From: a virus
Reading direction: 5' to 3' (one strand)
DNA length: 64,000 bases
IMG/VR virus record: IMGVR_UViG_3300045988_098456
Shown: piece after piece, positions 1 through 64,000 of the stretch
Layout: each line of letters opens with the position of its first letter
How positions within the stretch are numbered: the stretch's first letter is position 1
Notes under the pieces: model-generated
Told to the model about the DNA's origin: nothing
The model's input: the letters and a program-made list of their open reading frames with translations, nothing else
Databases searched by the model: none
Translations under genes and position numbers: made by a program

Positions 1-66
1 GGAGGCTGCACGAAACTTTCTAGGAAAAAGCAGAGCTGTTGTTAGTCGAAAAGTGATTGAATGATT

Positions 67-101
67 GTTTAACGCCTTCAAGCATAAATAATAGCAGTAT
101 G
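67..101 (+). repeat. start-associated cassette, copy a
   Basis: gTTTAACGCCTTCaaGCATAAAtaATAgcAGTATG matches the consensus seen 8 times; ends in the ATG of CDS 99..275. Confidence 0.7.
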
Positions 102-275
102 GATAAAAATGTTGTGTTATCCAACGAAGAGTTGGAATTACTCATAACAGGCTTACATTGTGTAGATGAACGTAGTTATAATTTTTATACTACAACATAT
201 ACACCTTGGAGTGAAGCTAAAAAGATAAAAGAAAATTTGCGAATAAAGCTCAAAAGATTATTGTTAAATGTTTAA
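99..275 (+). CDS. hypothetical protein (58 aa)
   Basis: Frame of track ORF 57..275 (TTG); first ATG at 99 directly follows cassette a; TAA stop lies inside cassette b. Confidence 0.5.
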   Translation: MDKNVVLSNEELELLITGLHCVDERSYNFYTTTYTPWSEAKKIKENLRIKLKRLLLNV

Positions 276-303
276 CGCATCTGGGCATAAAAAATAGAAT
301 ATG
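270..303 (+). repeat. start-associated cassette, copy b
   Basis: gTTTAACGCatCTggGCATAAAAaATAgaATATG; contains the stop of the upstream CDS and the ATG of the next. Confidence 0.65.
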
Positions 304-459
304 CAAGGACAATTAGTTGATTTACGTTATGCGTATAAAGCCATTTGCAAAGCTTTGTTTGTCAAACAGGGGCAAGGTAATGAGTGGATGCAAAGAGATA
401 GACAAGAAGCCTTAAAATTGTTGCGTCAAATACAACGTATTTTAAGCTATACTTATTAA
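301..459 (+). CDS. hypothetical protein (52 aa)
   Basis: Hand-translated ORF below the track cutoff; ATG supplied by cassette b, TAA inside cassette c. Confidence 0.45.
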   Translation: MQGQLVDLRYAYKAICKALFVKQGQGNEWMQRDRQEALKLLRQIQRILSYTY

Positions 460-488
460 CGCCTTCGGGCATAAAAGATATTAGTATG
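456..488 (+). repeat. start-associated cassette, copy c
   Basis: TTAACGCCTTCGGGCATAAAAGATATTAGTATG, identical to copy h at 45371-45403; GCC-TTCG-GGC mini hairpin. Confidence 0.8.
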
Positions 489-713
489 AAAATAAGTGAT
501 TTAGTTAAAAGCTTAGAGAAAATCAAGGCAAAACACGGAGACTTGCCTATTGCTTTTGAGGTAAGTGATGATGATTGTTGTCCTATAGTCAAAATACACG
601 TCACAAAGATATATGACGATGATAGCACAATTTTAGAAGCAGGTTTCTGTGAGGTAAGAAACTTAGGTGATGGAGAGAAGTATTTAAACATTAGCGATAT
701 GTTAGGTGGTTAA
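486..713 (+). CDS. hypothetical protein (75 aa)
   Basis: Track ORF; ATG from cassette c, stop inside cassette d. Confidence 0.6.
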   Translation: MKISDLVKSLEKIKAKHGDLPIAFEVSDDDCCPIVKIHVTKIYDDDSTILEAGFCEVRNLGDGEKYLNISDMLGG

Positions 714-743
714 CTCCTTCAGACATAAATAAATAGTAATATG
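710..743 (+). repeat. start-associated cassette, copy d
   Basis: TTAACtCCTTCagaCATAAAtaAATAGTAATATG. Confidence 0.6.
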
Positions 744-872
744 AATGCAACAGAAGCAAAGAAGACGCTATTTGAGATTAGAAAAAATCTTATTGACGAT
801 AAGCAGAAGCATGCTATTTGGTTAGCAATCAAAGCTATTGATTATTGTATAAGATTGAGAAAAGGATATTAA
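741..872 (+). CDS. hypothetical protein (43 aa)
   Basis: Hand-translated; bounded by cassettes d and e. Confidence 0.4.
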   Translation: MNATEAKKTLFEIRKNLIDDKQKHAIWLAIKAIDYCIRLRKGY

Positions 873-886
873 CAGATAGTAATATG
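869..886 (+). repeat. start-associated cassette, truncated copy e
   Basis: TTAACAGATAGTAATATG keeps the TTAAC stop and the ATAGTAATATG start parts only. Confidence 0.5.
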
Positions 887-1036
887 AAAGCAAGTGAGTT
901 GATAGAGCATTTAAAATCTTACATTGACATCACGGGTGGAGATAGTGAAGTACTTGTATTTGATAAAGCAGATATTTCTTGTGATATTAAGAATACTTCT
1001 ACAGATGGTGATTATATATTTCTACACATCATCTGA
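884..1036 (+). CDS. hypothetical protein (50 aa)
   Basis: In frame with track ORF 845..1036; ATG at 884 follows cassette e. Confidence 0.5.
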   Translation: MKASELIEHLKSYIDITGGDSEVLVFDKADISCDIKNTSTDGDYIFLHII

Positions 1037-1065
1037 TAAATATACAACGAAGATACCAGAGTAAA

Positions 1066-1102
1066 TAACTATCCCTTATGGGATATAAATATAAGTAATA
1101 TG
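1066..1102 (+). repeat. start-associated cassette, variant copy f
   Basis: TAACTATCCCTTATGGGATATAAATATAAGTAATATG; ATCCC-TTAT-GGGAT hairpin replaces the GCC-TTCG-GGC one. Confidence 0.5.
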
Positions 1103-1279
1103 GTAGTATTGTTAACGATTTTAGGAACTATCTTTCTGATAGTTAGTGCAATATTTTGGTCAGAAACGCCAAAGTTGAGAACAGTAAGTATTGTAATTGC
1201 GACAGTGGCAGCAATACTTATGACCTTATGTTATGTAGGCTCTGTGCTTGCACAATATATTATAGAATTTACGAAATAA
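1100..1279 (+). CDS. small membrane protein (59 aa, two hydrophobic segments)
   Basis: Hand-translated MVVLLTILGTIFLIVSAIFW...VIATVAAILMTLCYVGSVL; ATG from cassette f. Confidence 0.5.
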   Translation: MVVLLTILGTIFLIVSAIFWSETPKLRTVSIVIATVAAILMTLCYVGSVLAQYIIEFTK

Positions 1280-1283
1280 TTAA

Positions 1284-1340
1284 CTAACCACCCTCTTCTT
1301 GGCAACAGGGAGAGGGTAAAAAGAAGAGAATATGAGATTA
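1284..1340 (+). repeat. second-type start cassette (hairpin + GGAGAGGGTAAAAAGAAGAGAATATGAGATTA)
   Basis: 32 nt (1309-1340) identical to 45793-45824, including the first three codons; 7-bp hairpin 1290-1317. Confidence 0.75.
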
Positions 1341-1580
1341 AGTGAATATAAAGCAGGTACTATCTTAGTTGATGGTGATGGCAAAGTGTTTATCCATGAT
1401 GGCTTTATTAACGCTGATGGATATGGTGTGATTATTGGTGCGGACTCTGATGGAATGATTCAAAAATCAAATGGCATTGGTAACTGGATGAAGGAAGGAT
1501 GCTGTAGAGAAGCAACTCCACAAGAAGTCATGGAGTTCTTTGCCAAGGTGCGCAAAACACAGAAGATTATCAATTACTAA
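1332..1580 (+). CDS. hypothetical protein (82 aa)
   Basis: Track ORF. Confidence 0.6.
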   Translation: MRLSEYKAGTILVDGDGKVFIHDGFINADGYGVIIGADSDGMIQKSNGIGNWMKEGCCREATPQEVMEFFAKVRKTQKIINY

Positions 1581-1592
1581 GGAGGATAAGCA

Positions 1593-1727
1593 ATGACTAT
1601 AACAATACCAATGTGGCTACTATATGTCGTAGGATGCATTGTAGCAATCGTATTATTATTTTGTTCGTATGTTGGAATAATTTTTCTGTGGGGTTTTTAT
1701 GACCCTTTAAAAAAATTTAGAAAATGA
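1593..1727 (+). CDS. small hydrophobic peptide (44 aa)
   Basis: Hand-translated MTITIPMWLLYVVGCIVAIVLLFCSYVGIIFLWGF...; ATGA overlap with the next CDS. Confidence 0.45.
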   Translation: MTITIPMWLLYVVGCIVAIVLLFCSYVGIIFLWGFYDPLKKFRK

Positions 1728-2077
1728 GCAAAATGAACGTCAAAAAGTCTCTTCTAGATGTTGTTAAAAGCAATAACTTAGAGATACTAAAAATAGATTT
1801 ATTCAATGATTTTGAGTTGTTCGTAAGGGAAGGAACTAGGGAACGTAATGAGTATTGCAAGATTTATGCAACATTAGACGATTTGGATTTTGATGTAGAG
1901 GCTTTCTTGCTTAATGATGAAGTACGTGGAATTGTATACTGCCAAGATAAAGACACAAAAGAACCAGTGTGGATTGAACCTTGGAGTGACGAATGCTGTT
2001 CTTGGTGGCAGATTAGTAGAGTTCCTTCCTTCTATAAGGATAGACTTAAAGATTTAAATATGAAAAAATATGAGTAA
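1724..2077 (+). CDS. hypothetical protein (117 aa)
   Basis: Track ORF. Confidence 0.65.
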   Translation: MSKMNVKKSLLDVVKSNNLEILKIDLFNDFELFVREGTRERNEYCKIYATLDDLDFDVEAFLLNDEVRGIVYCQDKDTKEPVWIEPWSDECCSWWQISRVPSFYKDRLKDLNMKKYE

Positions 2078-2219
2078 AGTATCGGCACTAACAATTATTG
2101 ATGATATGATTGAAAACTATACTAGAATGATGAACGCAGGAAATAAGAAAGTTCTTGTTGTTCACGCTAGAAGTTTTCTAAAACTAATCAAGCAAGAGTT
2201 AGAACTTAAAGAAGAATAG
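2070..2219 (+). CDS. hypothetical protein (49 aa)
   Basis: Hand-translated ORF filling the gap. Confidence 0.4.
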   Translation: MSKVSALTIIDDMIENYTRMMNAGNKKVLVVHARSFLKLIKQELELKEE

Positions 2220-2221
2220 TT

Positions 2222-2401
2222 ATGGAAAGAATATTCGAAGTAAATATTAGAGTTACTATTGATTCTAAGTGCAATGATAGTGACGATAATATTATAGAAG
2301 AACTTATGTATGGAGCAGATAAATATTTCTATCCATATTGTTGTAATAACGAACATATAGAGCATACTAATAGTGTTGCTTATAAAGTTAAAAATAAATG
2401 A
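2222..2401 (+). CDS. hypothetical protein (59 aa)
   Basis: Hand-translated; ATGA overlap with the YopX gene. Confidence 0.45.
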   Translation: MERIFEVNIRVTIDSKCNDSDDNIIEELMYGADKYFYPYCCNNEHIEHTNSVAYKVKNK

Positions 2402-2763
2402 GAACAATTTTATTCAAGGCAAAGAAACTGAGTGATGACGAATGGGTAAAAGGTTATTTGGTAAAGTCACCTTTCGGAACATTCATCGAGTGGTATGATG
2501 ATTCTATCTGCAACAAAGAAGAAGTCGACCCCTCTACCGTCTGTCAATATACTGGACTGAAAGATAAGAATGGAGTTGAAGTTTACGAAAATGACATTGT
2601 GAAAACAGACGATTGGGAAGAGACAATTTGTAATGTTGAATACAAAGATTATGGATTCTGCTTGTGTGGAAAATGTTTTATTGATGGCATAATGCCTTTG
2701 TATATTGCTGTAGATATTTGCGACTTGTATGTTCTTGGAAACAAATTCGATAATGAGAAGTAG
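2398..2763 (+). CDS. YopX-family protein
   Basis: FKAKK..WVKGYL...VDPSTVCQYTGLKDKNGVEVYENDIV...VLGNKFDN pattern; paralog of 47740..48105. Confidence 0.75.
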   Translation: MRTILFKAKKLSDDEWVKGYLVKSPFGTFIEWYDDSICNKEEVDPSTVCQYTGLKDKNGVEVYENDIVKTDDWEETICNVEYKDYGFCLCGKCFIDGIMPLYIAVDICDLYVLGNKFDNEK

Positions 2764-2766
2764 CAT

Positions 2767-3030
2767 ATGATAGAAAAGATATTAGAAATAGTAGCTCAAA
2801 GACTGAATGCTTTAGCCACAAAGATTTTTAAGGAAGAGTCTTATCCTTATCTTCCTCCTCTTTCAAGAAGAGAACGAAGAAAGTTTGAACGTGACAACCA
2901 AAAAGCTGAGAAGAATATAGCATTATGTCGTAGATGCATGAAGAACTCTCCTAGTTGGTGGTGTCCAGGAGAACGTTGCTATTTCTTCCCTTATCGAAGA
3001 CACGTATTATTTGGAGATAAAAATAAGTAG
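2767..3030 (+). CDS. hypothetical protein (87 aa, Cys-rich C-terminus)
   Basis: Track ORF; starts at a TAGCATATG junction. Confidence 0.55.
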   Translation: MIEKILEIVAQRLNALATKIFKEESYPYLPPLSRRERRKFERDNQKAEKNIALCRRCMKNSPSWWCPGERCYFFPYRRHVLFGDKNK

Positions 3031-3033
3031 CAT

Positions 3034-3420
3034 ATGGAAATTGTAATTTTATATATAAGTGTTAGTCTTATTTATATATTACTTGCTTGCTTGGATGGAG
3101 AAGATGTAAAACCGAAATGGAAACAATGGCTAGCTGACAAACTAGGCATCAAGCCAAAGATAGAAGTTAGATACATAAAGCCACAAGTTATTAAGCTTCA
3201 TTCAAGAGTTGCAATGTCAAGCTTTGAAATGCAATATTATTGCCGTGACAAATCTGGCATGGAGCAATTGAAGAGAAGAGCAATAGAAAGTGTGTATGAT
3301 GGCATTCTTCGGGAAATGAAGGTAAATGGATTAATTTCTATTTCGCAATATAATGACATTTATAGTAATAACACTATTTATGAGGGGGCATGTGAAATTT
3401 ATAAAACAAGTAATGTATGA
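3034..3420 (+). CDS. hypothetical protein with N-terminal TM segment
   Basis: Track ORF; MEIVILYISVSLIYILLACL; TAGCATATG junction. Confidence 0.6.
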   Translation: MEIVILYISVSLIYILLACLDGEDVKPKWKQWLADKLGIKPKIEVRYIKPQVIKLHSRVAMSSFEMQYYCRDKSGMEQLKRRAIESVYDGILREMKVNGLISISQYNDIYSNNTIYEGACEIYKTSNV

Positions 3421-3740
3421 AGATAAGACAAGCTAAGAAAATTTTGAATATGATGGAGAGAGGAACGGACACACGTTACTTCGATTCCAAATATACATTT
3501 AAGGGAGAGAGTAGATTCATTCCTAGATTAAAGAATCTCTATCAGAAAGCAACTATCAGATGGAATAAGGTAAATATGCCGAGTGCCAACGTTAGTTTGT
3601 TTCGTTCAATTTTGAGAACTTCAAAGGAATGCGGTCGTTGTAAACATTTCAATGGTATGTTCGCAGGAAGATGTACTAAACTACATGAGTATGTTGAAAG
3701 CAGCGATTGGTGTCATGGAACGTTTTTCCATAGAAAGTGA
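3417..3740 (+). CDS. hypothetical protein, MKIRQAKKI family
   Basis: N-terminus MKIRQAKKI shared with 3748.. and 48902.. Confidence 0.6.
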   Translation: MKIRQAKKILNMMERGTDTRYFDSKYTFKGESRFIPRLKNLYQKATIRWNKVNMPSANVSLFRSILRTSKECGRCKHFNGMFAGRCTKLHEYVESSDWCHGTFFHRK

Positions 3741-3747
3741 GGTTGAT

Positions 3748-4017
3748 ATGAAAATAAGACAAGCTAAGAAGATAATGAAGCAAGTCTATAAGACTAGATA
3801 TTGGGCTTATAGGCAAGGCTATTATTGTGGCAAGAAAGATGCTGGAAAGCTAGCCGGAGACCATCGTTTGTTAAAGGCTATGCGTCTTACAAAGAAGTGG
3901 AAAAGCCGCAAGATACGAAACGAAGCGAATAAAATGTTGAAGAAAAATCCGTTAAAACCGAGTGATCTTCAACGTAGTGATTTAAGATTAATGAGATATG
4001 GATGTAGCAAAGCTTAA
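3748..4017 (+). CDS. hypothetical protein, MKIRQAKKI family (89 aa)
   Basis: In frame with track ORF 3652..4017; start moved to the conserved MKIRQAKKI. Confidence 0.55.
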   Translation: MKIRQAKKIMKQVYKTRYWAYRQGYYCGKKDAGKLAGDHRLLKAMRLTKKWKSRKIRNEANKMLKKNPLKPSDLQRSDLRLMRYGCSKA

Positions 4018-4333
4018 TCGGGAAATTTTAGGCGTAGATTTGGAATACAAAAACGTCTATATTGATGCGGAGAACACAAGAATGATACGTGCCAAATTAC
4101 TTGATGGGTATTGCGATTTGGTTCGCACAGATGTGTGGACTGGTCGTGTGAATCATCCGGAAGAGCATGATATTGTAAAATATACGGCAATCTCTTGGTA
4201 TAGAGAAGAATTTGTCGGTGGAGTTGATTTAGGTCGAAACTATATGCATGCTAAATATAAGTTCTTCGAGTTGGTTGTGAATAAAAAATATATTTTGGAA
4301 ATGAAACATAAGAAAAATGAAAATGCTAGATAA
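3998..4333 (+). CDS. hypothetical protein (111 aa)
   Basis: Track ORF. Confidence 0.6.
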   Translation: MDVAKLNREILGVDLEYKNVYIDAENTRMIRAKLLDGYCDLVRTDVWTGRVNHPEEHDIVKYTAISWYREEFVGGVDLGRNYMHAKYKFFELVVNKKYILEMKHKKNENAR

Positions 4334-4745
4334 TAAGTTAATCATAGATATTCCTAAAGGAATGGAAGTGGATATTGAAAAAAGTGACTTGAAAGCGGGC
4401 ATTATAGCATTCAAGAAGAGACCCTTCAGCTATGAGGATGTTATATCTACTTTAATAGACCGTGGTCTTGGCCCTGTCGTTGCTAATGTTACTAATAGCA
4501 ATGTAGAGAAAATTGTTGCATTGGATAAGTTAATGGATATAGCTAAGTGTTATAATGGAGATTGGAAACCGGATTGGAATTCTAAAGAATATAAGCATAA
4601 TATTATGCGAACCAGCGAATATGGTATTACTTCTAGTATTGATTATAACGAAGGTGCTATTTACTTCAAGAACAAAGAAGATGCCCAAGCCGTTATTGAT
4701 AATCCGAATTTCAGAAGCATTCTTGATGCAATCTATAAGGACTAA
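4317..4745 (+). CDS. hypothetical protein (142 aa)
   Basis: Track ORF. Confidence 0.65.
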   Translation: MKMLDNKLIIDIPKGMEVDIEKSDLKAGIIAFKKRPFSYEDVISTLIDRGLGPVVANVTNSNVEKIVALDKLMDIAKCYNGDWKPDWNSKEYKHNIMRTSEYGITSSIDYNEGAIYFKNKEDAQAVIDNPNFRSILDAIYKD

Positions 4746-4750
4746 GGCTT

Positions 4751-4990
4751 ATGAAGGAAATGTTCTTTAAGAGTGTAGAGTTCCGTGAAGTCCAGCATTT
4801 GGCTTTCTCGGATGAATACATAACCGCATATGTATCTGTGAATAATGTTCCGAAGATATACATGAGTGTTAATACACCTCGTGACGAATATGGGTTTGTG
4901 AAAGGCAAGGCAAAACGTTACTTTAGAGTAGGGTTAGGGAAATGGCTCACCGAACGAGCGTTTGTTAAGAAATATTTTAGTGAAGAATAA
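4751..4990 (+). CDS. hypothetical protein (79 aa)
   Basis: Track ORF. Confidence 0.55.
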   Translation: MKEMFFKSVEFREVQHLAFSDEYITAYVSVNNVPKIYMSVNTPRDEYGFVKGKAKRYFRVGLGKWLTERAFVKKYFSEE

Positions 4991-5995
4991 ATGAATATAA
5001 AAAAGTCAGATATGGGAAATAAGATTAATGTAGCGGTAATCCTTAAGGATAAGACTCAAGGAACTAAGTTGTATAATTGGTTATATAATACAAATGTAGA
5101 GTTAGATTCAATCAGTACAACGGATAAAGAAACAGCTATATGGTGTACAAAGCAAAAAGATATTAATACCACCACTCATTTTTGTTTTTCCAAATTAGGA
5201 ACTATGAAAGGATGTCTTGATGGTTTACAGATTCTTCTTCCTTCAAAAGAAATGCGTGATTGGCGCAAGTTCGCCTGGAAGAAGGGCGATTTGCTTGTCA
5301 ATAGTTGTGGATTTCAGTGCATTTTCAAAGAATGGGCATCTGATGATTATACAAAGTTCAACGGATGCTATTCTAATAGCAGGGATGGTTACGAAGATGT
5401 ATCAAATGCAGAAACAGCTAAGTTTGACAAGTTAGATAACAATACTGCCTATGGTTATATAAGAGAGATTGAGAAAAGATGTGGTGGTAAGTTAAACCTT
5501 GAAACTTTGGAGATTGAAAAGCCTGAGTTCAAGAATGGGGATATTATCAAAATGGCTTGGGATAAATATTCAGCTATAGTAATATTTTGGGAGTATAGTA
5601 ATTTTGGGAAAGGCTTTGATTCCCATGTCTTTTTTAATATTAAGACAAAAATTATAGAATATAATATTCATGGTCATATTCTCCAAGATACGATTTTAAG
5701 ATTAGCCACAGAAGAAGAGAAAAAACAGCTCTTCTCTGCTCTCGAAAAGAGAGGCAAGGCTTGGGATGCTGAGAAGAAACAGATTGTTGATTTGAAGCCA
5801 AAGTTTGATGAGCTGAAACCATTTGATAAGGTTGTAGTAAGATGTAGCGAAGCAGATAGATGGTCTATAGATTTCTTTAGTTATAAAGTACATAACGGAT
5901 ATATATGTACAGGAGACGCTTGGTTTGGATATTGTCTTCCTTACAATGAGGAGACTGCAAAGTTAATAGGTACAACTAAAGATATGGAGGTTTAA
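4991..5995 (+). CDS. hypothetical protein, 334-aa paralog family
   Basis: Blocks QGTKLYN, PSKEMRDWRKFAWKKGD, RLATEEEKKQLFSALEKRGKAWDAEKK and PYNEETAKLIGTT are shared with 42857..43870. Confidence 0.75.
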   Translation: MNIKKSDMGNKINVAVILKDKTQGTKLYNWLYNTNVELDSISTTDKETAIWCTKQKDINTTTHFCFSKLGTMKGCLDGLQILLPSKEMRDWRKFAWKKGDLLVNSCGFQCIFKEWASDDYTKFNGCYSNSRDGYEDVSNAETAKFDKLDNNTAYGYIREIEKRCGGKLNLETLEIEKPEFKNGDIIKMAWDKYSAIVIFWEYSNFGKGFDSHVFFNIKTKIIEYNIHGHILQDTILRLATEEEKKQLFSALEKRGKAWDAEKKQIVDLKPKFDELKPFDKVVVRCSEADRWSIDFFSYKVHNGYICTGDAWFGYCLPYNEETAKLIGTTKDMEV

Positions 5996-5998
5996 GAT

Positions 5999-6145
5999 AT
6001 GGACGAAGCTTTTAAGAAAGAACTTATAGGGCATTGTAAAAGGCAAATGCAACGCTTTGAGAGAATGGGAAGAACAGATTCTTTTGCATATAAAGAACAT
6101 GCTGTTTTACTTAGTTTTCTTGAACGTCCATATTTACATTTTTAA
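5999..6145 (+). CDS. hypothetical protein (48 aa)
   Basis: Hand-translated ORF in the gap. Confidence 0.4.
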   Translation: MDEAFKKELIGHCKRQMQRFERMGRTDSFAYKEHAVLLSFLERPYLHF

Positions 6146-6158
6146 TATAACAATAGTT

Positions 6159-6476
6159 ATGATAGACGATAAGAAAATAGAAGGAGCCGCAAGAAGATAC
6201 AGCAAAGTGACGGATTGTGATAATGAAGAAGCCTTATTAATTGAAGAAGGCTTTAAGGAAGGTGCTGAGTGGGCTATCAATGATTTCTTGAAGAACTTGT
6301 GGCATCAAACAAATAAGGAGCCAGAAGGATATGATGAATGGATATTGCTGCACTATAATGTAGGCAACTATTATTCATTAGCTCAAGTCAAAGAATTCAA
6401 GTCTTGGAAAGGATTTGTTGAGAATATGCCTATAGACGGGTGGCTCTATATTGATGATTTATTCTCAAAGGAATGA
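6159..6476 (+). CDS. hypothetical protein, MIDDKKIE family (105 aa)
   Basis: Start moved to MIDDKKIEG by analogy with paralog 44082..44474 (shared AxWAINxxLKxLWH, WLYIDDL). Confidence 0.6.
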   Translation: MIDDKKIEGAARRYSKVTDCDNEEALLIEEGFKEGAEWAINDFLKNLWHQTNKEPEGYDEWILLHYNVGNYYSLAQVKEFKSWKGFVENMPIDGWLYIDDLFSKE

Positions 6477-6481
6477 GGTGA

Positions 6482-6661
6482 ATGCAAATGACCGATGCAG
6501 AATTTAATAAGTTTGTGCTTATGCTAGAGAACGAAGCGTTTCGGTTTTCGAGAAGCCAAAACGAATTTAAGGAACATCGAGTAGTGATAGAACAGTCTTT
6601 CAAGATAGGAGGGATGTTCATTCTTCGAGAGTTGGAAAAGTATTTTAATCAAAAGAAGTAA
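6482..6661 (+). CDS. hypothetical protein (59 aa)
   Basis: Hand-translated. Confidence 0.45.
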   Translation: MQMTDAEFNKFVLMLENEAFRFSRSQNEFKEHRVVIEQSFKIGGMFILRELEKYFNQKK

Positions 6662-6665
6662 GCGT

Positions 6666-6803
6666 ATGATATTATATGATAATCAATGTTTTGAGCTTTT
6701 AAAAGCTCTGTGTTATAGTGTTCCACAGAATCCAAATGTCGGTAGGTTTGAGATTGCAAACGTTATACTTGACACATTACAAAAAATAAAAGATGCGGAT
6801 TAA
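6666..6803 (+). CDS. hypothetical protein (45 aa)
   Basis: Hand-translated; TAAGCGTATG junction at the start, stop inside cassette g. Confidence 0.4.
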   Translation: MILYDNQCFELLKALCYSVPQNPNVGRFEIANVILDTLQKIKDAD

Positions 6804-6833
6804 CAGCTTTCGGGCACAAATTTAAAGATAATG
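6800..6833 (+). repeat. start-associated cassette, copy g
   Basis: TTAACaGCTTTCGGGCAcAAAtttAAAGATAATG. Confidence 0.55.
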
Positions 6834-7007
6834 ACAAAGGAAGAAATATTGGAAAAGGCATCTGATTTTGAGGATGAAGATGAGTTTGTGAAGTGTGATA
6901 GATTGCCGTTCACTGAAGAATTGTGGCTTTTACATCAGCTAGTGTATATCGGCTTGTCTTGCACCTATACAGGTCGTGGCTATATAATTGAAAAACTTAA
7001 AGATTAG
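6831..7007 (+). CDS. hypothetical protein (58 aa)
   Basis: Hand-translated; ATG from cassette g. Confidence 0.45.
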   Translation: MTKEEILEKASDFEDEDEFVKCDRLPFTEELWLLHQLVYIGLSCTYTGRGYIIEKLKD

Positions 7008-7011
7008 TAAA

Positions 7012-7788
7012 ATGGAAGCGAATGATTATTTGAAGGCTATGCAAGCTATGGACGAATTGGATAGACTTGTAACTAGTGTTTATCCGGATAAGTTCAAGTT
7101 GGTCTGCAAGAAGCATGGAATAGATGAATGCGAGGCGATGAACATGTATTCGTACTTGCAAAAGATGCATAAAGGTCAGTCTTGGTTAGTTAGATACAAG
7201 CCATTGGAATATCTAGAGCGTGTGTTAACACTAGCCAAAGAAGCTTATGCGTCTTACATGAACAACGGCTTGATTCTAAGTATGGTCAATTTTGGTGATA
7301 AGTATACAAGAATACTTGTAATATTTGAGAAAGATGGCGTAAGAAGCCAACAAGAATTTGACCTTAGAGAGCAAAGAACATATGTTGATATAGCGGACTT
7401 TATTGGAAATGGTTACTCCATCGTATCTGTTATCCGTCAGTCTGACAATGTTGATAGCGAAAAGTTTGTTGGAGAAAAGGATGAGCGAAGTCATCGTATT
7501 CCTATTTACGATGGTGACGTAATGCTTTGTTACGTGAATAAACCGGAATTTTGGAGTTCAGATTGGCGTAATAGCGGACTTTATATTTGCGAGAGCGGCT
7601 CATATCATAGATTGCTATACACCCCGAATAAGGGGTACGTAAGACATGGAGAGCCTGATGTAGATGAAGACTTCACCCTTGATATTGGGGAAGAATCCTT
7701 CAGTAGTTATGTTATGACTTTGAGTCAGTCTTGGTATAAGTTGGGTAATGTTCATGCAGGTATAGGCTTTTTGAAGGAGAAAGAATAG
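7012..7788 (+). CDS. hypothetical protein (258 aa), C-terminal part faintly YopX-like
   Basis: Track ORF 6988.. starts at TTG; first ATG is at 7012; RIPIYDGDVM...LGNVHAG. Confidence 0.65.
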   Translation: MEANDYLKAMQAMDELDRLVTSVYPDKFKLVCKKHGIDECEAMNMYSYLQKMHKGQSWLVRYKPLEYLERVLTLAKEAYASYMNNGLILSMVNFGDKYTRILVIFEKDGVRSQQEFDLREQRTYVDIADFIGNGYSIVSVIRQSDNVDSEKFVGEKDERSHRIPIYDGDVMLCYVNKPEFWSSDWRNSGLYICESGSYHRLLYTPNKGYVRHGEPDVDEDFTLDIGEESFSSYVMTLSQSWYKLGNVHAGIGFLKEKE

Positions 7789-7796
7789 AAGAGTAA

Positions 7797-7824
7797 AAGG
7801 AGAGGAATATCATTTCCCCTCCTT
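7797..7824. terminator. bidirectional hairpin between convergent genes
   Basis: AAGGAGAGG-N10-CCCCTCCTT, 8 of 9 bp, overlaps the stop of the leftward gene. Confidence 0.5.
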
Positions 7825-8151
7825 TGCCTTAATCTCCAGCTCGATAGGCTTGCCGCAATGAGGGCAGATGATAGCCGGAGATTGCGGAATGGATGGCTGC
7901 TCTGGTTGAACCTTTTGCAATGGCTCATCTGTAAGAAGTTGCCAATCCTCTACATTTAATGCAATAGCAATTTGATGCAAAGAATCTATGCTAGGAGTTG
8001 TTTTTCCATTTACTATAAGTGAAATAGCATTAGCGGTTACTCCTATTGCATCTGCTAATGATTTAGCCTTCATTTGTCGTAAATCTAGATAATACTTAAT
8101 GCGTTTACTTATATTAATAAGGTATTCGCTTTTAATGTTGCTTTTTATCAT
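7810..8151 (-). CDS. XRE-family HTH regulator with C-terminal zinc ribbon
   Basis: LRQMKAKSLADAIGVTANAISLIVNGKTTPSIDSLHQIA (HTH_3-like) and CPHCGKP; only leftward gene in the first 51 kb. Confidence 0.8.
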   Translation of the reverse strand: MIKSNIKSEYLINISKRIKYYLDLRQMKAKSLADAIGVTANAISLIVNGKTTPSIDSLHQIAIALNVEDWQLLTDEPLQKVQPEQPSIPQSPAIICPHCGKPIELEIKAKEGK

Positions 8152-8177
8152 AAAGTAATATTTTGATTATTTAGGCG

Positions 8178-8185
8178 CAAAGGTA
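8178..8185 (-). promoter_or_regulatory. -7 element TACCTTTG (leftward) for the XRE gene
   Basis: Plus-strand CAAAGGTA, 27 nt upstream of the ATG; no clear -33. Confidence 0.45.
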
Positions 8186-8288
8186 CAAAGAAATAAAGTA
8201 ATAATGTGCTAAAATCTGTAAAAAGTAAGTAATAATTAGATAACAAAGGTTAAAAATAAAGTAAAATATTGATTTTTCTCTCAAAACA

Positions 8289-8320
8289 TTTGGTTATTAT
8301 CCAAAAATTACTTACCTTTG
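8289..8320 (+). promoter_or_regulatory. Bacteroidota-type promoter TTTG-N20-TACCTTTG
   Basis: Exact match to the -33/-7 consensus with a 20-nt spacer. Confidence 0.7.
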
Positions 8321-8408
8321 CAATGTCTTTAAGAGATAAAGGCTTTAAAGTTTAACTATTAATTGCTGTTATACAGCCGAGTCGGCACTCGTAAAACGGT
8401 TTGAGGAT

Positions 8409-8747
8409 ATGACTACTTCAATTAAGAACAAGATGAGAAAGGTAATGCAGTTGGCACATAGAGCCTATCAGTTGAAATCAAGTTCAATGTCTTGGGTTGA
8501 GTGCTTGAAACAGGCTTGGCAGGTCGTAAAGCTTGAGGCAGCGATGAAGACCAAGGTAGTAGAGTTCTTTTTTATGAAGATGAATGGTGAGGTAAGACAA
8601 GCCTTTGGTACTCTCCTTCAGAGCCACATTGACTACACTCCAAATGGTACTGGTCATGCAGCATCAAGAGATTGCATCCGATATTGGGATGAAGAAAAGG
8701 GCGCATGGAGACAATTCAAGGCTTACAACTTCTTGCGAGTTGCATAA
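8409..8747 (+). CDS. DUF2693-like (SH3 beta-barrel) protein
   Basis: VEFFFMKMNGEVRQAFGT...IRYWDEEKGAWRQFK resembles the Bacteroides DUF2693 pattern (from memory). Confidence 0.5.
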   Translation: MTTSIKNKMRKVMQLAHRAYQLKSSSMSWVECLKQAWQVVKLEAAMKTKVVEFFFMKMNGEVRQAFGTLLQSHIDYTPNGTGHAASRDCIRYWDEEKGAWRQFKAYNFLRVA

Positions 8748-8787
8748 AGATATATACACGTTCTAAGATGTTTGGCGAGGCTTTAAT

Positions 8788-8813
8788 AGGGGTGAGCCTT
8801 TAATCACCCCTTT
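8788..8813 (+). terminator. hairpin, weak terminator
   Basis: AGGGGTGA-N8-TCACCCCT then TTT. Confidence 0.4.
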
Positions 8814-8841
8814 AGTTAAGGACTTTTAAAGTATTTGAGAT

Positions 8842-9090
8842 ATGGAGACAATCGCTAAGTGTTTGAAAGAAGTGTTCTACAAAGGGCATCATATAACCAA
8901 GGTGGAGGACGTTTTTGGTCAGGTTGCCGTTCGCATTGATAATGTAGTTGAACCGGACTACATAAGCATAGCAGAGGCGAAACGAGTAATCAATGGTAAA
9001 GCCCCAAAGTGGTTTAATGATGGCTATATGTGGGACGAAGCCAGCAAGAAGGTAGTAAAAGACCCTAACGCTTTCCGATGGGAGGAGTAA
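8842..9090 (+). CDS. hypothetical protein (82 aa)
   Basis: Track ORF. Confidence 0.6.
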   Translation: METIAKCLKEVFYKGHHITKVEDVFGQVAVRIDNVVEPDYISIAEAKRVINGKAPKWFNDGYMWDEASKKVVKDPNAFRWEE

Positions 9091-9404
9091 GAAAAGATAA
9101 GGTAAAGAACTTAATACAATTGGTTATGGAAAAGTTTATCAATGATGGTGGTTATGTCTTCGAGAAAACAAATGAGTTTCCGGATGGCTATGAGATTTGG
9201 GCGATTGGTCGAAGAAATTTCAAGCACAAAGGCTACGTACCATTGTGCGAGGTCGATGAGAACTTCAACGTCAAAAGAGATACCTTGAAGGCTTTGAAAG
9301 TCAAGGATGAAGCATTTGCTTTGGCTTTGCTCTATGAAGCCGTGAAAAGAGGTGTAAACAAGAAGAAGTATAACAAAATGTTAAGTGCAAAAGAAAATGG
9401 ATGA
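9078..9404 (+). CDS. hypothetical protein (108 aa)
   Basis: Track ORF. Confidence 0.6.
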   Translation: MGGVRKDKVKNLIQLVMEKFINDGGYVFEKTNEFPDGYEIWAIGRRNFKHKGYVPLCEVDENFNVKRDTLKALKVKDEAFALALLYEAVKRGVNKKKYNKMLSAKENG

Positions 9405-9693
9405 GAATTTCTTGAATGTGCTATATATCGAGCACACAGACAAAATAGGCGTTTTAAAGGACGATAAGAACGAAAGGGTATCAGTTATCCGTGGGACGGA
9501 CAAAACGCTTGTAGAACGCAAAAGAGAGGGTAAAACGTACCTTCTTGTACCTTTGACAAAGAACCACACATTTGTTTGCAAGGGTAATAGTATTGATGTG
9601 GATGGTGAACATATTAAGAGTGAAATCTTCTTCCGCAAGGATTCTTGCCAATGGATTGAGATTGACAAAGAAATGCTATTCAAGGTAGCGTAA
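9385..9693 (+). CDS. hypothetical protein (102 aa)
   Basis: Track ORF. Confidence 0.55.
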   Translation: MQKKMDENFLNVLYIEHTDKIGVLKDDKNERVSVIRGTDKTLVERKREGKTYLLVPLTKNHTFVCKGNSIDVDGEHIKSEIFFRKDSCQWIEIDKEMLFKVA

Positions 9694-9713
9694 TGAATAA
9701 GGAGATTTAAGCG

Positions 9714-9971
9714 ATGAAAGTATATGTAGTAATATCTTCATACCAACATGGACTGGGTGAGGCAGTTGAGGTTGACGCAGAAGTCTTCTCTACCATAGAT
9801 AAGGCAAGAAAAGCGATAAGACACAAAGGGATGAACACTTTGGAGAATTACAAGCGAGTTTTGAATTGCGATGATTATCTATACAATATCTCAGATTCTT
9901 TCTTCCATATCTCAGACAGCGAAGGTGAGACGTGGGATAATTTCGATATTGTAGAACAAGAATTAAAGTAA
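9714..9971 (+). CDS. hypothetical protein (85 aa)
   Basis: Track ORF. Confidence 0.6.
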   Translation: MKVYVVISSYQHGLGEAVEVDAEVFSTIDKARKAIRHKGMNTLENYKRVLNCDDYLYNISDSFFHISDSEGETWDNFDIVEQELK

Positions 9972-9978
9972 TATAGTT

Positions 9979-10227
9979 ATGAAGATTAATGAAATCAAAA
10001 ATATCTTAGATTATGCAAAGGAGTGTGGTCGTCTAGTAACAATTACACTTGTAAGTGGGCAAGTGTCTCATATAAACTTCAGTAAGAAAACAAAGACGTT
10101 TACTGCTACAGATGATGTAATCTTAGACGTAGAGGGACATCTTGTGATAAAATATGATACGGATGGAAGTATAGATTACATTGATAGCGATTCCATCATT
10201 CGCATATTTAGTAAAGAATGTGTTTAA
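9979..10227 (+). CDS. hypothetical protein (82 aa), tandem paralog 1
   Basis: Same length and similar hydrophobic pattern as 10247..10495. Confidence 0.6.
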   Translation: MKINEIKNILDYAKECGRLVTITLVSGQVSHINFSKKTKTFTATDDVILDVEGHLVIKYDTDGSIDYIDSDSIIRIFSKECV

Positions 10228-10246
10228 CAATTGATTAGATAAGAAT

Positions 10247-10495
10247 ATGGATGCAGGTCATGTGAATGTGATATTAGGCGAAGCCGAGGACAAAGGTCTT
10301 AGAGGAAGTATCAACTTGGTAGGTGGAGCAAAGATAAGTTTCGACTTCAATAGTGTTGGTGTTGAAACCTCTTTCAATTGCAATACAAAGAACAGAACAC
10401 TTATGATTGGAAGTGGAAGTACAGTAGTGTTTACACGTAAATATATTGATTGTAGCTCTATCCAGTATATTGAAGTGTTTGAACGTACAAAATAA
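10247..10495 (+). CDS. hypothetical protein (82 aa), tandem paralog 2
   Basis: Track ORF. Confidence 0.6.
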   Translation: MDAGHVNVILGEAEDKGLRGSINLVGGAKISFDFNSVGVETSFNCNTKNRTLMIGSGSTVVFTRKYIDCSSIQYIEVFERTK

Positions 10496-10512
10496 TTATA
10501 GGAGACAAGAAT

Positions 10513-10797
10513 ATGAATATACTAGACTATTATGAGGTTGTCACCTCAAAGATTTTCAAGTTGGAAAGCATGAACGAGGGGCTTGTATTGATAGCACCGG
10601 AGCAGGAGGTAGATGGAGTCCGTTCCTTGATGGTGGGACTATATGTGCCAGAGCATGAACGATACAAAATGTATACTTTCCGTTCCTCTATGAACGAGGG
10701 TGAACTTGGTGACAAGTATAAGGCAATGGTCGGCACGATGGATGTGCTTAAACCGGATTGGGACAGAATCTCAAAGAAAAGACTGAAGAGGATCTAA
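10513..10797 (+). CDS. hypothetical protein (94 aa)
   Basis: Track ORF. Confidence 0.6.
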   Translation: MNILDYYEVVTSKIFKLESMNEGLVLIAPEQEVDGVRSLMVGLYVPEHERYKMYTFRSSMNEGELGDKYKAMVGTMDVLKPDWDRISKKRLKRI

Positions 10798-10938
10798 CCT
10801 CTTACCTCCTTAAGTACAGAAGAAACATACTTGATGGTTATTTATCTGAATACATCAAGCAAAAGTGTGTTGAAATATCTGAGAATGCAAATTATTTCAA
10901 GATTATTTTTAGAAAAGATGAAAATAAATTAGAGTTTT

Positions 10939-10970
10939 CTTGCATTTCTCGAAGGTTTTTATTACCTTTG
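10939..10970 (+). promoter_or_regulatory. promoter CTTG-N20-TACCTTTG
   Basis: 20-nt spacer; 28 nt upstream of the ASCH gene ATG. Confidence 0.65.
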
Positions 10971-10998
10971 CGAATGTAAACAACAAAACAATGAGCTT

Positions 10999-11403
10999 AT
11001 GAAAGTATTATCTATTCGCCAGCCGTATGCTTGGTTAATCGCTATCGGCTGCAAGACCATTGAAAACAGAACCTGGAATAGAAAGTTCCGTGGTCGTTTC
11101 CTTATTCATGCAAGCCAAGCCAAACCCGAAAAACTTGACGGATGGCAGAAGAGCGCAATGAAGAAATATTGCCAAGAGCATGGTATTGTTATTCCAGACT
11201 TCAAAGACTTGCCAACGTCATCCATTATCGGCAGCGTAGAGTTGGATGATATTCAATTCCATGAGGCTTATCCGGATGCGTTTGCTGAAGATTTTCAGTA
11301 TCACTGGTTCTTGAAGAATGCTAAATTGTTCGATGAGCCGATTAGAAACGTCAAAGGCAAGTTGTTCATCTGGGATTATGAGTACAATGAAGCCGAAAAG
11401 TAA
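10999..11403 (+). CDS. ASCH-domain protein
   Basis: LSIRQPYAWLIAIGCKTIENRTW...FLIHAS. Confidence 0.75.
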   Translation: MKVLSIRQPYAWLIAIGCKTIENRTWNRKFRGRFLIHASQAKPEKLDGWQKSAMKKYCQEHGIVIPDFKDLPTSSIIGSVELDDIQFHEAYPDAFAEDFQYHWFLKNAKLFDEPIRNVKGKLFIWDYEYNEAEK

Positions 11404-11518
11404 AATAACAATACTTCTGTAATAAAAATACAAGTCGTTGAATGTTAGCATAAAAGTGCTTGTGGGTATAAGAGGTAAATAAGAAAATAATATAAACATA
11501 TTATAAAATATTGAAGTT

Positions 11519-12235
11519 ATGAAGAAGAAATTGATAATTGCCATCATCGTAGCTATCGTTGTGATAGGTGGCGGCATTGGTGGCTATATGTACCATTTCA
11601 GTCAAGTTAAGGCTGAAAAAATGGCTAATTACAAGAAGGCGTTATCTGATTATCGCTTCAATAGTAATAGATTGATATATTCTTTAGATTTCATAGCAAC
11701 GGATTTTATTATCAATTGGAATTCTGCTATAATGAATAAAAAGGCTATGAACGCAAAGAATGAAATTGTTCCTTGCTCCGATTTCGAGGATGCCGTTTCT
11801 TCTCGATATGCCTTCTATGATAAGTATGGTGCATATAAGATTTTGGATAGTGTATATGTCTCATTAGGAAAGCATTTGGAAAAGATGCGTGTAAATTCTA
11901 ATGAAGACCAGCAAAAAAATGTGGAAAGCTGTAGTAAGGAATACAAGGAGTTGAATAATGCTATAGTTTTTGTAAAAAAGCCTTATGGCTCATTGGTGCA
12001 ATACTCTAAACAGAAAGGAGACTTATTCTTTAAACTTTATGCTTTTGATAGCGAATTGGCTAAAGTTTCCCCATTGGAAGAAGATAAGGGCGATGAGAGA
12101 ACAAAAGCAATGAATATGGAATTATACGGAACGCATTTGTTTGTTGCGGCAGACTTTGACAAAGAGCCGCAAAAGGCTCAAAAGCAAAGTTATACGTTTA
12201 GTAACATCACTACAAATTGGATTTATTTAAAATGA
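11519..12235 (+). CDS. membrane-anchored protein (238 aa)
   Basis: N-terminal MKKKLIIAIIVAIVVIGGGIGGYMY. Confidence 0.7.
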   Translation: MKKKLIIAIIVAIVVIGGGIGGYMYHFSQVKAEKMANYKKALSDYRFNSNRLIYSLDFIATDFIINWNSAIMNKKAMNAKNEIVPCSDFEDAVSSRYAFYDKYGAYKILDSVYVSLGKHLEKMRVNSNEDQQKNVESCSKEYKELNNAIVFVKKPYGSLVQYSKQKGDLFFKLYAFDSELAKVSPLEEDKGDERTKAMNMELYGTHLFVAADFDKEPQKAQKQSYTFSNITTNWIYLK

Positions 12236-12321
12236 TGGTTCTATTTTAATATAAAAAAAGATTTGGTAGCAGCTACCTTTTAGGCGTGTGGCTTCATTGT
12301 TGAAATAGATAAAGAACTCAG

Positions 12322-12354
12322 AGCCTTCTGCATGTGAATGTGGAAGGCTTTTTT
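12322..12354 (+). terminator. rho-independent terminator
   Basis: AGCCTTC-N14-GAAGGCT followed by T6. Confidence 0.75.
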
Positions 12355-12436
12355 GTATCTAGACATTATTCTTTGCACTTAAATTTTTTGTGAAATAGCA
12401 CACCTTTGTTCTTTCGTTATTCCTTTGATTATTAGC

Positions 12437-12444
12437 TAATTTTG
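12437..12444 (+). promoter_or_regulatory. -7 element TAATTTTG ahead of the tape measure gene
   Basis: TAnnTTTG match 20 nt before the ATG; only TTTC at the -33 position. Confidence 0.4.
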
Positions 12445-12463
12445 CCAATAAAATCATATAAGG

Positions 12464-15400
12464 ATGGCACAGTTAGAATTTAATATCAAAGCGAATTTCG
12501 AGGAGGTTACGAAACTTCGTTCCGAGTGTGAAAAGTTGAGGGCTGAGTTGTTGAAGACCAACAAGTCAACCGACCCAGCTATTGTTGCGGATTTGACGGA
12601 AAAATATGCAGATGCAAGCAATCGCTTAAAGGATTTAACGCAAGCAGCTTCAAGAGCCGCTTACGTGATGTCTTCTGAGTTTAATAAGAAGATGCAAGCA
12701 GCCGCAAGGGAAGTTTATAGCTATGAACTTCAAATGCAAGCTACCAAAGACCGAATAGAGAAAATCCAACAGCAAATCACGAACAAGAGATTAACTCTTG
12801 GAATTACAACGGATAAGTCATCCATAGATTCTTTGCAGAAGAATATTGACTATTTAAAAGGCTCTTTGGCAGGTCAAACAGCTCAGTTGAAGAACTTAGA
12901 AGGAGGTGCTGTCGGTGCTCGTCAGACCTTGGAGAATATGCGGAATGAGTATGTTTTGTATGCAGGTTCAGCAAATCCGGCAAAAGAGGCAACAAATATG
13001 TTGACCGATAGCATGAGCCAAATGATAGAACGTATGAAGTCAGCTCCGACTGCTGGAGAAGGAATGACTAGTTTGTTCCAAAGAGTTACTGGCGATGCTC
13101 ACATGCTTTCGGCAACATTACTTGGTGGCTTAGGATTTGAACAATTAACACGTAGCGTTTTTAATACTCGTTCCCAATTCCAGCAACTTGAAATATCTTT
13201 CAATACCATGCTTGGTAGTGCTGATAAGTCTAAGCAATTGATGGACGAACTTATCCAAACGGCAGCTCATACACCTTTCGATATGTCCAGCATTACGGGT
13301 GGCGCAAAACAACTTTTGGCATACGGAACGGAAGCGAAAGATGTTAACAAAACCCTTGTACAGCTTGGTGACATTGCTTCGGGCTTGAACATTCCGCTTG
13401 GAGACCTTGTTTATCTTTATGGAACGACCGTTTCGCAAGGAAGAATGTTCACAATGGATTTGCGTCAGTTCATGGGTAGAGGTGTCCCATTAGCAGAAGA
13501 ATTGGGTAAAATCTTACACCAAAACACAACTGAGGTTCAAGAGTCTGTTTCTAAGGGAAAAGTCACATCAGACATCTTCAAGGAGGCTATCGCTAATATG
13601 ACGCAAGCTGGCGGTCGTTTCGGAGGCTTGATGGAGCAACAATCAAAGACATTGGAGGGTCAGTGGAGTAACATTGGCGATTCCATCCAGCAAGCGTTCA
13701 ACGAAATCGGCAAAAAATCCGATGGCGTGTTCTCTAGTGGATTGTCAATTATTTCAGCTATGGTAGAGAATTGGCAAGAGGTAATAAAAGTTATTGGTGT
13801 AGCTACAATAGCTGTTGGTTCTTATCGTGCATCGTTAATGGCGGCTGCTTCTATTCGCAAAGCTGAGGAAGCGCAACAAGCCGATGATATGATGAAGGGA
13901 ATTGATGCAGAAATCAAGCGTTTGCAAGACCTAGAGAACTCAAACTACAAGTCGCTGGGTAAGGACAAAAAGCAAGAGCGAGTAAGCAAACAACAAGACT
14001 TGGCAAGTATTGTTGGAGATACTGCTGTGTCCGATGATTTTGTAAAGGCAAGGTTAGATGCAGCCGAGCAAGAGGGCGTTATTTCGGCACAAATGCGTTC
14101 ACAACTAGAGACGAAACGTGAACTTTTACAGACTCAGCAACAAGCAACTGCACAAAGCCAGATTGAGCTTGATGAAGAAAAAAGAAAGACAGAGGAACTT
14201 CGTCAACAAAAGATAGAATCTCTTAAAGATGATTTGAAGACTACCACGGAGAAAATATCAAATCTTGATGATAGGGATGTAGAGTTGGCTAGACAATATA
14301 CAGCAGCTTTGAATGATTTGCAAGATGCCCAAGATGCCTTTGCTGAGGCTCAAAAATTGGTTGAAGAAACCGCTGATGGTGCAAACTTGGCTTTTGACTC
14401 CGAGGGTAATGCCGTGAATGCACTAGAAGCAAAGGAACGTTTGGCAACCGCTGCGAAGAAAGTGAATATTGCGCAAACAAATGTTTCGACAATTGCAAGT
14501 CAGCAAAGAGGAGCTGCGCTTATTCGTGAGCAATTACAAGAGAGACAAGCGACACTACAAACGCAGTTGAATTCGGTTAGTCAAGCTACCAATACGACTA
14601 CGAAAAAGGCTAGTACTTTAGCTACGGTTGCTTCAACGGTAAAAAATGCCATCCATACAGCAAGTGTTAAAATAATGACAACTGCTGAATTAATGCTTAG
14701 TAATGCGGTAAAATCCACAACTATGGCTTTAAAGGGAATGTGGGCTGCTATGCTTGCAAATCCGATTACTGGTATTATAACATTGGTAACAACGCTTGCT
14801 AGTGCCGTTGCAATGTTCGGAGGTGAAGAGGAAGATATTTCTGTTGACACAAAGCATTTTGGAGATTCTGCTGAAAACACAAGGGCGAAAGTTGATGGCT
14901 TGCTTAACGTAATGAGGTCTTCTAAGGAAGGAACTGATGCTTACAACAAAGCTAAAGAAGAACTTATCCAAACATACGAGCAGTTCGGGATTAAGTGTGA
15001 TGCCGAAAAGGATAATTTAACAACACTTAAAGGGAAGCATGATGAATTTGTTGCAACTTTACAATTGGAGAATGCTGAAAGAGAAAAGGCTAATGCTTTA
15101 ATGTCTGCCACTTCCCAATACACAGAAGCAAGAAACAAAGAAGATGACAATTTTAGCAAAGACTTATCCGGTCATTGGTATCAAGGTGGGCAACATGTAG
15201 ATAAGGAAGATATAACATCAATACAAATGATGTATAATTCCATAGCAACAGATGAGGTTTTAGATAGGCTGGCTAAGTTGAAGCAAAGAGTAGATGATAG
15301 CACATTGTCTTACAAGGAGCATATAGATGCTTTTAATATTTACACAAATGCAGTTAAAAAGACATTTGCGCCTATTGATTCGTTCTTAGAAAAACAACAT

Positions 15401-18400
15401 TACAATATAGCGACTATAGAGAATACTGACCATTCGATATTGGAGCATACGAGTAATCTTGCAAAATTAAAGACAAGTTATAAAAACGCAGAGGATGCGA
15501 TAATGAAGGCGGCTGCTGAAAATGTAGATTGGAATAATACACAGGCTAGGTCACAATGGGTAGCTCAGCAAAATAAACAAAGCATAGATGCCTTAACTTC
15601 CTCAACAGACCAGCTTATTTCTATATGGAATCAGGAATATGGATTAAATTTAAAAATCCATTATGATGATACAGAAATACCAAGTTGGATGAAATCTTTA
15701 ACGGATAAGCAGTTGCAATCTTTGATTAATAGACGTAAGGCGGATTTAAATAGGCAAGAGCAATACCGAACTAATCATAAAGGAAGTAAATTGCTGACAA
15801 AACAAGGAAATCAGCTAAGAGACGAAAATGCCAATAGGCTTGATGTAGCTATGGCTGGTTCTATTCTGAAAGATAGAGAGGCGAAAAGAAAAGCCGACGC
15901 AAATAAGCCGAAGGAAACGACAAAGAAAACTACACCTAAGAAAACAGGTGCAACGGATGACCCACAAGCAAGAGCGTATGAACGCAAGAAGGCTGAGGAG
16001 GACTATTCCAAGTCTATTTCATCCTATTCGGAGAAAGCTATCCAAGACATGACCAAGAACCGCATCAATGCGATGAATGAGGGTTATAGCAAGGAATTGG
16101 CTAAGATTACCGAGAATGCCGACAAGGAGAGAAAGGCGGTAGAAGAAGGTATAGACAAATTGGTTGAGGCTAGGAAAAAGCGTGACCAAGCTGTTTGGGT
16201 TAATTCCGGCAAGGGTCGTAAGGCTAATATGTGGAAACAGAGCAAAACCGATGAAGAGTATAAGAATGAGGTTTTGAATGAAACCATGAAGGATAGCAAT
16301 GGTAATCCGGTTAAGGTAAATGGAATGGAGATGACCATAGGCATGAGTGTTGCTAATCAGATGAATGCAATTCGGGATAAGGCGGTAAAGCAGAATGAGG
16401 ATGTGCTTGCTAAAGAAGCGCAAAGCATGTACGATTATCTGAAGACTTATGGCACATTCCAGGAGCAGAAGTTAGCTATTGCTGCCGATTATGCTAAGAG
16501 GATTAGCGAGGTTGAAAACTCTACGGATTCGGACTCAAACAAGCAATGGAAGATAAAGTCTTTGAAAGAAGAGCAGAAGAAAGAGACGGATTCGGTTGAG
16601 ACTAATGCTATTATGCAGAAGATAGACTGGTATCAAGTCTTCGGAAATGTTGGTGGCATTATGAAAGATGCGCTTGTTCCTTTATTGGCTGATCTGGATA
16701 AGTTCGTAGGTACGGATAAGTTTCAAAATTTGGGAGCAGACCAGCAGAAGAGTATCGTTGATGCTATGCAGAATATCCGTAATTCGATTGGCAATACAAG
16801 TGATTTGGGTTGGAAAGACCTTGCAAGGGACGTTGTAGCTTATCAGGAGGCTCTGAAGAATGCGAAAATTGCACAAGAGGAATATACGGAAACGGAAACC
16901 GAGCTTATACCTCGAATTAAGGATTTGCAAAATCAGATAGCGAATGCGAAAAAATCGGGCAATGTCGCAGAGCAAGCTAGATTGCAAAATGATTTGAATA
17001 AAGTTCAAGGTCAGTTAGCGGAGTCCGGCAAGAAGATAGTTACGGCTAACACAAAGGTTCGTTCAAGTGGTCAGAAGTTGGCACAAACCACACAGAATGT
17101 AACGCAACCGATTTCCGCTATCCATGAGTTCCTTTCAACTTCCGGACTATCCGATTTGGCATCTCTTTGGGATAGTTTCGACCAACTTAAAGGTGGAATT
17201 GACGGATTGAAAGCTTTGGATGAGGCTAAGAAAGCGGCTGATGGTCTGAAGGATATGGGCAAGGAAGCCGCAGACGCAGCCGCAGACGCTGGCAAGAAAG
17301 CTGGTGATGCGCTAAGTGAAGGATTGTCAAAAGCTGGACTAATAGGTCAAATCGTATCTGCCATCTTGACGATACTTGATGTTTTGAAGGATGGTATCGG
17401 AACATTGATTAGCAGCTTGATTGATACAGTTCTGAATGCGGTCAATGGTATATTGAAGAACATTCTAAGTGGTGAGTTTATCACACAGATAGGAGGGTCT
17501 TTGGTAAGCGGTATCGGTAATATTCTCAATACAATCTCGTTTGGTGGCTTCAATAGTTTGTTTGGAGTAGGTGGAAACGCAAAAGAAGTAAACCGGACTA
17601 TAGACAAATTGACGGCTAGGAACGAAATCTTGACGGATGCAATAGACAGATTACGTGACTCTATAGACAAGACTAGTGGTATCAAAGCCGTAGAAGACTC
17701 AGAAAAAGCTGAAAAACTTCAAAAGGAAAAAGAGCAAAACCTAAAGGACATCATGGTGGCGCAAATGGGTTATCATGGCTCTCATAAAAGTTTTAACCAT
17801 TATTTCCGAGGATTTTCGCAAGAGCAAATCAATAAGGTGTCTGAAGCGATAGGTAGACAATGGAATGGAAACCTAAGCGACATACGGTCTGCTGATGAAG
17901 CTAATGCGTTGTTGCAAAATCCTGATATTGTTAACAAGATTCAGAACACTGGTAAGGGAAATTATGGAGGAAGAGTCCTCGAAAAGTTGAAAGATTATGC
18001 GGCTGAGGCAGGAACATTAGAGGATATTGCTGATGACCTAGCAGAAAGCTTGACGCAAATATCTTTTGATAGTTTAAAGAGCGAGTTCATAGATACTTTG
18101 ATGGATATGAATTCCTCTGCTCAGGACTTCTCTGATAATTTCTCCAAGATGCTTATGCAAGCCGTTCTGAAAGCTAAGGTAGATGATTTGTTGGGTAATG
18201 ATATGCAAGCATTCTATGATGAGTGGACGGAGCGAGCTAAGGCAAATGGTGGCAAATTGTCTCAGACGGATATTAATGAATTGAAGGGAAGGTACGATGA
18301 AATGGTTCAAGAAGGACTGAAGATTAGAGATGAAGTAGCCGAAATAACTGGTTACAAGCAATCTTACGAGCAGTCAGCTTCTTCCGGTTCTTTCGAATCA

Positions 18401-18739
18401 ATGAGTCAAGATACAGGAGAAGAGTTGAATGGTCGTTTCACTGCGGTACAAATTGCCACAGAGGGAACGTATGAGGAAACAAAGCTCATAAATACCAAGT
18501 TGGATGCTATTGCGGCTCGTGATGGTGGTACAGAGGGCAGCTTATTGACGGCTAGCGTGAATACCATTATGGGAAATGTAGGAAATATTTGGTTAGCTGT
18601 TGATGAGGGTAGAACTATCCTTGCACAAAGCTTAATGTACTTGCAGTCGATTGATGAGCGACAAGAGCGATGGCATAAGCCTATGTTGCAAGCATTCAAT
18701 GATATACACGAATTGAAAGATAAGATGAGTAGATTGTAA
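12464..18739 (+). CDS. tail tape measure protein (2091 aa)
   Basis: TP901-type core (FNTMLGSADKSKQLMDELIQTAAHTPFDMSSITGGAKQLLAYG...LGDIASGL), long coiled coils, three hydrophobic/Gly-rich segments. Confidence 0.9.
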   Translation: MAQLEFNIKANFEEVTKLRSECEKLRAELLKTNKSTDPAIVADLTEKYADASNRLKDLTQAASRAAYVMSSEFNKKMQAAAREVYSYELQMQATKDRIEKIQQQITNKRLTLGITTDKSSIDSLQKNIDYLKGSLAGQTAQLKNLEGGAVGARQTLENMRNEYVLYAGSANPAKEATNMLTDSMSQMIERMKSAPTAGEGMTSLFQRVTGDAHMLSATLLGGLGFEQLTRSVFNTRSQFQQLEISFNTMLGSADKSKQLMDELIQTAAHTPFDMSSITGGAKQLLAYGTEAKDVNKTLVQLGDIASGLNIPLGDLVYLYGTTVSQGRMFTMDLRQFMGRGVPLAEELGKILHQNTTEVQESVSKGKVTSDIFKEAIANMTQAGGRFGGLMEQQSKTLEGQWSNIGDSIQQAFNEIGKKSDGVFSSGLSIISAMVENWQEVIKVIGVATIAVGSYRASLMAAASIRKAEEAQQADDMMKGIDAEIKRLQDLENSNYKSLGKDKKQERVSKQQDLASIVGDTAVSDDFVKARLDAAEQEGVISAQMRSQLETKRELLQTQQQATAQSQIELDEEKRKTEELRQQKIESLKDDLKTTTEKISNLDDRDVELARQYTAALNDLQDAQDAFAEAQKLVEETADGANLAFDSEGNAVNALEAKERLATAAKKVNIAQTNVSTIASQQRGAALIREQLQERQATLQTQLNSVSQATNTTTKKASTLATVASTVKNAIHTASVKIMTTAELMLSNAVKSTTMALKGMWAAMLANPITGIITLVTTLASAVAMFGGEEEDISVDTKHFGDSAENTRAKVDGLLNVMRSSKEGTDAYNKAKEELIQTYEQFGIKCDAEKDNLTTLKGKHDEFVATLQLENAEREKANALMSATSQYTEARNKEDDNFSKDLSGHWYQGGQHVDKEDITSIQMMYNSIATDEVLDRLAKLKQRVDDSTLSYKEHIDAFNIYTNAVKKTFAPIDSFLEKQHYNIATIENTDHSILEHTSNLAKLKTSYKNAEDAIMKAAAENVDWNNTQARSQWVAQQNKQSIDALTSSTDQLISIWNQEYGLNLKIHYDDTEIPSWMKSLTDKQLQSLINRRKADLNRQEQYRTNHKGSKLLTKQGNQLRDENANRLDVAMAGSILKDREAKRKADANKPKETTKKTTPKKTGATDDPQARAYERKKAEEDYSKSISSYSEKAIQDMTKNRINAMNEGYSKELAKITENADKERKAVEEGIDKLVEARKKRDQAVWVNSGKGRKANMWKQSKTDEEYKNEVLNETMKDSNGNPVKVNGMEMTIGMSVANQMNAIRDKAVKQNEDVLAKEAQSMYDYLKTYGTFQEQKLAIAADYAKRISEVENSTDSDSNKQWKIKSLKEEQKKETDSVETNAIMQKIDWYQVFGNVGGIMKDALVPLLADLDKFVGTDKFQNLGADQQKSIVDAMQNIRNSIGNTSDLGWKDLARDVVAYQEALKNAKIAQEEYTETETELIPRIKDLQNQIANAKKSGNVAEQARLQNDLNKVQGQLAESGKKIVTANTKVRSSGQKLAQTTQNVTQPISAIHEFLSTSGLSDLASLWDSFDQLKGGIDGLKALDEAKKAADGLKDMGKEAADAAADAGKKAGDALSEGLSKAGLIGQIVSAILTILDVLKDGIGTLISSLIDTVLNAVNGILKNILSGEFITQIGGSLVSGIGNILNTISFGGFNSLFGVGGNAKEVNRTIDKLTARNEILTDAIDRLRDSIDKTSGIKAVEDSEKAEKLQKEKEQNLKDIMVAQMGYHGSHKSFNHYFRGFSQEQINKVSEAIGRQWNGNLSDIRSADEANALLQNPDIVNKIQNTGKGNYGGRVLEKLKDYAAEAGTLEDIADDLAESLTQISFDSLKSEFIDTLMDMNSSAQDFSDNFSKMLMQAVLKAKVDDLLGNDMQAFYDEWTERAKANGGKLSQTDINELKGRYDEMVQEGLKIRDEVAEITGYKQSYEQSASSGSFESMSQDTGEELNGRFTAVQIATEGTYEETKLINTKLDAIAARDGGTEGSLLTASVNTIMGNVGNIWLAVDEGRTILAQSLMYLQSIDERQERWHKPMLQAFNDIHELKDKMSRL

Positions 18740-18767
18740 ACTTAATTTGTGCCATGTTAAAGTAAGA

Positions 18768-18798
18768 GGGGAATGCGTGATGCACTCTCCTTTTTTTT
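18768..18798 (+). terminator. rho-independent terminator
   Basis: GGGGAATGC-N5-GCACTCTCC (one mismatch) followed by T8. Confidence 0.7.
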
Positions 18799-18857
18799 AT
18801 GGAGAAAGTTTTTGTTTTTCACAATATAGATAAGTGTTGTTAAACTGAATTCTAATT

Positions 18858-18889
18858 TTTGGTAGAGTGGAATATAATAGTTATCTTTG
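18858..18889 (+). promoter_or_regulatory. promoter TTTG-N20-TATCTTTG
   Basis: Exact consensus; lies over the TTG start of the track ORF, so the CDS start is moved. Confidence 0.7.
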
Positions 18890-18916
18890 GGGTCGAATTT
18901 CAAAACTTATAAGGAT

Positions 18917-19813
18917 ATGAAGATATTAGAACCGAGATATGAAATCCTATCCCAAGGCAAGGGCATGGATGGAGTTTATAAACAGATAGAGTTGTGCGGT
19001 CGCACATGTTATGCGTCAAGTATGAAGATAGATAAAGACAGCGCAAAGCCTTTCGTTGAGCGTATGGTAAGCAGCAATCATCTTGCCATGTGTGAACATG
19101 GAACAATTTATCTCCATGTTGCTTACGATAATGACTTCTTTGTTCCGGAGTCTCTACTGGTCAAGCACTATCGTGAGAACAAATATTCAAAGGTGATGCA
19201 GATTGGCAGCGACTACTATATCACAACTAACTACAGAGTGATAGTTGAAAATAACTGGTTTGAGGATTTGGACTATATTTGCGAGCCTACGGAATGGCAT
19301 GAGAAGCGAATAACAGTCCGATTTACTACACAGATTGCAGTAAGTAGAGAGGCTAACAGACATCGTGTAGATTCCGTAGCGGAACAAAGCACTAGATATT
19401 GCAACTATAGTAAGGATAAGTTCGGAGGCGAGATTGCTATCAACAAACCAAAGTGGGTTAGTGATGATGATACGGTTAATCCATTGTCTTTTGATGGTGG
19501 AACATTTGTTGACCTATCAAAGAACATCGGTAGTTATGAGCATTGGAGTCCGGTAGAGAAATGGTGGTTTGCCAATAGAGTATGTGAAATGATGTATTTG
19601 TCTTTGGTTAAGGATGATGGTTTGAAACCACAAGATGCGAGAACTATTCTTCCTCTTGATACCAATACGGAGCTGATTCATACCGCATTCGTGAGTGATT
19701 GGCTTCATTTCTTCGATTTGCGCTCAAAGGGAACTACCGGAAAGCCACATCCTGATATTGAGGTCTTGGCAACCCCATTGATGAAAGAGTTCAAGGAACG
19801 AGGTTTTATTTAA
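18917..19813 (+). CDS. thyX: flavin-dependent thymidylate synthase ThyX
   Basis: ThyX signature REANRHRVDSVAEQSTRY (RHRxxSxxxxSxR); start at the first ATG after the promoter. Confidence 0.9.
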   Translation: MKILEPRYEILSQGKGMDGVYKQIELCGRTCYASSMKIDKDSAKPFVERMVSSNHLAMCEHGTIYLHVAYDNDFFVPESLLVKHYRENKYSKVMQIGSDYYITTNYRVIVENNWFEDLDYICEPTEWHEKRITVRFTTQIAVSREANRHRVDSVAEQSTRYCNYSKDKFGGEIAINKPKWVSDDDTVNPLSFDGGTFVDLSKNIGSYEHWSPVEKWWFANRVCEMMYLSLVKDDGLKPQDARTILPLDTNTELIHTAFVSDWLHFFDLRSKGTTGKPHPDIEVLATPLMKEFKERGFI

Positions 19814-19819
19814 TCGCTT

Positions 19820-20290
19820 ATGAAGAAGAAAGCCAAGCAAATAGCCAAGGTGATGAGCAATGACTCTTTGGAGGTTGTTGCTCAGATGATTGTTGATGAG
19901 GCAAAAGGCGTGCGCTATGAGGTGTATGCCGATGGTTCTAGCAAGAAAGATAAGTGTGGTTGCGGTTGGCTTGTGCTTCATAAGGGAGCGATTATCAAAA
20001 GTGGGAAATATACATTTATCACAGCTAAAGTGAACGATTCGGTGAGAGCCGAAATAAGGGCGGTCATTCGTGCATTGGGTGATTGCCCTCTTTCATGTTC
20101 TGTTGATGTATATGTGGATTGCCAAGTAGCTATCGAAAGAATACAGGCATGCAAGTTAGGAGATTTGCAGCCTATATATAATAAGGTAGCGAAAGACAAG
20201 ACGATAAGATACCATTGGGTAAAGGCTCATAGAGGTAATATGTATAACGAAATGGTGGATTCTTTGGCTTTTTCTGCTACAGAAAGTTAA
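19820..20290 (+). CDS. ribonuclease H
   Basis: YADGSS...RAEIRAV...YVDCQ...HWVKAHRGNMYNEMVDSLA (DEDD RNase HI pattern). Confidence 0.85.
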   Translation: MKKKAKQIAKVMSNDSLEVVAQMIVDEAKGVRYEVYADGSSKKDKCGCGWLVLHKGAIIKSGKYTFITAKVNDSVRAEIRAVIRALGDCPLSCSVDVYVDCQVAIERIQACKLGDLQPIYNKVAKDKTIRYHWVKAHRGNMYNEMVDSLAFSATES

Positions 20291-20345
20291 TTTTGTGTCT
20301 AAGTGTATAATATGAGTTAAAAGACAAAAGAAATACATTAAAAAG

Positions 20346-20377
20346 TTTGCATATTTCAGATATTCTTTGTATCTTTG
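20346..20377 (+). promoter_or_regulatory. promoter TTTG-N20-TATCTTTG
   Basis: Exact consensus. Confidence 0.75.
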
Positions 20378-20413
20378 CAATGTAATTAAGAAACAAGGTT
20401 ATTAATTTGAAAA

Positions 20414-20437
20414 GGTGAGACACACCGTAAAAACTGT
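20414..20437 (+). promoter_or_regulatory. leader hairpin box, copy 1 (GGTGAGACACACCGTAAAAACTGT)
   Basis: 4-bp stem, 5-nt loop; ends 8 nt before the ATG. Confidence 0.75.
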
Positions 20438-20445
20438 GATTCGTT

Positions 20446-20667
20446 ATGAATACTAGATTGAGTAAGAAAGAGACAATGGTTTATGGCAACATCGGAGTGA
20501 TGGCAGACGTAATCGGAGGTAATAAGTACTTCACTTTTGCAGATTTGTATGATTTCGATTTGGATAATACCAAGGATGAGTTGAAAGAAATATTAAACTC
20601 TTTGACCGAGAAAGGTTATTTAAAGAGTTTTAATGATTTCGATAAAACTTATCGAGTTTTAAAGTAA
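20446..20667 (+). CDS. hypothetical protein (73 aa)
   Basis: Track ORF. Confidence 0.6.
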   Translation: MNTRLSKKETMVYGNIGVMADVIGGNKYFTFADLYDFDLDNTKDELKEILNSLTEKGYLKSFNDFDKTYRVLK

Positions 20668-20713
20668 GAATAACAAAGGAGATATAAAATCCAATTACAA
20701 TATAAATTTAGAG

Positions 20714-20735
20714 CGTGAGACACACGTAAAACTGT
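20714..20735 (+). promoter_or_regulatory. leader hairpin box, copy 2 (CGTGAGACACACGTAAAACTGT)
   Basis: Compensatory C-G closing pair; ends 9 nt before the ATG at 20745. Confidence 0.7.
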
Positions 20736-20744
20736 ATTGAAACA

Positions 20745-20828
20745 ATGAAAAAGGTATTTACAATTGAGAATGCATTAGCATTTTTGTTTGCTCTTGAAAT
20801 AGTATCATTAATATTTTTTCTAGGATAG
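20745..20828 (+). CDS. possible 27-aa hydrophobic peptide
   Basis: MKKVFTIENALAFLFALEIVSLIFFLG; same box-to-ATG spacing as longer genes. Confidence 0.3.
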   Translation: MKKVFTIENALAFLFALEIVSLIFFLG

Positions 20829-20833
20829 GGCTT

Positions 20834-21052
20834 ATGCAGATTAAGTTTGGTAAGATAAAGTTTACTGCGGCTAAGTCCGAAAAAGGATGCCGCTTTGATG
20901 CTTGCTACAAAGGTGAGCATGTGGCTTTTGAGAGTGAAGATATGTCTTTGTATGATGATGTCTTTTCTGATAATAACAGAAGAGCAAAGGCTGCAAAGAG
21001 GGTGATTTACGAGAACATAAAGCATAAGTATTATGAGAACCATAGAGATTAG
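20834..21052 (+). CDS. hypothetical protein (72 aa)
   Basis: Track ORF. Confidence 0.5.
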   Translation: MQIKFGKIKFTAAKSEKGCRFDACYKGEHVAFESEDMSLYDDVFSDNNRRAKAAKRVIYENIKHKYYENHRD

Positions 21053-21467
21053 CGATTTCAACGCTGCCGATGAATTTGTCGTTGAGGCAATGATGCAAGA
21101 TGGCAAATTCAAGGTTATCGGCAAGGTTATTATTGACAATAACCTTCTGAATGATGATGATTTGGAAACCATCTGGGATTATGCCAACTGGGAGACGAAC
21201 GGCTATGAAAAGATGGTTGTCTCTAATGGAGTGTATAAAGGCTTAAAAGCATTTAGTGATGGTCGAATGTTCTATGTAATTACGGATGATGAGGTCGGAG
21301 TTGTAAACGACAATATCATGGTACGTAAGCATTACGATGTCAACAATGGCTATTATATAAAGTCATCAAGGTTACACAAGGAGCAATCCAAGGATTTGTG
21401 GTGCTTTGGTAGTTGCGAGACCATAACTAACGAATATAAGTCAAACCCTTTTATATGTGGTAAGTGA
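21033..21467 (+). CDS. hypothetical protein (144 aa)
   Basis: Track ORF. Confidence 0.6.
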   Translation: MRTIEISDFNAADEFVVEAMMQDGKFKVIGKVIIDNNLLNDDDLETIWDYANWETNGYEKMVVSNGVYKGLKAFSDGRMFYVITDDEVGVVNDNIMVRKHYDVNNGYYIKSSRLHKEQSKDLWCFGSCETITNEYKSNPFICGK

Positions 21468-21721
21468 TGGCAAAAAAGATTAATCATATTAAACCTTCCT
21501 TCATTGAAGGCGGTGAAGTTTGGCATGATATTGATAAGTTCCCGATGCTAGACCATACAATTCTAGTAGAGTTGCAAGTAAAAGGCTCAGACGGATTGAT
21601 TTACCGGACGCAAGATGTATGTATTGAGCGTGCGGATAGGTTCGTACCTACGATGTCTTTTGTTCCTAAGCGTTGGGCGTATGCAATAGACTTAGCTCAA
21701 TGCAAGCAACTTGAAGAATGA
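21464..21721 (+). CDS. hypothetical protein (85 aa)
   Basis: Track ORF; ATGA overlap. Confidence 0.6.
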   Translation: MMAKKINHIKPSFIEGGEVWHDIDKFPMLDHTILVELQVKGSDGLIYRTQDVCIERADRFVPTMSFVPKRWAYAIDLAQCKQLEE

Positions 21722-22101
21722 AAACAAAATACAAAACTAAGAATAAGCATATGGAAGAATCAAGAGGTGTTTACACATCACCTGTCTTGTATAATGAACA
21801 AAGTGGTAGAAACGAAGGTGTATGTGTAAGAAAAGAACTTGGAGCAGTTGTTGCAATCGACAATGAAGATGAGTTTAAAGATGTTTTTTCAAGGGATGGT
21901 GAGGTTGATGTATTCAAGCAGTTACTATCACAAGAAGTGTATCGTTTCTATACAGAACACAACGCATTCCCTACTGATCCTTTGATTTCTTACAAGATGG
22001 ATGGCGACATTATCTTTGTTTTCGTTGAAGTAACAATCGGAAAGATGTATGGCGGTTATGTGTATATTGTACATTACAACTTTGCAAGCACGGCATCATA
22101 A
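21718..22101 (+). CDS. hypothetical protein (127 aa)
   Basis: Track ORF. Confidence 0.6.
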   Translation: MKTKYKTKNKHMEESRGVYTSPVLYNEQSGRNEGVCVRKELGAVVAIDNEDEFKDVFSRDGEVDVFKQLLSQEVYRFYTEHNAFPTDPLISYKMDGDIIFVFVEVTIGKMYGGYVYIVHYNFASTAS

Positions 22102-22116
22102 TAAACAAGTTTGATT

Positions 22117-22251
22117 ATGACAGTAGTAAGAGAAAGATTAAAAATTGCGGCTCAGATTGAGGTGCTGGAAGATATTGCTATTGATTATAGGGGAAAGACT
22201 ATAGATAACATCATCCAACAGCTAGAAGCAAGATTGAGTGTGCTGAAATAA
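22117..22251 (+). CDS. hypothetical protein (44 aa)
   Basis: Hand-translated ORF in the gap. Confidence 0.4.
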   Translation: MTVVRERLKIAAQIEVLEDIAIDYRGKTIDNIIQQLEARLSVLK

Positions 22252-22277
22252 GTTCAAATTCCGGTAGTTGGAAGATT

Positions 22278-22634
22278 ATGAGTGGTGGACGTTTTGATTA
22301 TGCTCAGTATAGGATTGCTGACATATATACAAAGATAGAAGATTATGTTGATGGTCATCCATTGGATGAGGAAGATGAAAGATGTTTTCTCGAAGACAGA
22401 TGGTTGGAGGAGGATGAAGACAAGTATGTTAGAAAGCATCATCATACGATGCCTAACAGATATGGCTTATCTAAAGAGACTATCAAGGAATTCAAAAAGG
22501 GTATTGAGCTTCTGAAGAAAGCTCAGGTTTATGCCCAAAGAATTGATTGGCTTCTTTCCGGTGATGATGGAGAAGATAATTTCCATCTACGTTTGAAAGA
22601 GGATTTGGAAAATTTAAAAAGCAAAAAAGGATAG
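22278..22634 (+). CDS. hypothetical protein (118 aa, acidic)
   Basis: Track ORF; MSGGRFDYAQYRI N-terminus is common in phage proteins of unknown function. Confidence 0.65.
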   Translation: MSGGRFDYAQYRIADIYTKIEDYVDGHPLDEEDERCFLEDRWLEEDEDKYVRKHHHTMPNRYGLSKETIKEFKKGIELLKKAQVYAQRIDWLLSGDDGEDNFHLRLKEDLENLKSKKG

Positions 22635-22637
22635 ATT

Positions 22638-23135
22638 ATGAGTTGGAATTATCGCTTAGATACACCTATGATGCAATTAGCAGAAGAGGTGAACAAGAAA
22701 TATGATACCGATGCAGGTAAGATGCTTCTTTGCACTTATCTCTTCATGGTATCAAGTGAAGAGGTCAAGGACAAACAAGCTTTCTTTGATTGGGTAGAAG
22801 AATTGAGTAAGTCCTGTAAGTGCGATGCGGTAAGGGAGTACGTGAAAACCAACGGCAAAACCGACTGGCTGCATGGTGGATTCAGTAAGCCGATTTACCG
22901 ACACTATAAGGGTAATTTTTATGAGTACCTTGGTGAGGTTAGTGATAGCGAGACTTCAGAAGTAAAGGTAGCGTACCAAGCGTTGTACGGACAACATGAG
23001 GTTTGGGTGAGACCAAAGGAAATGTTCTTTGGAAATGTTGAGATTGATGGTAAGCCAGTTCCTCGATTTGAGAAGGTAGATTTAAAAGACTTAGAGAAAC
23101 AAACCGAGAAGAGCAATGGACAGAGAAAAGATTAA
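22638..23135 (+). CDS. protein with C-terminal DUF1653-like domain
   Basis: YRHYKGNFYEYLGEVSDSETSEVKVAYQALYG...VWVRPKEMF. Confidence 0.6.
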   Translation: MSWNYRLDTPMMQLAEEVNKKYDTDAGKMLLCTYLFMVSSEEVKDKQAFFDWVEELSKSCKCDAVREYVKTNGKTDWLHGGFSKPIYRHYKGNFYEYLGEVSDSETSEVKVAYQALYGQHEVWVRPKEMFFGNVEIDGKPVPRFEKVDLKDLEKQTEKSNGQRKD

Positions 23136-23265
23136 GAGCTTGTTAGGTCAAGCAATCTTGCGAGTGAATGAAGTCGTACCGAATTTCGAAGACTTGGACA
23201 AGGTTCTTCCTTTGCTTAGACAGGCAATTGATGAATTAGATAAGTCTGATTCGGGTTCAGTTTAA
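23116..23265 (+). CDS. hypothetical protein (49 aa)
   Basis: Hand-translated. Confidence 0.4.
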   Translation: MDREKIKSLLGQAILRVNEVVPNFEDLDKVLPLLRQAIDELDKSDSGSV

Positions 23266-23277
23266 AAAGTGTGGAAA

Positions 23278-23811
23278 ATGGAAAATAAGCAGACGATAAA
23301 ACCAAAGGTAGTTCCCTTTGAGATAGCCAAACTTCTGAAGGAGGTTGGTTACGATGAGAAGATAGCAGAATTTTGGGCTTATGCTAGTCCTTGGACAGCA
23401 AAGGGTGGTATTCGTAAGGGTGGAAAATATAATGAGCATTACGGCAGTTATATTGCTTACTCCAATTCCGAGTGGGAGAAATCCAATATTGAGTTTTCTG
23501 CTGCCTTAAAGTTGAATAGTAAGCATCCGGCAATATCCGCTCCAAGCTATGATATGGTGCTTGATTGGCTTTTAGAGCATTTCGGTTATTATATTTGTGT
23601 TGCAAATGTCTCGAAAGGTAAGTTCTGCTGGCAAACTACATCATGGTGTGTAGAGGAGGGGTTGTGCCATACGGATGGTAAGGAATATTCCAGTAGATAC
23701 GAGGCAATGGATGCGGCATTCAAGAGTATCTTAAAGGCTCGTATTGAGAATAAAGATAACGAGGTGATCAAAAGACTTTCTGAAGAAATACAAGATGGAA
23801 AGAATTTATGA
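23278..23811 (+). CDS. hypothetical protein (177 aa)
   Basis: Track ORF 23269.. starts at GTG; first ATG is at 23278. Confidence 0.65.
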   Translation: MENKQTIKPKVVPFEIAKLLKEVGYDEKIAEFWAYASPWTAKGGIRKGGKYNEHYGSYIAYSNSEWEKSNIEFSAALKLNSKHPAISAPSYDMVLDWLLEHFGYYICVANVSKGKFCWQTTSWCVEEGLCHTDGKEYSSRYEAMDAAFKSILKARIENKDNEVIKRLSEEIQDGKNL

Positions 23812-24130
23812 TACTTTTGTACACACAATAATTATGAAGTTAGAAGCTCGTTTATGTACTGAACTCGAATGTATTTATAAGAATATAACAAACAAGATTG
23901 TTGAGAAGAAACGTAAACTTACCAACGAAGACTTAATTGAGTTTCAGAAAAAACTACAAGAAGTGTACGACACGAATGCTGCTATTCGTGAAAAAGTTAC
24001 TGGCATTAAAGATTCCAAGAATTGTATCTTAACTAAAGAAGCATGTGAAGAGTTAATAAAGCGACTTAGCGTGATTAATATAAAAGAAGATGAACAAGCA
24101 AAGAATGATAGAGTGGATAGCCACTTGTGA
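23795..24130 (+). CDS. hypothetical protein (111 aa; alternative start 23834)
   Basis: Track ORF. Confidence 0.5.
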   Translation: MERIYDTFVHTIIMKLEARLCTELECIYKNITNKIVEKKRKLTNEDLIEFQKKLQEVYDTNAAIREKVTGIKDSKNCILTKEACEELIKRLSVINIKEDEQAKNDRVDSHL

Positions 24131-24467
24131 TACAGGTATCTCTTCAATGACTATGTGGAGTGCATTAATGGGGGTAAAACGAAAGAAAGATTTGAATATT
24201 CCCAAAGACAATAGTGACTTCCGTAGATGCTATGACATGGTAGAATACGGACACGTAACCTTGGATGAGCTACAGGTTATAAAGAAGCAATATCCTTGGT
24301 TTGCTCCTGTTGTTGACAATTGGAAGGAATTGTCTCTTTTGTTTGAAGAAGAGCTGGACAAACGCTTGTATATGCGAATCCGTCAGCTTTGCAAAGAATC
24401 AGACGCTATCCGGTATGAGGTAAGGGGAGGACTTTATTATGAAAGGGTGTTTTGGTATAATGTTTAA
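24090..24467 (+). CDS. hypothetical protein (125 aa)
   Basis: Track ORF. Confidence 0.55.
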   Translation: MNKQRMIEWIATCDTGISSMTMWSALMGVKRKKDLNIPKDNSDFRRCYDMVEYGHVTLDELQVIKKQYPWFAPVVDNWKELSLLFEEELDKRLYMRIRQLCKESDAIRYEVRGGLYYERVFWYNV

Positions 24468-24486
24468 TTAATAAAAGATAGAAAGA

Positions 24487-24843
24487 ATGAATAAAGACAA
24501 ATTAAAGGTCAGCTTTGAGATTGACCGCTACAAGGTAATTGGTATGCTTTCACGTAATTGTGAGAATGCTGAAGAGTACAACGAGATTATGGATATTCTT
24601 GAAGGCAAGAATGAGTTTGTGCGTGATGCGAATGGTAACGAGGAACTTGCAAGCCGCATTTGCAATTATGCTTTGGACTCTATCTTGGTAGAGAATCCAG
24701 ATTTGGCTCTCCGTAAGCGTTTGGATAAGGAACAGAAAGGCGAGGATGCTCCTGATGGAATTTCAAATGTTATCGAAATCAAAGGTGATGACGCAAAGAA
24801 ACTTGTAGAAACCCTTTGTGGTATTCTCCGCAAGGATAAATGA
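24487..24843 (+). CDS. hypothetical acidic protein (118 aa)
   Basis: Track ORF. Confidence 0.6.
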   Translation: MNKDKLKVSFEIDRYKVIGMLSRNCENAEEYNEIMDILEGKNEFVRDANGNEELASRICNYALDSILVENPDLALRKRLDKEQKGEDAPDGISNVIEIKGDDAKKLVETLCGILRKDK

Positions 24844-24883
24844 TGTAAAATACATCAAAAGAATATAAATAAACACTAAAACG

Positions 24884-24915
24884 CTTGCAAGAATAAGAAA
24901 AAATGCTTATCTTTG
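24884..24915 (+). promoter_or_regulatory. promoter CTTG-N20-TATCTTTG of the tRNA cassette
   Basis: 20-nt spacer; about 140-nt leader before the first tRNA. Confidence 0.7.
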
Positions 24916-25060
24916 CATCGTGTTTGAAACAGATGGCCTTCTGAGAGGTCGCTTCTACCATAATAAGTCAAGACTTAGGAGTTTACGGCAGGGGTTCCAT
25001 GTTACCCAGCCCAGCTAGACTATAACAAGGAAACTCTAATTAGGGTGAGAATCCCTAGAT

Positions 25061-25133
25061 GCTGCATTAGACAAGTGGTTAAGTCGCCAGCTTTTCACGC
25101 TGGTATTCAAAGGTTCGAATCCTTTATGCAGTA
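25061..25133 (+). tRNA. tRNA-Glu (anticodon TTC)
   Basis: Hand-folded cloverleaf: acceptor GCTGCAT/ATGCAGT (G-T at 1-72), anticodon arm CCAGC-TTTTCAC-GCTGG, T arm AAAGG-TTCGAAT-CCTTT. Confidence 0.8.
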
Positions 25134-25139
25134 CTAAAT

Positions 25140-25210
25140 TGCCCTATGGTGTAATGGTAACACTACAGGTTTTGGTTCTGTCATTAGTGGTTCGAATCCA
25201 CTTGGGGCAA
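25140..25210 (+). tRNA. tRNA-Gln (anticodon TTG)
   Basis: Acceptor TGCCCTA/TGGGGCA, D arm GTGT-AATGGTA-ACAC, anticodon arm ACAGG-TTTTGGT-TCTGT, T arm AGTGG-TTCGAAT-CCACT. Confidence 0.8.
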
Positions 25211-25240
25211 CAAGATGGAATTGGTATATGTTCCACACAA

Positions 25241-25325
25241 GGTGCGATATTCAAGCGGTTAAAGAAGATAGACTGTAAATCTATTCCCATTGTGGGTTCG
25301 GTGAGTTCGAATCTCCCTTGCACCA
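25241..25325 (+). tRNA. tRNA-Tyr (anticodon GTA), long variable arm
   Basis: Acceptor GGTGCGA/TTGCACC, anticodon arm ATAGA-CTGTAAA-TCTAT, 15-nt variable arm; one T-C mismatch in the T stem. Confidence 0.75.
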
Positions 25326-25347
25326 CGAGTAACTTTTGTCGATTACG

Positions 25348-32941: not shown

Positions 32942-33325
32942 ATGAGCAAGGCAAGTAAATTAGTTACGGATGCAATTCTTGGAGAAGACACCGTAACGAT
33001 AATCGTGAATGGAAGGGTTTATTACGTTTCACCACCAACTATTATAAAATTGGTCAAGGCGGCTAAATACCTTGACTGTTTCGAAGAGTGCAATACCTTA
33101 GCGGAAGTCTTAGGCATTCTTAAGAATTTGAATGATGCTTGTAAGGCGTTGTCCGTATTCATACAAGGCGATGAATCCATTAGTGAAGAATTATCTAAAG
33201 GAACGCTTGAAGAGGTTGTCAATGGCTTACAAATGGCTTATTCCTTAATCTCTATAAAGGATTTTCAGACGCTATCAATTTTGGCGAAGAGTGCGGCAAG
33301 GATGATAGCAAAACCACGACCATAG
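32942..33325 (+). CDS. tail assembly chaperone (G-like)
   Basis: Position after the tube gene plus an overlapping start-less -1 frame ORF. Confidence 0.5.
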   Translation: MSKASKLVTDAILGEDTVTIIVNGRVYYVSPPTIIKLVKAAKYLDCFEECNTLAEVLGILKNLNDACKALSVFIQGDESISEELSKGTLEEVVNGLQMAYSLISIKDFQTLSILAKSAARMIAKPRP

Positions 33326-33516
33326 GTAACGATACACTCTTAGGGCAGATTGCATCTTTTATGGATAGTCTGCACTTATCTTACCAAGAAGTAGTAAAAG
33401 AGATACCTTATAGAAACTTATTGCTGATGGCAAAAGACAAGCAAAGAGTAGCATGTGGTGATGTAATGTATGAGGTAACGGAAGAAGAGTTTGGAATGAA
33501 CTTCAAAAAAGGATAA
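33211..33516 (+). CDS. -1 frame extension (T-like); could also be a separate 51-aa ORF from ATG 33361
   Basis: -1 frame is open from 33211 with no ATG for 50 codons and overlaps the G-like ORF by 115 nt. Confidence 0.4.
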   Translation, partial: RGCQWLTNGLFLNLYKGFSDAINFGEECGKDDSKTTTIGNDTLLGQIASFMDSLHLSYQEVVKEIPYRNLLLMAKDKQRVACGDVMYEVTEEEFGMNFKKG

Positions 33517-33557
33517 GTTTAAAATAATGCAAATAAAGTATTAAAAGCACTAAAACA

Positions 33558-33589
33558 TTTGCAAGTTAGCGAGATATTTTTTATCTTTG
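33558..33589 (+). promoter_or_regulatory. promoter TTTG-N20-TATCTTTG
   Basis: Exact consensus. Confidence 0.75.
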
Positions 33590-33643
33590 CAAGCGCAGAA
33601 CAAAAAAGGATAAAATGGCGATTTAAGAAATTGATAAGATATT

Positions 33644-33730
33644 AGAGACACGAAACCCGATGGACTATACCGAAAGGCAGTCCGAGTCACTATTCCTTTG
33701 ACTTTGCAATCGGTAGTTTCGTGTTTTTGT
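33644..33730 (+). ncRNA. three-way-junction leader RNA ending in a U-run (attenuator or riboswitch-like)
   Basis: P1 33648-33661/33709-33724 (14 bp, 2-nt bulge), P2 33662-33683 with GAAA tetraloop, P3 33685-33703, then TTTTTGTGTTT. Confidence 0.55.
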
Positions 33731-33742
33731 GTTTAAAATAAG

Positions 33743-34045
33743 ATGCAAGACGTAAGGTTGATATTTGAGATACTGGTTTCTATGTTGCTTTGCGTTTGTC
33801 TCATATTGCTTGCTGTAAGTAGATATAGGCAAAAGAAAAAGCGTGAAGAACCGGAGCGAAAGGAAATGGACTTGATAGACTTCTTTTCTTTGGGAGGAGT
33901 TGCCTATTATTGGAACAAAGGTGGTAAGCAGCAGAAATGCTACACATACGAAGAATTTCTGAAAATCAAGGCTGACTACGTGGAGCTTTGGTTGAATCAG
34001 AACAGATATATTTTTAACTCTCAATTAGATTGCGATGATATATAG
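33743..34045 (+). CDS. small membrane protein (100 aa)
   Basis: LIFEILVSMLLCVCLILLAVS TM segment followed by a basic stretch. Confidence 0.55.
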   Translation: MQDVRLIFEILVSMLLCVCLILLAVSRYRQKKKREEPERKEMDLIDFFSLGGVAYYWNKGGKQQKCYTYEEFLKIKADYVELWLNQNRYIFNSQLDCDDI

Positions 34046-34265
34046 AGTATTTGTTTTGTTGCCGACAATAGTTGTATCAGATGGCATTGTTGGTATAGCT
34101 TGGCTAGGAAAGGTTTTTAGCTTGCGATATGGAAAGAACAAGAAAAAGAGCAAGAATGTATCCTTAATGATAGGATATAACACAGGAATGTCTCTTAAGT
34201 CGAAAATAGACGATAACGCTGCGGATGATTATTTAAGACGCATTGCCGAAGAAAACAGAATCTAA
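34035..34265 (+). CDS. small protein with N-terminal hydrophobic segment (76 aa)
   Basis: Track ORF. Confidence 0.45.
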   Translation: MIYRVFVLLPTIVVSDGIVGIAWLGKVFSLRYGKNKKKSKNVSLMIGYNTGMSLKSKIDDNAADDYLRRIAEENRI

Positions 34266-34269
34266 ATTC

Positions 34270-34289
34270 AAGGGTTAGAAACCCTTTTT
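34270..34289 (+). terminator. rho-independent terminator
   Basis: AAGGGTT-AGA-AACCCTT followed by TTT. Confidence 0.65.
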
Positions 34290-34358
34290 ACAACCATATT
34301 ACTTGTGGTTATTTTTATACATCGGTTTTTATTAACGATTGTTTTTTATGGTAGATAA

Positions 34359-35465
34359 ATGTATAAAAACGAGCACAAGTTCCCTTATAGATGGACTAAA
34401 AAAGATGCTAATTTCACAAAAGACAAAGGTAAGGTGATGTCTTGCTTTTGTTGTGGAGGTGGAAGTTCCTTTGGTTACAAACTAGCTGGCTACGATGTTG
34501 TAGCCTGTAATGAGATAGACCCAAAGGTTATGAAGATGTACTTGAAGAATCACGATGTCAAGTATTCTTTCAATTGTGATATTCGTGAGTTGATTGCCAA
34601 TATCAATATGGGGGGGCATATTATGAAAGAAGAATTGCATAATCTGGATATATTGGATGCTAGTTTCCCTTGTTCGGTATTCAGTATTGCAGGTGATCGT
34701 GAAAAGGCTTGGGGAAAGGAAAAAGTATTCAGAGAAGGTCAGAAGGCACAAAGGCTTGACGATTTGGCTTTCTACTCTATCGACCTCGCTAAAGAACTAA
34801 AGCCAAAGGTAGTTGTTTTTGAGAATGTCCAAGGTTTGTTACAAGGTGAAGCTGTCGAGTACGTAAAAGAGATTTATAAGCAGATGGATGATGCCGGATA
34901 TATCTTGCAACATTGGCTTCTCAATGCACGTAACATGGGTGTTCCTCAAAACAGACCTAGGGTGTTTTTTATCGGGTTACGTAAAGACCTTTGCGAGCCG
35001 TTTATGGTTCAGAAGGATTTATTCGAGCGAGTGCCTAAGATTGATATGGACTTTAATGAGAAAGAAATTGTCTTGGATGAGTTTTCTGACTATAGTGGAA
35101 GACAGATTCCTAAAGGAGTGATGAAGTATTGGGTGCATAGAAATGAGAAAGATAATTCTATCGGTGATATTGTCAAGCGGATGGATAATCGTCTTTCTAT
35201 GTTTAATAATATGTTTCTTAAAAAGAATAAGGTATGCAATACTATATCAGCAATGGAAGATAGGCTTGTGTATTTTGATAATCCAAGCTATATTTCTGCG
35301 CATGATACGATTTTAGCATCAACATTTCCTGAAGATTATGATTTCGATGGCATGAAGCCTTGGTTTGCTTGCGGAATGTGTGTTCCTCCAGTTATGATGG
35401 CTAATGTTGCTACGAGAATCTGGGATTGTTGGTTATCAAAGATTAAAAAGGAGGAATGCGCATGA
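34359..35465 (+). CDS. DNA (cytosine-5) methyltransferase
   Basis: FCCGGGSSFG (motif I), FPCSVFS (IV), FENVQGL (VI), QNRPRVFF (VIII), GMCVPP (X). Confidence 0.9.
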   Translation: MYKNEHKFPYRWTKKDANFTKDKGKVMSCFCCGGGSSFGYKLAGYDVVACNEIDPKVMKMYLKNHDVKYSFNCDIRELIANINMGGHIMKEELHNLDILDASFPCSVFSIAGDREKAWGKEKVFREGQKAQRLDDLAFYSIDLAKELKPKVVVFENVQGLLQGEAVEYVKEIYKQMDDAGYILQHWLLNARNMGVPQNRPRVFFIGLRKDLCEPFMVQKDLFERVPKIDMDFNEKEIVLDEFSDYSGRQIPKGVMKYWVHRNEKDNSIGDIVKRMDNRLSMFNNMFLKKNKVCNTISAMEDRLVYFDNPSYISAHDTILASTFPEDYDFDGMKPWFACGMCVPPVMMANVATRIWDCWLSKIKKEECA

Positions 35466-36199
35466 TAACAGCAAGTATGACTTCGGGTGATATACGTAGA
35501 GTACGAAACTTAGATGAAGCTAGAATCTATGAGTTTCAGATGCGAAAAGCTAATGAGCTTAAACGTGAAATGAGAAAGCAGAACGTAAGGCAAATAACAA
35601 AGACCTTTGAGTTTGCTACACCGAATGCCGATTATTTCATCGTTGTCGGTGTAAAACATGGCGATGTATTTGCTTCTGGTGTGTTCATTTATCTGAAGGA
35701 AACCAACGAGTATATTCCTATGAGTAGAAACGAGGGGTATAGCGAAGATTGTTTTGCTATGAGCGTTCATTTTCTGAAGAGATTTGCAGAAAGGTTTTTG
35801 AAAAAAGACTTACCGATTGCCAAGATATTGCAAAAGATATATACATCGTTTACAGGTGCGGTTCAGCTCTATAGTGATGGCAAGACAAGAAGGGTGGTAT
35901 TTGCAATTCCGGAAGGGCTTATACTCACAGAATACGAGCAAGAAAAGCATATCATCCACTACAAAACCTTTGTAAGCATGGATATGCTAAAGAAGACACA
36001 GAAGCGAAGTTACGAGAAGATAAGTGCATTTCTCATGGAGTCTTGTCAGCAAATAGCTAAAGCAAGAGAAACCGGAAATGACGAAAGGCTGTGCGTTGTG
36101 TACAGAAGGTTTTACAATGATATTGATTTGCTAGATACAAAGGAGGCGCAAGCCATATATTCAAGTTTCTTTGAAAAAGGAGGTAACAATGAAAGATAA
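35456..36199 (+). CDS. hypothetical protein (247 aa)
   Basis: Track ORF inside the modification island. Confidence 0.6.
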   Translation: MRMITASMTSGDIRRVRNLDEARIYEFQMRKANELKREMRKQNVRQITKTFEFATPNADYFIVVGVKHGDVFASGVFIYLKETNEYIPMSRNEGYSEDCFAMSVHFLKRFAERFLKKDLPIAKILQKIYTSFTGAVQLYSDGKTRRVVFAIPEGLILTEYEQEKHIIHYKTFVSMDMLKKTQKRSYEKISAFLMESCQQIAKARETGNDERLCVVYRRFYNDIDLLDTKEAQAIYSSFFEKGGNNER

Positions 36200-36692
36200 A
36201 TGTATAACAAGGTTTCTTGGTGATATAAAGCCTATAAAGAATTACGAAAGGTATTATGTTAGCAAGCTGGGACATGTTTTTACTATTGGGAGAACGTCTC
36301 AATTAAAGGAAATCGCTCCTTGCAAGACACCAAAAGGTTATCTGAAGGTATGGCTTTACAAGAATGGAAAGCGCAAGATGTTTTATATCCATCGTTTGGT
36401 AGCTCAGGCTTTCTTGGAGAATCCAGAAGCGTTGCCGATGGTGAATCATAAGGATTTCGACAAGACGAATAATGATGTAGACAACTTGGAGTATTGCACC
36501 GCAAGATACAATGTGATTTATTCTGCTATAGCAAAGAAAACATCTTCCGAATACTTGGGTGTGACTTGGAATAAGAGTGTAAGAAAATGGCAAGCGCAGT
36601 ATCAGATAGGTAAAAAGAAAATATATATAGGTTGCTTTGATACGCAACAAGAGGCTCATGAAGCTTATGTTAACGCTATAAAAGAGATTTGA
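36171..36692 (+). CDS. HNH homing endonuclease with AP2 DNA-binding domain
   Basis: YIHRLVAQAF...VNHKDFDKTNNDVDNLEY (HNH_3-like) and YLGVTWNKSVRKWQAQ...GCFDTQQEAHEAY (AP2). Confidence 0.75.
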   Translation: MKKEVTMKDKCITRFLGDIKPIKNYERYYVSKLGHVFTIGRTSQLKEIAPCKTPKGYLKVWLYKNGKRKMFYIHRLVAQAFLENPEALPMVNHKDFDKTNNDVDNLEYCTARYNVIYSAIAKKTSSEYLGVTWNKSVRKWQAQYQIGKKKIYIGCFDTQQEAHEAYVNAIKEI

Positions 36693-36693
36693 T

Positions 36694-37407
36694 ATGCTTG
36701 AATTTGATAGAATATACAATTCCGACTGCATAGAAGGAATGAAACAAATAGAGAGCGGGAAAGTAGATTTAATTGTTACTGACCCACCATATTGTATCTC
36801 CTATAAGACGGGATGGAGAGCAGACGACCATCGTTTTTCGAAGGAAATACTCAATGACGATAATGAGCAATTGATTATTGATTATATGAGCGAATGCTAC
36901 CGGATTTTGAAGGATGATAGTGCTGCTTATATCTTCTGTAGTGCAAAGACCTTGGACTTTTTTATGCAACAAGCGAGGAACGCAGGGTTTACCATTAAGA
37001 ATGTGATAATTTGGCGAAAGAACAACCATACGGCTGGAGATTTAGATGCGCAATATGGTCAATGTTACGAGCCAATCCTGTACTTAAATAAAGGCAGACG
37101 AATCATAAACGGAAAGCGTTTGGAGGATGTGTGGGACTTTGATAGAGTTCCATCAGATAAATTGGTACATCAGAACGAGAAACCAATCCCCTTGCTTATG
37201 CAATGTATCTTGAAATCATCGAACGAAGGAGATTTGGTGTTTGATGGCTTTATGGGCAGCGCAAGTACTGCTCTGGCTTGTATGCGGACAAATCGGAATT
37301 ACCTTGGTTTTGAATTGGATGAGGATTATTTCAATGTGGCACAAAGAAGAATTAAGGAAGAAATGTTAAATCAAAAAGATATGTTTGGATATGCTGGAGT
37401 TAAATAG
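36694..37407 (+). CDS. beta-class N6A/N4C DNA methyltransferase (canonical DPPY)
   Basis: DLIVTDPPY then C-terminal VFDGFMGSASTALAC. Confidence 0.85.
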   Translation: MLEFDRIYNSDCIEGMKQIESGKVDLIVTDPPYCISYKTGWRADDHRFSKEILNDDNEQLIIDYMSECYRILKDDSAAYIFCSAKTLDFFMQQARNAGFTIKNVIIWRKNNHTAGDLDAQYGQCYEPILYLNKGRRIINGKRLEDVWDFDRVPSDKLVHQNEKPIPLLMQCILKSSNEGDLVFDGFMGSASTALACMRTNRNYLGFELDEDYFNVAQRRIKEEMLNQKDMFGYAGVK

Positions 37408-38107
37408 AATTTATCAAGGTGATTGTCGAAAGCTTTTAAAGCTGATTGATAGTGATAGCATAGACCTCGTATGTTCTGATGTGGCTTATCCTGTTCAGTC
37501 TAGGGGTGGCTCAGGGAGTATGGGAGGATATTGGACGGAATCTCAAACAAGAAAGGGCAAGATATTCAAGAATAACGATATTGATATTTCGGACTACATC
37601 AATGATTTGTACCGGATATTAAAGGACAGGTCGCATTGCTATCTGATGTGTAATGATTATAATTTAATGCACTTTCTTGATGTGGTCGGAAAAAGTGAGT
37701 TCCATTTTACCAAATGCTTAATATGGGATAAGTGCGCAAAAATATGTGGCCGCTATTATATGGCACAGAAAGAGTATATCATCATGCTACGCAAAGGTAG
37801 TGATAGGCCGATAAATGAATGTGGTACGTCTGACATTCTGAGTGTTCCTATTCCAACCAACAAGCGCAAGGATAAGGATGGTTTGATTAATCAGACTGAA
37901 AAACCTGTAAAGTTGATGGAGACATTAATCAGAAACTCGACAAATGTTGGTGATGTTGTTCTAGACCCATTCATGGGGAGCGGTACAACGGCAAGAGCTT
38001 GCGTAAACCTTGAAAGAAAGTATATAGGTTTTGAGATAGACCAGCGACAAGTCGATTTTGCCAATAACGAATTAAAGAACATGAGTAGGCAATTAAGTCT
38101 TTTTTAA
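37385..38107 (+). CDS. beta-class DNA methyltransferase paralog with DVAY in place of DPPY
   Basis: DLVCSDVAYP; VLDPFMGSGTTARAC. Confidence 0.7.
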   Translation: MDMLELNRIYQGDCRKLLKLIDSDSIDLVCSDVAYPVQSRGGSGSMGGYWTESQTRKGKIFKNNDIDISDYINDLYRILKDRSHCYLMCNDYNLMHFLDVVGKSEFHFTKCLIWDKCAKICGRYYMAQKEYIIMLRKGSDRPINECGTSDILSVPIPTNKRKDKDGLINQTEKPVKLMETLIRNSTNVGDVVLDPFMGSGTTARACVNLERKYIGFEIDQRQVDFANNELKNMSRQLSLF

Positions 38108-38117
38108 AACTATTGGT

Positions 38118-38336
38118 ATGTGCAAGGTGTTTTGTTGTAATCCTGTTGTAAGAAATGGGAATAAAGAAACAACGGATGCTCTTATAAGAGCTATGAGAGG
38201 CGAAGCCTTAAAACGAGGGTTGGTACGTGATGAATTGATAGGTTTTTGCAACCGATTCTTGAGAGAAGGCGAAATCAAAGCTTGTATAGAGCATTCGCTA
38301 GATAATTTCAAACGTTATTTTTGGAGGTATCATTGA
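38118..38336 (+). CDS. hypothetical protein (72 aa)
   Basis: Track ORF. Confidence 0.45.
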   Translation: MCKVFCCNPVVRNGNKETTDALIRAMRGEALKRGLVRDELIGFCNRFLREGEIKACIEHSLDNFKRYFWRYH

Positions 38337-38337
38337 T

Positions 38338-38967
38338 ATGAGAAGAAGAAAGTTGAACAAGTCTCCAGTGCTAGGCTTCTGCGGATTTGTTATCGGTTAC
38401 GAATGCAAGGAAAAGGGAATAAAGCTGATGGAGTGCGATAAGGCGCAAGCAGATGCAATCATAGTTCCTCATCACTTTTCACACAAGGTAACGAAGAATA
38501 GTTGCTTGAATCTTTTGGTATTGTATAAGGATAAGATAAGTGGTGCAATGCAAATAGGGTATGGAATCCGACCGCACATCAAGACTGAAAAGTGCGAAGT
38601 GTTGGATTACCATCAAGTGAGGGAATTTGACAGAATGTGGTTGTCTGATGATATGCCAAAGTTTAGCGAGACGATTTGCCTATCTCTCTTGCATAAGTAT
38701 ATTAGGGCAACACATAAGGAAATCAAGTACCTTATTTCTTATGCCGATACGTCCATAGGTAACAAGGGAACTATATATAAAGCTGCAAACTATGAGCATA
38801 TTGATACCATTAAGGCAGATTTCTATGTGTTACCAAGTGGTGAGCGTGTGCATCCGGTTACTATGTGGCATCGGCACAAGACAAGAGCATGGGAGGTTCT
38901 GACGGAACTATACCCAGGAATAAAAAAGGCAGAAGGGTTTCAACTTAAATTTCTGAAGAAGTTATGA
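38338..38967 (+). CDS. Mom-like acyltransferase-fold DNA modification protein (candidate)
   Basis: PHHFSH, REFDRMWL and LISYADTSIGNKGTIYKAANY resemble the Mu Mom family blocks as I remember them. Confidence 0.5.
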   Translation: MRRRKLNKSPVLGFCGFVIGYECKEKGIKLMECDKAQADAIIVPHHFSHKVTKNSCLNLLVLYKDKISGAMQIGYGIRPHIKTEKCEVLDYHQVREFDRMWLSDDMPKFSETICLSLLHKYIRATHKEIKYLISYADTSIGNKGTIYKAANYEHIDTIKADFYVLPSGERVHPVTMWHRHKTRAWEVLTELYPGIKKAEGFQLKFLKKL

Positions 38968-39182
38968 AGAAAAGAAATAAATATATTCCTTGTCATTTGC
39001 ATCCAGATCCTGAGCATTGGGTTAGAAAAGGTCAATCTTGGAAGGCGAAGGTCGCTTATGAAAGCGAGGATGATGCTTGGGAGTTTCTGAATCAGAATCC
39101 GAAGTTACGGGCACAAGGTATGGCGGTGTATCGGTGTAGGATATGCAACAAATATCATATATGGCACAAGAATAACAAATAA
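38964..39182 (+). CDS. small zinc-ribbon protein (72 aa)
   Basis: PCHLHP...CRICNKYH; ATGA overlap with the Mom-like gene. Confidence 0.5.
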   Translation: MKKRNKYIPCHLHPDPEHWVRKGQSWKAKVAYESEDDAWEFLNQNPKLRAQGMAVYRCRICNKYHIWHKNNK

Positions 39183-39197
39183 AAAATATAAACAGCA

Positions 39198-39479
39198 ATG
39201 ATAGTAATAAAAATCAAAACATGGAAAGACTGGAAGAAGGACTTTCTTGATTGGGTGCAAGCACCTAGGCGCAGTACTTGCAAGGAGTACGTAGATTATA
39301 TGGAGGCTTTACAAAATCAGGTTCTCTACAAAATAATAAACGACACTTGCGATAAATACGGAAATATGCGTGAGGATCAAATTCAAGACATCACCGAGGC
39401 AGTCGAGAGATGCGTTGCTGAGTGTGCCAAAGAAACACGCAAGTTAATCGATGAATGTCAGCCCGCAAAATTATTCTAA
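39198..39479 (+). CDS. hypothetical protein (93 aa)
   Basis: Track ORF. Confidence 0.55.
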   Translation: MIVIKIKTWKDWKKDFLDWVQAPRRSTCKEYVDYMEALQNQVLYKIINDTCDKYGNMREDQIQDITEAVERCVAECAKETRKLIDECQPAKLF

Positions 39480-39541
39480 GACTGCAACTTTCATTACACT
39501 GCCGTGAAATTGTTTAACTGATAGATTTAAAACAACAAAGT

Positions 39542-40234
39542 ATGATAGAACTGAATAAGAAAAGTATGATAGAACAGAATAAGATATATAATGAAGATTG
39601 CCTAGAAGGAATGAAAAGGATTCCTGACGGGAGCGTAGATTGCATAGTGACGGATATACCCTACAATGAATGCAATCGTACCGACAACGGTCTAAGGAAC
39701 TTAGATAAGGATAAAGCAGACATCGGAATATTTGATGTTGCTATGCTGACAGAAAATCTATGCGAAAAGACCAAAGGCAGTATCTATATGTTTTGCGGTT
39801 TTAATCAAGTTTCTACTATTCGGCAAGCTATGTCACAAAAAGGTCTGAGCACAAGAATTGTCGTATGGGAGAAAACGAATCCATCGCCTATGAATGGTTC
39901 GGTTATTTGGCTAAGTGGAGTTGAGTTGTGCGTTTATGGTAAAAAGCAAGGCGCAACATTCAATTTCCATTGTAAGAACACCGTTTTCAGATACCCTTGT
40001 GGGGGGGGTAAAATTCATCCAACACAGAAGCCAGTGGAGTTGATGTCACAGCTAATAGCTGCAAGTACAAAAGAAGGCGATACCGTCTTAGACCCATTCA
40101 TAGGCAGCGGCACTACCGCTATCGCTTGCATCCGTGAGAAGCGCAATTTTATCGGTTTTGAACTGAACAAGGAATATTACGACAAGGCTTGCAAGCGTAT
40201 TCGTTTAGAACAAGCGCAGCCTGTGTTATTTTAA
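39542..40234 (+). CDS. beta-class DNA methyltransferase paralog with DIPY motif
   Basis: DCIVTDIPYNE; VLDPFIGSGTTAIAC. Confidence 0.8.
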   Translation: MIELNKKSMIEQNKIYNEDCLEGMKRIPDGSVDCIVTDIPYNECNRTDNGLRNLDKDKADIGIFDVAMLTENLCEKTKGSIYMFCGFNQVSTIRQAMSQKGLSTRIVVWEKTNPSPMNGSVIWLSGVELCVYGKKQGATFNFHCKNTVFRYPCGGGKIHPTQKPVELMSQLIAASTKEGDTVLDPFIGSGTTAIACIREKRNFIGFELNKEYYDKACKRIRLEQAQPVLF

Positions 40235-40253
40235 ATCATAAATAGTTGAGATT

Positions 40254-40640
40254 ATGAAAAAAGAAGATAGACTTAAAATATATCGCAAATACGATGGGCA
40301 TTGTGCTTATTGTGGCAAGAGTATAGAGTATAAGGATATGCAGGTTGACCATCTTGTTCCGAAGAATCGAGGTTGTTACTCTCGGTGGAGCGACAAGGAG
40401 GGAAAGTTTGTAGTATTTCATGGCGATGATTGCATGGAGAACTATATGCCATCTTGCAGGTCTTGTAACCTTCGTAAGCGTGATATGAGTTTGGAACAAT
40501 TTCGCTCAGAGATTACAAGACAGGCTAAAGGATTGCTTAATGGCAAAGCTTCTTTTCAGGTAAAGATGTCGCTAGCTTATGGTTTAATCGAAGAGCACTT
40601 TGATAGACAAATTGAGTTCTACTTTGAGAAATTTAAATAG
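40254..40640 (+). CDS. HNH endonuclease
   Basis: CAYCGK...VDHLVPKN...CRSCNLRK. Confidence 0.8.
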   Translation: MKKEDRLKIYRKYDGHCAYCGKSIEYKDMQVDHLVPKNRGCYSRWSDKEGKFVVFHGDDCMENYMPSCRSCNLRKRDMSLEQFRSEITRQAKGLLNGKASFQVKMSLAYGLIEEHFDRQIEFYFEKFK

Positions 40641-40648
40641 TTGAGAAT

Positions 40649-40933
40649 ATGAAGAAGTTTAAGAAGTCGATAGAGATTAGCACTGAGAATATTTCAGACG
40701 TTCTTCAAGTGCCAATTGTTACAAGTTTATACAAGACTAAGAATTTTAAAAATCCTTGTCTTGAAGGTCGTAGCGTTCCTTATGATACTATAGCATTGAT
40801 GTATGTTCATATCGAAGGCTTTGATAGCGATTTTTGTATTGACCAAGGCGACATTCTCGCTCTTGATATTTGTGATACTTGGTATGCTTTTTCGAGGAAA
40901 GGATGGGAAGAACATAAAAACGATGAGGTATGA
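40649..40933 (+). CDS. hypothetical protein (94 aa)
   Basis: Track ORF. Confidence 0.5.
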   Translation: MKKFKKSIEISTENISDVLQVPIVTSLYKTKNFKNPCLEGRSVPYDTIALMYVHIEGFDSDFCIDQGDILALDICDTWYAFSRKGWEEHKNDEV

Positions 40934-41340
40934 AGATGAAAGGATATTACGAATACGACCAGCCAATTTACCCACACTTATTGTGTGTTGGGGTTGGGTT
41001 GCAGTTTGAGGATGCAAAGAAAGCATTCTTGAATAATGATGGTACGGATATTGAAAAGTACGATTTTTTAAATGGTGATGGATTTACTTATTACGGACTT
41101 CACATAAGAGAAACAGGAAGAAAGTGCGTTCTTGTTTTATTCAGTAGCAGTAAGGCTATGCGTATGAATGTAATTTGTCATGAGGCTAGTCACGCTTGCG
41201 ATGCTATCGAGGGTAATATTGAAATGGAACATGGTGGAGAACCATCTGCTTATCTGATAGGTTGGATAGCATCATGTATCAATAAGGCTCGTTTGGGAAT
41301 TGGAGATTTCGTTGAAATCGTAGATAAGGAAGAAAAATAG
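40930..41340 (+). CDS. putative zinc metallopeptidase (HEXXH)
   Basis: VICHEASHACD motif. Confidence 0.5.
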   Translation: MKMKGYYEYDQPIYPHLLCVGVGLQFEDAKKAFLNNDGTDIEKYDFLNGDGFTYYGLHIRETGRKCVLVLFSSSKAMRMNVICHEASHACDAIEGNIEMEHGGEPSAYLIGWIASCINKARLGIGDFVEIVDKEEK

Positions 41341-41369
41341 CCCAAATGCAAAATACCCTTTGGGGTTTG

Positions 41370-41413
41370 CCCCATCACTATATATATAGTAATGTAGTGG
41401 TGGGGATTTTTTT
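41370..41413 (+). terminator. rho-independent terminator
   Basis: CCCCATCACT-N16-AGTGGTGGGG followed by T7. Confidence 0.8.
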
Positions 41414-41483
41414 GTTAACGTCAGCAAATTATTTGTCTGTATCATTATAGAGTGTTAAAAGATAAAAGAAACACATTAAATAT

Positions 41484-41515
41484 TTTGCATGTTTCAAATA
41501 TTATTTGTATCTTTG
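41484..41515 (+). promoter_or_regulatory. promoter TTTG-N20-TATCTTTG
   Basis: Exact consensus; flanks alignable with the 20.3-kb promoter. Confidence 0.75.
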
Positions 41516-41552
41516 CATCGTAATTAAGAAATAAAGGTTACTAATTAAAAAT

Positions 41553-41576
41553 GGTGAGACACACCACAAAAACTGT
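41553..41576 (+). promoter_or_regulatory. leader hairpin box, copy 3 (GGTGAGACACACCACAAAAACTGT)
   Basis: Ends 9 nt before the ATG at 41586. Confidence 0.75.
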
Positions 41577-41585
41577 AATAAGAAA

Positions 41586-41960
41586 ATGAAAAAGTTTTTT
41601 GAAAACTTATCTGAAAAGTTTAATAATGCGGCTTTAGATGCGCATCTTGATGATTTTACTTGCGAGTTTGATGCTATTAACAAACCTGCTGAAATCGTGG
41701 TGTCCGTTAAGAGTAGAAAGGTTATCCATTCATATGGAAATATTTCTTCTTATCCATATTACAATGTAGATAAGATTAATATATATGATGAAGACGGAGA
41801 AGACGTTTCTTCAAAATATCCTTTGTTCTGCCAAAGAGTTAAGGATTGCTTGCCTTCTTATAAAGATGTAGAGAATGACTTGACGGATGCAAATATGAGC
41901 GATACCGAGCTTTATTTCGGCTCAGAGGCTAATTATTTGCATTACAAGTATGGTAACTAA
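41586..41960 (+). CDS. hypothetical protein (124 aa)
   Basis: Track ORF. Confidence 0.6.
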   Translation: MKKFFENLSEKFNNAALDAHLDDFTCEFDAINKPAEIVVSVKSRKVIHSYGNISSYPYYNVDKINIYDEDGEDVSSKYPLFCQRVKDCLPSYKDVENDLTDANMSDTELYFGSEANYLHYKYGN

Positions 41961-41971
41961 ATGGTTTGGAT

Positions 41972-42097
41972 ATGGAGTACGAAAATAAGTTTGTAGGTCT
42001 TTCATCTGTAATGAGTAACGACCTTAAAATATTAAGGTATGAACTAGAGTATGGATGGAAATTGGCTCTTATGCCAAATGATGTATGGTACAACTAA
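41972..42097 (+). CDS. hypothetical protein (41 aa)
   Basis: Hand-translated. Confidence 0.35.
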   Translation: MEYENKFVGLSSVMSNDLKILRYELEYGWKLALMPNDVWYN

Positions 42098-42118
42098 TTA
42101 CGTTTAAAATTTCAAATT

Positions 42119-42358
42119 ATGGCATATTATAAAGTTAGTGTAGATGTATCGGATTTATTCGATGATATGCTCGTCCAAGCACAGAAGAGTTTTCTTATTG
42201 ACAAGTTTTGCTCTTTAGCAACAGACCAGCAGATTGAGGTAGTAAGCGAAATGCTGGAGAACCTTAATGGCGACCAAGTAGCTAAAGTTATAGAAGACGC
42301 TTTCGATAACTTGCATGAGCAAGGTCAAGAGCAAGTAATCAACTATGTGAACGAATAA
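42119..42358 (+). CDS. hypothetical acidic protein (79 aa)
   Basis: Track ORF. Confidence 0.55.
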   Translation: MAYYKVSVDVSDLFDDMLVQAQKSFLIDKFCSLATDQQIEVVSEMLENLNGDQVAKVIEDAFDNLHEQGQEQVINYVNE

Positions 42359-42362
42359 GGCT

Positions 42363-42563
42363 ATGATGTCCGATAAACAATATAGAGTTGCTCGCAAGGG
42401 TGTTGTCGAGCAACTTAAATTAGCTCAGAGACTTCATTGCAAGCACATGGAGCAGAAGTATAAAGAGGCTTTGGAGAAGTTAGAGAAACGCTTCTTGAAG
42501 CCGGATGCCGTGGGCTGCTTCGATTTGGGAGCAAGGGTATCAAATAGTTATTATCATCTTTGA
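42363..42563 (+). CDS. hypothetical protein (66 aa)
   Basis: Track ORF. Confidence 0.5.
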   Translation: MMSDKQYRVARKGVVEQLKLAQRLHCKHMEQKYKEALEKLEKRFLKPDAVGCFDLGARVSNSYYHL

Positions 42564-42854
42564 ATGGTAAAGGTTATGGAAACAAAAGTAGAAGTAAGAA
42601 CTATTCCTTTGCATGGATTGTTCGTCCATCGCAAGCAGGTTTGGCGTTCACTTGGTAAGCTGAGAGCAGAAAGCCATTCTACGACAGCGCAAAAGGTGTT
42701 TATGAATGATCATGATACCGAGGTATCAACTGAGAATGCTGATTTCATTGATGGCTTGAAAGTCACTCCTTATGATGGTGAGCTTCCAAAAATATCTAAA
42801 AACGTTGGTAGTATGAGTTACTACCAGTATTGTTTAACGCAAAAATTGGTTTAG
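42564..42854 (+). CDS. hypothetical protein (96 aa)
   Basis: Track ORF. Confidence 0.5.
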   Translation: MVKVMETKVEVRTIPLHGLFVHRKQVWRSLGKLRAESHSTTAQKVFMNDHDTEVSTENADFIDGLKVTPYDGELPKISKNVGSMSYYQYCLTQKLV

Positions 42855-42856
42855 TT

Positions 42857-43870
42857 ATGGAAACTGAGATTAATATAGTAGAAATCCTAAATGATAAACC
42901 ACAAGGAACTAAGTTATATTCTTCCGCTTGTGGTAAATGCAATTTAGAAGAAGTAGATGATAAAAGTTTCAAAATATCCTTTTATAATTCAAAGTTCGGT
43001 TTTATGAATGGTGGAGAAGGGTATCTTGATAAAAATGGCAAATTGTATGATGATGGAGAATGTGTCGTTTTTCCATCAAAGGAAATGCGTAATTGGTCTA
43101 AATTCGCTTGGAAGAAAGGCGATGTACTGGTTAGCAATGATGGTAAATGCAAGGTTATCTTCGAGAGATTTGATGATGATACTTATACTTCATTTGTTGG
43201 TAAGTACTATGTTGAATGCTATGGCAAAAATGATGAGCTACAAGATTATGAGGAAGAACATTATGGTGATACCGTTAATTACACAAAAGAATCCGAAGAA
43301 GCAGCTCAGACCTACATCAACACTATCGAGGAACGTTTGGGCGGAAAGTTGAACCATGAAACTCTGGAGATAGAGAATGCTCAGCCTGAGTTCAAGGATG
43401 GGGATATAGCTTTTGCCGATTATGGTAATAGACAAGATGTATTTATAGTATCAGATAAAACGGATTTATCAGAAGGTTATAGCTCATTTATTTCTTTAGA
43501 TTTAAATATTCTAACTTTGAGTATGGGCTGTAGAACTACTTTCTTTAAGAAAGACATTTGTAAACTTCGCCTTGCCACAGAAGCAGAGAAACAACAACTA
43601 TTCTCAGCTCTCGAAAAGGAAGGCAAGTCTTGGGATGCTGAGAAGAAAGCTATTATGGACTTGAAGCCTAAGTGCGAGTTTAAGCCATTTGATAAGGTGC
43701 TTTCAAGAAGATGTTCTAAAGATTATTGGGTATTAAACTTCTATTCACATAAGACAGATTATTATCATGTATGTATTGATGGAAGTTCAAACTTGGATTG
43801 CATCCCTTACAACGAAGAGACAGCACATCTACTAGGAACGACTGATAATTGGGAAGGAGGTAAGCAATGA
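42857..43870 (+). CDS. hypothetical protein, paralog of 4991..5995
   Basis: Shared blocks (see 4991..5995); first ATG is at 42857. Confidence 0.75.
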   Translation: METEINIVEILNDKPQGTKLYSSACGKCNLEEVDDKSFKISFYNSKFGFMNGGEGYLDKNGKLYDDGECVVFPSKEMRNWSKFAWKKGDVLVSNDGKCKVIFERFDDDTYTSFVGKYYVECYGKNDELQDYEEEHYGDTVNYTKESEEAAQTYINTIEERLGGKLNHETLEIENAQPEFKDGDIAFADYGNRQDVFIVSDKTDLSEGYSSFISLDLNILTLSMGCRTTFFKKDICKLRLATEAEKQQLFSALEKEGKSWDAEKKAIMDLKPKCEFKPFDKVLSRRCSKDYWVLNFYSHKTDYYHVCIDGSSNLDCIPYNEETAHLLGTTDNWEGGKQ

Positions 43871-44085
43871 TTAGAGACGATGCAAAGATAATTGTAACAC
43901 CAACTGGTGTATCACTTAAAGAAGCCTTGACTAGTGAAGAAATCAATGCAATCAATGAAGCTCATATCTATAGGGATTATGATAGTATTCCACATCTGCA
44001 ACTCGCTTGCAACCCTCCTAGTGGCAAGGAAAGACGTAGAACTAGAAGGATGTTAGAACTTAGAAAAAGAAATGGTAGATTATGA
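43867..44085 (+). CDS. hypothetical protein (72 aa)
   Basis: Track ORF. Confidence 0.5.
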   Translation: MIRDDAKIIVTPTGVSLKEALTSEEINAINEAHIYRDYDSIPHLQLACNPPSGKERRRTRRMLELRKRNGRL

Positions 44086-44474
44086 TAGACGATAAGAAAA
44101 TAGAATCTGCAAAGGAAGAAATCTATGAAGATAGATTCTTGCTTAATGGTGAAGAGATAGTCTTCAACAATGATGAAAAGGAAGAAATGTTCTACAAAGA
44201 GGACATCAAAGAAGCCATTGGACTAGGTGCTAAGTGGGCTATCAATGAGCTATTGAAGGACTTGTGGCATCCTGTTAGCGAAGAGCCGAGAAAAGATGTT
44301 TCCATTATAGTAGAAACACATAATGACAAGAATATGTTTTACTATGCTTGGAACAGATGGCAAGATAACTTTTATCCATCGTGGACTGACGCAGTTCTTT
44401 GTAGTAGGGTTTCTCGTTGGCTTTATATTGATGATTTACTGCCAAAAAAGGAGGTGAGCAATGAAAGAGCTTAA
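44082..44474 (+). CDS. hypothetical protein, MIDDKKIE family
   Basis: Paralog of 6159..6476. Confidence 0.6.
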   Translation: MIDDKKIESAKEEIYEDRFLLNGEEIVFNNDEKEEMFYKEDIKEAIGLGAKWAINELLKDLWHPVSEEPRKDVSIIVETHNDKNMFYYAWNRWQDNFYPSWTDAVLCSRVSRWLYIDDLLPKKEVSNERA

Positions 44475-44784
44475 AGATTTGGTTGTTGGTGATGATGTAC
44501 TAGTTACAGGTATGTATTACAGACGTATCGCCAAGGTTGATAAAGTGACAAAGACTCAAATTATTGCTAATAACGCTAGATTTAGAAAAGATTCGGGCTG
44601 GCAATGTGGTAGCGATAGCTGGGATAGGAAAAGTATATCTGTTCCTACAGAAAAGGAAATATTAGATATAAAAGAAGAGAATCTTCGCAAGATTCTCATC
44701 CACACTATCAGTTCTTTTGATTTTGAACGTTTATCAACAAATGATTTAAAACAAGTGTACAATATTGTAAAAGGCAAAGAATGA
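44461..44784 (+). CDS. hypothetical protein (107 aa)
   Basis: Track ORF. Confidence 0.55.
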   Translation: MKELKDLVVGDDVLVTGMYYRRIAKVDKVTKTQIIANNARFRKDSGWQCGSDSWDRKSISVPTEKEILDIKEENLRKILIHTISSFDFERLSTNDLKQVYNIVKGKE

Positions 44785-44966
44785 ACGAGATTAAAGTAGG
44801 CGAAAGAGTAACTATTATTCTTGAAGCTGTTGAACATGACACTTGTGAAGGATGCTTCTTTAAAGGAGTGGCTGGCTATTGTGGCGCAGCTCCACTTGGA
44901 TTGAAGTGTCTTCCTAAATATCGTTCAGACAAAAAGAATGTAATCTTTAAAGAAGTTAAGGAGTAA
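44781..44966 (+). CDS. hypothetical Cys-rich protein (61 aa)
   Basis: Track ORF. Confidence 0.5.
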   Translation: MNEIKVGERVTIILEAVEHDTCEGCFFKGVAGYCGAAPLGLKCLPKYRSDKKNVIFKEVKE

Positions 44967-44970
44967 AAAT

Positions 44971-45201
44971 ATGAATGGATTGTTATCAATGATTGATATG
45001 CAAACTGAATTGGACTATCTGATAGGCGATTTACCTGCATGCTTTGGAGATACACAATTATCTATTCCGAAAGGAAACGTTCCATCTGATAAGCAGAAGT
45101 GTCAGCAAAAGGAACAGCATGAGTTTACCATCAAAGGAATTAAGATTATGGCTTCTTCTAAGAAAGATGCTATCAAAAAGTATAATCATCATAAAAAGTA
45201 A
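44971..45201 (+). CDS. hypothetical protein (76 aa)
   Basis: Track ORF. Confidence 0.5.
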   Translation: MNGLLSMIDMQTELDYLIGDLPACFGDTQLSIPKGNVPSDKQKCQQKEQHEFTIKGIKIMASSKKDAIKKYNHHKK

Positions 45202-45206
45202 GGCGT

Positions 45207-45374
45207 ATGGCAAAGAGAATTATTGTAAAGTTGCATCCAGAACGATACATAGTTCAAGACAATATGCTATTCGGTTGTATTCCATTCATCTATGTGACAC
45301 GAAAGACATTCAATACTATAGATGAAGCAAGAGAGTATGTTGGAGAACCTTGTGATGAGTATTTGTTTGTTTAA
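45207..45374 (+). CDS. hypothetical protein (55 aa)
   Basis: Hand-translated; begins at a TAAGGCGTATG junction and stops inside cassette h; preferred over track ORF 45044..45325. Confidence 0.45.
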   Translation: MAKRIIVKLHPERYIVQDNMLFGCIPFIYVTRKTFNTIDEAREYVGEPCDEYLFV

Positions 45375-45403
45375 CGCCTTCGGGCATAAAAGATATTAGT
45401 ATG
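45369..45403 (+). repeat. start-associated cassette, copy h
   Basis: 33 nt identical to copy c (456-488). Confidence 0.8.
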
Positions 45404-45769
45404 AAGATATTCAATAATTTAAAATCATCATTGAAAGATATAAATGGCGCAACCTACATCAATGGTGTTAAGATAGATGGAGCGCAGTCGATAATCATTG
45501 AAAACGGCAAGGTCTATGTGAACGGTAATTTGCAAGGAGACCTCAGTACACCTTCTATAGAGATAAAGGTAGAAGGTAATGTTGGCAGTATCAATACTAC
45601 TAGTGGCGATGTAACCATCAATGGTGATGCAAACTCTATCAATACAGTAAGTGGTGACGTAGATTGCCACGAAGTCAAAGGTAGTGTGCATACAATGAGC
45701 GGTGATGTTAATTGTGGTGATATTGCTGGTAGCGTAAGTACTATTAGTGGTGATGTGTATCAGAAGTAA
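45401..45769 (+). CDS. beta-helix-like repeat protein (SGDV repeats, bactofilin-like)
   Basis: TSGDVTINGD, VSGDVDCHE, MSGDVNCGD, ISGDVYQ periodicity. Confidence 0.45.
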   Translation: MKIFNNLKSSLKDINGATYINGVKIDGAQSIIIENGKVYVNGNLQGDLSTPSIEIKVEGNVGSINTTSGDVTINGDANSINTVSGDVDCHEVKGSVHTMSGDVNCGDIAGSVSTISGDVYQK

Positions 45770-45824
45770 ATAACCATCCTATCCTGTAAAATGGAGAGGG
45801 TAAAAAGAAGAGAATATGAGATTA
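45770..45824 (+). repeat. second-type start cassette, copy 2
   Basis: 45793-45824 identical to 1309-1340; upstream hairpin arm related. Confidence 0.75.
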
Positions 45825-46049
45825 TTAACAAAGAAAAAGAAAAATGAGGCATTAAAAAGAATGCTGGCAAATGCTATTATTGCTAGGGATGCTGTAATGA
45901 AGTTTAATGATATAGACAAGAAATCAGATGCTTGTTATCATATATCAAATAACTTGGCAGAAGCTGCTTATGCAATTGGTGGAAAAGATGCTATGATTGC
46001 GATTGGAAAAGCATATGTTGATTATATCAATAAGAAAGATAAGCAATGA
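45816..46049 (+). CDS. hypothetical protein (77 aa)
   Basis: Track ORF. Confidence 0.55.
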   Translation: MRLLTKKKKNEALKRMLANAIIARDAVMKFNDIDKKSDACYHISNNLAEAAYAIGGKDAMIAIGKAYVDYINKKDKQ

Positions 46050-46207
46050 GTACAGAAAAAGCTATTAAGCACATTAAGACTATAAAGTCTTATATTACTT
46101 GCATTCATGAAGATTTATCAGAAGGTAAAAAAATAAAGCCTTTCGGTTTAGCATACAAGTTTGCAATACAAGAATGTGATAAGGCACTTAAAGAGTTGGA
46201 GGACTAA
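46046..46207 (+). CDS. hypothetical protein (53 aa)
   Basis: Hand-translated; ATGA overlap. Confidence 0.4.
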   Translation: MSTEKAIKHIKTIKSYITCIHEDLSEGKKIKPFGLAYKFAIQECDKALKELED

Positions 46208-46210
46208 ATT

Positions 46211-46366
46211 ATGGCAAAATTTAAGGTAGTTAGATATTGTGACACATATCCCGATGGAGTTATTGCAACTTGCGATACAGAGGAAGAGGCAGAGAAGATA
46301 TGCAAGGAATATCGTAGAAAACGCAAGCCTATGTATGACTATTTAGTCAGAAATGAGGGTGAATAA
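46211..46366 (+). CDS. hypothetical protein (51 aa)
   Basis: Hand-translated. Confidence 0.4.
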   Translation: MAKFKVVRYCDTYPDGVIATCDTEEEAEKICKEYRRKRKPMYDYLVRNEGE

Positions 46367-46533
46367 TGACTAGAGAAGAGTTAAGATACAATTACGAAAA
46401 AGAAATCTGTGAGTTATGCTGCCGAGAGTATTATACTAGCAGAGCACTCCCAGAATCACTTTGCGAAGGTCAGTTTTGTGAAGAGGCAGAAGATGATTTC
46501 GCAGATAAACATAATATAAAATTGGAGGATTGA
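46366..46533 (+). CDS. hypothetical Cys-rich protein (55 aa)
   Basis: Hand-translated; TAATG overlap. Confidence 0.4.
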   Translation: MTREELRYNYEKEICELCCREYYTSRALPESLCEGQFCEEAEDDFADKHNIKLED

Positions 46534-46535
46534 AT

Positions 46536-46880
46536 ATGACAATAGAAAAAGTAGAAAGGAATATAGAAAAATGGCGAGAAATCGCCAGACCTTTTATGGA
46601 TAAAAAAGACAAACTAAATGTAAGACGCGATGAGTTACTTCGAGAAATGGAACAACTTCAAGAAGACTATATTAAAGCCTTGCCTGTTAAAATCGGAGAT
46701 AAGATTATGGATGAAGATGGGCGTGTAGGTTGGATTTCCAGAATAGTTCCCTATCATTCACCATCGGAAAGGTTTATGATGGCAACATTGAGTTTGACTA
46801 TCTTCTTCCATATGGAGAAAAAAGATGGTACTCGTGATAATCGTGAGGTTTATGTTCATGGTTTCCCAATCAAATTATAA
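46536..46880 (+). CDS. hypothetical protein (114 aa)
   Basis: Track ORF 46530.. starts at TTG; ATG is at 46536. Confidence 0.6.
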   Translation: MTIEKVERNIEKWREIARPFMDKKDKLNVRRDELLREMEQLQEDYIKALPVKIGDKIMDEDGRVGWISRIVPYHSPSERFMMATLSLTIFFHMEKKDGTRDNREVYVHGFPIKL

Positions 46881-46885
46881 CTAAT

Positions 46886-47287
46886 ATGACAAAAGAAGAA
46901 GCTAAAGAATTTTATCCTATTCTGCAAGCATTTGCAGAAGGAAGGGTAATTGAGTGTAGGACAAAGACGAGTACCGTAAAAGGTACATATGTTCCGAATG
47001 ATTGGACGGAAATGAAAGAGATTGAGTTTTGGAATAATATAGAGTATCGTGTTAAGTCAGAGCCAAAGTATCGTCCATTTAAGAACGCAGAAGAGTGCTG
47101 GGCTGAGATGAAAAAGCATCAACCGTTTGGGTGGGTGAAGTCAACTTTGTTCAAAGATTTGGATTTAGTTAATAGAGTAACCACATTGTATGTTGAAATC
47201 AACAGAGACATCATTGATTACAAAGATGCATTGGAGAAGTTCACCTTTGCAGATGGCACTACATTTGGTATTAAAGTGGAGGAATAG
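46886..47287 (+). CDS. hypothetical protein (133 aa)
   Basis: Track ORF. Confidence 0.6.
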   Translation: MTKEEAKEFYPILQAFAEGRVIECRTKTSTVKGTYVPNDWTEMKEIEFWNNIEYRVKSEPKYRPFKNAEECWAEMKKHQPFGWVKSTLFKDLDLVNRVTTLYVEINRDIIDYKDALEKFTFADGTTFGIKVEE

Positions 47288-47289
47288 TT

Positions 47290-47730
47290 ATGAAAGAAAG
47301 TATGCACGAAAAAATTATAGGAGCAGGAGTAGCTAACTTATTTATTGAGCGAATGAAGTTAGAAGGATGGTTGCCCATTAAAGAGTATTTTAAGATGGAA
47401 AAACTTGGAATTGAGCTTGATTGGGTATTGGTTCTTACTATGGAGAATGATGGATTTATTGCAACACCAATGGTAGCAGAATATTGTGTTCCACATAAAG
47501 ATAGTGGGCTAAAATCTGGTTGGTATAAAGATGATATTGATAATCCAAATATGAGAATTGACGATTGGACTAATGTCATCATGTTCAAACTTTTAGATAA
47601 GCCTAATATTGACGGAATAAGGGATTCTATTCTTGACAAATATAAAGATGCCGAAGGTATTATAGATACTCATGCTTATAATTTGTCTTTCAATGAGACG
47701 GTTGTTAGACAATGTAATGGGATTAAATGA
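47290..47730 (+). CDS. hypothetical protein (146 aa)
   Basis: Track ORF. Confidence 0.6.
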   Translation: MKESMHEKIIGAGVANLFIERMKLEGWLPIKEYFKMEKLGIELDWVLVLTMENDGFIATPMVAEYCVPHKDSGLKSGWYKDDIDNPNMRIDDWTNVIMFKLLDKPNIDGIRDSILDKYKDAEGIIDTHAYNLSFNETVVRQCNGIK

Positions 47731-47739
47731 TTATAGCTT

Positions 47740-48105
47740 ATGAAAATAGAAAATATCAAGTTCAAGGCAAAGAAGACCTTGGATGGAAAATGGATAAAAG
47801 GTGATTTGGTTCACCACAAAGATTCAGATAACGTATGGATAACAGACTATGAAAATCAACTGACATCACCAGTTGACCCATCAACAGTCTGTATGTTCAC
47901 AGGACTGACAGATTACAAAGGCAATGAAATTTGGGAAGGCGATATAGCAGAGTGTGAGATATATGACCTATATAAGGGATTTATCAAGGTAAAGGCAATA
48001 ATCGAATATATGTATGGTGCATTTGTTGCTATTATTGATGGAATGCCTTATTCTTTATACTTTAAGTATATTAAGGTTATTGGTAATAAATTCGATAAGA
48101 AGTAG
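47740..48105 (+). CDS. YopX-family protein
   Basis: FKAKK..WIKGDL...VDPSTVCMFTGLTDYKGNEIWEGDI...VIGNKFD; paralog of 2398..2763. Confidence 0.75.
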   Translation: MKIENIKFKAKKTLDGKWIKGDLVHHKDSDNVWITDYENQLTSPVDPSTVCMFTGLTDYKGNEIWEGDIAECEIYDLYKGFIKVKAIIEYMYGAFVAIIDGMPYSLYFKYIKVIGNKFDKK

Positions 48106-48106
48106 C

Positions 48107-48463
48107 ATGGAAAAACAAATAACAATTAGCATAGAAGAGTATAACAAGCTCATTGATATGCACACGAAAAGAGAGGAACTTCCCGAAAAGATAGAAGTAA
48201 AGAAGTTCACATTAAGGTGGTGGAAATGGCTCAAAAGAGCATCGTATTCACTCTTTCACTACAACAAGAATGCGGAGCAACAGAAACTAATTAAGCGTTG
48301 TATTAATGAAACTGCAAGTACCATACGAGAGAATCTCATAAATGGTTATTGGAGAGGTGATTTATCCGAATACTTTAAAGATGGTAATTTTGATGTAACA
48401 TTAAAAAGTTACAAAGATAGTTCCTATTATAATGTTATGCAATGGCTGGATAAAAAGAGATAG
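48107..48463 (+). CDS. hypothetical protein (118 aa)
   Basis: In frame with track ORF 48014..; ATG directly after the YopX stop. Confidence 0.55.
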   Translation: MEKQITISIEEYNKLIDMHTKREELPEKIEVKKFTLRWWKWLKRASYSLFHYNKNAEQQKLIKRCINETASTIRENLINGYWRGDLSEYFKDGNFDVTLKSYKDSSYYNVMQWLDKKR

Positions 48464-48466
48464 CGT

Positions 48467-48727
48467 ATGAGACTTAAAAAGAAAGAGAAGTTAACGGCAT
48501 ATTGGGATAAGAAAGAGAACTGCATTGGTGCTTATCATCCTCTAGGGTTTATGACACAAACAGATGCTCATTATCTCTTCGATAATGTCTTCACCAAAGA
48601 GTTTGTCAAAGAAATGACTGATAGAGGGTATGATGTAAGAACGATGAAGTTTGAAATCTCTCCCAAGCTGCCAAACCATGAGAGATTCAACGACTTATCA
48701 AAAAAGTATTACGGAAAAGAGAAATAG
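48467..48727 (+). CDS. hypothetical protein (86 aa)
   Basis: Track ORF; TAGCGTATG junction. Confidence 0.55.
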   Translation: MRLKKKEKLTAYWDKKENCIGAYHPLGFMTQTDAHYLFDNVFTKEFVKEMTDRGYDVRTMKFEISPKLPNHERFNDLSKKYYGKEK

Positions 48728-48730
48728 CGT

Positions 48731-48898
48731 ATGAAGAAACAAATAGTCTTAGATGAACAAGATATTAAAGAATTCCACGAGGATGCGGAGCATCTACGTT
48801 GGATATACAACAGAATGATGTATGAGCATGGCGAAAATGCAAACTTTGATTATATGCATCGTTTTGCCAAGATATTCAATAAATTAAAGCAATTATAG
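48731..48898 (+). CDS. hypothetical protein (55 aa)
   Basis: Hand-translated; TAGCGTATG junctions at both ends. Confidence 0.4.
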   Translation: MKKQIVLDEQDIKEFHEDAEHLRWIYNRMMYEHGENANFDYMHRFAKIFNKLKQL

Positions 48899-48901
48899 CG
48901 T

Positions 48902-49087
48902 ATGAAGATTAGATTAGCAAAGAAGATAATGAGGCGCAATACGCCTTATTGGATATTTCGTTATCTATGCTATAATCGCATATTGTTACCTGGAGCGGGA
49001 TATAAAGTCGATTTCAAAGACCACCGCATCACCAAGACGATAAGTTTAATAAGTAAAAAGAAGAAAAATGAGAATAAAAGATGCTGA
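48902..49087 (+). CDS. hypothetical protein, MKIRxAKKI family (61 aa)
   Basis: MKIRLAKKIMRR N-terminus. Confidence 0.5.
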   Translation: MKIRLAKKIMRRNTPYWIFRYLCYNRILLPGAGYKVDFKDHRITKTISLISKKKKNENKRC

Positions 49088-49155
49088 CACTTTTGCGGAT
49101 TTAAGTAAAGAAGATAAGGATGCTTTAGATACTTGGGCACATTATTGTAAACAAC

Positions 49156-49389
49156 ATGAAGGTTATGAAAGAAATGAAGAAGGAAACATTTGACTTCTCG
49201 GAGGCTCTGAGAAGAATGAAGGAGGGGAAGAAAGTGAGACGTAAGATTTTTGCGGACGGCACATACGCATACATTGATAAGAACTATATTGGTTCAGAGG
49301 CATTAATGTATAATAGCGTAGGAAGAGCTGCACCAGTTTTATGGTTACTTCCAGAGACTATTTTCGCAACAGACTGGGAGGAGGTGTAA
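49156..49389 (+). CDS. DUF2829-like protein (Tad2-like anti-Thoeris candidate)
   Basis: FDFSEALRRMKEGKKVRRK near the N-terminus and ...TIFATDWEEV at the C-terminus match the DUF2829 pattern from memory. Confidence 0.55.
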   Translation: MKVMKEMKKETFDFSEALRRMKEGKKVRRKIFADGTYAYIDKNYIGSEALMYNSVGRAAPVLWLLPETIFATDWEEV

Positions 49390-49391
49390 GG

Positions 49392-49784
49392 ATGGAAAAG
49401 AAAGTATTGACCCTCACCGTCAACAAGCAATGGTTCGACATGATTGCTGCTGGTAAAAAGACAGAAGAGTATCGGGAGATAAAGGGATATTGGGTAAAAC
49501 GCCTTTTCTTATTATGGAATGAAGATACTTGTACAAACGAGAAGATACCCCCTCATTGCGTTAAAAACCGGGATAGTATTAGCCCCGAAATGGCTAACTA
49601 TTGCATCAATAGTCCATATTACATGGCTATTCCTTATACTCACGTCCTATTCATCAACGGATACCGCAATGATAGTCCACGAATTGAAAAGGAAATAGAG
49701 AGTATCACCATCGGTAAACCAAAGAAAGGTCTTTGCCCAGACAAGTGGCTTGATACCGAGTTTTTTATTATTAAATTTAAGTGA
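49392..49784 (+). CDS. ASCH-like domain protein
   Basis: LTVNKQWFDMIAAGKKTEEYREIKGYW; first ATG is at 49392. Confidence 0.55.
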   Translation: MEKKVLTLTVNKQWFDMIAAGKKTEEYREIKGYWVKRLFLLWNEDTCTNEKIPPHCVKNRDSISPEMANYCINSPYYMAIPYTHVLFINGYRNDSPRIEKEIESITIGKPKKGLCPDKWLDTEFFIIKFK

Positions 49785-49785
49785 T

Positions 49786-50157
49786 ATGAAAGTAAAGAAT
49801 TTACCAAAGAAGATTTACCTCAATATCTGTAGCAATGAAGATGAGGTTGATTACAATGAGCTTAACGGAGTAACGTTCAGTACAGAAAAGATTGGTGTTA
49901 CCGATTGCGATACAGAAAACGTTCCTTACGTGAATGCGGCATCATTATGGCACGACCTAAAGGAAGAGAAGCCACCATTAAAAAAGTGGGTAATGTTCCG
50001 ATATAGTGGTAGAGGCGTAAATCCTATGTCTCTTCACCAAGGAGCGATGAGTGATGATGGATGGATAGTCACTAGAGGAGACGGAACGCATCGTATTGAA
50101 GCTCTGTACGAGTGCTACGATAAGATAGAGTGGCTTGACTTTGATGAACTAAAATAG
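49786..50157 (+). CDS. hypothetical protein (123 aa)
   Basis: First ATG in track ORF 49750.. Confidence 0.55.
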   Translation: MKVKNLPKKIYLNICSNEDEVDYNELNGVTFSTEKIGVTDCDTENVPYVNAASLWHDLKEEKPPLKKWVMFRYSGRGVNPMSLHQGAMSDDGWIVTRGDGTHRIEALYECYDKIEWLDFDELK

Positions 50158-50166
50158 AGATAGCGT

Positions 50167-50400
50167 ATGACAAACGAGGAATTTTGTAAGGCTCATATAG
50201 GTGAGCGAGTTCTTTATAAAGGCAAGGATATTGGCGCATATGTGGCAGGGTATGTTGAAGATAAGTATATCATCTTAGGTTTTAATGATTATACTGGCTG
50301 CATTCTATACTTTACATCTAAAGTGTATAAAACGCTTGGCGAAACATATAACTCTTACCGATTCGCAAAGTTGAAGTATTTGGAAGTAGTAAAGAGTTAA
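50167..50400 (+). CDS. hypothetical protein (77 aa)
   Basis: Track ORF; TAGCGTATG junction. Confidence 0.55.
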   Translation: MTNEEFCKAHIGERVLYKGKDIGAYVAGYVEDKYIILGFNDYTGCILYFTSKVYKTLGETYNSYRFAKLKYLEVVKS

Positions 50401-50404
50401 GTGT

Positions 50405-50746
50405 ATGGAAAAAGATAACAGTTGTTTTAAGCTTTTGTTTATTCTTTTTATATTAGGAATTTTTGCTTATATGGGTATTAACGATAGGTCTCATAAAGGT
50501 AAAACTTTTTGGTATGAAGTAATAGATAAACGAGAGTCTGTAGGAAGTCACTTCTCAATTATTAACAAGGGAGTGAGGACAGATTATAATATAATATTCA
50601 AACGAATTGATAACGGAAAGCTGTTCCCATGTAAAGATGTGGAGTATGAAGACTATATTCAATATCAGTTAAACTACAAATACTCCATAACAGAGGAAGA
50701 TATGCAAAAGCTTTCAGGTATTTATAATAGAGATTTCTATAAGTAA
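50405..50746 (+). CDS. membrane-anchored protein (113 aa)
   Basis: CFKLLFILFILGIFAYMGI. Confidence 0.55.
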   Translation: MEKDNSCFKLLFILFILGIFAYMGINDRSHKGKTFWYEVIDKRESVGSHFSIINKGVRTDYNIIFKRIDNGKLFPCKDVEYEDYIQYQLNYKYSITEEDMQKLSGIYNRDFYK

Positions 50747-50760
50747 TAAAAATAGAGAAT

Positions 50761-51132
50761 ATGGAAAAATATAAATATACAAATAAAGAGGAAAGACCCA
50801 TTCCAAAATATAAGAATGGTGATATTGCTTGGTATATAGATGGTTTGTTTGAACATCCGCAACGCTGTATTATAAAGGGATGTTGCAACGTTTCTTGGTT
50901 CGAGGGGAACGAATTTAATTCTTCGGGTTGGTGGATAGATTACAAATACAAGCCCGACTATTGTGAACGAACTAAACAGCATACAATTAGAGAGGAATCA
51001 CTTTTTGATACCGAGCAAGAAGCTTTAATTGCATTGTTCGAGCAGTTTAAAGAAAAAGTAAAACGTAAAGTAGAATTCTTTAATAAAGAGTCAAAAAAGC
51101 TTGGTATTAAACAAGAGTTGCGACTGCTTTAA
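50761..51132 (+). CDS. hypothetical protein (123 aa)
   Basis: Track ORF; last rightward gene of the block. Confidence 0.55.
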   Translation: MEKYKYTNKEERPIPKYKNGDIAWYIDGLFEHPQRCIIKGCCNVSWFEGNEFNSSGWWIDYKYKPDYCERTKQHTIREESLFDTEQEALIALFEQFKEKVKRKVEFFNKESKKLGIKQELRLL

Positions 51133-51139
51133 AAAGGGT

Positions 51140-51160
51140 AGGGGAAGTTATTCTTCCCCT
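51140..51160. terminator. bidirectional hairpin at the convergent junction
   Basis: AGGGGAAG-TTATT-CTTCCCCT. Confidence 0.6.
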
Positions 51161-51585
51161 ATCTCTTTTAAACCCAAATCTATTAATAGCTTATCCAATA
51201 TCTCATTCACGTCATTACGGAAACTTCGGTAAGTAACATAATAGAAACTGATGTTTTTGTAATCATGGCTTACATTAGAACATGTACACCCCAAAACCTT
51301 AGCGATTTTTTCTCTTAACCCTCTTCTCATCTTAGAACCGCCAAGGGCACTAGGAGAATAAAGATAAAGAATAACAAAGATAAATTGCTTGCGTACCATT
51401 GTGGAATTTCGTCCGGCATGATAGCTCATAAACTTATCGTAAATATTGCCTACTTGCGATAAATCTTGCATCAATGGAATGGAAAGACTTATTTCTTCCT
51501 TGGATAAGATGGCCTTAGTTTCTCTAATCCATTTTATGCGTTCCATGATTTTCTTTAGATTCGTTTCAATGTCTGGTTCTTTCAT
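51148..51585 (-). CDS. DnaA-domain-IV-like HTH protein (tentative)
   Basis: KQFIFVILYLYS...KIAKVLGCTCSNVSHDYKNI loosely resembles Bac_DnaA_C. Confidence 0.4.
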   Translation of the reverse strand: MKEPDIETNLKKIMERIKWIRETKAILSKEEISLSIPLMQDLSQVGNIYDKFMSYHAGRNSTMVRKQFIFVILYLYSPSALGGSKMRRGLREKIAKVLGCTCSNVSHDYKNISFYYVTYRSFRNDVNEILDKLLIDLGLKEIGEE

Positions 51586-51597
51586 TCTTTTCTATTT

Positions 51598-51744
51598 TTA
51601 ATCCAACATTTCATAGACGAAGTTAACCTCGTCTGCATCTATTTGTTTCCTAAACTTTTCTATGTTAGAAACTATCAACGAGCAGTGCTCAAACGAACTC
51701 TGCCCATTGATAACTTTTTCTATTCTTGTTATTCGGTATCTCAT
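51598..51744 (-). CDS. hypothetical protein (48 aa)
   Basis: Hand-translated; ATGA overlap with the upstream gene. Confidence 0.35.
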   Translation of the reverse strand: MRYRITRIEKVINGQSSFEHCSLIVSNIEKFRKQIDADEVNFVYEMLD

Positions 51745-52283
51745 TTTATTTCGATAAGTGTTAAAATACAATACCCCAATAAGTCTTTATAGCTGTCAAG
51801 AATAGGCTCTTCTTTAGCATCCTCGTTCAAAGTAAGCAAAGAGCAAATACGATTAATCTTCTCTTGCAAATGACCGAATGCATACGGATAACCATCCTTA
51901 GAGAAACATTCCGAGAAAGCGTTTCCATACCGCTTATTCTTGGTTTTGAAAAGCTCGATTTGCGACCCGATGATGTCGTTATAATCAGAAACAATATACC
52001 AAGAGAGCGTAAGCAAGGCTTCCATCGCCATTACGCTGATATGATTTCGTAAGGTTTCTTTGTCTTCAGAAGATGCTCGAATCTCATACATAAGACGAAG
52101 GAAATTGGCTGCGCTTGAAAATAATCCGAGCTTCCCGAAGTCCTCCCTTAGAGATGAAACGAAAGTGGCATTATCCTTGCATTCAATCATGTCTGCCAAA
52201 CGTCTTATCACAAAGATATACTTGTTAGCATATTCGCAACACCCATTGTTATTTTGTTCCACCATGTCCGTATCCTCCTCCAC
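51741..52283 (-). CDS. DUF1599-like protein
   Basis: KNKRYGNAF...LQEKINRICSL...DSYKDLLGYCILTLI matches the DUF1599 pattern from memory. Confidence 0.55.
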   Translation of the reverse strand: MEEDTDMVEQNNNGCCEYANKYIFVIRRLADMIECKDNATFVSSLREDFGKLGLFSSAANFLRLMYEIRASSEDKETLRNHISVMAMEALLTLSWYIVSDYNDIIGSQIELFKTKNKRYGNAFSECFSKDGYPYAFGHLQEKINRICSLLTLNEDAKEEPILDSYKDLLGYCILTLIEIK

Positions 52284-52836
52284 GATTATTTTCCATATTC
52301 AACTCTCCAAGTATGCAATCTGGATTTTCTACCTTGCGGAATGCGCCCTGGCAAACACGAGTGCCTTTCTTGACTACGAAAACATAATATTCGTAATCTG
52401 AATCTAGTTTGAATTTGCTATCCTTTGTCGGCATATAACGGTCGGAATTAACTCTATAAAGCGCACCAATATCGTTTCTATAGTCTTCATCGACCAAACC
52501 TAGACAAATATCAATGTCCGCTCTAACATTAGTCATGTAACCAACTTGTGTTTCGTTCTTACCAATAAAGGCCACATCAACTTCCATACCTTTGTCAGTA
52601 AAGCCAGAACGTGAACGAATATCCAAGCCAACACCTTTAGGAAGTTCAATTCCTAAATGTAGGTTGATGTGACCTCTACCCATTTTCACCCAAGGCATAT
52701 TCAACACTACATCTTGTGGGCAGTAAAAATCAACTGCCGCTGCATTACCTTCCTTATAAGGAACGCTACCACCTCGCAAGTCAAGTACATAAGCCTTGCC
52801 TTGTGCAACTAACTTTTTTATTAACTCCTTATCCAT
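52249..52836 (-). CDS. dut: dUTPase-superfamily enzyme
   Basis: GLVDEDYRNDIG (motif III) and C-terminal RGGGYGHGGT (motif V); 195 aa, longer than the minimal enzyme. Confidence 0.75.
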   Translation of the reverse strand: MDKELIKKLVAQGKAYVLDLRGGSVPYKEGNAAAVDFYCPQDVVLNMPWVKMGRGHINLHLGIELPKGVGLDIRSRSGFTDKGMEVDVAFIGKNETQVGYMTNVRADIDICLGLVDEDYRNDIGALYRVNSDRYMPTKDSKFKLDSDYEYYVFVVKKGTRVCQGAFRKVENPDCILGELNMENNRGGGYGHGGTK

Positions 52837-53029
52837 TGTATATAAAGCCTAAATCATTTAAAGTTCTACAATTCTTAACCAGTCCTTTTGCCCATAAATT
52901 GCGCAACTCAGGTAACGGGTCTTTTCCGTACCTATTCTTTATGGTTGCTAAGGTCAAGATTTCCGGTTTAATATGTTTATCTCTTTTCTGCTGCCTTAGC
53001 TTCTTCAGAATATTCACTAAATCTTCCAT
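52829..53029 (-). CDS. hypothetical protein (66 aa)
   Basis: Track ORF. Confidence 0.45.
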   Translation of the reverse strand: MEDLVNILKKLRQQKRDKHIKPEILTLATIKNRYGKDPLPELRNLWAKGLVKNCRTLNDLGFIYNG

Positions 53030-53450
53030 TGACGAAATTCTCCATTGTTATATTGTCAACACCAAATTTATCAGCCAGATTATCGTTCCCAATAATCAGC
53101 CAATTAGATTTGTCTTTGAGAAACTCTATACTCTCGGTGCTTTTTGCAGCATCAACAAAAGTATCATCAATATTATCAGTAGAGCAATATGGAATTACCG
53201 CCTTATCAGCAAACATGGAAATTTCGTATGTAATAACCGATACCATTTTCTTGAATGTTATATAGCTTGAATACATTACTTGGTTCTTGTCATATCCTAA
53301 GATGTTGACACGGACTATATTATCATCTGCTTCCAACGCTCTAAAGAAATCGTGCTTTAGCTGAAAATCCGTAATATCTACAGGATGCTCATTACCCGAT
53401 GGAATACTTATAATATCCAACAGGCTTACAAAAATAACTTTTTTAACCAT
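52977..53450 (-). CDS. hypothetical protein (157 aa)
   Basis: Track ORF. Confidence 0.55.
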   Translation of the reverse strand: MVKKVIFVSLLDIISIPSGNEHPVDITDFQLKHDFFRALEADDNIVRVNILGYDKNQVMYSSYITFKKMVSVITYEISMFADKAVIPYCSTDNIDDTFVDAAKSTESIEFLKDKSNWLIIGNDNLADKFGVDNITMENFVNGRFSEYSEEAKAAEKR

Positions 53451-53703
53451 TGTCTTCTTCTGTTAATAATTTATCTATTGTTTTTTCTAATTCGTCTAAT
53501 CTTAGAGTATAATCCTCTTCGTAAACACATGTCAATGTAGAAATAAAGAACTTATCATTATCTGTTCTCAATTCAATCTCCATGTATTCCTCGTAATAGC
53601 TATCGTATTTAATCGCTATCGAAAAGGAGTTCATGCAATCTGGGTTAAACCTCCTCTGCAAAGCTTGTGCTCTCGTAAACGCATCATTGAATTCGTTTGT
53701 CAT
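53443..53703 (-). CDS. hypothetical protein (86 aa)
   Basis: Track ORF. Confidence 0.55.
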   Translation of the reverse strand: MTNEFNDAFTRAQALQRRFNPDCMNSFSIAIKYDSYYEEYMEIELRTDNDKFFISTLTCVYEEDYTLRLDELEKTIDKLLTEEDNG

Positions 53704-54086
53704 GGTTCAATCTTTTGTGTAAGCATTTCTCTGTTCTTTGCCATTGCATCATGGAAGCCTATATCGTATCTGTCGGTCTGCTCCAGCTCATAGTTCCGCT
53801 TTATAAGTTCACTTGTCTGATACGAACTCTTTGCTAGTTGAATTTTAAAATAGATAAACTCAACAAACATAACCATAAAGCAGATAGCAAAGCCTATTAT
53901 TACTGCTGCCTTTGTATTCTCCTTACAGAACCTTACAATACACTTAGCAAGCCAGCATGTTGTACTAACTATGCCTACAAGTACAAGGTAAGGAATTCGT
54001 AAAAGAACCTTACATAACATACCCATAGTACTCTTCGTATAAGATGCGAAATCCGTACTTGTAAGAACTAACTTTAACTTATTCAT
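53700..54086 (-). CDS. integral membrane protein (128 aa)
   Basis: Hydrophobic segments LVLVGIVSTTCWLA and AAVIIGFAICFMVMFVEFIYF. Confidence 0.6.
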   Translation of the reverse strand: MNKLKLVLTSTDFASYTKSTMGMLCKVLLRIPYLVLVGIVSTTCWLAKCIVRFCKENTKAAVIIGFAICFMVMFVEFIYFKIQLAKSSYQTSELIKRNYELEQTDRYDIGFHDAMAKNREMLTQKIEP

Positions 54087-54094
54087 ATTTTAGC

Positions 54095-54574
54095 CTATTT
54101 AATGTTTATCAAAAGTCTTTTGTTAACGAACCACAACAAATCAATACCATTCATCATGCAATATCCGCAAAGCATGCCAATCAAGATTATAATCTTCTTG
54201 AACACTCGGTAATGTGTCATTTCAATCTTCAGCATAGACATCATCAAGTCTTCAAAGGAACGGTCTCTCATTGAATCAGGGTCTAGCCTCAACGATTTGA
54301 CATTCATCTTGTACTTATTGGCCATTGAGAATAATGTAATAGCAAACTCTGCTAATTTGTCCTCTAGAGTTCCGGCAACGAGTTTCGAATATATTTCTAT
54401 CGTACCACGTCCATTAACATTTTCATATTCCCAACGTTTGGCGTTGAAACGTCCTTCGTATTTGCGCATTTCTACAATAGCATCAATTACGTTAAATGTT
54501 TCTGCTCTTTGGGTCTGGCTAGCAACATCAAAGTTGCAAGCCTCTATAATCTGTTCTATTTCTGCTATCTCCAT
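54095..54574 (-). CDS. hypothetical protein (159 aa)
   Basis: Track ORF. Confidence 0.55.
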   Translation of the reverse strand: MEIAEIEQIIEACNFDVASQTQRAETFNVIDAIVEMRKYEGRFNAKRWEYENVNGRGTIEIYSKLVAGTLEDKLAEFAITLFSMANKYKMNVKSLRLDPDSMRDRSFEDLMMSMLKIEMTHYRVFKKIIILIGMLCGYCMMNGIDLLWFVNKRLLINIK

Positions 54575-54575
54575 T

Positions 54576-54869
54576 TTATACTATTGAATCTAAGTCAAAA
54601 TCATTAGAAGGAATGAAAGCCACATGGTCTTTCTCCCTTGTCATCGTTTTCTCTCCTGTTCGCACGCAATTAATTTGCTTGGGATTTTTATGTCGTACCA
54701 CAAATGTTCCAAAGCTGCGTATCATAACACGGTCTCTGTTGCGCAACGATTGTTTTGTGAGGTCTATGAAATAATTCACAATGGCTTGAACATCATCCTT
54801 GCGGAACTTTTTTCCATTTACATCTCTAAGGTTCTTAATGATTGCCTTGACAATTTCTTCTTTCTTCAT
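54576..54869 (-). CDS. HU/IHF-family DNA-binding protein
   Basis: VMIRSFGTFVVRHKNPKQINCVRTGEKTMTREKDHVAFIPS. Confidence 0.8.
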   Translation of the reverse strand: MKKEEIVKAIIKNLRDVNGKKFRKDDVQAIVNYFIDLTKQSLRNRDRVMIRSFGTFVVRHKNPKQINCVRTGEKTMTREKDHVAFIPSNDFDLDSIV

Positions 54870-55575
54870 ATTCTCTAAGTTTTTTATTCCCTAAACTTCT
54901 AATCAAGTCGTATGGGTCTATACCATATTTCTTAACGAAACATTCTCTTAGCTTGCATATAGCCTTAAAATCGGCATTTGTTGTATTCTTGACTATCATA
55001 TAAGCTGAGTCTAATCTAGCATCAGCTTTAGGAGCTTTAACCCGAAAAATCTTGTTGCCTTTCTCGTCTTCGATAAGTTCTATATTAACTTCCTCGCCAT
55101 TAGCTTTTTTTCTTGCCGCCCATTCTTCATAAGTGATGGCATTTTGCTTGATAGCCTCATCTTCTTTAGCCTCTTTCTCTTTCTGTATATTTGCCTCTAC
55201 TGCTTTTATGGCATCTATGCGGTGGGAACAGAAAGTATTCAAGCTCTTTGTTATAACTTGCGGATTTGGCTTCTTGTAGAATTTCTCAAACTTTCCGGCA
55301 ATAAACATCTTGAAGAAAGTAATCAGCTCGTTCAGATTAAGGAAATAATACTCATCCTTTATAGCATTTGCAGTCATTATCTTGATATTGTCAGTAACCT
55401 CATTATTTACAAAGCCACAAATACCATAGACATCAGAAATCCATGCTACAAGCCATGTTATTGCACTTCCTTCTCCATAACATAAGTCAAGATAGGTAAG
55501 TGTTGGTGCGTTGCTTTTGAAAGCTTTTCCGATTGGCATCTTACTACCTACTTGGCTTGATGGAGAGAAAGACAT
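54835..55575 (-). CDS. hypothetical replication-module protein (track ORF extends to 55737)
   Basis: Start placed at the first Met downstream of the upstream stop (55601); no family recognised. Confidence 0.5.
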   Translation of the reverse strand: MSFSPSSQVGSKMPIGKAFKSNAPTLTYLDLCYGEGSAITWLVAWISDVYGICGFVNNEVTDNIKIMTANAIKDEYYFLNLNELITFFKMFIAGKFEKFYKKPNPQVITKSLNTFCSHRIDAIKAVEANIQKEKEAKEDEAIKQNAITYEEWAARKKANGEEVNIELIEDEKGNKIFRVKAPKADARLDSAYMIVKNTTNADFKAICKLRECFVKKYGIDPYDLIRSLGNKKLREYEERRNCQGNH

Positions 55576-55600
55576 TAGAACGTTATCGAATGTTCCGTAC

Positions 55601-56296
55601 TCATTGAATATTCGTTGCTTTTCTCTGTTGATTGAGACGCTGCACGAGGTCAGCTGATTCTTGGTAATAGCCTTGCTCTGCGTCTTTATTAGTCCCTTGC
55701 TTTCTATCATCATAATTTCCTTCCAATACTTTAACAAAATTATTTGGTCTCATAATCCAATCAAAACTCGCCATCCATCCATTACTACCATTAAGGAATG
55801 AAGATGCTGCCGCCTTGTCAATCATCAACTTCATCTGCTCACTCCCATATTCTTTAAGCCGTGAATTAATCATTGACTTTCTCTTCGATGTCAGGGCATG
55901 AACTAGAGGCATTCCTCTTCCAGCGATAACCTTATTGAAATATTCGCAAACCTTCTTTGCTTTATCATCCACTTGTTGTACACTAGGTACGTTATTCAAT
56001 GCTATTCGTTCAGGTTCATTATTGTGTTGCTTAGATTCTTCACCTTCAGCAAATTCTATGTTGTCTTCATGCTTCCAAATAAAGACTTTTCCGTTTCCGA
56101 TAGATAACATTTGTTTCTCAAATAGCCCATCAATAGCTTTTTTTGTCTTTGCCACCGACATACCTATCTTTTCCGATAATCCTTTGTTGCTCCCATATAC
56201 ATATCCGTCTTTGTCAGCATTAAATGAAAGACGGACGAAAGCGACTAATTCATCAGCATCCAAGCTGCACGCTTTTTCGTCTAATTTTACTACCAT
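55601..56296 (-). CDS. replication initiator/organizer (winged-helix N-domain + DnaD/Phg_2220_C-like C-domain)
   Basis: N-terminal LSEKIGMSVAKTKKAIDGLFEKQML; C-terminal INSRLKEYGSEQMKLMIDKAAASSFLNG...DWIMRPNNFVKVLEGNY. Confidence 0.6.
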   Translation of the reverse strand: MVVKLDEKACSLDADELVAFVRLSFNADKDGYVYGSNKGLSEKIGMSVAKTKKAIDGLFEKQMLSIGNGKVFIWKHEDNIEFAEGEESKQHNNEPERIALNNVPSVQQVDDKAKKVCEYFNKVIAGRGMPLVHALTSKRKSMINSRLKEYGSEQMKLMIDKAAASSFLNGSNGWMASFDWIMRPNNFVKVLEGNYDDRKQGTNKDAEQGYYQESADLVQRLNQQRKATNIQ

Positions 56297-56299
56297 ATC

Positions 56300-57472
56300 T
56301 TAAAAGAATGCATTTGTTAATTGTTTATTTCCACTCATTATTACCCACTTTCCTTTGCCGTTTTGGTCTAGCAATTTCAAGTCTTCAACTTTTCCGAACC
56401 TCTCATAAGTACCACAGAGGTCAACAAACCAAGGTTGTTTCCCTTTTGATAGTCTAAGAAGTCTTCCTACGACTTGATAGTATTGCGCTAATGAACGTGT
56501 TGGCTTTGCATACACGACCGTATCTAACTCCGGATAGTCAAAACCTACGACCAATATTTGACTATTTACCAGTACCTTAGTCTGCCCATTGCGGAAACGC
56601 TCGATGATAGCCTCACGCTCTTTAGGTGGTGTCTCTCCGCAGACCATTTCGCAGTTGGGTATTGAATAGGTCAGCATCTGAGCTTCTTTAACGAACTTAG
56701 TAAAAACCAAGATACCTTTACGTTGTCCACCTCGCTTCGGATTAAGCAATCTTTTGACAACATTAACTAGCCATCCGTACAAATCTACACGTTCATATTC
56801 TTGTTTGACACTTTGGTCAGTGTAATCACGGCAAGTTGAATTGAGCTGCAAGTTTCCTTCGTTCCATTGTGGTGGTGGGCATGTGTAATAGTTCGGAAGA
56901 CAGATATATCCGTTCTTTGCCATATCCTCAACTTGAACATAATAAATAAGCTCCTTGAAAATCTTGTCTCGACTTCTTGTCAGAAACTTCAGTATGCTAC
57001 CATAGTTCTGATAGGAATACAAGCGGAAAGGTGTTGCGGTTAAGCCTATGACCTTACTCTTTAATTTATCAAGAAACTCCTTATACATACCGGATTCAGG
57101 TTTCACTAAATGAACCTCATCAATCAATATGTACTTAAAGTCAGTAAACAATTCGGGATGTCCTTTCACGCTACCAATTGTAGCAAAAGTAACATCGCTG
57201 ATTTCTTTTGATTTAAAGCTAGCGGAATAGATGCTGGCATTATCAAATCCATAAGAACAATACTTCTTGTAGTTTTGTTCCAAAATTTCCTTAGTAGGAG
57301 AGAACACAAGCACTTTATCCTTGAGCCTAGCAGCTATATCTGCCAAAATCAATGATTTGCCCGATGCGGTAGGGAGCACTTCCAGAGCGTTCCAATTTTT
57401 CTTTTCATCCAAGAAAAACTCAACTGCCTTCTTGCTTGCTTCTTCTTGATATGGTCTTAATTTAAACTTCAT
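56300..57472 (-). CDS. SF2 DEAD/DEAH-box DNA helicase
   Basis: RPYQ, PTASGKS (I), DEVH (II), TATP (III), QVVGRLLR (VI). Confidence 0.85.
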   Translation of the reverse strand: MKFKLRPYQEEASKKAVEFFLDEKKNWNALEVLPTASGKSLILADIAARLKDKVLVFSPTKEILEQNYKKYCSYGFDNASIYSASFKSKEISDVTFATIGSVKGHPELFTDFKYILIDEVHLVKPESGMYKEFLDKLKSKVIGLTATPFRLYSYQNYGSILKFLTRSRDKIFKELIYYVQVEDMAKNGYICLPNYYTCPPPQWNEGNLQLNSTCRDYTDQSVKQEYERVDLYGWLVNVVKRLLNPKRGGQRKGILVFTKFVKEAQMLTYSIPNCEMVCGETPPKEREAIIERFRNGQTKVLVNSQILVVGFDYPELDTVVYAKPTRSLAQYYQVVGRLLRLSKGKQPWFVDLCGTYERFGKVEDLKLLDQNGKGKWVIMSGNKQLTNAFF

Positions 57473-57559
57473 TTCACAAATAATATGAAATCACTTTTGT
57501 TACTATATAGGAATGCACAAGTCTTATGCATAACAAAAGCCAATAGAAAAAATGACCTT

Positions 57560-57583
57560 ACAGTTTTTATGGTGTGTCTCACC
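57560..57583 (-). promoter_or_regulatory. leader hairpin box, copy 4
   Basis: Reverse complement reads GGTGAGACACACCATAAAAACTGT; starts about 10 nt after the promoter -7. Confidence 0.75.
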
Positions 57584-57593
57584 AAGACGATTG

Positions 57594-57625
57594 CAAAGGT
57601 ACGAAGAATAATTCAATAATGCAAA
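57594..57625 (-). promoter_or_regulatory. leftward promoter TTTG-N20-TACCTTTG
   Basis: Plus-strand CAAAGGTA-N20-CAAA. Confidence 0.75.
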
Positions 57626-57667
57626 TAAATTAGTGTCTATTGTTGCAGCTATAACATTATTTAAACC

Positions 57668-58195
57668 TTATTGATTATCTTTTTCTTCATTCATTTTCAG
57701 AATTAGAGCCGCATAGTATTTATAGAGTTCCTGTAATTCAAACACCGACCAATTCTTTGCTTGATGTTTCATTACCTCCAATAAATCAACTTGTTGCTCT
57801 CCGAGCCGCTTAACTTCTTCCATATCTAAAGGAACGTGAGGATGCTTCTGCAAATAAGCCAATCTTCCAAGCTTCATTATCAAATTCTTTCTATAACCGA
57901 TAAGATGGTCAGAAGAGAATCTGTTGCATCGTTTGCATTCCGCATTCTGATTACGTGTATCAAAGCGCAAGCTCATATGAGTTCGTCCGCAATAATGCCC
58001 ATTGTCTGCTTGGTCGATTGGTAATATGCGTCCACAACTGATGCATCTGAAGTACTTATAGTGAAACTCTCTAGAGTCTCTCATGCGGATATAAACCGAC
58101 ATAAGTCTATCTAGCTTATCAACCCACTTTTGCTTCTCGCTCCTTTGGCGTTTAGGCTTCTTTCCTCCTTTGTTGAATCTATCATAATATCCCAT
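57668..58195 (-). CDS. NinG/Rap-like recombination protein
   Basis: YIRMRDS...CISCGR...DNGHY...CKRCN pattern; start at the Met after the upstream stop. Confidence 0.6.
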   Translation of the reverse strand: MGYYDRFNKGGKKPKRQRSEKQKWVDKLDRLMSVYIRMRDSREFHYKYFRCISCGRILPIDQADNGHYCGRTHMSLRFDTRNQNAECKRCNRFSSDHLIGYRKNLIMKLGRLAYLQKHPHVPLDMEEVKRLGEQQVDLLEVMKHQAKNWSVFELQELYKYYAALILKMNEEKDNQ

Positions 58196-58199
58196 AACT

Positions 58200-58601
58200 T
58201 TATTCTTTGTTAAATCTAGAATCGTATTTCCATCTAAAATCACCACAATAGTAGCCTTTTACGCAAGCCCTCGTAATGTTCCTACGGATAAGTCCTAGTT
58301 TCCTTGCAGCATCAGCTGCCGATTTATACCAATGAACCTGCTCTCCATATTCGTCAATAGCTATTACTGGTCTTGAATTCCATCCGGCTAATTTCGGATT
58401 TCCTTTTCCTTGGTATATTTCCAAATTTTTGCGCATAGCATCTTGCTTCTCCTTCGGTATACCCATTTCATTCCAAGATATGCCTTTATTCAACGGCTTG
58501 TGCCCTTTAGGAAAATACCCATGATGTTTTACATTAGGTGGAATATATAATTCGTAATTTCCTTTGCTCTGAATATTTTCTAAAATATAATCTCTTTCCA
58601 T
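58200..58601 (-). CDS. homing-endonuclease-like DNA-binding protein
   Basis: GHKPLNKG and SAADAARKLGLIRRNITRACVKG...FRWKY (NUMOD/IENR-like); track N-terminus overlaps a tRNA, so the start is moved to 58601. Confidence 0.45.
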   Translation of the reverse strand: MERDYILENIQSKGNYELYIPPNVKHHGYFPKGHKPLNKGISWNEMGIPKEKQDAMRKNLEIYQGKGNPKLAGWNSRPVIAIDEYGEQVHWYKSAADAARKLGLIRRNITRACVKGYYCGDFRWKYDSRFNKE

Positions 58602-58603
58602 AG

Positions 58604-58676
58604 TTGCTGCTGTGGGGGTCGAACCCACAACCTTTTTCCGTGATAGGAAAACATTCATCCATTGAACTAAGCAGCA
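58604..58676 (-). tRNA. tRNA-Asp-like with anticodon ATC (A34)
   Basis: Acceptor TGCTGCT/AGCAGCA, Asp-like D arm TAGTTCAATGGATGAAT, loop CTATCAC (canonical Asp is CTGTCAC), T arm GTGGG-TTCGACC-CCCAC; one extra nt (6-nt variable or 8-nt loop). Confidence 0.6.
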
Positions 58677-58729
58677 CCACCCCATAGGGGAATTTCAAAC
58701 TAATTAAATATTAAGAAAAATGAAAAGCC

Positions 58730-59188
58730 TTATTCCTTCGGTTTGCCAATATGCAAGAATACATCCATGATTGATGTTTCCTTAAGGCTTGTAATATTGT
58801 AATCAATCATAGTCTTACACATAATCTCATCTACATTCTTACGAGCCTTTTCAATGGTATCACCCTGTACAAGATAACGAACCTTGGTCTTCTTCTCCTT
58901 GTTTGATTTTTCATCAATAGTAATCATGTTAATACTGCAATCGTAGTATTTATCCTCACTATCAACTTCTGAAAGGAACAACTCGGAAAAGCCAGCTTTC
59001 TTCATAGTGACAATCTCCATATCACCATTTGTGTACACCGCCATTTCTTCTGTAGTCTTAGCCTCGCATTCTGACCATGACAAGGCATCTACAACATATT
59101 GCTCTGTAGTTTTAGCGTTAGTTCCGTCTTCTAGAGTTTTCTCATAACGAACACCTACGATAAAATACTTTCCTGTTAATGATTTCAT
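58730..59188 (-). CDS. DUF4494-like protein
   Basis: KYFIVGVRYEKTLEDGTNAKTTEQYVVDALSWSECEAK; start moved off the tRNA. Confidence 0.55.
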   Translation of the reverse strand: MKSLTGKYFIVGVRYEKTLEDGTNAKTTEQYVVDALSWSECEAKTTEEMAVYTNGDMEIVTMKKAGFSELFLSEVDSEDKYYDCSINMITIDEKSNKEKKTKVRYLVQGDTIEKARKNVDEIMCKTMIDYNITSLKETSIMDVFLHIGKPKE

Positions 59189-59214
59189 ATTCTTTATTTT
59201 TATGTTAGAGAATG

Positions 59215-59288
59215 TGGTATCGGTTAGGCTTGAACTCACGACCTAATGTTTAGGGAACATTTGCTCTATCCAACTGAGCTACGACACC
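59215..59288 (-). tRNA. tRNA-Arg(CCT)-like with T32-C33 loop
   Basis: Acceptor GGTGTCG/CGATACC, D arm GCTC-AGTTGGAT-AGAGC, anticodon arm AATGT-TCCCTAA-ACATT, T arm GTGAG-TTCAAGC-CTAAC (one G-A mismatch). Confidence 0.55.
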
Positions 59289-59295
59289 AAGCATC

Positions 59296-59772
59296 CTATA
59301 GAAACTCTTTATTTAATTCTGCTTGCCTCTCCACCTGCGTCTGCCATACCATATAAGCATGGTCTTGTGGAGTAGGTATGTATAATCCTCTTTCCATAGA
59401 GCAATGATGAAGCCATCGGTCTATACATAAAGACATTTCTTCTTTGTCAAGGTCTGGTATGTGCCTCCAATATTGGAAGGTCTTGCCTTGTTTATTCTCA
59501 CGCTCCCTAAGAAAAACATCCTTATTTACACGTTTGAACTCTTGTTCGATATAGTCCTTAGTATATCCTTCTTCGATAGCTACGTAAGTGATTGTTACCC
59601 ACAGATAAGCATTCTGCTGGATTGTCCTAGATTGTTGCCTCTCTTTAAGGTCAACAACAAAGAACTTCTCATTATAATAATCACCTTGTAGTTTCTTGGC
59701 TTTGGTTATCATAGCCCTGGTTCGTTCCTCGAACTTTTCAAGCTCGACCGGATTCAACATATTATATACCAT
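59296..59772 (-). CDS. NinB/Orf-like recombination mediator
   Basis: RQQSRTIQQNAYLWVTI motif. Confidence 0.55.
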   Translation of the reverse strand: MVYNMLNPVELEKFEERTRAMITKAKKLQGDYYNEKFFVVDLKERQQSRTIQQNAYLWVTITYVAIEEGYTKDYIEQEFKRVNKDVFLRERENKQGKTFQYWRHIPDLDKEEMSLCIDRWLHHCSMERGLYIPTPQDHAYMVWQTQVERQAELNKEFL

Positions 59773-59820
59773 CTTTCTTTAATGAAAGGTGGAGAAAATT
59801 AATTCTCCACCATAATAAGT

Positions 59821-60273
59821 TTAAAATGGCGCATCATATGTGTTAGTGCCACTCGGCTGTGCTGGTGGAATTGGTGCTGAACCTGCGGCTGGATCTTGTG
59901 GTGGAAAAGGATTATTAGCAGCAGCTTGCATGCCACCTTGTGGCGCATTGTTCTGTGCTTCAATCTTTTGCATTTTGTAGCCACGAACAGATGTAAACCA
60001 GTCTGTTGTGCCATCCTTCTTTGTTCCTTGATATGATTCAACGTCAAAGAATACTTCAGCAATATCCCCGACTTTAAAACCATCCGGTACATGTACATTC
60101 TTACCACTGAATTCAAAGATGATGCGCTTTTCGTAGCCACGTTCACCTGTCAAACCATCGAAACGTGTTGCGTCGAGCATCAAACGTCTCTTTTCAAATG
60201 GTTCTTTACCTTGTCTCTGAATAGATTGAATGCCTTCGATAGCAACAATCTTACCTTTATAACTATTAGCCAT
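59821..60273 (-). CDS. single-stranded DNA-binding protein (DUF3127-type OB fold)
   Basis: OB-like N-domain, P/Q/G-rich linker, C-terminal tip YDAPF resembling the SSB acidic tail. Confidence 0.6.
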   Translation of the reverse strand: MANSYKGKIVAIEGIQSIQRQGKEPFEKRRLMLDATRFDGLTGERGYEKRIIFEFSGKNVHVPDGFKVGDIAEVFFDVESYQGTKKDGTTDWFTSVRGYKMQKIEAQNNAPQGGMQAAANNPFPPQDPAAGSAPIPPAQPSGTNTYDAPF

Positions 60274-60301
60274 AACTTAAAATATTTAATAAAACAATAA
60301 A

Positions 60302-61228
60302 TTATCCAACTCTTTTCAAGGTCAAACTTGGCTTTACCTTAGTTACCTTTTTATACTTTTTCAATAGATGGTTGTAAGCCTCTTCGTCATCCGCATCAAA
60401 AGCCTTCGTGTCTAACGTAACCCTCTCAGAAGCAGACTTCAAGGAATAAGTGTAAATTGAAGTTTTATAAGATGTGAGGTTGTCATTTGACATACCATCA
60501 AAGATAGCTGCCTTCAACTCCTTTTCCTGTTCTTGCAATTTAGCAATGCGATCTTGAACGTCCATGAGTGCGATTTCGTTATCTATAATGTAATAAGGTG
60601 TTTTTGTATCATCATTATACAAACGACCTTCTTTCTCGCATCGGAACAATTCTTTAACATCACTAGCAGGTCTTGGCTTGCCTAATGGGATTAGTTTACA
60701 GATTGTTCCACGATTCTCGTCATCACGCAACCACATACAACATATACGTGTAACCTTCAGATGAGGATTCAATGTTTCGAAACCGAACTTATACATCGAG
60801 TTCTGCCAACGCACATACTCCTTATTAACGGAATAAGTACCCTTAATATCCCAAATCTCAACCTCATCGTCCGGTGCATCATCCTTGTGCATCACCAAGT
60901 CTATTGCACTTGCATGGTCTTCTCCGATTCGAAGGACATATTCGCTACCTATAATCTCATATCCATTCTTCTTGATATAAGCGACAAAATCCTTGACACT
61001 CTCTGAGGCTGGCTCAATGCCCAATGAAGCAAACAACTCTACCTGCTCATGGATAATAGTGCCTTTTTCGGCAGCTTTCTTCAATACCTCTTCGCTTACG
61101 TTAGAGTACATATTGGGGAATACATACTGATGAAGCATACCTGTAATGCCACTTAATTCACGACCATCATAAAAGTACTGATGTGTGGAGTCCTCATAAA
61201 GGACTCCGCTGTTATTCAATTGTATCAT
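60302..61228 (-). CDS. PD-(D/E)XK exonuclease (YqaJ/RecB-like)
   Basis: IDLVMH...VEIWDIKGT (D..E.K) and pairing with the annealase gene. Confidence 0.65.
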   Translation of the reverse strand: MIQLNNSGVLYEDSTHQYFYDGRELSGITGMLHQYVFPNMYSNVSEEVLKKAAEKGTIIHEQVELFASLGIEPASESVKDFVAYIKKNGYEIIGSEYVLRIGEDHASAIDLVMHKDDAPDDEVEIWDIKGTYSVNKEYVRWQNSMYKFGFETLNPHLKVTRICCMWLRDDENRGTICKLIPLGKPRPASDVKELFRCEKEGRLYNDDTKTPYYIIDNEIALMDVQDRIAKLQEQEKELKAAIFDGMSNDNLTSYKTSIYTYSLKSASERVTLDTKAFDADDEEAYNHLLKKYKKVTKVKPSLTLKRVG

Positions 61229-62172
61229 ACTAATCTCGATTTGAATTGTGTCAACTTAGCTAAGAACTCTGCATTCTTTTGATATTCGGGATAAGCATCA
61301 TAAACTGCTTTTAAATCCTTCTTGCTCTGTGCGAGTTCCATCTTTCGTAATGCACATTTGCGTTTAAACTCTTCGGACTTCTGAAGGTCTGGGAATCCGT
61401 TCCAAACTCTATCTACGTCCTCCCAAATTTGAGCCTGTTGCAATTGTGGATAAGCATATTGTTTTTGCTCATTAAGATTTTCGTCTTTTTCTTCCTCGCT
61501 CTTTGGAGCTGGTTCTGAGTAACCATATACTTCTTTCTGTTTATTCATCCATTCAAGAACTTCTTTCTCGGTCATGCCGCAATACCAACGTACAATGTTA
61601 TTTTCATCTTGAATGATAAGTTTTGTAATACATCTGTTAGTATAGCCTACATATCCAACATGGAAAATTGTCTTCAACTTTCCGCTTGGAGAATATTCAG
61701 AGTTTCGATTGAGATTGATGAATATCTTCTTGGGAGCGGTATACAATTCTCGACCGATACCCAAACAAGAGCAAGCACGCTTGAAAGAATCACTTGCTTG
61801 ACCTTTAACGGCTTCAGTGTTACTTGGCGTACCAACATCTTGTTTATCTATCCAACCGATACCTTCTTTATAAACGGAAACCGTACAAAAGAGGTTTTGA
61901 CCAATAAGCTCATGTTTACGTTTCCAACCATAGATGCCGAACTTCTCATCTAATCGTCTCATGTCACATCTTGCGTCCTTGTAAAGCAACAAGGAACACC
62001 AGTCCGGTGACTTCTGATTACCACCTTGACCGACACGGACTTCTATCTCATCCGCATCAAGGAGGCGAAACTCATAATCCTTAATTTCTTCGCTCTGCCC
62101 TTCTACAGGCTTCGCTGCCTTATTATCTGCCATAGTTGTATATTTTAAATAATCATTTTCTTTATCTGACAA
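61225..62172 (-). CDS. Rad52/Sak-like single-strand annealing protein
   Basis: GQASDSFKRACSCLGIGRELY block. Confidence 0.7.
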   Translation of the reverse strand: MSDKENDYLKYTTMADNKAAKPVEGQSEEIKDYEFRLLDADEIEVRVGQGGNQKSPDWCSLLLYKDARCDMRRLDEKFGIYGWKRKHELIGQNLFCTVSVYKEGIGWIDKQDVGTPSNTEAVKGQASDSFKRACSCLGIGRELYTAPKKIFINLNRNSEYSPSGKLKTIFHVGYVGYTNRCITKLIIQDENNIVRWYCGMTEKEVLEWMNKQKEVYGYSEPAPKSEEEKDENLNEQKQYAYPQLQQAQIWEDVDRVWNGFPDLQKSEEFKRKCALRKMELAQSKKDLKAVYDAYPEYQKNAEFLAKLTQFKSRLV

Positions 62173-62426
62173 GAAACAACAAGTTCATTGATTTCTTTGA
62201 GAGAATAATATCTAGGTGAGTTTTTACTATCACCTACATATTCTTTCATTAACCTATTCTTGACCCATTTGTCAATCATCTGCTTTTCGAATCCTTTTGA
62301 TGCGAGATAGCATTCGGCATCCTTTCTGCGTATCCTGTCGGAACGCAACCCCATTTCAAATTGGGCATCCATCCGTCCCGCTTGAAATGCGACTGATACT
62401 AATTGCTTAATCTCGCTTAATGACAT
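62145..62426 (-). CDS. first gene of the leftward early operon (93 aa; possible Cro- or Xis-like)
   Basis: Position only. Confidence 0.45.
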   Translation of the reverse strand: MSLSEIKQLVSVAFQAGRMDAQFEMGLRSDRIRRKDAECYLASKGFEKQMIDKWVKNRLMKEYVGDSKNSPRYYSLKEINELVVSCQIKKMII

Positions 62427-62435
62427 ATTATTTCG

Positions 62436-62459
62436 ACAGTTTTTATGGTGTGTCTCACC
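62436..62459 (-). promoter_or_regulatory. leader hairpin box, copy 5
   Basis: Reverse complement reads GGTGAGACACACCATAAAAACTGT; ends 9 nt before the ATG at 62426. Confidence 0.75.
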
Positions 62460-62494
62460 TTTTTATGTAGTATTACAAAAAATATATTAAATTT

Positions 62495-62526
62495 CTTGCA
62501 AGTTACGATATTTTTATGTATATTTG
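62495..62526 (+). promoter_or_regulatory. rightward promoter CTTG-N20-TATATTTG (repressor gene)
   Basis: 20-nt spacer. Confidence 0.65.
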
Positions 62527-62550
62527 CAACATATTTAATGTTTACGAGTG

Positions 62551-62582
62551 CAAAGATAAGAAAAGTATCGCAAATATGCAAA
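62551..62582 (-). promoter_or_regulatory. leftward promoter TTTG-N20-TATCTTTG
   Basis: Plus-strand CAAAGATA-N20-CAAA; predicted start lies to the right of the rightward start. Confidence 0.7.
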
Positions 62583-62688
62583 TAAATTAGTGTTTAAATA
62601 TACTATATTAACCTTTATTATCTTTAAACTCTAAATCTTTACATAAATTAAGTTACACATGCGCTTACTGCGTATTAAATTTTAGGTT

Positions 62689-63819
62689 ATGAATAGTGCA
62701 TACGAAAGACTGAAGGCTGTAATCACTGCTTTGGGTTACACTTCAAATGAAAAATTCGAGGATACCGTAGGCTTAGGACATGGATTCGTCAGCCGTATAA
62801 CTAATCGTGTGTCTTCCAAAAGCTTGCAAGCTATAACGAAAAAATTTCCGCAGGTAAATCCAAGTTATATTAGGACGGGAATGGGAGAAATGTTCATCTC
62901 TTCACCTATAAAGGTAAGCGAAAACGAAAACGCAAAGACTAGACTGCGTAAGTATCTTGAATATAAAGGAATTACCAAACGTGAATTTTGCGACAAAGCT
63001 GACGTGGCCTCTAACTTTCCAATCATAGGGAAGAATGGTGTATTCACGGCAAGGGTATCTTATAGAGTAAATTCTAAATTCCCAGATCTTAATATGGATT
63101 GGCTAGCTAATGGAGCTGGTGAAATGTTGCAGCCGGAGGCTAATATTGAGAAATTCAACAACTACAAAAGCAGAATTGCGCCATTCTGTACAGAGATGGG
63201 AATTAGTACTACATTCTTCTTGCGGAAGTGCAAGAGCTATACCAGTGCAATTAGCAGATTGCCGGATATGCCTAGCGAGACTTTCTTGAAGAATATCTCT
63301 TTGGCTTACCCTCAGCTAAATCTGAATTGGCTTAAGACCGGAGAAGGAAAGATGTTTAACGATGACATCAAATCGAATATCAATTCAAGCGTCAGCTTTG
63401 TTCCTCTTGTTCCACAGATGGCTTATGCTGGTTATCTCAGCGGATATGCAGATGATGTATATATATCATCGCTCCCAACAATCCCTATTGTAAAGGAAGA
63501 TAAAGAAAAGTACGTAGCATTCGAGGTAAGCGGTGATTCTATGGATGATGGCTCGTCTAGAGCTTATCAGAATGGAGACATCGTTATATGTAAAGTCTGC
63601 CCTGACTACATTGTAAAGAGCAATGGACTTCATATAGACGGAAAGGAATATATCATAGTTCATAAAGAAGGTATTCTGTTGAAGCGTATCATTGACTTGG
63701 ATATGAATAATGGAAAGCTTATATTGCGTTCCTTTAATCCTACCTATCGTGATTTAGAGTTGGATTTAGCAGATGTGAAGCAGCTCTTAGTTGTGGAATA
63801 TCAGCAGAAAAGGAAATGA
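62689..63819 (+). CDS. CI/LexA-like repressor: three N-terminal HTH repeats + S24 peptidase
   Basis: Repeats end NPSYIRTGMGEMF, NMDWLANGAGEML and NLNWLKTGEGKMF; C-terminal FEVSGDSMDD...ILLKRI (Ser/Lys dyad). Confidence 0.8.
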   Translation: MNSAYERLKAVITALGYTSNEKFEDTVGLGHGFVSRITNRVSSKSLQAITKKFPQVNPSYIRTGMGEMFISSPIKVSENENAKTRLRKYLEYKGITKREFCDKADVASNFPIIGKNGVFTARVSYRVNSKFPDLNMDWLANGAGEMLQPEANIEKFNNYKSRIAPFCTEMGISTTFFLRKCKSYTSAISRLPDMPSETFLKNISLAYPQLNLNWLKTGEGKMFNDDIKSNINSSVSFVPLVPQMAYAGYLSGYADDVYISSLPTIPIVKEDKEKYVAFEVSGDSMDDGSSRAYQNGDIVICKVCPDYIVKSNGLHIDGKEYIIVHKEGILLKRIIDLDMNNGKLILRSFNPTYRDLELDLADVKQLLVVEYQQKRK

Positions 63820-63936
63820 TAATGTAAAGTATATTTGTATGTTCTGTGGAGTAGGCTTGCATAAAATGTCGCAAAATTGCCGCAAAATGATTATTCGCCT
63901 ATAGCGTAAGTTGCTATTGTTTAGGCATTTTATTGG

Positions 63937-63994
63937 TGTTCCGTATAACAGCCTTCTAAGCTGTGGGTCTTGGGTTCGAACCCCAACGGAATCA
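63937..63994 (+). other. tRNA-Arg(TCT)-like element lacking the D arm (pseudo-tRNA or att core)
   Basis: Anticodon arm ACAGC-CTTCTAA-GCTGT, T arm TTGGG-TTCGAAC-CCCAA and acceptor 3' strand CGGAATC are intact; only TATA lies where the D arm should be. Confidence 0.55.
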
Positions 63995-64000
63995 CTATAA

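Follow-up and report, generated by a model that had tools for sequence, protein, structure and literature searches.

A box of 24 nucleotides which lies in front of a small gene of a gut phage, and which recurs on both strands at the head of further operons of the same genome, raises the question in which form it is recognised, as DNA or as RNA, and by which partner. The window, by which the whole analysed stretch of 64,000 nucleotides is meant, belongs to an uncultured human-gut siphovirus of the Bacteroidota type, its nearest database match being an unannotated faecal phage fragment with 94% identity. The promoters of this phage are of the TTTG / TAnnTTTG kind. The features needed for the argument are the following, where scores in bits for the boxes refer to the covariance model described below.

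7810-8151: HTH protein
12464-18739: tape-measure protein, 2,091 aa
20346..20377, plus strand: promoter of the box-1 cassette, Bacteroidota-type, TTTG-N20-TATCTTTG
20414..20437, plus strand: box 1, hairpin GGTG-AGACA-CACC (20414-20426), linker GT, tail AAAAACTGT, 40 bits
20714..20735, plus strand: box 2, CGTG-AGACA-CACG, linker T, tail AAAACTGT, 33.3 bits
41484..41515, plus strand: promoter of the box-3 cassette, Bacteroidota-type, the same promoter-leader cassette as at 20.35 kb
41553..41576, plus strand: box 3, (T)GGTG-AGACA-CACC(A), a linker, tail AAAAACTGT, 36.8 bits
44461-44784: borderline ProQ-C-like protein (26.9 bits, cut-off 27), encoded in the box-3 operon
56300-57472, leftward: helicase gene with its ATG at 57472
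57560..57583, minus strand: box 4, close to the 5' end of the helicase-operon transcript, 37 bits
57594..57601, minus strand: -7 element TACCTTTG of the helicase-operon promoter
62436..62459, minus strand: box 5, downstream of the leftward promoter diverging from the repressor gene, 39.7 bits
62519-62526, rightward: -7 element of the repressor promoter
62551..62558, minus strand: -7 element TATCTTTG of the leftward early promoter
62689-63819: CI-like repressor with an S24 peptidase domain
leftward: Erf/Rad52 and exonuclease genes

A first reading, made from the sequence only, had noticed five near-identical boxes, and all five were recovered well above chance. The exact core GTGAGACACAC is found in five copies in the window (20415+, 20715+, 41554+, 57582- and 62458-), as compared to an expectation of 0.48 from shuffled sequence, and none of 100 shuffles reached five. 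When up to three mismatches to the 24-nt box were allowed, four occurrences were found in the window versus none expected, and all five occurrences of the AAAACTGT tail in the 64 kb lie within a box. Covariance model R1, which was calculated from 123 distinct units and spans 26 positions, was run over the window with filters off and returned exactly the same five boxes at 33-40 bits (E <= 8e-6), the best score outside a box being 12 bits (E 0.9). Two degenerate relatives had been suggested at 26196-26210 and 33645-33651; no ACTGT tail is present at either site, the model gives them no score, and they are not members of the family.

The four non-structural (early) transcription units of the phage, rightward at 20.4 kb and 41.5 kb and leftward at 57.6 kb and 62.4 kb, are all marked by the box, as is one internal cistron. 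All five copies lie on the coding strand of the downstream gene within transcribed leaders, as had been proposed, and almost all copies found elsewhere do likewise. The TAnnTTTG -7 box ends 36, 37, 10 and 91 nt before boxes 1, 3, 4 and 5, respectively. A distance of 10-40 nt from the promoter, given in the earlier description for four copies, thus applies to boxes 1, 3 and 4 but not to box 5. Box 2, which is 2 nt shorter than the other copies, is indeed intercistronic, has no promoter of its own and carries the CGTG..CACG stem ascribed to it. From the end of the tail to the ATG there are 8 nt for box 1 (ATG at 20446, 73-aa gene) and 9 nt each for box 2 (ATG at 20745, opening a 27-codon hydrophobic-peptide ORF, 20745-20828), box 3 (ATG at 41586, 124-aa gene) and box 5 (ATG at 62426, the 93-aa first gene of the Erf/exonuclease operon), in agreement with the spacing of 8-9 nt first noted for four of the five copies. 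Box 4 is 87 nt upstream of the helicase ATG, with a strongly structured leader containing a 20-codon uORF in between, which is a point against the reading preferred below.

The box proved to be the DNA image of an RNA module of 22-27 nt located in the 5' untranslated region. It consists of a stem of 3-5 bp with free sequence, an AGACA pentaloop which is present in 123 of 123 distinct units, a short and mostly A-rich linker of 3-10 nt, and AACUGU. The pair closing the loop is G-C, rarely C-G. The hairpin occupies 13-15 nt and the tail 9-13 nt, the 5' flank is variable and A-rich, and the only conserved single-stranded segment is therefore the one 3' of the hairpin. As the scans had been run with a fixed GTG/CAC core, the hairpin was tested on occurrences outside the fixed pattern. 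There are 80 distinct AGACA..AACTG(T/A) sites in which the pattern left the stem open, and in 60 of these the loop is flanked by a stem of 3 bp or more. The relaxed pattern AGACA-N5-9-AAAAACTGT, which yields mostly chance hits and was used as the null, gave such a stem in 4 of 99 chance hits, together with one new stem variant, GTGG/CCAC. In the alignment of the 123 distinct units pairing at the inner three positions follows from the way the units were chosen, yet three, three and two kinds of pair, respectively, occur there. Pairing at the fourth position was no condition of the selection, and it is nevertheless seen in 96 of the 123 (GC, CG, AU, UG and GU), with a covariation score of 0.65 as compared to 0.16 for shuffles and at most 0.19 for slid partners.

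Further support comes from units which are repeated in tandem. Neighbouring units differ in their stems (CGG/CCG, TGTG/CACG, GTGC/GCAC, GCGC/GCGC, GAG/CTC and GGG/CCC) and keep the loop. Some stems contain G.U pairs (TGTG..CACG, CGGTG..CACTG), which would be A.C on the opposite strand. Covarying stems and G.U pairs confined to the sense strand imply that the motif acts as RNA. The hairpin is real and selected, so that the conclusion drawn at first from the single compensatory change in box 2 is borne out. ViennaRNA centroids retain the small hairpin in box leaders. Larger folds around the box were considered and rejected, since the enclosing helices vary between copies and the small hairpin alone recurs. 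Readings of the tail in terms of a uORF or of a stop codon were dropped because the bases following ACTGT are variable, and antisense control of box 5 from the repressor promoter was discarded as the rightward -7 element lies downstream of the box and its transcript misses it.

The same evidence bears on the idea that the box is a double-stranded DNA operator for the S24 CI-like repressor or for the HTH protein at 7810-8151. The sites resemble the 13-bp stoperators of the mycobacteriophages L5 and Bxb1 in that they are asymmetric, present in many copies in short intergenic regions, and oriented with transcription; they lie downstream of early promoters, and one of them is in the region diverging from the repressor gene. 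Stoperators are, however, double-stranded sites of an immunity repressor and specific for an immunity group, whereas the box has covarying stems with sense-only G.U pairs and is found, identical, in elements without the repressor. Moreover, box 5 is 91 nt away from its promoter and box 2 has none. Homologues of the S24 repressor are confined to close relatives of the window phage and the repressor can therefore not be the general partner, and a DNA-operator role for it or for the 7810-8151 protein has hardly any probability left. The notion of one regulon survives in so far as the box does mark the four early units and the internal cistron, but not as a phage-specific regulon under either of these two proteins.

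A small RNA of this shape might instead fold further and sense a ligand. The loop ACA could pair with the tail UGU with the A-rich linker lying in the stem groove, as in preQ1-I, and the tandem arrangement would then correspond to guanidine-II. The order of hairpin, A-rich linker and a 3' segment immediately upstream of the ribosome binding site fits such a pseudoknot, and the combination of a small hairpin, a conserved loop and a stem of free sequence, at times repeated in tandem, is structurally like both riboswitch classes. Against it, a loop of 5 nt is too small for a binding pocket, no Rfam riboswitch model matches, and the downstream genes have no common metabolic theme. The tail variant AACTGA (ACUGA) is not accompanied by any change in the loop, and covariation between the two is thus lacking. 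Neither guanidine-II nor preQ1-I has an AGACA loop or an AACUGU tail, and a ligand sensor is considered highly improbable.

Another finding was that the placement of the element is tied to the start codon, whatever the distance to the promoter. Of the 94 distinct viral instances among the matches listed, about 70, i.e. approximately three quarters, have a start codon 5-10 nt after the tail, this being the arrangement in Bacteroidota. The start codons comprise 47 ATG codons of longer ORFs, 10 GTG codons and 13 ATG codons of 27-codon ORFs, and the remaining instances listed are mostly upstream units of arrays or the helicase leader. The distance to the promoter in the same listed set of 94 ranges from 10 to about 100 nt. 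Leaders of the host gene yicC from five related Bacteroidales species repeat this on a smaller scale. Their promoters are about 10, 28 and 45 nt away, the ATG stays at 7-11 nt from the tail, and the stems read GGGTG/CACCT, AGGTG/CACCT, GGGG/CCCC and TGGTG/CACCA. In cysS leaders from five species conservation is limited to the box. Box 2, a copy in a higB-higA spacer and the arrays of Clostridia have no promoter of their own, and the last tail of a Clostridia array runs directly up to the Shine-Dalgarno sequence. The 3' end of the element thus coincides with the beginning of the ribosome footprint.

This geometry has to be set against an action on transcription, either as a nut- or put-like antitermination site or as a hairpin-stabilised pause with the hairpin 9-13 nt before ..CU/G. 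The box stands in the leader at the head of four operons, the distance between hairpin and tail fits class-I pauses, and a pentaloop hairpin together with a conserved single-stranded box recalls boxB and boxA of the lambda and P22 nut sites, which likewise lie in early leaders and once between cistrons. In the box, however, the order is reversed with the hairpin first, no boxA such as CGCUCUUA is present 5' of the hairpin nor any other boxA-like sequence, and the AGACA loop is not GNRA-like as are the boxB loops GAAAA, GAAGA and GACAA. The fixed distance is the one to the start codon or Shine-Dalgarno sequence and not that to promoters or terminators. The units do not precede a terminator-like hairpin but follow it, both in the prophages of Clostridia and in relatives of box 2, the box precedes single genes such as cysS, yicC and higA, and no N-like protein was identified. 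Among the roles first offered, a translational operator or an RNA-processing site is still tenable, while antitermination of the nut type is not supported; any role at the level of transcription is regarded as very unlikely.

The leaders at 20.4 kb and 41.5 kb, which had been reported to align, are one promoter-leader cassette. Across 53 distinct relatives this cassette is conserved at 90% or more as far as the ACTGT; immediately beyond that point, where different genes follow, the sequences are divergent. Such a boundary could mean that the sequence serves merely as a patch of homology for the exchange of modules, for example by the Erf/exonuclease system of the phage. This explanation would leave the covarying stems, the spacing to the start codon and the box-only conservation in the cysS and yicC leaders unaccounted for, and it is given next to no weight.

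The element was looked for in databases and in the literature. Rfam 15 at the gathering threshold identified only tRNAs in the window, and at E values up to 10 only noise was obtained for 20330-20770 of the window and for 6760-6960 of locus L004. No match was found in the literature searched for the box sequence or for AGACA/ACUGU, in line with the first impression. Among annotated cultured phages none was found with the box, which is seen in unannotated faecal phage fragments only. Wider scans showed the box to recur in many gut phages, in mobile elements and in few host genes. An exact-pattern scan of viral contigs yielded at least 120 loci, and a scan with one genome per species (about 185,000 species genomes) yielded 116. 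The motif is thus rare and sporadic, and a host factor would not generally need it. Most of the loci from the species scan are in Bacteroidota (Alistipes, Bacteroides, Parabacteroides, Prevotella/Segatella, Rikenellaceae and Chitinophagales, as well as Ignavibacteria), others are in Clostridia (Blautia and other Lachnospiraceae, including isolate genomes), and a handful in other phyla are evident chance hits. In prophages of Clostridia 2-4 tandem units are located directly before the Shine-Dalgarno sequence of a scaffold-protein gene, in the order terminator-like hairpin, a conserved CCCGAAGGC..AAACTAC, the units, the Shine-Dalgarno sequence and the scaffold gene; the tails of these arrays are AACTGT or AACTGA.

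Genes of several kinds follow the box. In phages these are many unrelated small genes besides the scaffold protein of the Clostridia prophages, and in elements of the ICE type they are ssb, DUF6876 and a 718-aa ParB-like gene adjoining an ArdC gene. A HigA-like antitoxin gene and tnpB are also preceded by it, as are host genes for CysRS (cysS), YicC (yicC), a MurQ-like protein and an FAD-dependent protein. The motif is portable across unrelated phages, ICE-like elements, toxin-antitoxin loci and host genes in two phyla.

A protein common to these carriers was searched for in several ways. No protein shared with the Clostridia-type loci was detected by tblastn of the window ORFs, all-against-all clustering of 4,791 ORFs gave no universal family, and no shared small basic protein of the N-like kind was found. 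The ProQ-C-like protein is, like the S24 repressor, restricted to close relatives of the window phage, while the box also occurs in loci of Alistipes, Prevotella, Parabacteroides, Ignavibacteria and Blautia. XRE-type HTH genes are common near boxes. In one set of Bacteroidota elements the box, a variable gene and a conserved protein of 115-135 aa follow each other on the same strand in 18 of 22 loci. Two small-protein families recur; neither has a Pfam or PHROG match, and both are absent from the window.

These data are to be weighed against the possibility that the box is an RNA operator for a small regulator encoded by the element, which would bind the hairpin and tail next to the ribosome binding site and shut off translation of early or anti-defence genes. 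Birkholz et al. 2024 reportedly described RNA operators of this kind for Aca2 and Aca1 in acr-aca leaders. Aca2 and Aca1 bind hairpins in the 5' UTR of anti-defence operons and block access of the ribosome (NAR 2026, PMC13551039). The architecture of the boxes is that of the acr-aca leaders, with one or two small hairpins in the 5' UTR of an early operon of a mobile element between transcription start and the ribosome binding site or start codon (PMC13551039), and one motif may serve several operons of one element in both cases. The two-gene unit with its conserved protein of about 115-135 aa also recalls acr-aca and favours, at these loci, a regulator encoded by the element over a host partner. 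An HTH gene, that of the HigA-like protein, is itself led by a box, and the window itself encodes the borderline ProQ-C-like protein in the box-3 operon, an observation which does not fit well with a host partner.

Aca operators differ from the box, however, in that they co-occur and co-vary with the cognate HTH gene and resemble a DNA repeat at the promoter. The box has no regulator shared by all elements which carry it, its loop and tail are invariant across phyla where Aca motifs change with their proteins, and the host genes cysS and yicC carry it as well. A similar comparison holds for the coat-protein hairpins of MS2 and PP7 and for the sites of T4 RegA, which controls many early genes. 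These too are short RNA sites at the ribosome binding site with recognised loop bases and a free stem. They overlap the start codon and are specific for one phage protein, whereas the box ends 5-10 nt upstream and is common to unrelated elements. An operator for an element-encoded regulator is therefore considered unlikely, though it deserves to be kept in mind.

Loop and tail are identical in two phyla in the absence of a shared regulator, and from this we infer that the partner is a conserved component of the host rather than a phage protein. The preferred reading, which is given about an even chance, is that of a portable leader module which is recognised by a conserved host component and promotes or gates initiation and protects the 5' end of the mRNA. 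The partner might be the ribosome, an RNase or an abundant RNA-binding protein. Positioned at the 5' edge of the ribosome footprint the module would promote or gate de novo initiation, and it may shield the 5' end of the mRNA and in this way control translation or mRNA stability. The outcome would be strong expression which is independent of neighbouring genes. This would suit first cistrons, or genes needing to out-produce their upstream neighbour, such as an antitoxin after its toxin or the scaffold protein after minor head proteins, as well as early or establishment genes.

Leader hairpins acting in cis are as such nothing new. The leaders of ermC and SP82, the cryIIIA STAB-SD and the T7 gene 10 epsilon are likewise portable leader modules next to the ribosome binding site, and theirs raise expression; none of these stabilisers and enhancers contains an AGACA loop or an AACUGU tail. 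Loop and tail which do not vary call for specific recognition, and this is more than a plain stabiliser would require.

A more specific proposal, which is rather unlikely in the form given here, is that the box is the recognition element of a universally conserved host factor without a known consensus target and has been copied by mobile elements of two phyla, which would thereby control the translation of those genes that are expressed first or needed most. The leading candidate for such a factor is the 'clamshell' RNase YicC/YloC, autoregulated at yicC. This enzyme is present in virtually all bacteria, and it has been proposed to strip RNAs of protective 5' ends; in vitro it prefers RNAs of about 26 nt in which a 4-bp hairpin is followed on the 3' side by a tail of about 10 nt, and one group reports a preference for GUG/CGUG with cleavage after the U (bioRxiv 10.64898/2026.03.25.714237; PMC10793500). 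The box RNA, a hairpin with a 3' tail comprising 26 model positions, resembles this substrate in size and shape, and most boxes start with CGUG or GGUG. The enzyme occurs in both phyla, and the box is located in the 5' UTR of yicC itself in the five related Bacteroidales genomes, with compensatory changes in the stem. Cleavage in the 5' arm might thus trim the leader next to the ribosome binding site, and the copy in front of yicC might serve autoregulation.

The likeness to the YicC substrate comes from genomic context only, and no sequence-specific requirement for a loop or tail is known for the enzyme, so the invariant AGACA and AACUGU are left unexplained by its specificity. Stems in the arrays occur without GUG, and the enzyme is inhibited in vitro by 5' extensions. 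A conserved site leading to destruction of phage mRNA would moreover be counter-selected, unless cleavage activates the message. No box is present in yicC loci with 64-66% identity, nor in 80 metagenomic ones with 48-63% identity. A general autoregulation of yicC was rejected on account of these more distant loci, and the association, being limited to one clade, reflects one acquisition. That the boxes are YicC/YloC sites at all is on balance improbable.

An alternative candidate is a mimic of a conserved rRNA loop which binds a ribosomal protein. Helix 13 of 16S rRNA, which contacts bS20, has a universally conserved loop sharing UGAGACAC with the box; the helix contains CUGAGACACGG, drawn by Rfam as a loop of 10 nt. 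Protein S20 touches U323/G324 of this helix (PMC2847233). As GAGACA occurs four times in E. coli rRNA, the resemblance to helix 13 is only a weak lead. Comparison of loop and tail to E. coli 16S rRNA gave matches of only 5-7 nt including G.U pairs, and none at the 3' end.

What sets this element apart is an invariant signature in two parts, a fixed register with the start codon in a phylum which makes no use of Shine-Dalgarno pairing, the occurrence of tandem units in a second phylum, and a range of carriers that includes phages, ICEs, toxin-antitoxin loci and host genes. That one signal is used across all of these and in the capsid operons of Clostridia suggests that a common host factor is exploited, and identification of the partner could provide the RNases of the YicC family, or another orphan RNA-binding factor, with a first natural target. 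For annotation, the motif marks true start codons, including those of peptide genes of 27-30 codons, and the starts of transcription units in uncultured gut phages.

Bacteroidota do not use Shine-Dalgarno pairing, and to our knowledge it is largely an open question how start sites are selected and tuned in these bacteria and their phages without it. A portable element of 24 nt located 5-10 nt before start codons offers a handle on initiation in Bacteroidota and a part for the design of expression constructs in Bacteroides. If a host factor is indeed the partner, the box would be the first defined cis element which sets where and how strongly the ribosomes of Bacteroidota start.

Downstream of the boxes two small protein families recur in other elements, both encoded on the same strand, 260-1000 nt 3' of a box in 18 of 22 loci and separated from it by one variable gene (L016, L018, L022, L026, L054, L062, L066, L100, L140, L178, L218, L230, and others). 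The first family comprises proteins of about 130 amino acids, the second proteins of about 115 amino acids with a CxxC..CxC zinc ribbon, and a C-terminal motif, RRNKYPRF..AGEFL, is common to both. Neither was matched in Pfam or PHROG, and neither is present in the window. The order of box, variable gene, and small protein resembles the layout of acr-aca operons.

In the window the intercistronic box 2 is directly followed by a reading frame at 20745-20828 (+) encoding a hydrophobic peptide of 27 amino acids, MKKVFTIENALAFLFALEIVSLIFFLG, which is kept in 25 related loci. Other hydrophobic peptides, of 27-30 amino acids, are found immediately 3' of a box in unrelated elements (loci L135 and L223). 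Such small membrane-peptide genes are probably missed by standard gene callers.

The helicase leader 3' of box 4 (57472-57583, minus strand) was predicted by folding to be strongly structured, with a minimum free energy of -30.7 kcal/mol and a z score of -3.1. It contains an upstream reading frame of 20 codons, MHKTCAFLYSNKSDFILFVK, the TGA of which overlaps the ATG of the helicase gene (ATGA). The helicase start codon is located inside a predicted hairpin, which suggests translational coupling. In the box-3 operon, a protein of 107 amino acids (44461-44784, plus strand) matched the Pfam family Phage_ProQ_C_like over its full length, with a borderline score of 26.9 bits at a cut-off of 27 bits. 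It is possibly an RNA-binding protein; homologues were found only in close relatives of the window phage.

A comparison with E. coli rRNA (L336, L337) revealed that UGAGACAC is common to the box and the loop of 16S helix 13 (CUGAGACACGG, nt 322-332), which is universally conserved and contacts bS20 (PMC2847233). 23S rRNA has two comparable stretches, GGGAGACACACGG around nt 941 and CGUGAGACAGUU around nt 2598. This likeness may be a coincidence or may reflect a common loop fold.

Five loci with a single-unit cassette and Bacteroidota-type promoters (L131, L145, L220, L223, and L235) lie on contigs binned as Lachnospiraceae, the bins being named Waltera intestinalis and others. They are probably phage contigs assigned to the wrong host bin, and host labels of metagenome-assembled genomes call for caution in phylum counts.

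tRNAs were called in the window at the following positions:

25061-25496 (+), tRNA cluster
58603-58676 (-), tRNA call
59214-59288 (-), tRNA call
63937-63994 (+), tRNA call

They include a cluster for Glu, Gln, Tyr, and Lys, in which one tRNA was called with a four-base anticodon, a tRNA-Asp whose anticodon was called as ATC, an unusual one, a tRNA-Arg(CCT), and an incomplete tRNA broken off by the window end.

The CI-like repressor (62689-63819, plus strand) carries three N-terminal repeats (..YIRTGMGEMF, DWLANGAGEML, NWLKTGEGKMF) followed by an S24 peptidase domain. Its promoter (-7 element 62519-62526) and the leftward early promoter (62551-62558) point towards each other over a distance of about 40 bp at most.

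At 33582-33745 (+), 3' of a TATCTTTG promoter, there is another, separate leader with predicted structure, which has a long-range helix between ACACGAAAC (33650-33658) and GTTTCGTGT (33718-33726) upstream of the ATG at 33743. The sequence-only reading had seen a degenerate relative of the box there; this leader proved unrelated to it. The cassette promoter of 20.35 kb and 41.49 kb is found again at 26.1 kb (26100-26250, plus strand), ahead of a structural-gene block. The leader at 26.1 kb differs from the cassette leader: its hairpin is GGTG-AGAGCGA-CACC, and it is devoid of the ACTGT tail. Early and late units may have a promoter type in common and differ in their leaders.

Follow-up and report, generated by a model that had tools for sequence, protein, structure and literature searches.

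A three-way-junction leader RNA running into a U-run in Bacteroidota gut phages, a putative branched leader terminator or attenuator

In phage lambda, the pR'-tR' unit gives the '6S' leader transcript and is governed by Q antitermination, with a simple hairpin as tR' and a DNA-binding Q protein which acts at the promoter. The put RNA of HK022, with two stem-loops, and the pseudoknotted multi-helix EAR RNA of Bacillus are cis-acting processive antitermination RNAs without a U-run of their own. The C4 RNA of P1/P7 and the CI RNA of P4 are immunity RNAs, encoded in the leaders of antirepressor operons and acting as antisense RNAs. Type-I 3'UTR-derived small RNAs have their own promoter and share a terminator with the upstream mRNA. 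The Bacteroidota hosts are known for unusual promoters, for translation initiation which is not led by Shine-Dalgarno sequences and for few characterised RNA regulators, and to our knowledge almost nothing has been described of gene regulation in the gut phages of this phylum. In the HMP-PP (thiS) riboswitch, the aptamer is embedded in the terminator (PMC6478431).

The RNA described here is from an uncultured tailed phage of the human gut, of which a 64-kb stretch of DNA (the window) was analyzed. It is a leader RNA of ~135 nt, and a three-way junction (33649-33723, plus strand) makes up its 3' two-thirds. The locus resembles lambda pR'-tR' in having a strong promoter, a seemingly efficient terminator within ~130-200 nt, a presumed short default leader RNA, small membrane-protein genes first downstream and a long operon that relies on read-through, but no Q-like protein was found here and DNA-modification genes stand in the place of lysis and structural genes. 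With put and EAR it has in common a folded RNA made early in an operon with several terminators, whereas the junction has its own U-run and another architecture, and no homology was detected. Like the C4 and CI RNAs, it is a leader-encoded phage RNA in the range of ~80-130 nt; antirepressor-like genes (Bro-N or AntA) lie directly downstream in two diverged lineages, L201 and L204, and a CI-like S24 repressor is present. Unlike them, it has no Rfam C4 match, no conserved complementarity to the downstream start and no ant-like gene next to it in the window lineage. A C4-like antisense RNA was rejected after comparison by RNAduplex with 1.5 kb of downstream sequence in four lineages, which gave no shared site. 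The order of gene, promoter, structured RNA and shared terminator is that of type-I 3'UTR small RNAs, but here the genes immediately downstream rely on read-through. The HMP-PP riboswitch is similar in its promoter-proximal leader, in a structured domain which is also the terminator stem, in a U-run directly after it and in a competing fold; it differs from the present element, which is a full 75-nt three-way junction without Rfam match, located in a phage ahead of non-metabolic genes.

GenBank entry MT835576 ('Bacteriophage sp., human fecal samples') is 95% identical to a 2.6-kb piece around the junction, and this fragment was the only match in the INPHARED phage collection. Near-identical copies of the locus were present on more than 150 IMG/VR contigs of 64-130 kb, and the phage was seen in hundreds of human-gut assemblies. 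The sole cultured relatives of its major capsid protein (24-31% identity) were found in phages of Cellulophaga, Riemerella and Porphyromonas, all of them Bacteroidota. The promoter consensus of Bacteroides consists of TTTG at -33 and TAnnTTTG at -7 (PMC4747536). A promoter of this type is situated at 33558-33589 on the plus strand, with -33 TTTG at 33558-33561, a spacer of 20 nt and the -7 box TATCTTTG at 33582-33589. Transcription is expected to start around 33593-33597, and part of the GCAGA strand of the leader discussed below may fall upstream of the true start site. The pattern TTTG-N17-21-TAnnTTTG has 12 copies in the window against 2.3 expected, and the promoter at 33558-33589 is one of six copies in an extended promoter family (repeat family D1). 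Both promoter boxes are invariant in the population, and no stretch of the locus varies more than the spacer.

Plus-strand copies of the promoter family were located at 20331-20380, 24869-24918, 26093-26142, 33543-33592, 41469-41518 and 62480-62529, and minus-strand copies at 57594-57625 and 62551-62582. Conservation in this family extends far past the -33 and -7 boxes (AAAnACAYTAAAAAGYTTGCA...TATCTTTGCA), which suggests an upstream element or a site for a common factor. An array of five tRNA genes (25061-25495, within the region 24884-25495, plus strand) is headed by a promoter and a ~145-nt leader; two further tRNAs are on the minus strand (58604-59288) and a truncated tRNA lies at the window edge (63937-63994, plus strand). 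Another leader (26146-26250, plus strand), which follows the promoter (26108-26139) at the start of the structural module, has a multi-branched fold of -28.7 kcal/mol (z -3.8, 0 of 200 shuffles), which includes a box-like GGUG...CACC hairpin and whose closing stem ends at the ATG at 26247. At 62480-63819, divergent promoters flank the gene of a 376-aa CI-like protein with a Peptidase_S24 (LexA/CI-like) domain, and the operon opposite to it encodes Rad52-like and helicase proteins; the region resembles one for immunity or early control. The phage further encodes several DNA methyltransferases and a Mom-like protein. Two paralogous gene modules, at ~1300-6300 and 42850-46070, share several segments of 73-97% identity (repeat families D3, D5, D7, D10, D18 and D19).

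The leader starts with an A-rich 5' part (33590-33648), in which GCAGA (33595-33599) and AAAGGA (33605-33610) are complementary to parts of the junction. It also contains a weak hairpin P0 (33619-33633) and the conserved segment GAUAAGAUAU (33633-33642). A mini-ORF, AUG GCG AUU UAA, is present at 33616-33627; a leader peptide was rejected, since some population variants have lost its AUG and L201 has no such mini-ORF. The junction is closed by P1, whose 5' strand (33649-33661) consists of CACGAAAC and CCGAU and whose 3' strand (33709-33723) consists of AUCGG, a UA bulge at 33714-33715 and GUUUCGUG, together giving 8+5 bp (13 bp) and possibly a further pair, A33648-U33724. The base of P1, formed by the pairs C-G/A-U/C-G/G-C, abuts the U-run UUUUUGUGUUU at 33724-33734. 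Hairpin P2 (33662-33683) is composed of GGACU/AGUCC, an internal loop AUA/C and CC-GAAA-GG, and its GNRA tetraloop GAAA is invariant. Hairpin P3 (33684-33704) pairs GAGUCA with UGACUU, including a closing G.U, around a 9-nt loop, CUAUUCCUU, which ranges from 4 to 9 nt across lineages; loop and 3' strand of P3 are complementary to the leader. The strands J1/2 and J2/3 are only 0-1 nt long, while J3/1 has 4-5 nt (UGCA at 33705-33708, UGCAA in L203 and L201), is invariant in all lineages and lies within an invariant UUUGCAA.

These three helices had been drawn by eye in the earlier note, along with the U-run after P1, the GNRA loop and the location close to the promoter. All of them are borne out by the sequence, as are the coordinates stated in that note, and folding by RNAfold recovers the junction as the minimum-free-energy (MFE) structure of 33640-33735, with -33.1 kcal/mol (z -4.92); dinucleotide shuffles gave -18.6 +/- 2.9, and none of 200 was as stable. 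The centroid structure of this segment is the same junction, which is also retained by the centroid in a context of 171 nt. The predicted transcript start (33593-33600, GCGCAGA, or CGCAAAA in homologues) is complementary to the distal U-tract (33726-33734, UUUGUGU, or UUUUGCG), and the same complementarity is present at the same positions in L201, L203 and L204. Such pairing would lengthen P1 in read-through transcripts, or it may reflect only the A-rich and U-rich composition of the two segments.

The assignment of GAGACAC, at the 5' edge of P1, to the core of a leader box found elsewhere in the phage is not supported. The box has no match at 33645 even with three mismatches, and GAGACAC of P1 is not conserved, reading GAGAGCAC in L203 and CAAAACAC in L201. 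The leader box itself is a separate and real motif of 22 nt, GTGAGACACACnnTAAAAACTG, with four copies against 0.01 expected (20415-20436 and 41554-41575 on the plus strand, 57561-57582 and 62437-62458 on the minus strand). Each copy is placed 14-95 nt past a Bacteroidota-type promoter, and three of the four sit 11-12 nt before a start codon. The box folds as a GGUG-AGACA-CACC hairpin and has no Rfam match; a compensatory variant, CGUG-AGACA-CACG, precedes a Bro-N gene in the related phage L323 (3955-3980). A nut/boxB-like site and a translational operator are two possible roles for it.

Diverged copies of the element were reached through the downstream 100-aa protein and the contigs encoding it. 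Among these, L203 is moderately diverged and L201, L202 and L204 are strongly diverged. Folded separately, the window, L203, L201 and L204 all have this junction as their MFE structure, and it is also the RNAalifold consensus. In a manual structural alignment of the window with L201, 15 of the 52 paired positions differ and 14 of these 15 still pair. Six base pairs are changed on both sides with pairing kept, namely two in inner P1 (G-C to A-U and A-U to C-G), two in P2a, one in P3 and the pair that closes the GAAA loop; two pairs have turned into wobbles and one deletion has left a bulge. By helix, P2 has three compensatory pairs in L201/L204 plus one change to a wobble, and P3 has one of each. 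The covariation in homologues which the earlier note had proposed as a check is present. In the CM alignment A2, 96% of cells were paired compared to 25-44% when the partners were slid, and its covariation score was equalled by 0 of 500 shuffles. The plain MAFFT alignment A3, in which P1 has its 3' strand correctly aligned, showed 100% of cells paired and retained two compensatory P1 pairs. Taking both alignments together, 0-2 of 500 shuffles scored as high and the slid controls were 25-47% paired. The covariation rests essentially on one deep split, that of window/L203 from L201/L204. The G.U closing P3 is invariant, L201 has U.G pairs, and CM scores were 126-128 bits forward and 14 in reverse; these place the RNA on the plus strand, and a minus-strand RNA or a palindrome acting at the DNA level was rejected accordingly.

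Conservation in the population was analyzed by comparing 72 distinct IMG/VR loci with the window. In this sample, which is biased by having been picked via the adjacent 100-aa protein, the mean mismatch fraction was 0.0020 in the 5' leader and 0.0030 in the junction, compared to 0.126 in the promoter spacer, 0.042 between U-run and ATG and 0.016-0.060 in the neighbouring ORFs. In the 72 genomes, variation in leader and junction is thus 10-40 times lower than in the promoter spacer and the genes next to them, and despite the sample bias the directly flanking spacer and tail are variable. Two loci were reached independently of the others. In L318, the downstream protein is 89% identical and the junction RNA is unchanged; in L338, found through the upstream protein (84% identical), the junction is kept and the 5' leader is diverged, with ~9 changes in its middle. 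In L203, L201, L204 and L338, the first 20 nt and the last 15 nt of the leader are retained and the P0 part is variable. Rare population variants in the stems are mostly wobble-compatible. The first five U of the U-run are invariant in ~200 loci, and its distal part varies yet stays U-rich. Covariation and conservation together show that the fold is under selection.

Outside this lineage of uncultured Bacteroidota gut phages the junction RNA was not found. Rfam 15 gave only tRNAs for the whole window at gathering thresholds, and at E<=10 no match in 33400-33900 overlapped 33596-33728; the lone overlap with the element was a 16-bit match to a Tetrahymena snoRNA (gathering 85), which starts in the distal U-run at 33729. 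The earlier note could not match the junction to a riboswitch class, and neither did the Rfam scan. Pattern scans (in IMG/VR with the dominant variant excluded) and the covariance model R1, applied to IMG/VR, JGI metagenomes and GTDB genomes, gave chance terminators only and no further members, and a DNA scan of 185,579 GTDB species genomes gave no copy. At the locus of a relative of the upstream protein (44% identity), promoter and RNA are both missing from the corresponding position, and Bro-N homologues in other elements are without the junction. The junction sequence does not appear in the supplementary text of two structured-RNA catalogues (PMC8040213, PMC10690425), which is one part of these sources, and an earlier listing is possible. 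Hammerhead and twister-sister cores were rejected, since the junction strands of 0, 0-1 and UGCA(A) contain no catalytic core and there is no Rfam match. Analogies to tRNA-like RNA, 6S, Y RNA and phi29 pRNA were likewise set aside, without sequence or model support. The junction is therefore a real, selected structured leader RNA outside the Rfam 15 families, and a putative leader terminator or attenuator of unusual branched form.

P1 followed directly by UUUUUGUGUUU has the stem and U-rich tract of an intrinsic terminator. The tail score nT was 4.1-4.5 in all lineages. The d'Aubenton-Carafa score d was borderline (-2.2 to -10.7) owing to a 'hairpin' length of 69-76 nt, its formula having been designed for neither branched stems nor Bacteroidota, and a simple terminator scan did not flag the junction. 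Stem and tail point to a branched intrinsic terminator, while the other terminators of the phage are ordinary hairpins. Elsewhere in the phage the usual intergenic order is gene, ordinary hairpin terminator, promoter, leader and gene. At 33516-33743, no terminator was found ahead of the promoter, and the junction with its U-run, downstream of the promoter, is the sole putative one in this interval and the only one between the late structural operon and a 7.7-kb downstream block. Consequently the junction would also have to stop the late structural transcripts. In L201, L203 and L204, the promoter-RNA unit is ~230 nt away from the late operon.

The first start codon downstream, the ATG at 33743, is 19 nt past the P1 stem, and across lineages the distance from U-run to ATG is 12-16 nt. 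In the window it is followed by genes of two predicted single-pass membrane proteins of 100 and 76 aa without family match (33743-34265, plus strand). The link of the RNA to these two proteins, made in the earlier note, is correct for the window but not essential, as the RNA directly precedes Bro-N in L201 and AntA in L204. The RNA travels with the promoter and not with a particular gene. Three tandem hairpins with U-runs (34270-34289, 34292-34316 and 34320-34347, plus strand) sit between the second membrane-protein gene and a C5 methyltransferase gene, and they are conserved with base changes in L201 (4563-4650) and L203 (1118-1200). The rest of the block (34359-41340, plus strand) encodes the C5 methyltransferase, orf247, an HNH protein, two N6/N4 methyltransferases, a Mom-like protein, another methyltransferase and small ORFs. 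No TTTG/TAnnTTTG promoter was found from 33730 to 41484. In an unrelated integrase/PcfJ/PcfK element (L319, 3940-4000, and also L320-L322), a 10-bp hairpin with a U-run lies ~12 nt ahead of a Bro-N start codon; terminators right before Bro/Ant genes may be a recurring layout in mobile elements of Bacteroidales.

A second fold, which competes with the junction, was predicted for all five leaders studied. When transcripts are truncated ahead of the 3' strand of P1, the MFE structure pairs the leader with J3/1 and with the loop and 3' strand of P3 in five of five cases. In the window, GCAGA (33595-33599) pairs with UUUGC (33703-33707) and AAAGGA (33605-33610) with UCCUUU (33694-33699). The partner sequences differ among lineages, being AAAGGAUAAG:UUUAUCCUUU in L203 and GCAAA:UUUGC with CAAGAU:AUCUUG in L201 and L204. 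In the latter two, a 5-nt deletion in the P3 loop is accompanied by a gap of 2-5 nt, depending on the alignment, in the leader partner. Cognate combinations of leader and P3 were 3-9 kcal/mol better than cross-lineage ones. The pairing accounts for the invariance of UUUGCAA and of GCAAAAC at the leader 5' end. Leader-shuffle controls were equally good in 20, 11, 3, 47 and 41 of 500 for the five leaders, a moderate statistic because the pairing joins A-rich and U-rich segments. The evidence for this fold consists of energy calculations and a manual alignment, as indels shift the register of the pairing; it is suggestive and not decisive. The competing fold abolishes P3 and crosses P1 but sequesters neither P1 strand, so it could exclude the junction only topologically or kinetically. 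The junction is the MFE structure only after P1 is complete, and it is then 5-10 kcal/mol more stable than the competing fold. The leader-P3 pairing could instead be a pseudoknot within a single native fold.

The best reading of the locus, at a probability of roughly 45%, is a two-state transcription attenuator for the DNA-modification block. The promoter at 33558-33589 would drive the ~135-nt leader, and the folded junction, with P1 running straight into the U-run, would act as a branched intrinsic terminator. When the junction forms, transcription would stop, the ~135-nt RNA would be released as the default product and late transcripts would be ended too. When the leader-P3 pairing persists, read-through would give transcripts of the DNA-modification genes. 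Candidate triggers are a phage or host protein, a modified RNA polymerase, the speed of transcription or a ligand held by the junction; among ~50 phage proteins scanned, most of them without annotation, no antiterminator or RNA-binding protein was recognised. Termination, switch and trigger are what we infer here, next to a fold, covariation, conservation and genomic context which the analysis established. The attenuator-like architecture suggested earlier is plausible, and a competing pairing such as that of leader and P3 is what a device of this kind requires, but the stability of the complete junction and the 13-bp P1 would suit a constitutive terminator equally.

A small-RNA gene is a doubtful but serious alternative to the attenuator. 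Here promoter, 135-nt RNA and terminator would form a stand-alone unit, its terminator common to the upstream late operon; the junction would be a stabilising scaffold or a protein-binding domain, the A-rich 5' part would act in trans as a seed on phage or host RNAs, and the downstream genes would be expressed through leakage only. The unit has its own consensus promoter, a strong U-tail and a very stable P1, its single-stranded leader is conserved as strongly as the junction, and its identity stays constant while the downstream gene changes, exactly at the place where the late operon needs a terminator. But neither the 64-kb window nor the mRNA downstream in four lineages yielded a convincing or consistent complementary target, the mid-leader varies in L338, and the conserved leader segments are already accounted for by the P3/J3-1 pairing. 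Moreover, a 7.7-kb block without other promoter needs substantial read-through anyway.

That the element is a plain, constitutively leaky terminator of the late structural operon is unlikely. Such a terminator would tune the promoter down by a fixed fraction without any switching, and the branched shape would only add stability against 3' exonucleases. This agrees with the lack of another terminator between 33516 and 33743, with the ordinary form of the other terminators of the phage, with the long P1 and with a complete junction far more stable than the alternative fold. However, where ordinary hairpins suffice elsewhere, the branches are kept here by six compensatory changes, an invariant GAAA loop and J3/1. 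The leader would be dispensable for a terminator, yet its conservation is as strong and its complementarity to P3 is lineage-specific, and the distance of ~230 nt from the late operon in L201, L203 and L204 also speaks against this explanation.

Processive antitermination of the put/nut type is improbable. Leader and junction would load a factor on RNA polymerase or modify the enzyme directly, and the polymerase would then ignore the junction terminator and the three more at 34270-34347. A promoter-proximal structured RNA followed by four terminator-like elements in one promoterless block, the tandem ones conserved in L201 and L203, would fit such a system, all of this being evidence from context, but known put and EAR RNAs are themselves not terminators, no Rfam match was obtained, and no N-, Q- or NusG-like protein was recognised among the ~50 phage proteins scanned. 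A small-molecule riboswitch, with the junction as aptamer, P1 as terminator stem and a DNA-modification-linked cofactor as candidate ligand, is highly improbable, for although the conserved joining strand and tetraloop, the competing fold, the downstream methyltransferase/Mom genes and the precedent of a terminator-embedded aptamer (PMC6478431) favour it, there is no riboswitch family match, a single phage lineage carries the RNA, the first downstream gene is inconstant (membrane protein, Bro-N or AntA), a P1 of 13 bp is long for a switchable aptamer, and junction strands of 0, 0-1 and 4-5 nt leave little room for a pocket.

The most conserved 135 nt of this phage are a non-coding folded leader before DNA-modification (anti-restriction) genes. 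The element is well defined, short and easily tested, whether it is an attenuator or a small RNA. As a conditional terminator, it would offer a compact and testable model of temporal control in these phages along with a new RNA fold; as a small RNA, it would be a candidate regulator acting from phage to host in a dominant gut phylum. It is rather unlikely that junction and leader represent a new class of phage regulatory RNA, which would either act in cis in antitermination or sense a ligand or phage protein from within the terminator. If they do, the RNA would time the expression of an anti-restriction block (several methyltransferases and Mom) in a phage that is among the most abundant of the Bacteroidota phages in the human gut, and phages of this phylum would have their first described switch of this kind.

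Follow-up and report, generated by a model that had tools for sequence, protein, structure and literature searches.

A candidate anti-restriction modification operon in a human-gut siphophage, with methyltransferase tails resembling clamp-binding peptides

A DNA methyltransferase (MTase) riding the replication clamp is an established concept for DNMT1. The beta-clamp-binding motif has been defined as Q-phi-x-[LM]-[FL] (PMC11139829), and phage Mu protein C has two functional clamp motifs, QPDLF and QHDLF (PMC12867686). A 2024 review of clamp partners (PMC11139829) mentions no DNA MTase, and our literature search found no paper tying the clamp motif to MTases. Two phage enzymes are close references for the locus described here: Mu Mom, which catalyses Gly-tRNA-dependent N6-adenine carbamoylmethylation (PDB 8bv8; PMC13219725) and in which R151 is essential (PMC13219725), and SpCmoX of Synechococcus phage S-B43, a DNA cytosine C5-carboxymethyltransferase (PDB 8YF3; PMC12783734).

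Modification enzymes of the island and their described relatives

The window (the whole 64-kb stretch of DNA analysed) derives from a common Bacteroidota siphophage of the human gut whose host is probably Prevotella/Segatella, as indicated by (i) Bacteroidota-type promoters in the window, (ii) the presence of relatives' contigs in Segatella and Prevotella MAG bins and (iii) capsid relatives among phages of Cellulophaga and Riemerella. Outside the window are the terminase, the portal and possibly further genes. Positions 34359-41340 of the + strand hold 13 co-directional ORFs, tightly packed with 0-62 nt of overlap or gap between neighbours. They comprise four MTases (one C5-cytosine, three beta-class amino), a Mom-family enzyme, two HNH nucleases (one HNH-AP2, one small), an HEXXH protein and five ORFans.

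34359..35465 (+), g1: C5-cytosine MTase family (PF00145, E 1.5e-41)
35456..36199 (+), g2: ORFan of 245-247 aa, no family match, lineage-restricted
36171..36692 (+), g3: NUMOD4-HNH_3-AP2 endonuclease (Pfam and PHROG matches)
36694..37407 (+), g4: beta-class amino-MTase, canonical DPPY (PF01555, E 2e-38)
37385..38107 (+), g5: beta-class amino-MTase, motif IV DVAY (PF01555, E 2.9e-30)
38118..38336 (+), g6: 72-aa ORFan adjoining the Mom gene, no family match, conserved in close relatives only
38338..38967 (+), g7: Mom-family GNAT-fold DNA adenine modification enzyme (PF25680, E 8.6e-36)
38964..39182 (+), g8: 72-aa Cys/His-containing ORFan from the ORF list, possible zinc knuckle
39198..39479 (+), g9: 93-aa accessory ORFan, in ~45% of relatives
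39542..40234 (+), g10: strain-specific beta-class amino-MTase cassette, motif IV DIPY (PF01555, E 3.4e-32)
40254..40640 (+), g11: small free-standing HNH nuclease, CxxC...CxxC (PF01844; PHROG 2118, E 3.8e-36)
40649..40933 (+), g12: 94-aa ORFan, no matches
40930..41340 (+), g13: small HEXXH (zincin-like) protein, HEASH, of a widespread uncharacterised phage family

An earlier note had described thirteen tightly packed co-directional genes forming a DNA-modification island. All 13 ORFs lie at the coordinates given there, Pfam and PHROG domain matches bear out what the genes were identified as, and the region still reads as a modification island. The note's description of an unusually dense arsenal was overstated, as deposited phage genomes also have tandem MTase arrays: like this phage, Fusobacterium phage phiKSUM has several MTases per genome, with three adjoining MTase CDS, and in Staphylococcus phage St1.CM a second MTase CDS lies ~200 nt 3' of the first. 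The island is thus of an ordinary kind; the clamp-like tail described below may be new.

The four MTase-family genes and the Mom-family gene keep the core catalytic residues; for the MTases this covers motifs IV, VI and VIII of g1 and the motif I and motif IV positions of the beta-class enzymes. As regards g7, it matches PF25680 above threshold and Mu Mom (PDB 8bv8) with an E of 4.7e-24, at 33.5% identity over 83% of its length. It retains the GNAT-fold core and the family-invariant residues H58, R111, D149, Y159 and H183, the first four of which are conserved with Mu Mom. However, the essential R151 of Mu Mom is replaced by Ser in g7, W48 and W181 are not conserved, S124 is Thr (as also in Enterococcus phage Q69) and the C-terminus is shorter. 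The settings differ as well: the host of g7 is a Bacteroidota, the gene lies inside an MTase array whereas that of Mu stands alone at the genome end, and instead of a Com-like zinc-finger regulator overlapping its start, g7 is flanked by unrelated small ORFs. By analogy with Mu, g7 would move glycine from Gly-tRNA(Gly) to adenine N6, yielding N6-carbamoylmethyl-adenine.

The best PDB match of g1 is SpCmoX (8YF3; full length, E 1e-35), ahead of M.HaeIII (E 1e-16), and both belong to the same phage clade, a relationship that the earlier note had missed. Motif IV is SFPC (aa 102-105) in g1 and not SPPC, which is typical of the clade. In motif X, the carboxylate-binding R350 of CmoX (GR) is Met in g1 (GM, M340) and Asn in canonical MTases (GN). 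A census of the clade assigned g1 to the much larger GM sub-clade (104/117 representatives, compared to 7/117 with GR), for which we found no cofactor reported. CmoA was not found within the window, which is a weak test. As a member of the CmoX-containing clade without the diagnostic Arg, g1 would add a C5 substituent to cytosine, most likely a methyl group from SAM, because Met takes the place of the CmoX residue that holds the carboxy-SAM carboxylate.

The three beta-class enzymes, 28-34% identical to one another, share fold and motif order with PF01555 orphan phage MTases, and with M1.HpyAVI (5hek) and CcrM (6pbd); like the orphan enzymes they are small and have no separate target-recognition domain. 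They differ in motif IV: DVAY in g5 and DIPY in g10, the latter aligning with DPPY of 5hek, depart from the (D/N/S)PP(Y/F/W) catalytic motif but retain D and Y. A census among homologues showed that both variants are conserved inside their clades. These degenerate motifs had also gone unnoticed in the earlier note. Each of the three enzymes would methylate exocyclic amino groups, giving m6A or m4C, at a short motif distinct from those of the other two; g5 and g10 could be weakened or inactive.

Expression signals and companion genes

The following signals bound the island:

33558..33589 (+): Bacteroidota-type promoter (TTTGCA...N...TATCTTTG) from a pattern match, likely start of the island's transcription unit
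33590..33742 (+): structured leader with a terminal U-tract (terminator-like), possible attenuator, 5' of two small ORFs
34270..34289 (+): weak hairpin (34270-34286) and short U run at the left island edge, a leaky terminator at best
41370..41413 (+): strong intrinsic terminator at the operon end (scan, 41370-41405, and folding)

The absence of a promoter at the left edge, claimed previously, holds for the sigma-70 consensus but not for the Bacteroidota type (TTTG...TAnnTTTG), which is present at 33558-33589. The TTTG-N15-24-TAnnTTTG pattern has 13 matches vs 5.05 expected, and five promoter-pattern sites share the extended form TTTGCA..TAtCTTTG. The leader folds at -37.2 kcal/mol (z -3.63), none of 200 shuffles being equally stable; it is 93-99% identical across 82 loci, and an Rfam search gave no match. 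Of the two flanking terminators that had been proposed, the right one is strong (-22.4 kcal/mol, z -4.3) and was predicted by the terminator scan, whereas the left hairpin exists but is weak (-6.9 kcal/mol, z -1.83) and is not among the scan predictions. The next Bacteroidota-type promoter (41484-41515) lies beyond the right terminator. The suggested expression by read-through fits this layout, in which ~770 bp separate the island from the closest promoter upstream of it, with the leader and the weak hairpin following that promoter: transcription from the 33558 promoter would read through both, traverse the island and stop at the 41370 terminator.

For the nucleases and the HEXXH protein we found no tie to anti-restriction, the role given to them by the earlier note. 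The g3 gene, whose AP2 match scores 27.8 bits (under the 33.3 cut-off) and whose most likely start is ATG 36189 rather than the TTG at 36171, occurs in nearly all relatives with a locus covering its position, including the one relative with an 85% Mom; it is fixed and not sporadic. In g13, residues H84, E85, H88, E94 and H101 are invariant in 30 homologues. Its AF2 model (pLDDT 88.9) had no PDB match; BFVD returned uncharacterised phage proteins (E 1e-9) and weak SprT-like/PolyVal matches. Nor was there any sign that the five unknown ORFs, which had no family match in domain searches, are specificity or regulatory partners. The 76 homologues found for g2 (247 aa; AF2 pLDDT 51) are all this lineage's own protein or fragments, the full-length ones being at least 62% identical. 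More distant Mom genes lack the small neighbouring ORFs seen on either side of g7. The g8 ORF is translationally coupled to g7 (ATGA overlap); it had only a weak match to PHROG 14788 and no other phage match. The HNH nucleases, the HEXXH protein and the ORFans may all be passengers.

Clamp-binding-like tails on the beta-class MTases

The beta-class MTases end in Qxx[L/M]F peptides, which the earlier note had overlooked: QLSLF at the C-terminus of g5 (nt 38090-38104; in 81/81 loci), QPVLF at that of g10 (nt 40217-40231) and QKDMF at aa 227-231 of g4 (nt 37372-37386), where QKDMFGY hardly varies among 83 loci but the adjoining residues do. Among the 321 window ORFs of at least 60 aa, the tail is found solely on these three. 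Across 85 loci it occurs on 182 of 2442 ORFs, all 182 being MTases or MTase fragments, and in an independent 80-locus set on 97 of 2059 ORFs, 92 of which are MTases (92/101 beta-MTases vs 5/1958 other ORFs; Fisher p = 1.8e-142). The Prevotella-bin contig L085 has the same tail on three MTase folds (PF00145, PF01555 and PF02384), the PF02384 protein carrying it after a long K/P-rich linker, and MTases of cultured Streptococcus and Lactococcus phages have it as QLSLFDEV or QISLFDEV. It is absent from the g1 clade and Mom, from solved homologues, and from the phiKSUM, Ruegeria and Staphylococcus phage homologues checked.

These tails match Q-phi-x-[LM]-[FL], as do clamp-binding proteins with the QL[SD]LF consensus (Pol II, Pol IV, Hda, MutS) and Mu protein C, with the reservation that position 2, which favours aliphatic residues, is K, P or D in g4, g10 and the x1 cassette. 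The tails lie beyond the catalytic fold that these enzymes share with M1.HpyAVI, and the motif likewise sits at the extreme C-terminus of Pol II and Pol IV. With slightly more belief than doubt, we read the locus as a conserved 7-kb anti-restriction modification operon whose MTases would be tethered to the replication clamp. The three peptides would dock the enzymes onto beta sliding clamps left on newly replicated DNA, so that methylation trails the fork and closes the window of unprotected nascent phage DNA. Such docking, at present a candidate reading drawn from sequence, would be the bacterial counterpart of DNMT1-PCNA. The resemblance to clamp-binding peptides suggests that the phage marks its own DNA during copying.

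There is a smaller but substantial chance that the island is an ordinary anti-restriction MTase/Mom array in which the tail serves the structure, the dimerisation or some other protein-protein contact of this MTase lineage and is unrelated to the sliding clamp. In the beta-MTases hardly any linker separates the tail from the last helix, and the tail might just as well pack against the enzyme itself or its dimer partner; M1.HpyAVI, MboIIA and CcrM are examples of beta-class MTases that work as dimers, and the frequent P, K or D at position 2 points the same way. However, a structural role does not readily explain why one pentapeptide recurs on the three folds of L085, once behind a long linker, or terminates MTases of Firmicutes phages. 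The residues of the motif core are kept where the surrounding ones vary, g5 has the exact consensus QLSLF, and in Mu protein C QPDLF has been validated as a clamp motif.

Conservation, site avoidance and the role of the island

More than 80 near-identical viral contigs from the human gut share the gene order of the island core, and none of the core MTases varies among relatives. Accessory beta-MTase cassettes are gained and lost in several slots, a variability not remarked on before: g10 is absent at ≥60% identity from 80 sister loci, and relatives of it occur in other viral contigs. The genome strongly avoids GATC, CGCG and GGCC, which the earlier note had likewise not recorded. We regard this avoidance as a second, independent anti-restriction strategy; given how extreme it is, modification alone does not protect this genome. 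The operon would modify replicated phage DNA chemically and thereby shield it from cutting by host restriction enzymes, and the near-elimination of the three sites would cover those outside the enzymes' reach.

Two further roles for the island appear much less probable. It would be surprising if it were a phage-borne restriction-modification or host-takeover module, with g11 or g3 cleaving unmodified DNA of the host or of competitors while the MTases and Mom protect that of the phage. The g11 nuclease does lie directly 3' of an MTase in this strain and is retained in most relatives, and very small HNH restriction enzymes such as R.PacI exist; but the neighbouring g10 is missing from 80/80 sister loci where g11 stays, the few relatives without g11 keep all core MTases, PHROG 2118 is a generic phage HNH family and no specificity domain is detectable. 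If anything, we give still less credence to MTases serving phage physiology, such as late transcription timing, packaging-site recognition or replication control (cf. Dam sites in P1 pac and the Mu mom promoter). The island's place in a + strand block downstream of the head genes would suit such a role, as would the invariance of the core MTases, since an arms race would predict turnover. Nevertheless, the accessory cassettes do turn over, several enzymes of differing chemistry share one operon with Mom, a dedicated anti-restriction modification in Mu, and the strong restriction-site avoidance in the genome means that restriction pressure on the phage is real.

Gene order, transcription and cassette turnover in the island

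Thirteen plus-strand ORFs, which overlap or are separated by very short gaps, occupy positions 34359-41340 of the window (ORF list). Each of the gene identifications proposed in the earlier note was confirmed by profile searches, the main assignments being:

34359-35465, + strand: g1, C5-cytosine methyltransferase (MTase) family (PF00145 C5-MTase, E 1.5e-41)
36171-36692, + strand: g3, HNH-AP2 endonuclease (NUMOD4 + HNH_3 + AP2)
36694-37407, + strand: g4, beta-class amino-MTase (PF01555, E 2e-38)
37385-38107, + strand: g5, beta-class amino-MTase (PF01555, E 2.9e-30)
38338-38967, + strand: g7, Mom (PF25680 Mom, E 8.6e-36)
39542-40234, + strand: g10, beta-class amino-MTase (PF01555, E 3.4e-32)
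40254-40640, + strand: g11, small HNH nuclease (PF01844 HNH)

For five island ORFs no family was found, permissive Pfam and NCBIfam scans returning noise only.

The island had been described as flanked by two terminators. The right one is strong (41370-41405 in the terminator scan; -22.4 kcal/mol, z -4.3); the left one is reduced to a weak 7-bp hairpin at 34270 (-6.9 kcal/mol, z -1.8) that does not figure in the list returned by the scan. Matches to a sigma-70 promoter, which is irrelevant for this host, occurred at the level of chance (41 vs 37 expected). The Bacteroidota-type -33/-7 pattern was found 13 times in the window vs 5 expected, and an extended form, TTTGCA...TAtCTTTG, is common to five near-identical sites, at 20346, 33558 and 41484 on the plus strand and at 57594 and 62551 on the minus strand. 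This TTTGCA(N)...TAtCTTTG promoter family marks the starts of transcription units in the window. One such promoter is located upstream of the island, at 33558-33589, although the earlier note saw no consensus promoter at the left edge; the next one of the same type lies at 41484. Downstream of the 33558 promoter come a leader, a pair of small conserved ORFs, the weak hairpin, all 13 genes of the island and, last, the strong terminator. Given this arrangement, the simplest reading of the island is one operon into which transcription reads through, and the earlier guess that it is expressed in this way agrees with the layout of promoter, leader and weak hairpin. The leader RNA (33590-33745, 156 nt) folds at -37.2 kcal/mol (z -3.63), a stability reached by 0/200 shuffled sequences, ends with a U-tract and is 93-99% identical across 82 loci. 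This leader may act on the operon as an attenuator; a search of Rfam with 33300-34400 returned no family for it.

In the comparison set of 85 related loci, the core genes follow the order g1-g2-g3-g4-g5-g6-g7-g8-g11-g12-g13 with almost no variation. The small ORFan g9 is found in ~45% of the relatives, and an extra beta-class MTase cassette (x1; 246 aa, DPPY) is inserted between g4 and g5 in ~20% of them, including GenBank MT835576. Further diverged beta-class MTases fill other slots in single genomes. At a threshold of at least 60% identity, g10 is absent from all 80 sister loci; proteins related to it at 38-96% identity are present in numerous other viral contigs from the gut. The loci thus combine a fixed core with exchangeable MTase cassettes, as changing restriction pressure would predict.

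The designation of g3 as an HNH-AP2 homing endonuclease holds for its domain architecture: HNH_3 (27.9 bits) and NUMOD4 (23.8 bits) score above their cut-offs, AP2 below (27.8 vs 33.3 bits), and the protein matches PHROG 59 (E 2.1e-38). The other half of the designation fares less well: sporadic presence among close relatives, a sign of mobility, was not found. Instead, g3 is kept in place in almost all of the close loci that cover its position, as well as in L083, a relative with an 85% Mom; because g3 is fixed and not sporadic, nothing points to current homing. The g3 gene overlaps the end of g2, a 247-aa ORFan, around a GAAAAAGGAGG run (window 36171-36199). In three database relatives, g2 and the HNH-AP2 protein are fused as one 394-409 aa ORF, and in one database relative g2 is fused to Mom (P0123, P0129, P0130 and P0173 for the four). 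Indel errors, deletion variants or real frameshift products could explain these fusions. In L085, a Candidatus Prevotella equi MAG contig, the gene resembling Mom is broken into two frames that overlap (9959-10607), the result of a frameshift or of an assembly error; downstream of it are found an HNH gene, then two MTases bearing the terminal peptide described below.

Beta-class methyltransferases and their C-terminal peptides

With PF01555 scores of 133, 106 and 113 bits for g4, g5 and g10 (cut-off 26.7), the three beta-class enzymes are circularly permuted, motif IV being at aa 30, 32 and 38 and motif I (FxGxG) at aa 186, 196 and 186, respectively. Since their pairwise identity is only 28-34%, they probably recognise different sites. 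The catalytic motif IV of the class is (D/N/S)-P-P-(Y/F/W). It is the canonical DPPY in g4, DVAY in g5 and, aligned with the DPPY of M1.HpyAVI, DIPY in g10. Among g5 homologues, DVAY is found in the close ones and DPPY in the distant ones, DVPY, DPAY and DSPY being intermediate forms. As D and Y are retained in DVAY and DIPY, and as both variants are conserved within their own clades, the sequences suggest that g5 and g10 may be functional enzymes.

The g5 protein ends with RQLSLF, an exact match to the QL[SD]LF consensus for binding to the beta sliding clamp. Similar peptides are found at the C-termini of g10 (AQPVLF) and of the x1 cassette (KQDSLF), and in g4 seven residues before the end (QKDMF). 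Natural clamp-binding motifs have been summarised as Q-phi-x-[L/M]-[F/L] in a 2024 review (PMC11139829). Position 2 is non-aliphatic in both QPVLF and QKDMF, as it is in QPDLF of phage Mu protein C, a protein in which both QPDLF and QHDLF are functional (PMC12867686), and in QADMF, an internal motif of the alpha subunit of E. coli Pol III with which the QKDMF of g4 may be compared.

We asked how specific this tail (Qxx[L/M]F) is. Among the 321 six-frame ORFs of at least 60 aa in the window, it is present only on the three beta-class MTases. In the 85 loci, 182 of the 2442 ORFs of at least 100 aa carry it, all of them MTases or MTase fragments. In an independent set of 80 loci recruited with g10, the tail was found on 92/101 beta-class MTase ORFs vs 5/1958 other ORFs (Fisher p = 1.8e-142), most of the nine tail-less MTase ORFs looking truncated. 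By comparison, control families gave 0/119 for homologues of g13, the HEXXH protein, 0/150 for g1 representatives and 1/76 for g2 homologues. The motif is located within the last 15 residues in 72/120 homologues of g5, and most of the others end in close variants (LTLF, LRLF or QQLTFL). These data demonstrate a very strong association between the tail and MTases.

The tail is also not restricted to one fold or to one group of phages. In L085, a more distant locus, three MTase ORFs belonging to the PF00145, PF01555 and PF02384 families all end with ...QLSLF or ...QPTLF. The C-termini are QLSLFDEV in an MTase of Streptococcus phage IPP34 and QISLFDEV in one of Lactococcus phage D4351, so that the tail is present in Firmicutes phages as well as in Bacteroidota phages; it is absent from the MTase homologues of Fusobacterium, Ruegeria and Staphylococcus phages. 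A 183-aa ORF of viral locus L173 (6305-6856), which has no Pfam match and was not counted as an MTase, contains DIPY, ends with IQLSLF and resembles the end of an MTase, so that it may represent a fragment from a further class of MTases with the same tail. Separately, the product of g9 (39198-39479) ends with CQPAKLF, like the MTase tails with one extra residue; this end could be either a clamp-like tail that has degenerated or a scar left by recombination when cassettes were exchanged.

A proposed mechanism and its alternatives

Clusters of several MTases with Mom, arrays of orphan MTases and Mom itself are well-known anti-restriction equipment of phages, and tandem MTases are found in deposited phage genomes. 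The island as first described, as an unusually dense arsenal, is therefore ordinary. What is apparently unreported is the presence of clamp-like tails on MTases of several folds, with strong statistics. No link between clamp-binding motifs and DNA MTases was found in the openly accessible literature searched, and the string "methyl" is absent from the 2024 clamp review (PMC11139829).

Gene content, motifs, conservation and tail statistics are direct observations; an anti-restriction role for the island, the nature of each modification and clamp binding are what we infer. Once the phage DNA has been replicated, the operon would modify it at several short motifs, by three predicted chemistries (a C5-cytosine substituent, amino-methylation and a Mom-type adenine modification), and modification would block host restriction. 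The beta-class MTases would dock by their terminal peptide on the clamps left behind the fork, allowing prompt methylation of nascent DNA, in a manner analogous to eukaryotic DNMT1-PCNA. That phage MTases of several folds ride the host clamp through a C-terminal peptide, coupling protective methylation to the fork, is put forward tentatively, as a reading close to evenly balanced. Such coupling would address the question of how fresh, unprotected DNA can be methylated fast enough in a cell that already contains restriction enzymes.

That restriction pressure is real follows from the extreme avoidance of several short sites in the window.

Short palindromic and related sites in the window
Site, observed, expected
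GATC, 12, 237
CGCG, 1, 46.8
GGCC, 8, 79
GGNCC, 1
GGWCC, 0
CCWGG, 9

The few GATC and GGCC sites that are left lie scattered over the window, several being within the island. The phage would thus combine two complementary strategies, some sites being purged and others modified.

Other explanations were weighed. The tail might be a structural or dimerisation element and not a clamp handle, an explanation that we consider rather unlikely; the MTase tails lie outside the fold shared with M1.HpyAVI (5hek), and the QKDMFGY core of g4 is near-invariant amid adjoining residues that vary. With two HNH nucleases encoded beside the MTases, the island might also be read as a restriction-modification-like or host-degradation module. 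This explanation is disfavoured because g10 is missing from relatives that keep g11. Finally, the MTases may have a role in regulation or in packaging.

Should the tail bind the clamp, DNA MTases would be added to the clients of the bacterial sliding clamp, and the strong conservation of a terminal peptide across hundreds of MTases from metagenomes would be accounted for; clamp-tailed MTases would then be widespread in human-gut Bacteroidota phages. Clamp binding would further imply that deletion of the tail or competition by peptides could weaken the protection of phages or mobile elements, and that the tail could serve as a tag in tools for fork-coupled DNA labelling.

Mom, the C5 enzyme and other proteins of the phage

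The g7 product scores 123.9 bits against PF25680 (cut-off 27.1) and matches Mu Mom (PDB 8bv8) with E 4.7e-24 and 33.5% identity. The GNAT core residues H58, R111, D149 and Y159 of Mu Mom do not vary among six aligned sequences including g7, and H183 is kept in g7. According to a 2026 study, Mom moves glycine from Gly-tRNA(Gly) to adenine N6 in dsDNA, the product then rearranging to N6-carbamoylmethyl-adenine (PMC13219725). S124 and R151 are essential in Mu Mom, which has an HTH-like insertion at 175-209. In g7, S124 is replaced by Thr, Ser and Thr both being natural at this position, and R151 by Ser (Asn in Corynebacterium phage Darwin); W48 and W181 are not conserved. The C-terminal 33 aa of g7 are present, with a poor alignment to Mu Mom. 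These comparisons make a solid case for g7 as a true Mom-family protein, and its chemistry is likely, if not assured, to be identical to that of Mu Mom. The small neighbouring ORFan g8 was considered as a Com-like regulator of Mom and rejected: it has no homologue outside the lineage, and distant Mom loci have other neighbours. One Cys of g8 is not conserved in the related locus L001.

The PF00145 score of g1 is 143.3 bits (cut-off 22) and its motifs are intact: I (FCCGGGSS), IV (SFPC, aa 102-105, with the Cys), VI (ENV, 155) and VIII (QNRPR, 197). Motif X is Gly-Met (CGMCVPP, M340) in place of the canonical Gly-Asn, which contacts the cofactor. The best solved relative of g1 is SpCmoX (8YF3; full length, E 1e-35, compared with 1e-16 for M.HaeIII). 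SpCmoX is not a classical MTase but a phage cytosine C5-carboxymethyltransferase with SPPC and R350 as diagnostic features, R350 replacing N304 of M.HhaI and binding the carboxylate of carboxy-SAM (PMC12783734). Because g1 has SFPC and a Met at the R350 position, it was rejected as a carboxymethyltransferase. An exhaustive search yielded 13,603 relatives at E <=0.001; of the top 150 cluster representatives, 117 could be aligned, and their motif X is Gly-Met in 104/117 and Gly-Arg in 7/117, which places g1, by this motif, in a larger Gly-Met sister group of CmoX. We assume that its cofactor is SAM. The sub-clade including g1 may instead rely on a donor that is neither SAM nor carboxy-SAM, a reading less likely than clamp docking of the tailed MTases. 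An internal QKDLF of g1 (aa 218-222), examined as a clamp motif, is not conserved in the clade and was discarded. This CmoX-related, Arg-less C5 enzyme and the conserved DVAY and DIPY variants of motif IV are also worthy of note, as they would refine the rules predicting activity of MTase homologues and constitute cheap biochemical targets.

A CmoX could be accompanied by a phage-encoded CmoA, the carboxy-SAM synthase, or by a nearby amide ligase, CmoY. In a weak test, tblastn with an E. coli CmoA query gave no match in the window, itself a part of the genome. An unrelated Amidoligase_2 gene (26241-27176; PF12224, E 3.6e-33) is followed by a class-II glutamine-amidotransferase-like gene, the two spanning 26241-27786. 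Amidoligase and amidotransferase form a recurrent phage pair, and no link between this pair and g1 could be shown.

In g13, the HEXXH motif, E94 and H101 are invariant in 30 homologues, and the predicted structure is confident (pLDDT 88.9). The model had no match in the PDB at E <=0.001; in BFVD it matched many uncharacterised phage proteins and, weakly, SprT-like and PolyVal proteins (E 0.012-0.019), so that g13 was not retained as a zincin metallopeptidase of a defined family. Homologues of g2 are confined to this lineage, and its AF2 model is poor (pLDDT 51).

Relatives of the window's Mom are encoded by 199 IMG/VR stretches, the best 80 being at least 97% identical: the phage is common. 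The window encodes a tape measure protein of 2091 aa, a major capsid protein most closely related, among cultured phages, to those of Cellulophaga and Riemerella, a minus-strand replication module (helicase, DnaD-like loader and Erf-like protein) and an S24-type repressor-like protein. Near-identical or related Mom loci are binned in Segatella copri and Candidatus Prevotella equi MAGs, and one homologue of g13 carries the label Prevotella sp. Everything points to a human-gut host of the Prevotella/Segatella type, MAG binning being weak evidence. Two further observations were made in the window. A ThyX-type thymidylate synthase gene (PF02511) and an RNase H gene (18887-20290) directly follow the tape measure gene, within the structural block. 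A cluster of five tRNAs (25061-25496) comprises Glu, Gln, Tyr, Lys and one unassigned tRNA (25347-25421), whose 8-nt anticodon loop is scored as a four-base anticodon, "tggt", and which could be frameshift-suppressor-like or mis-scored.
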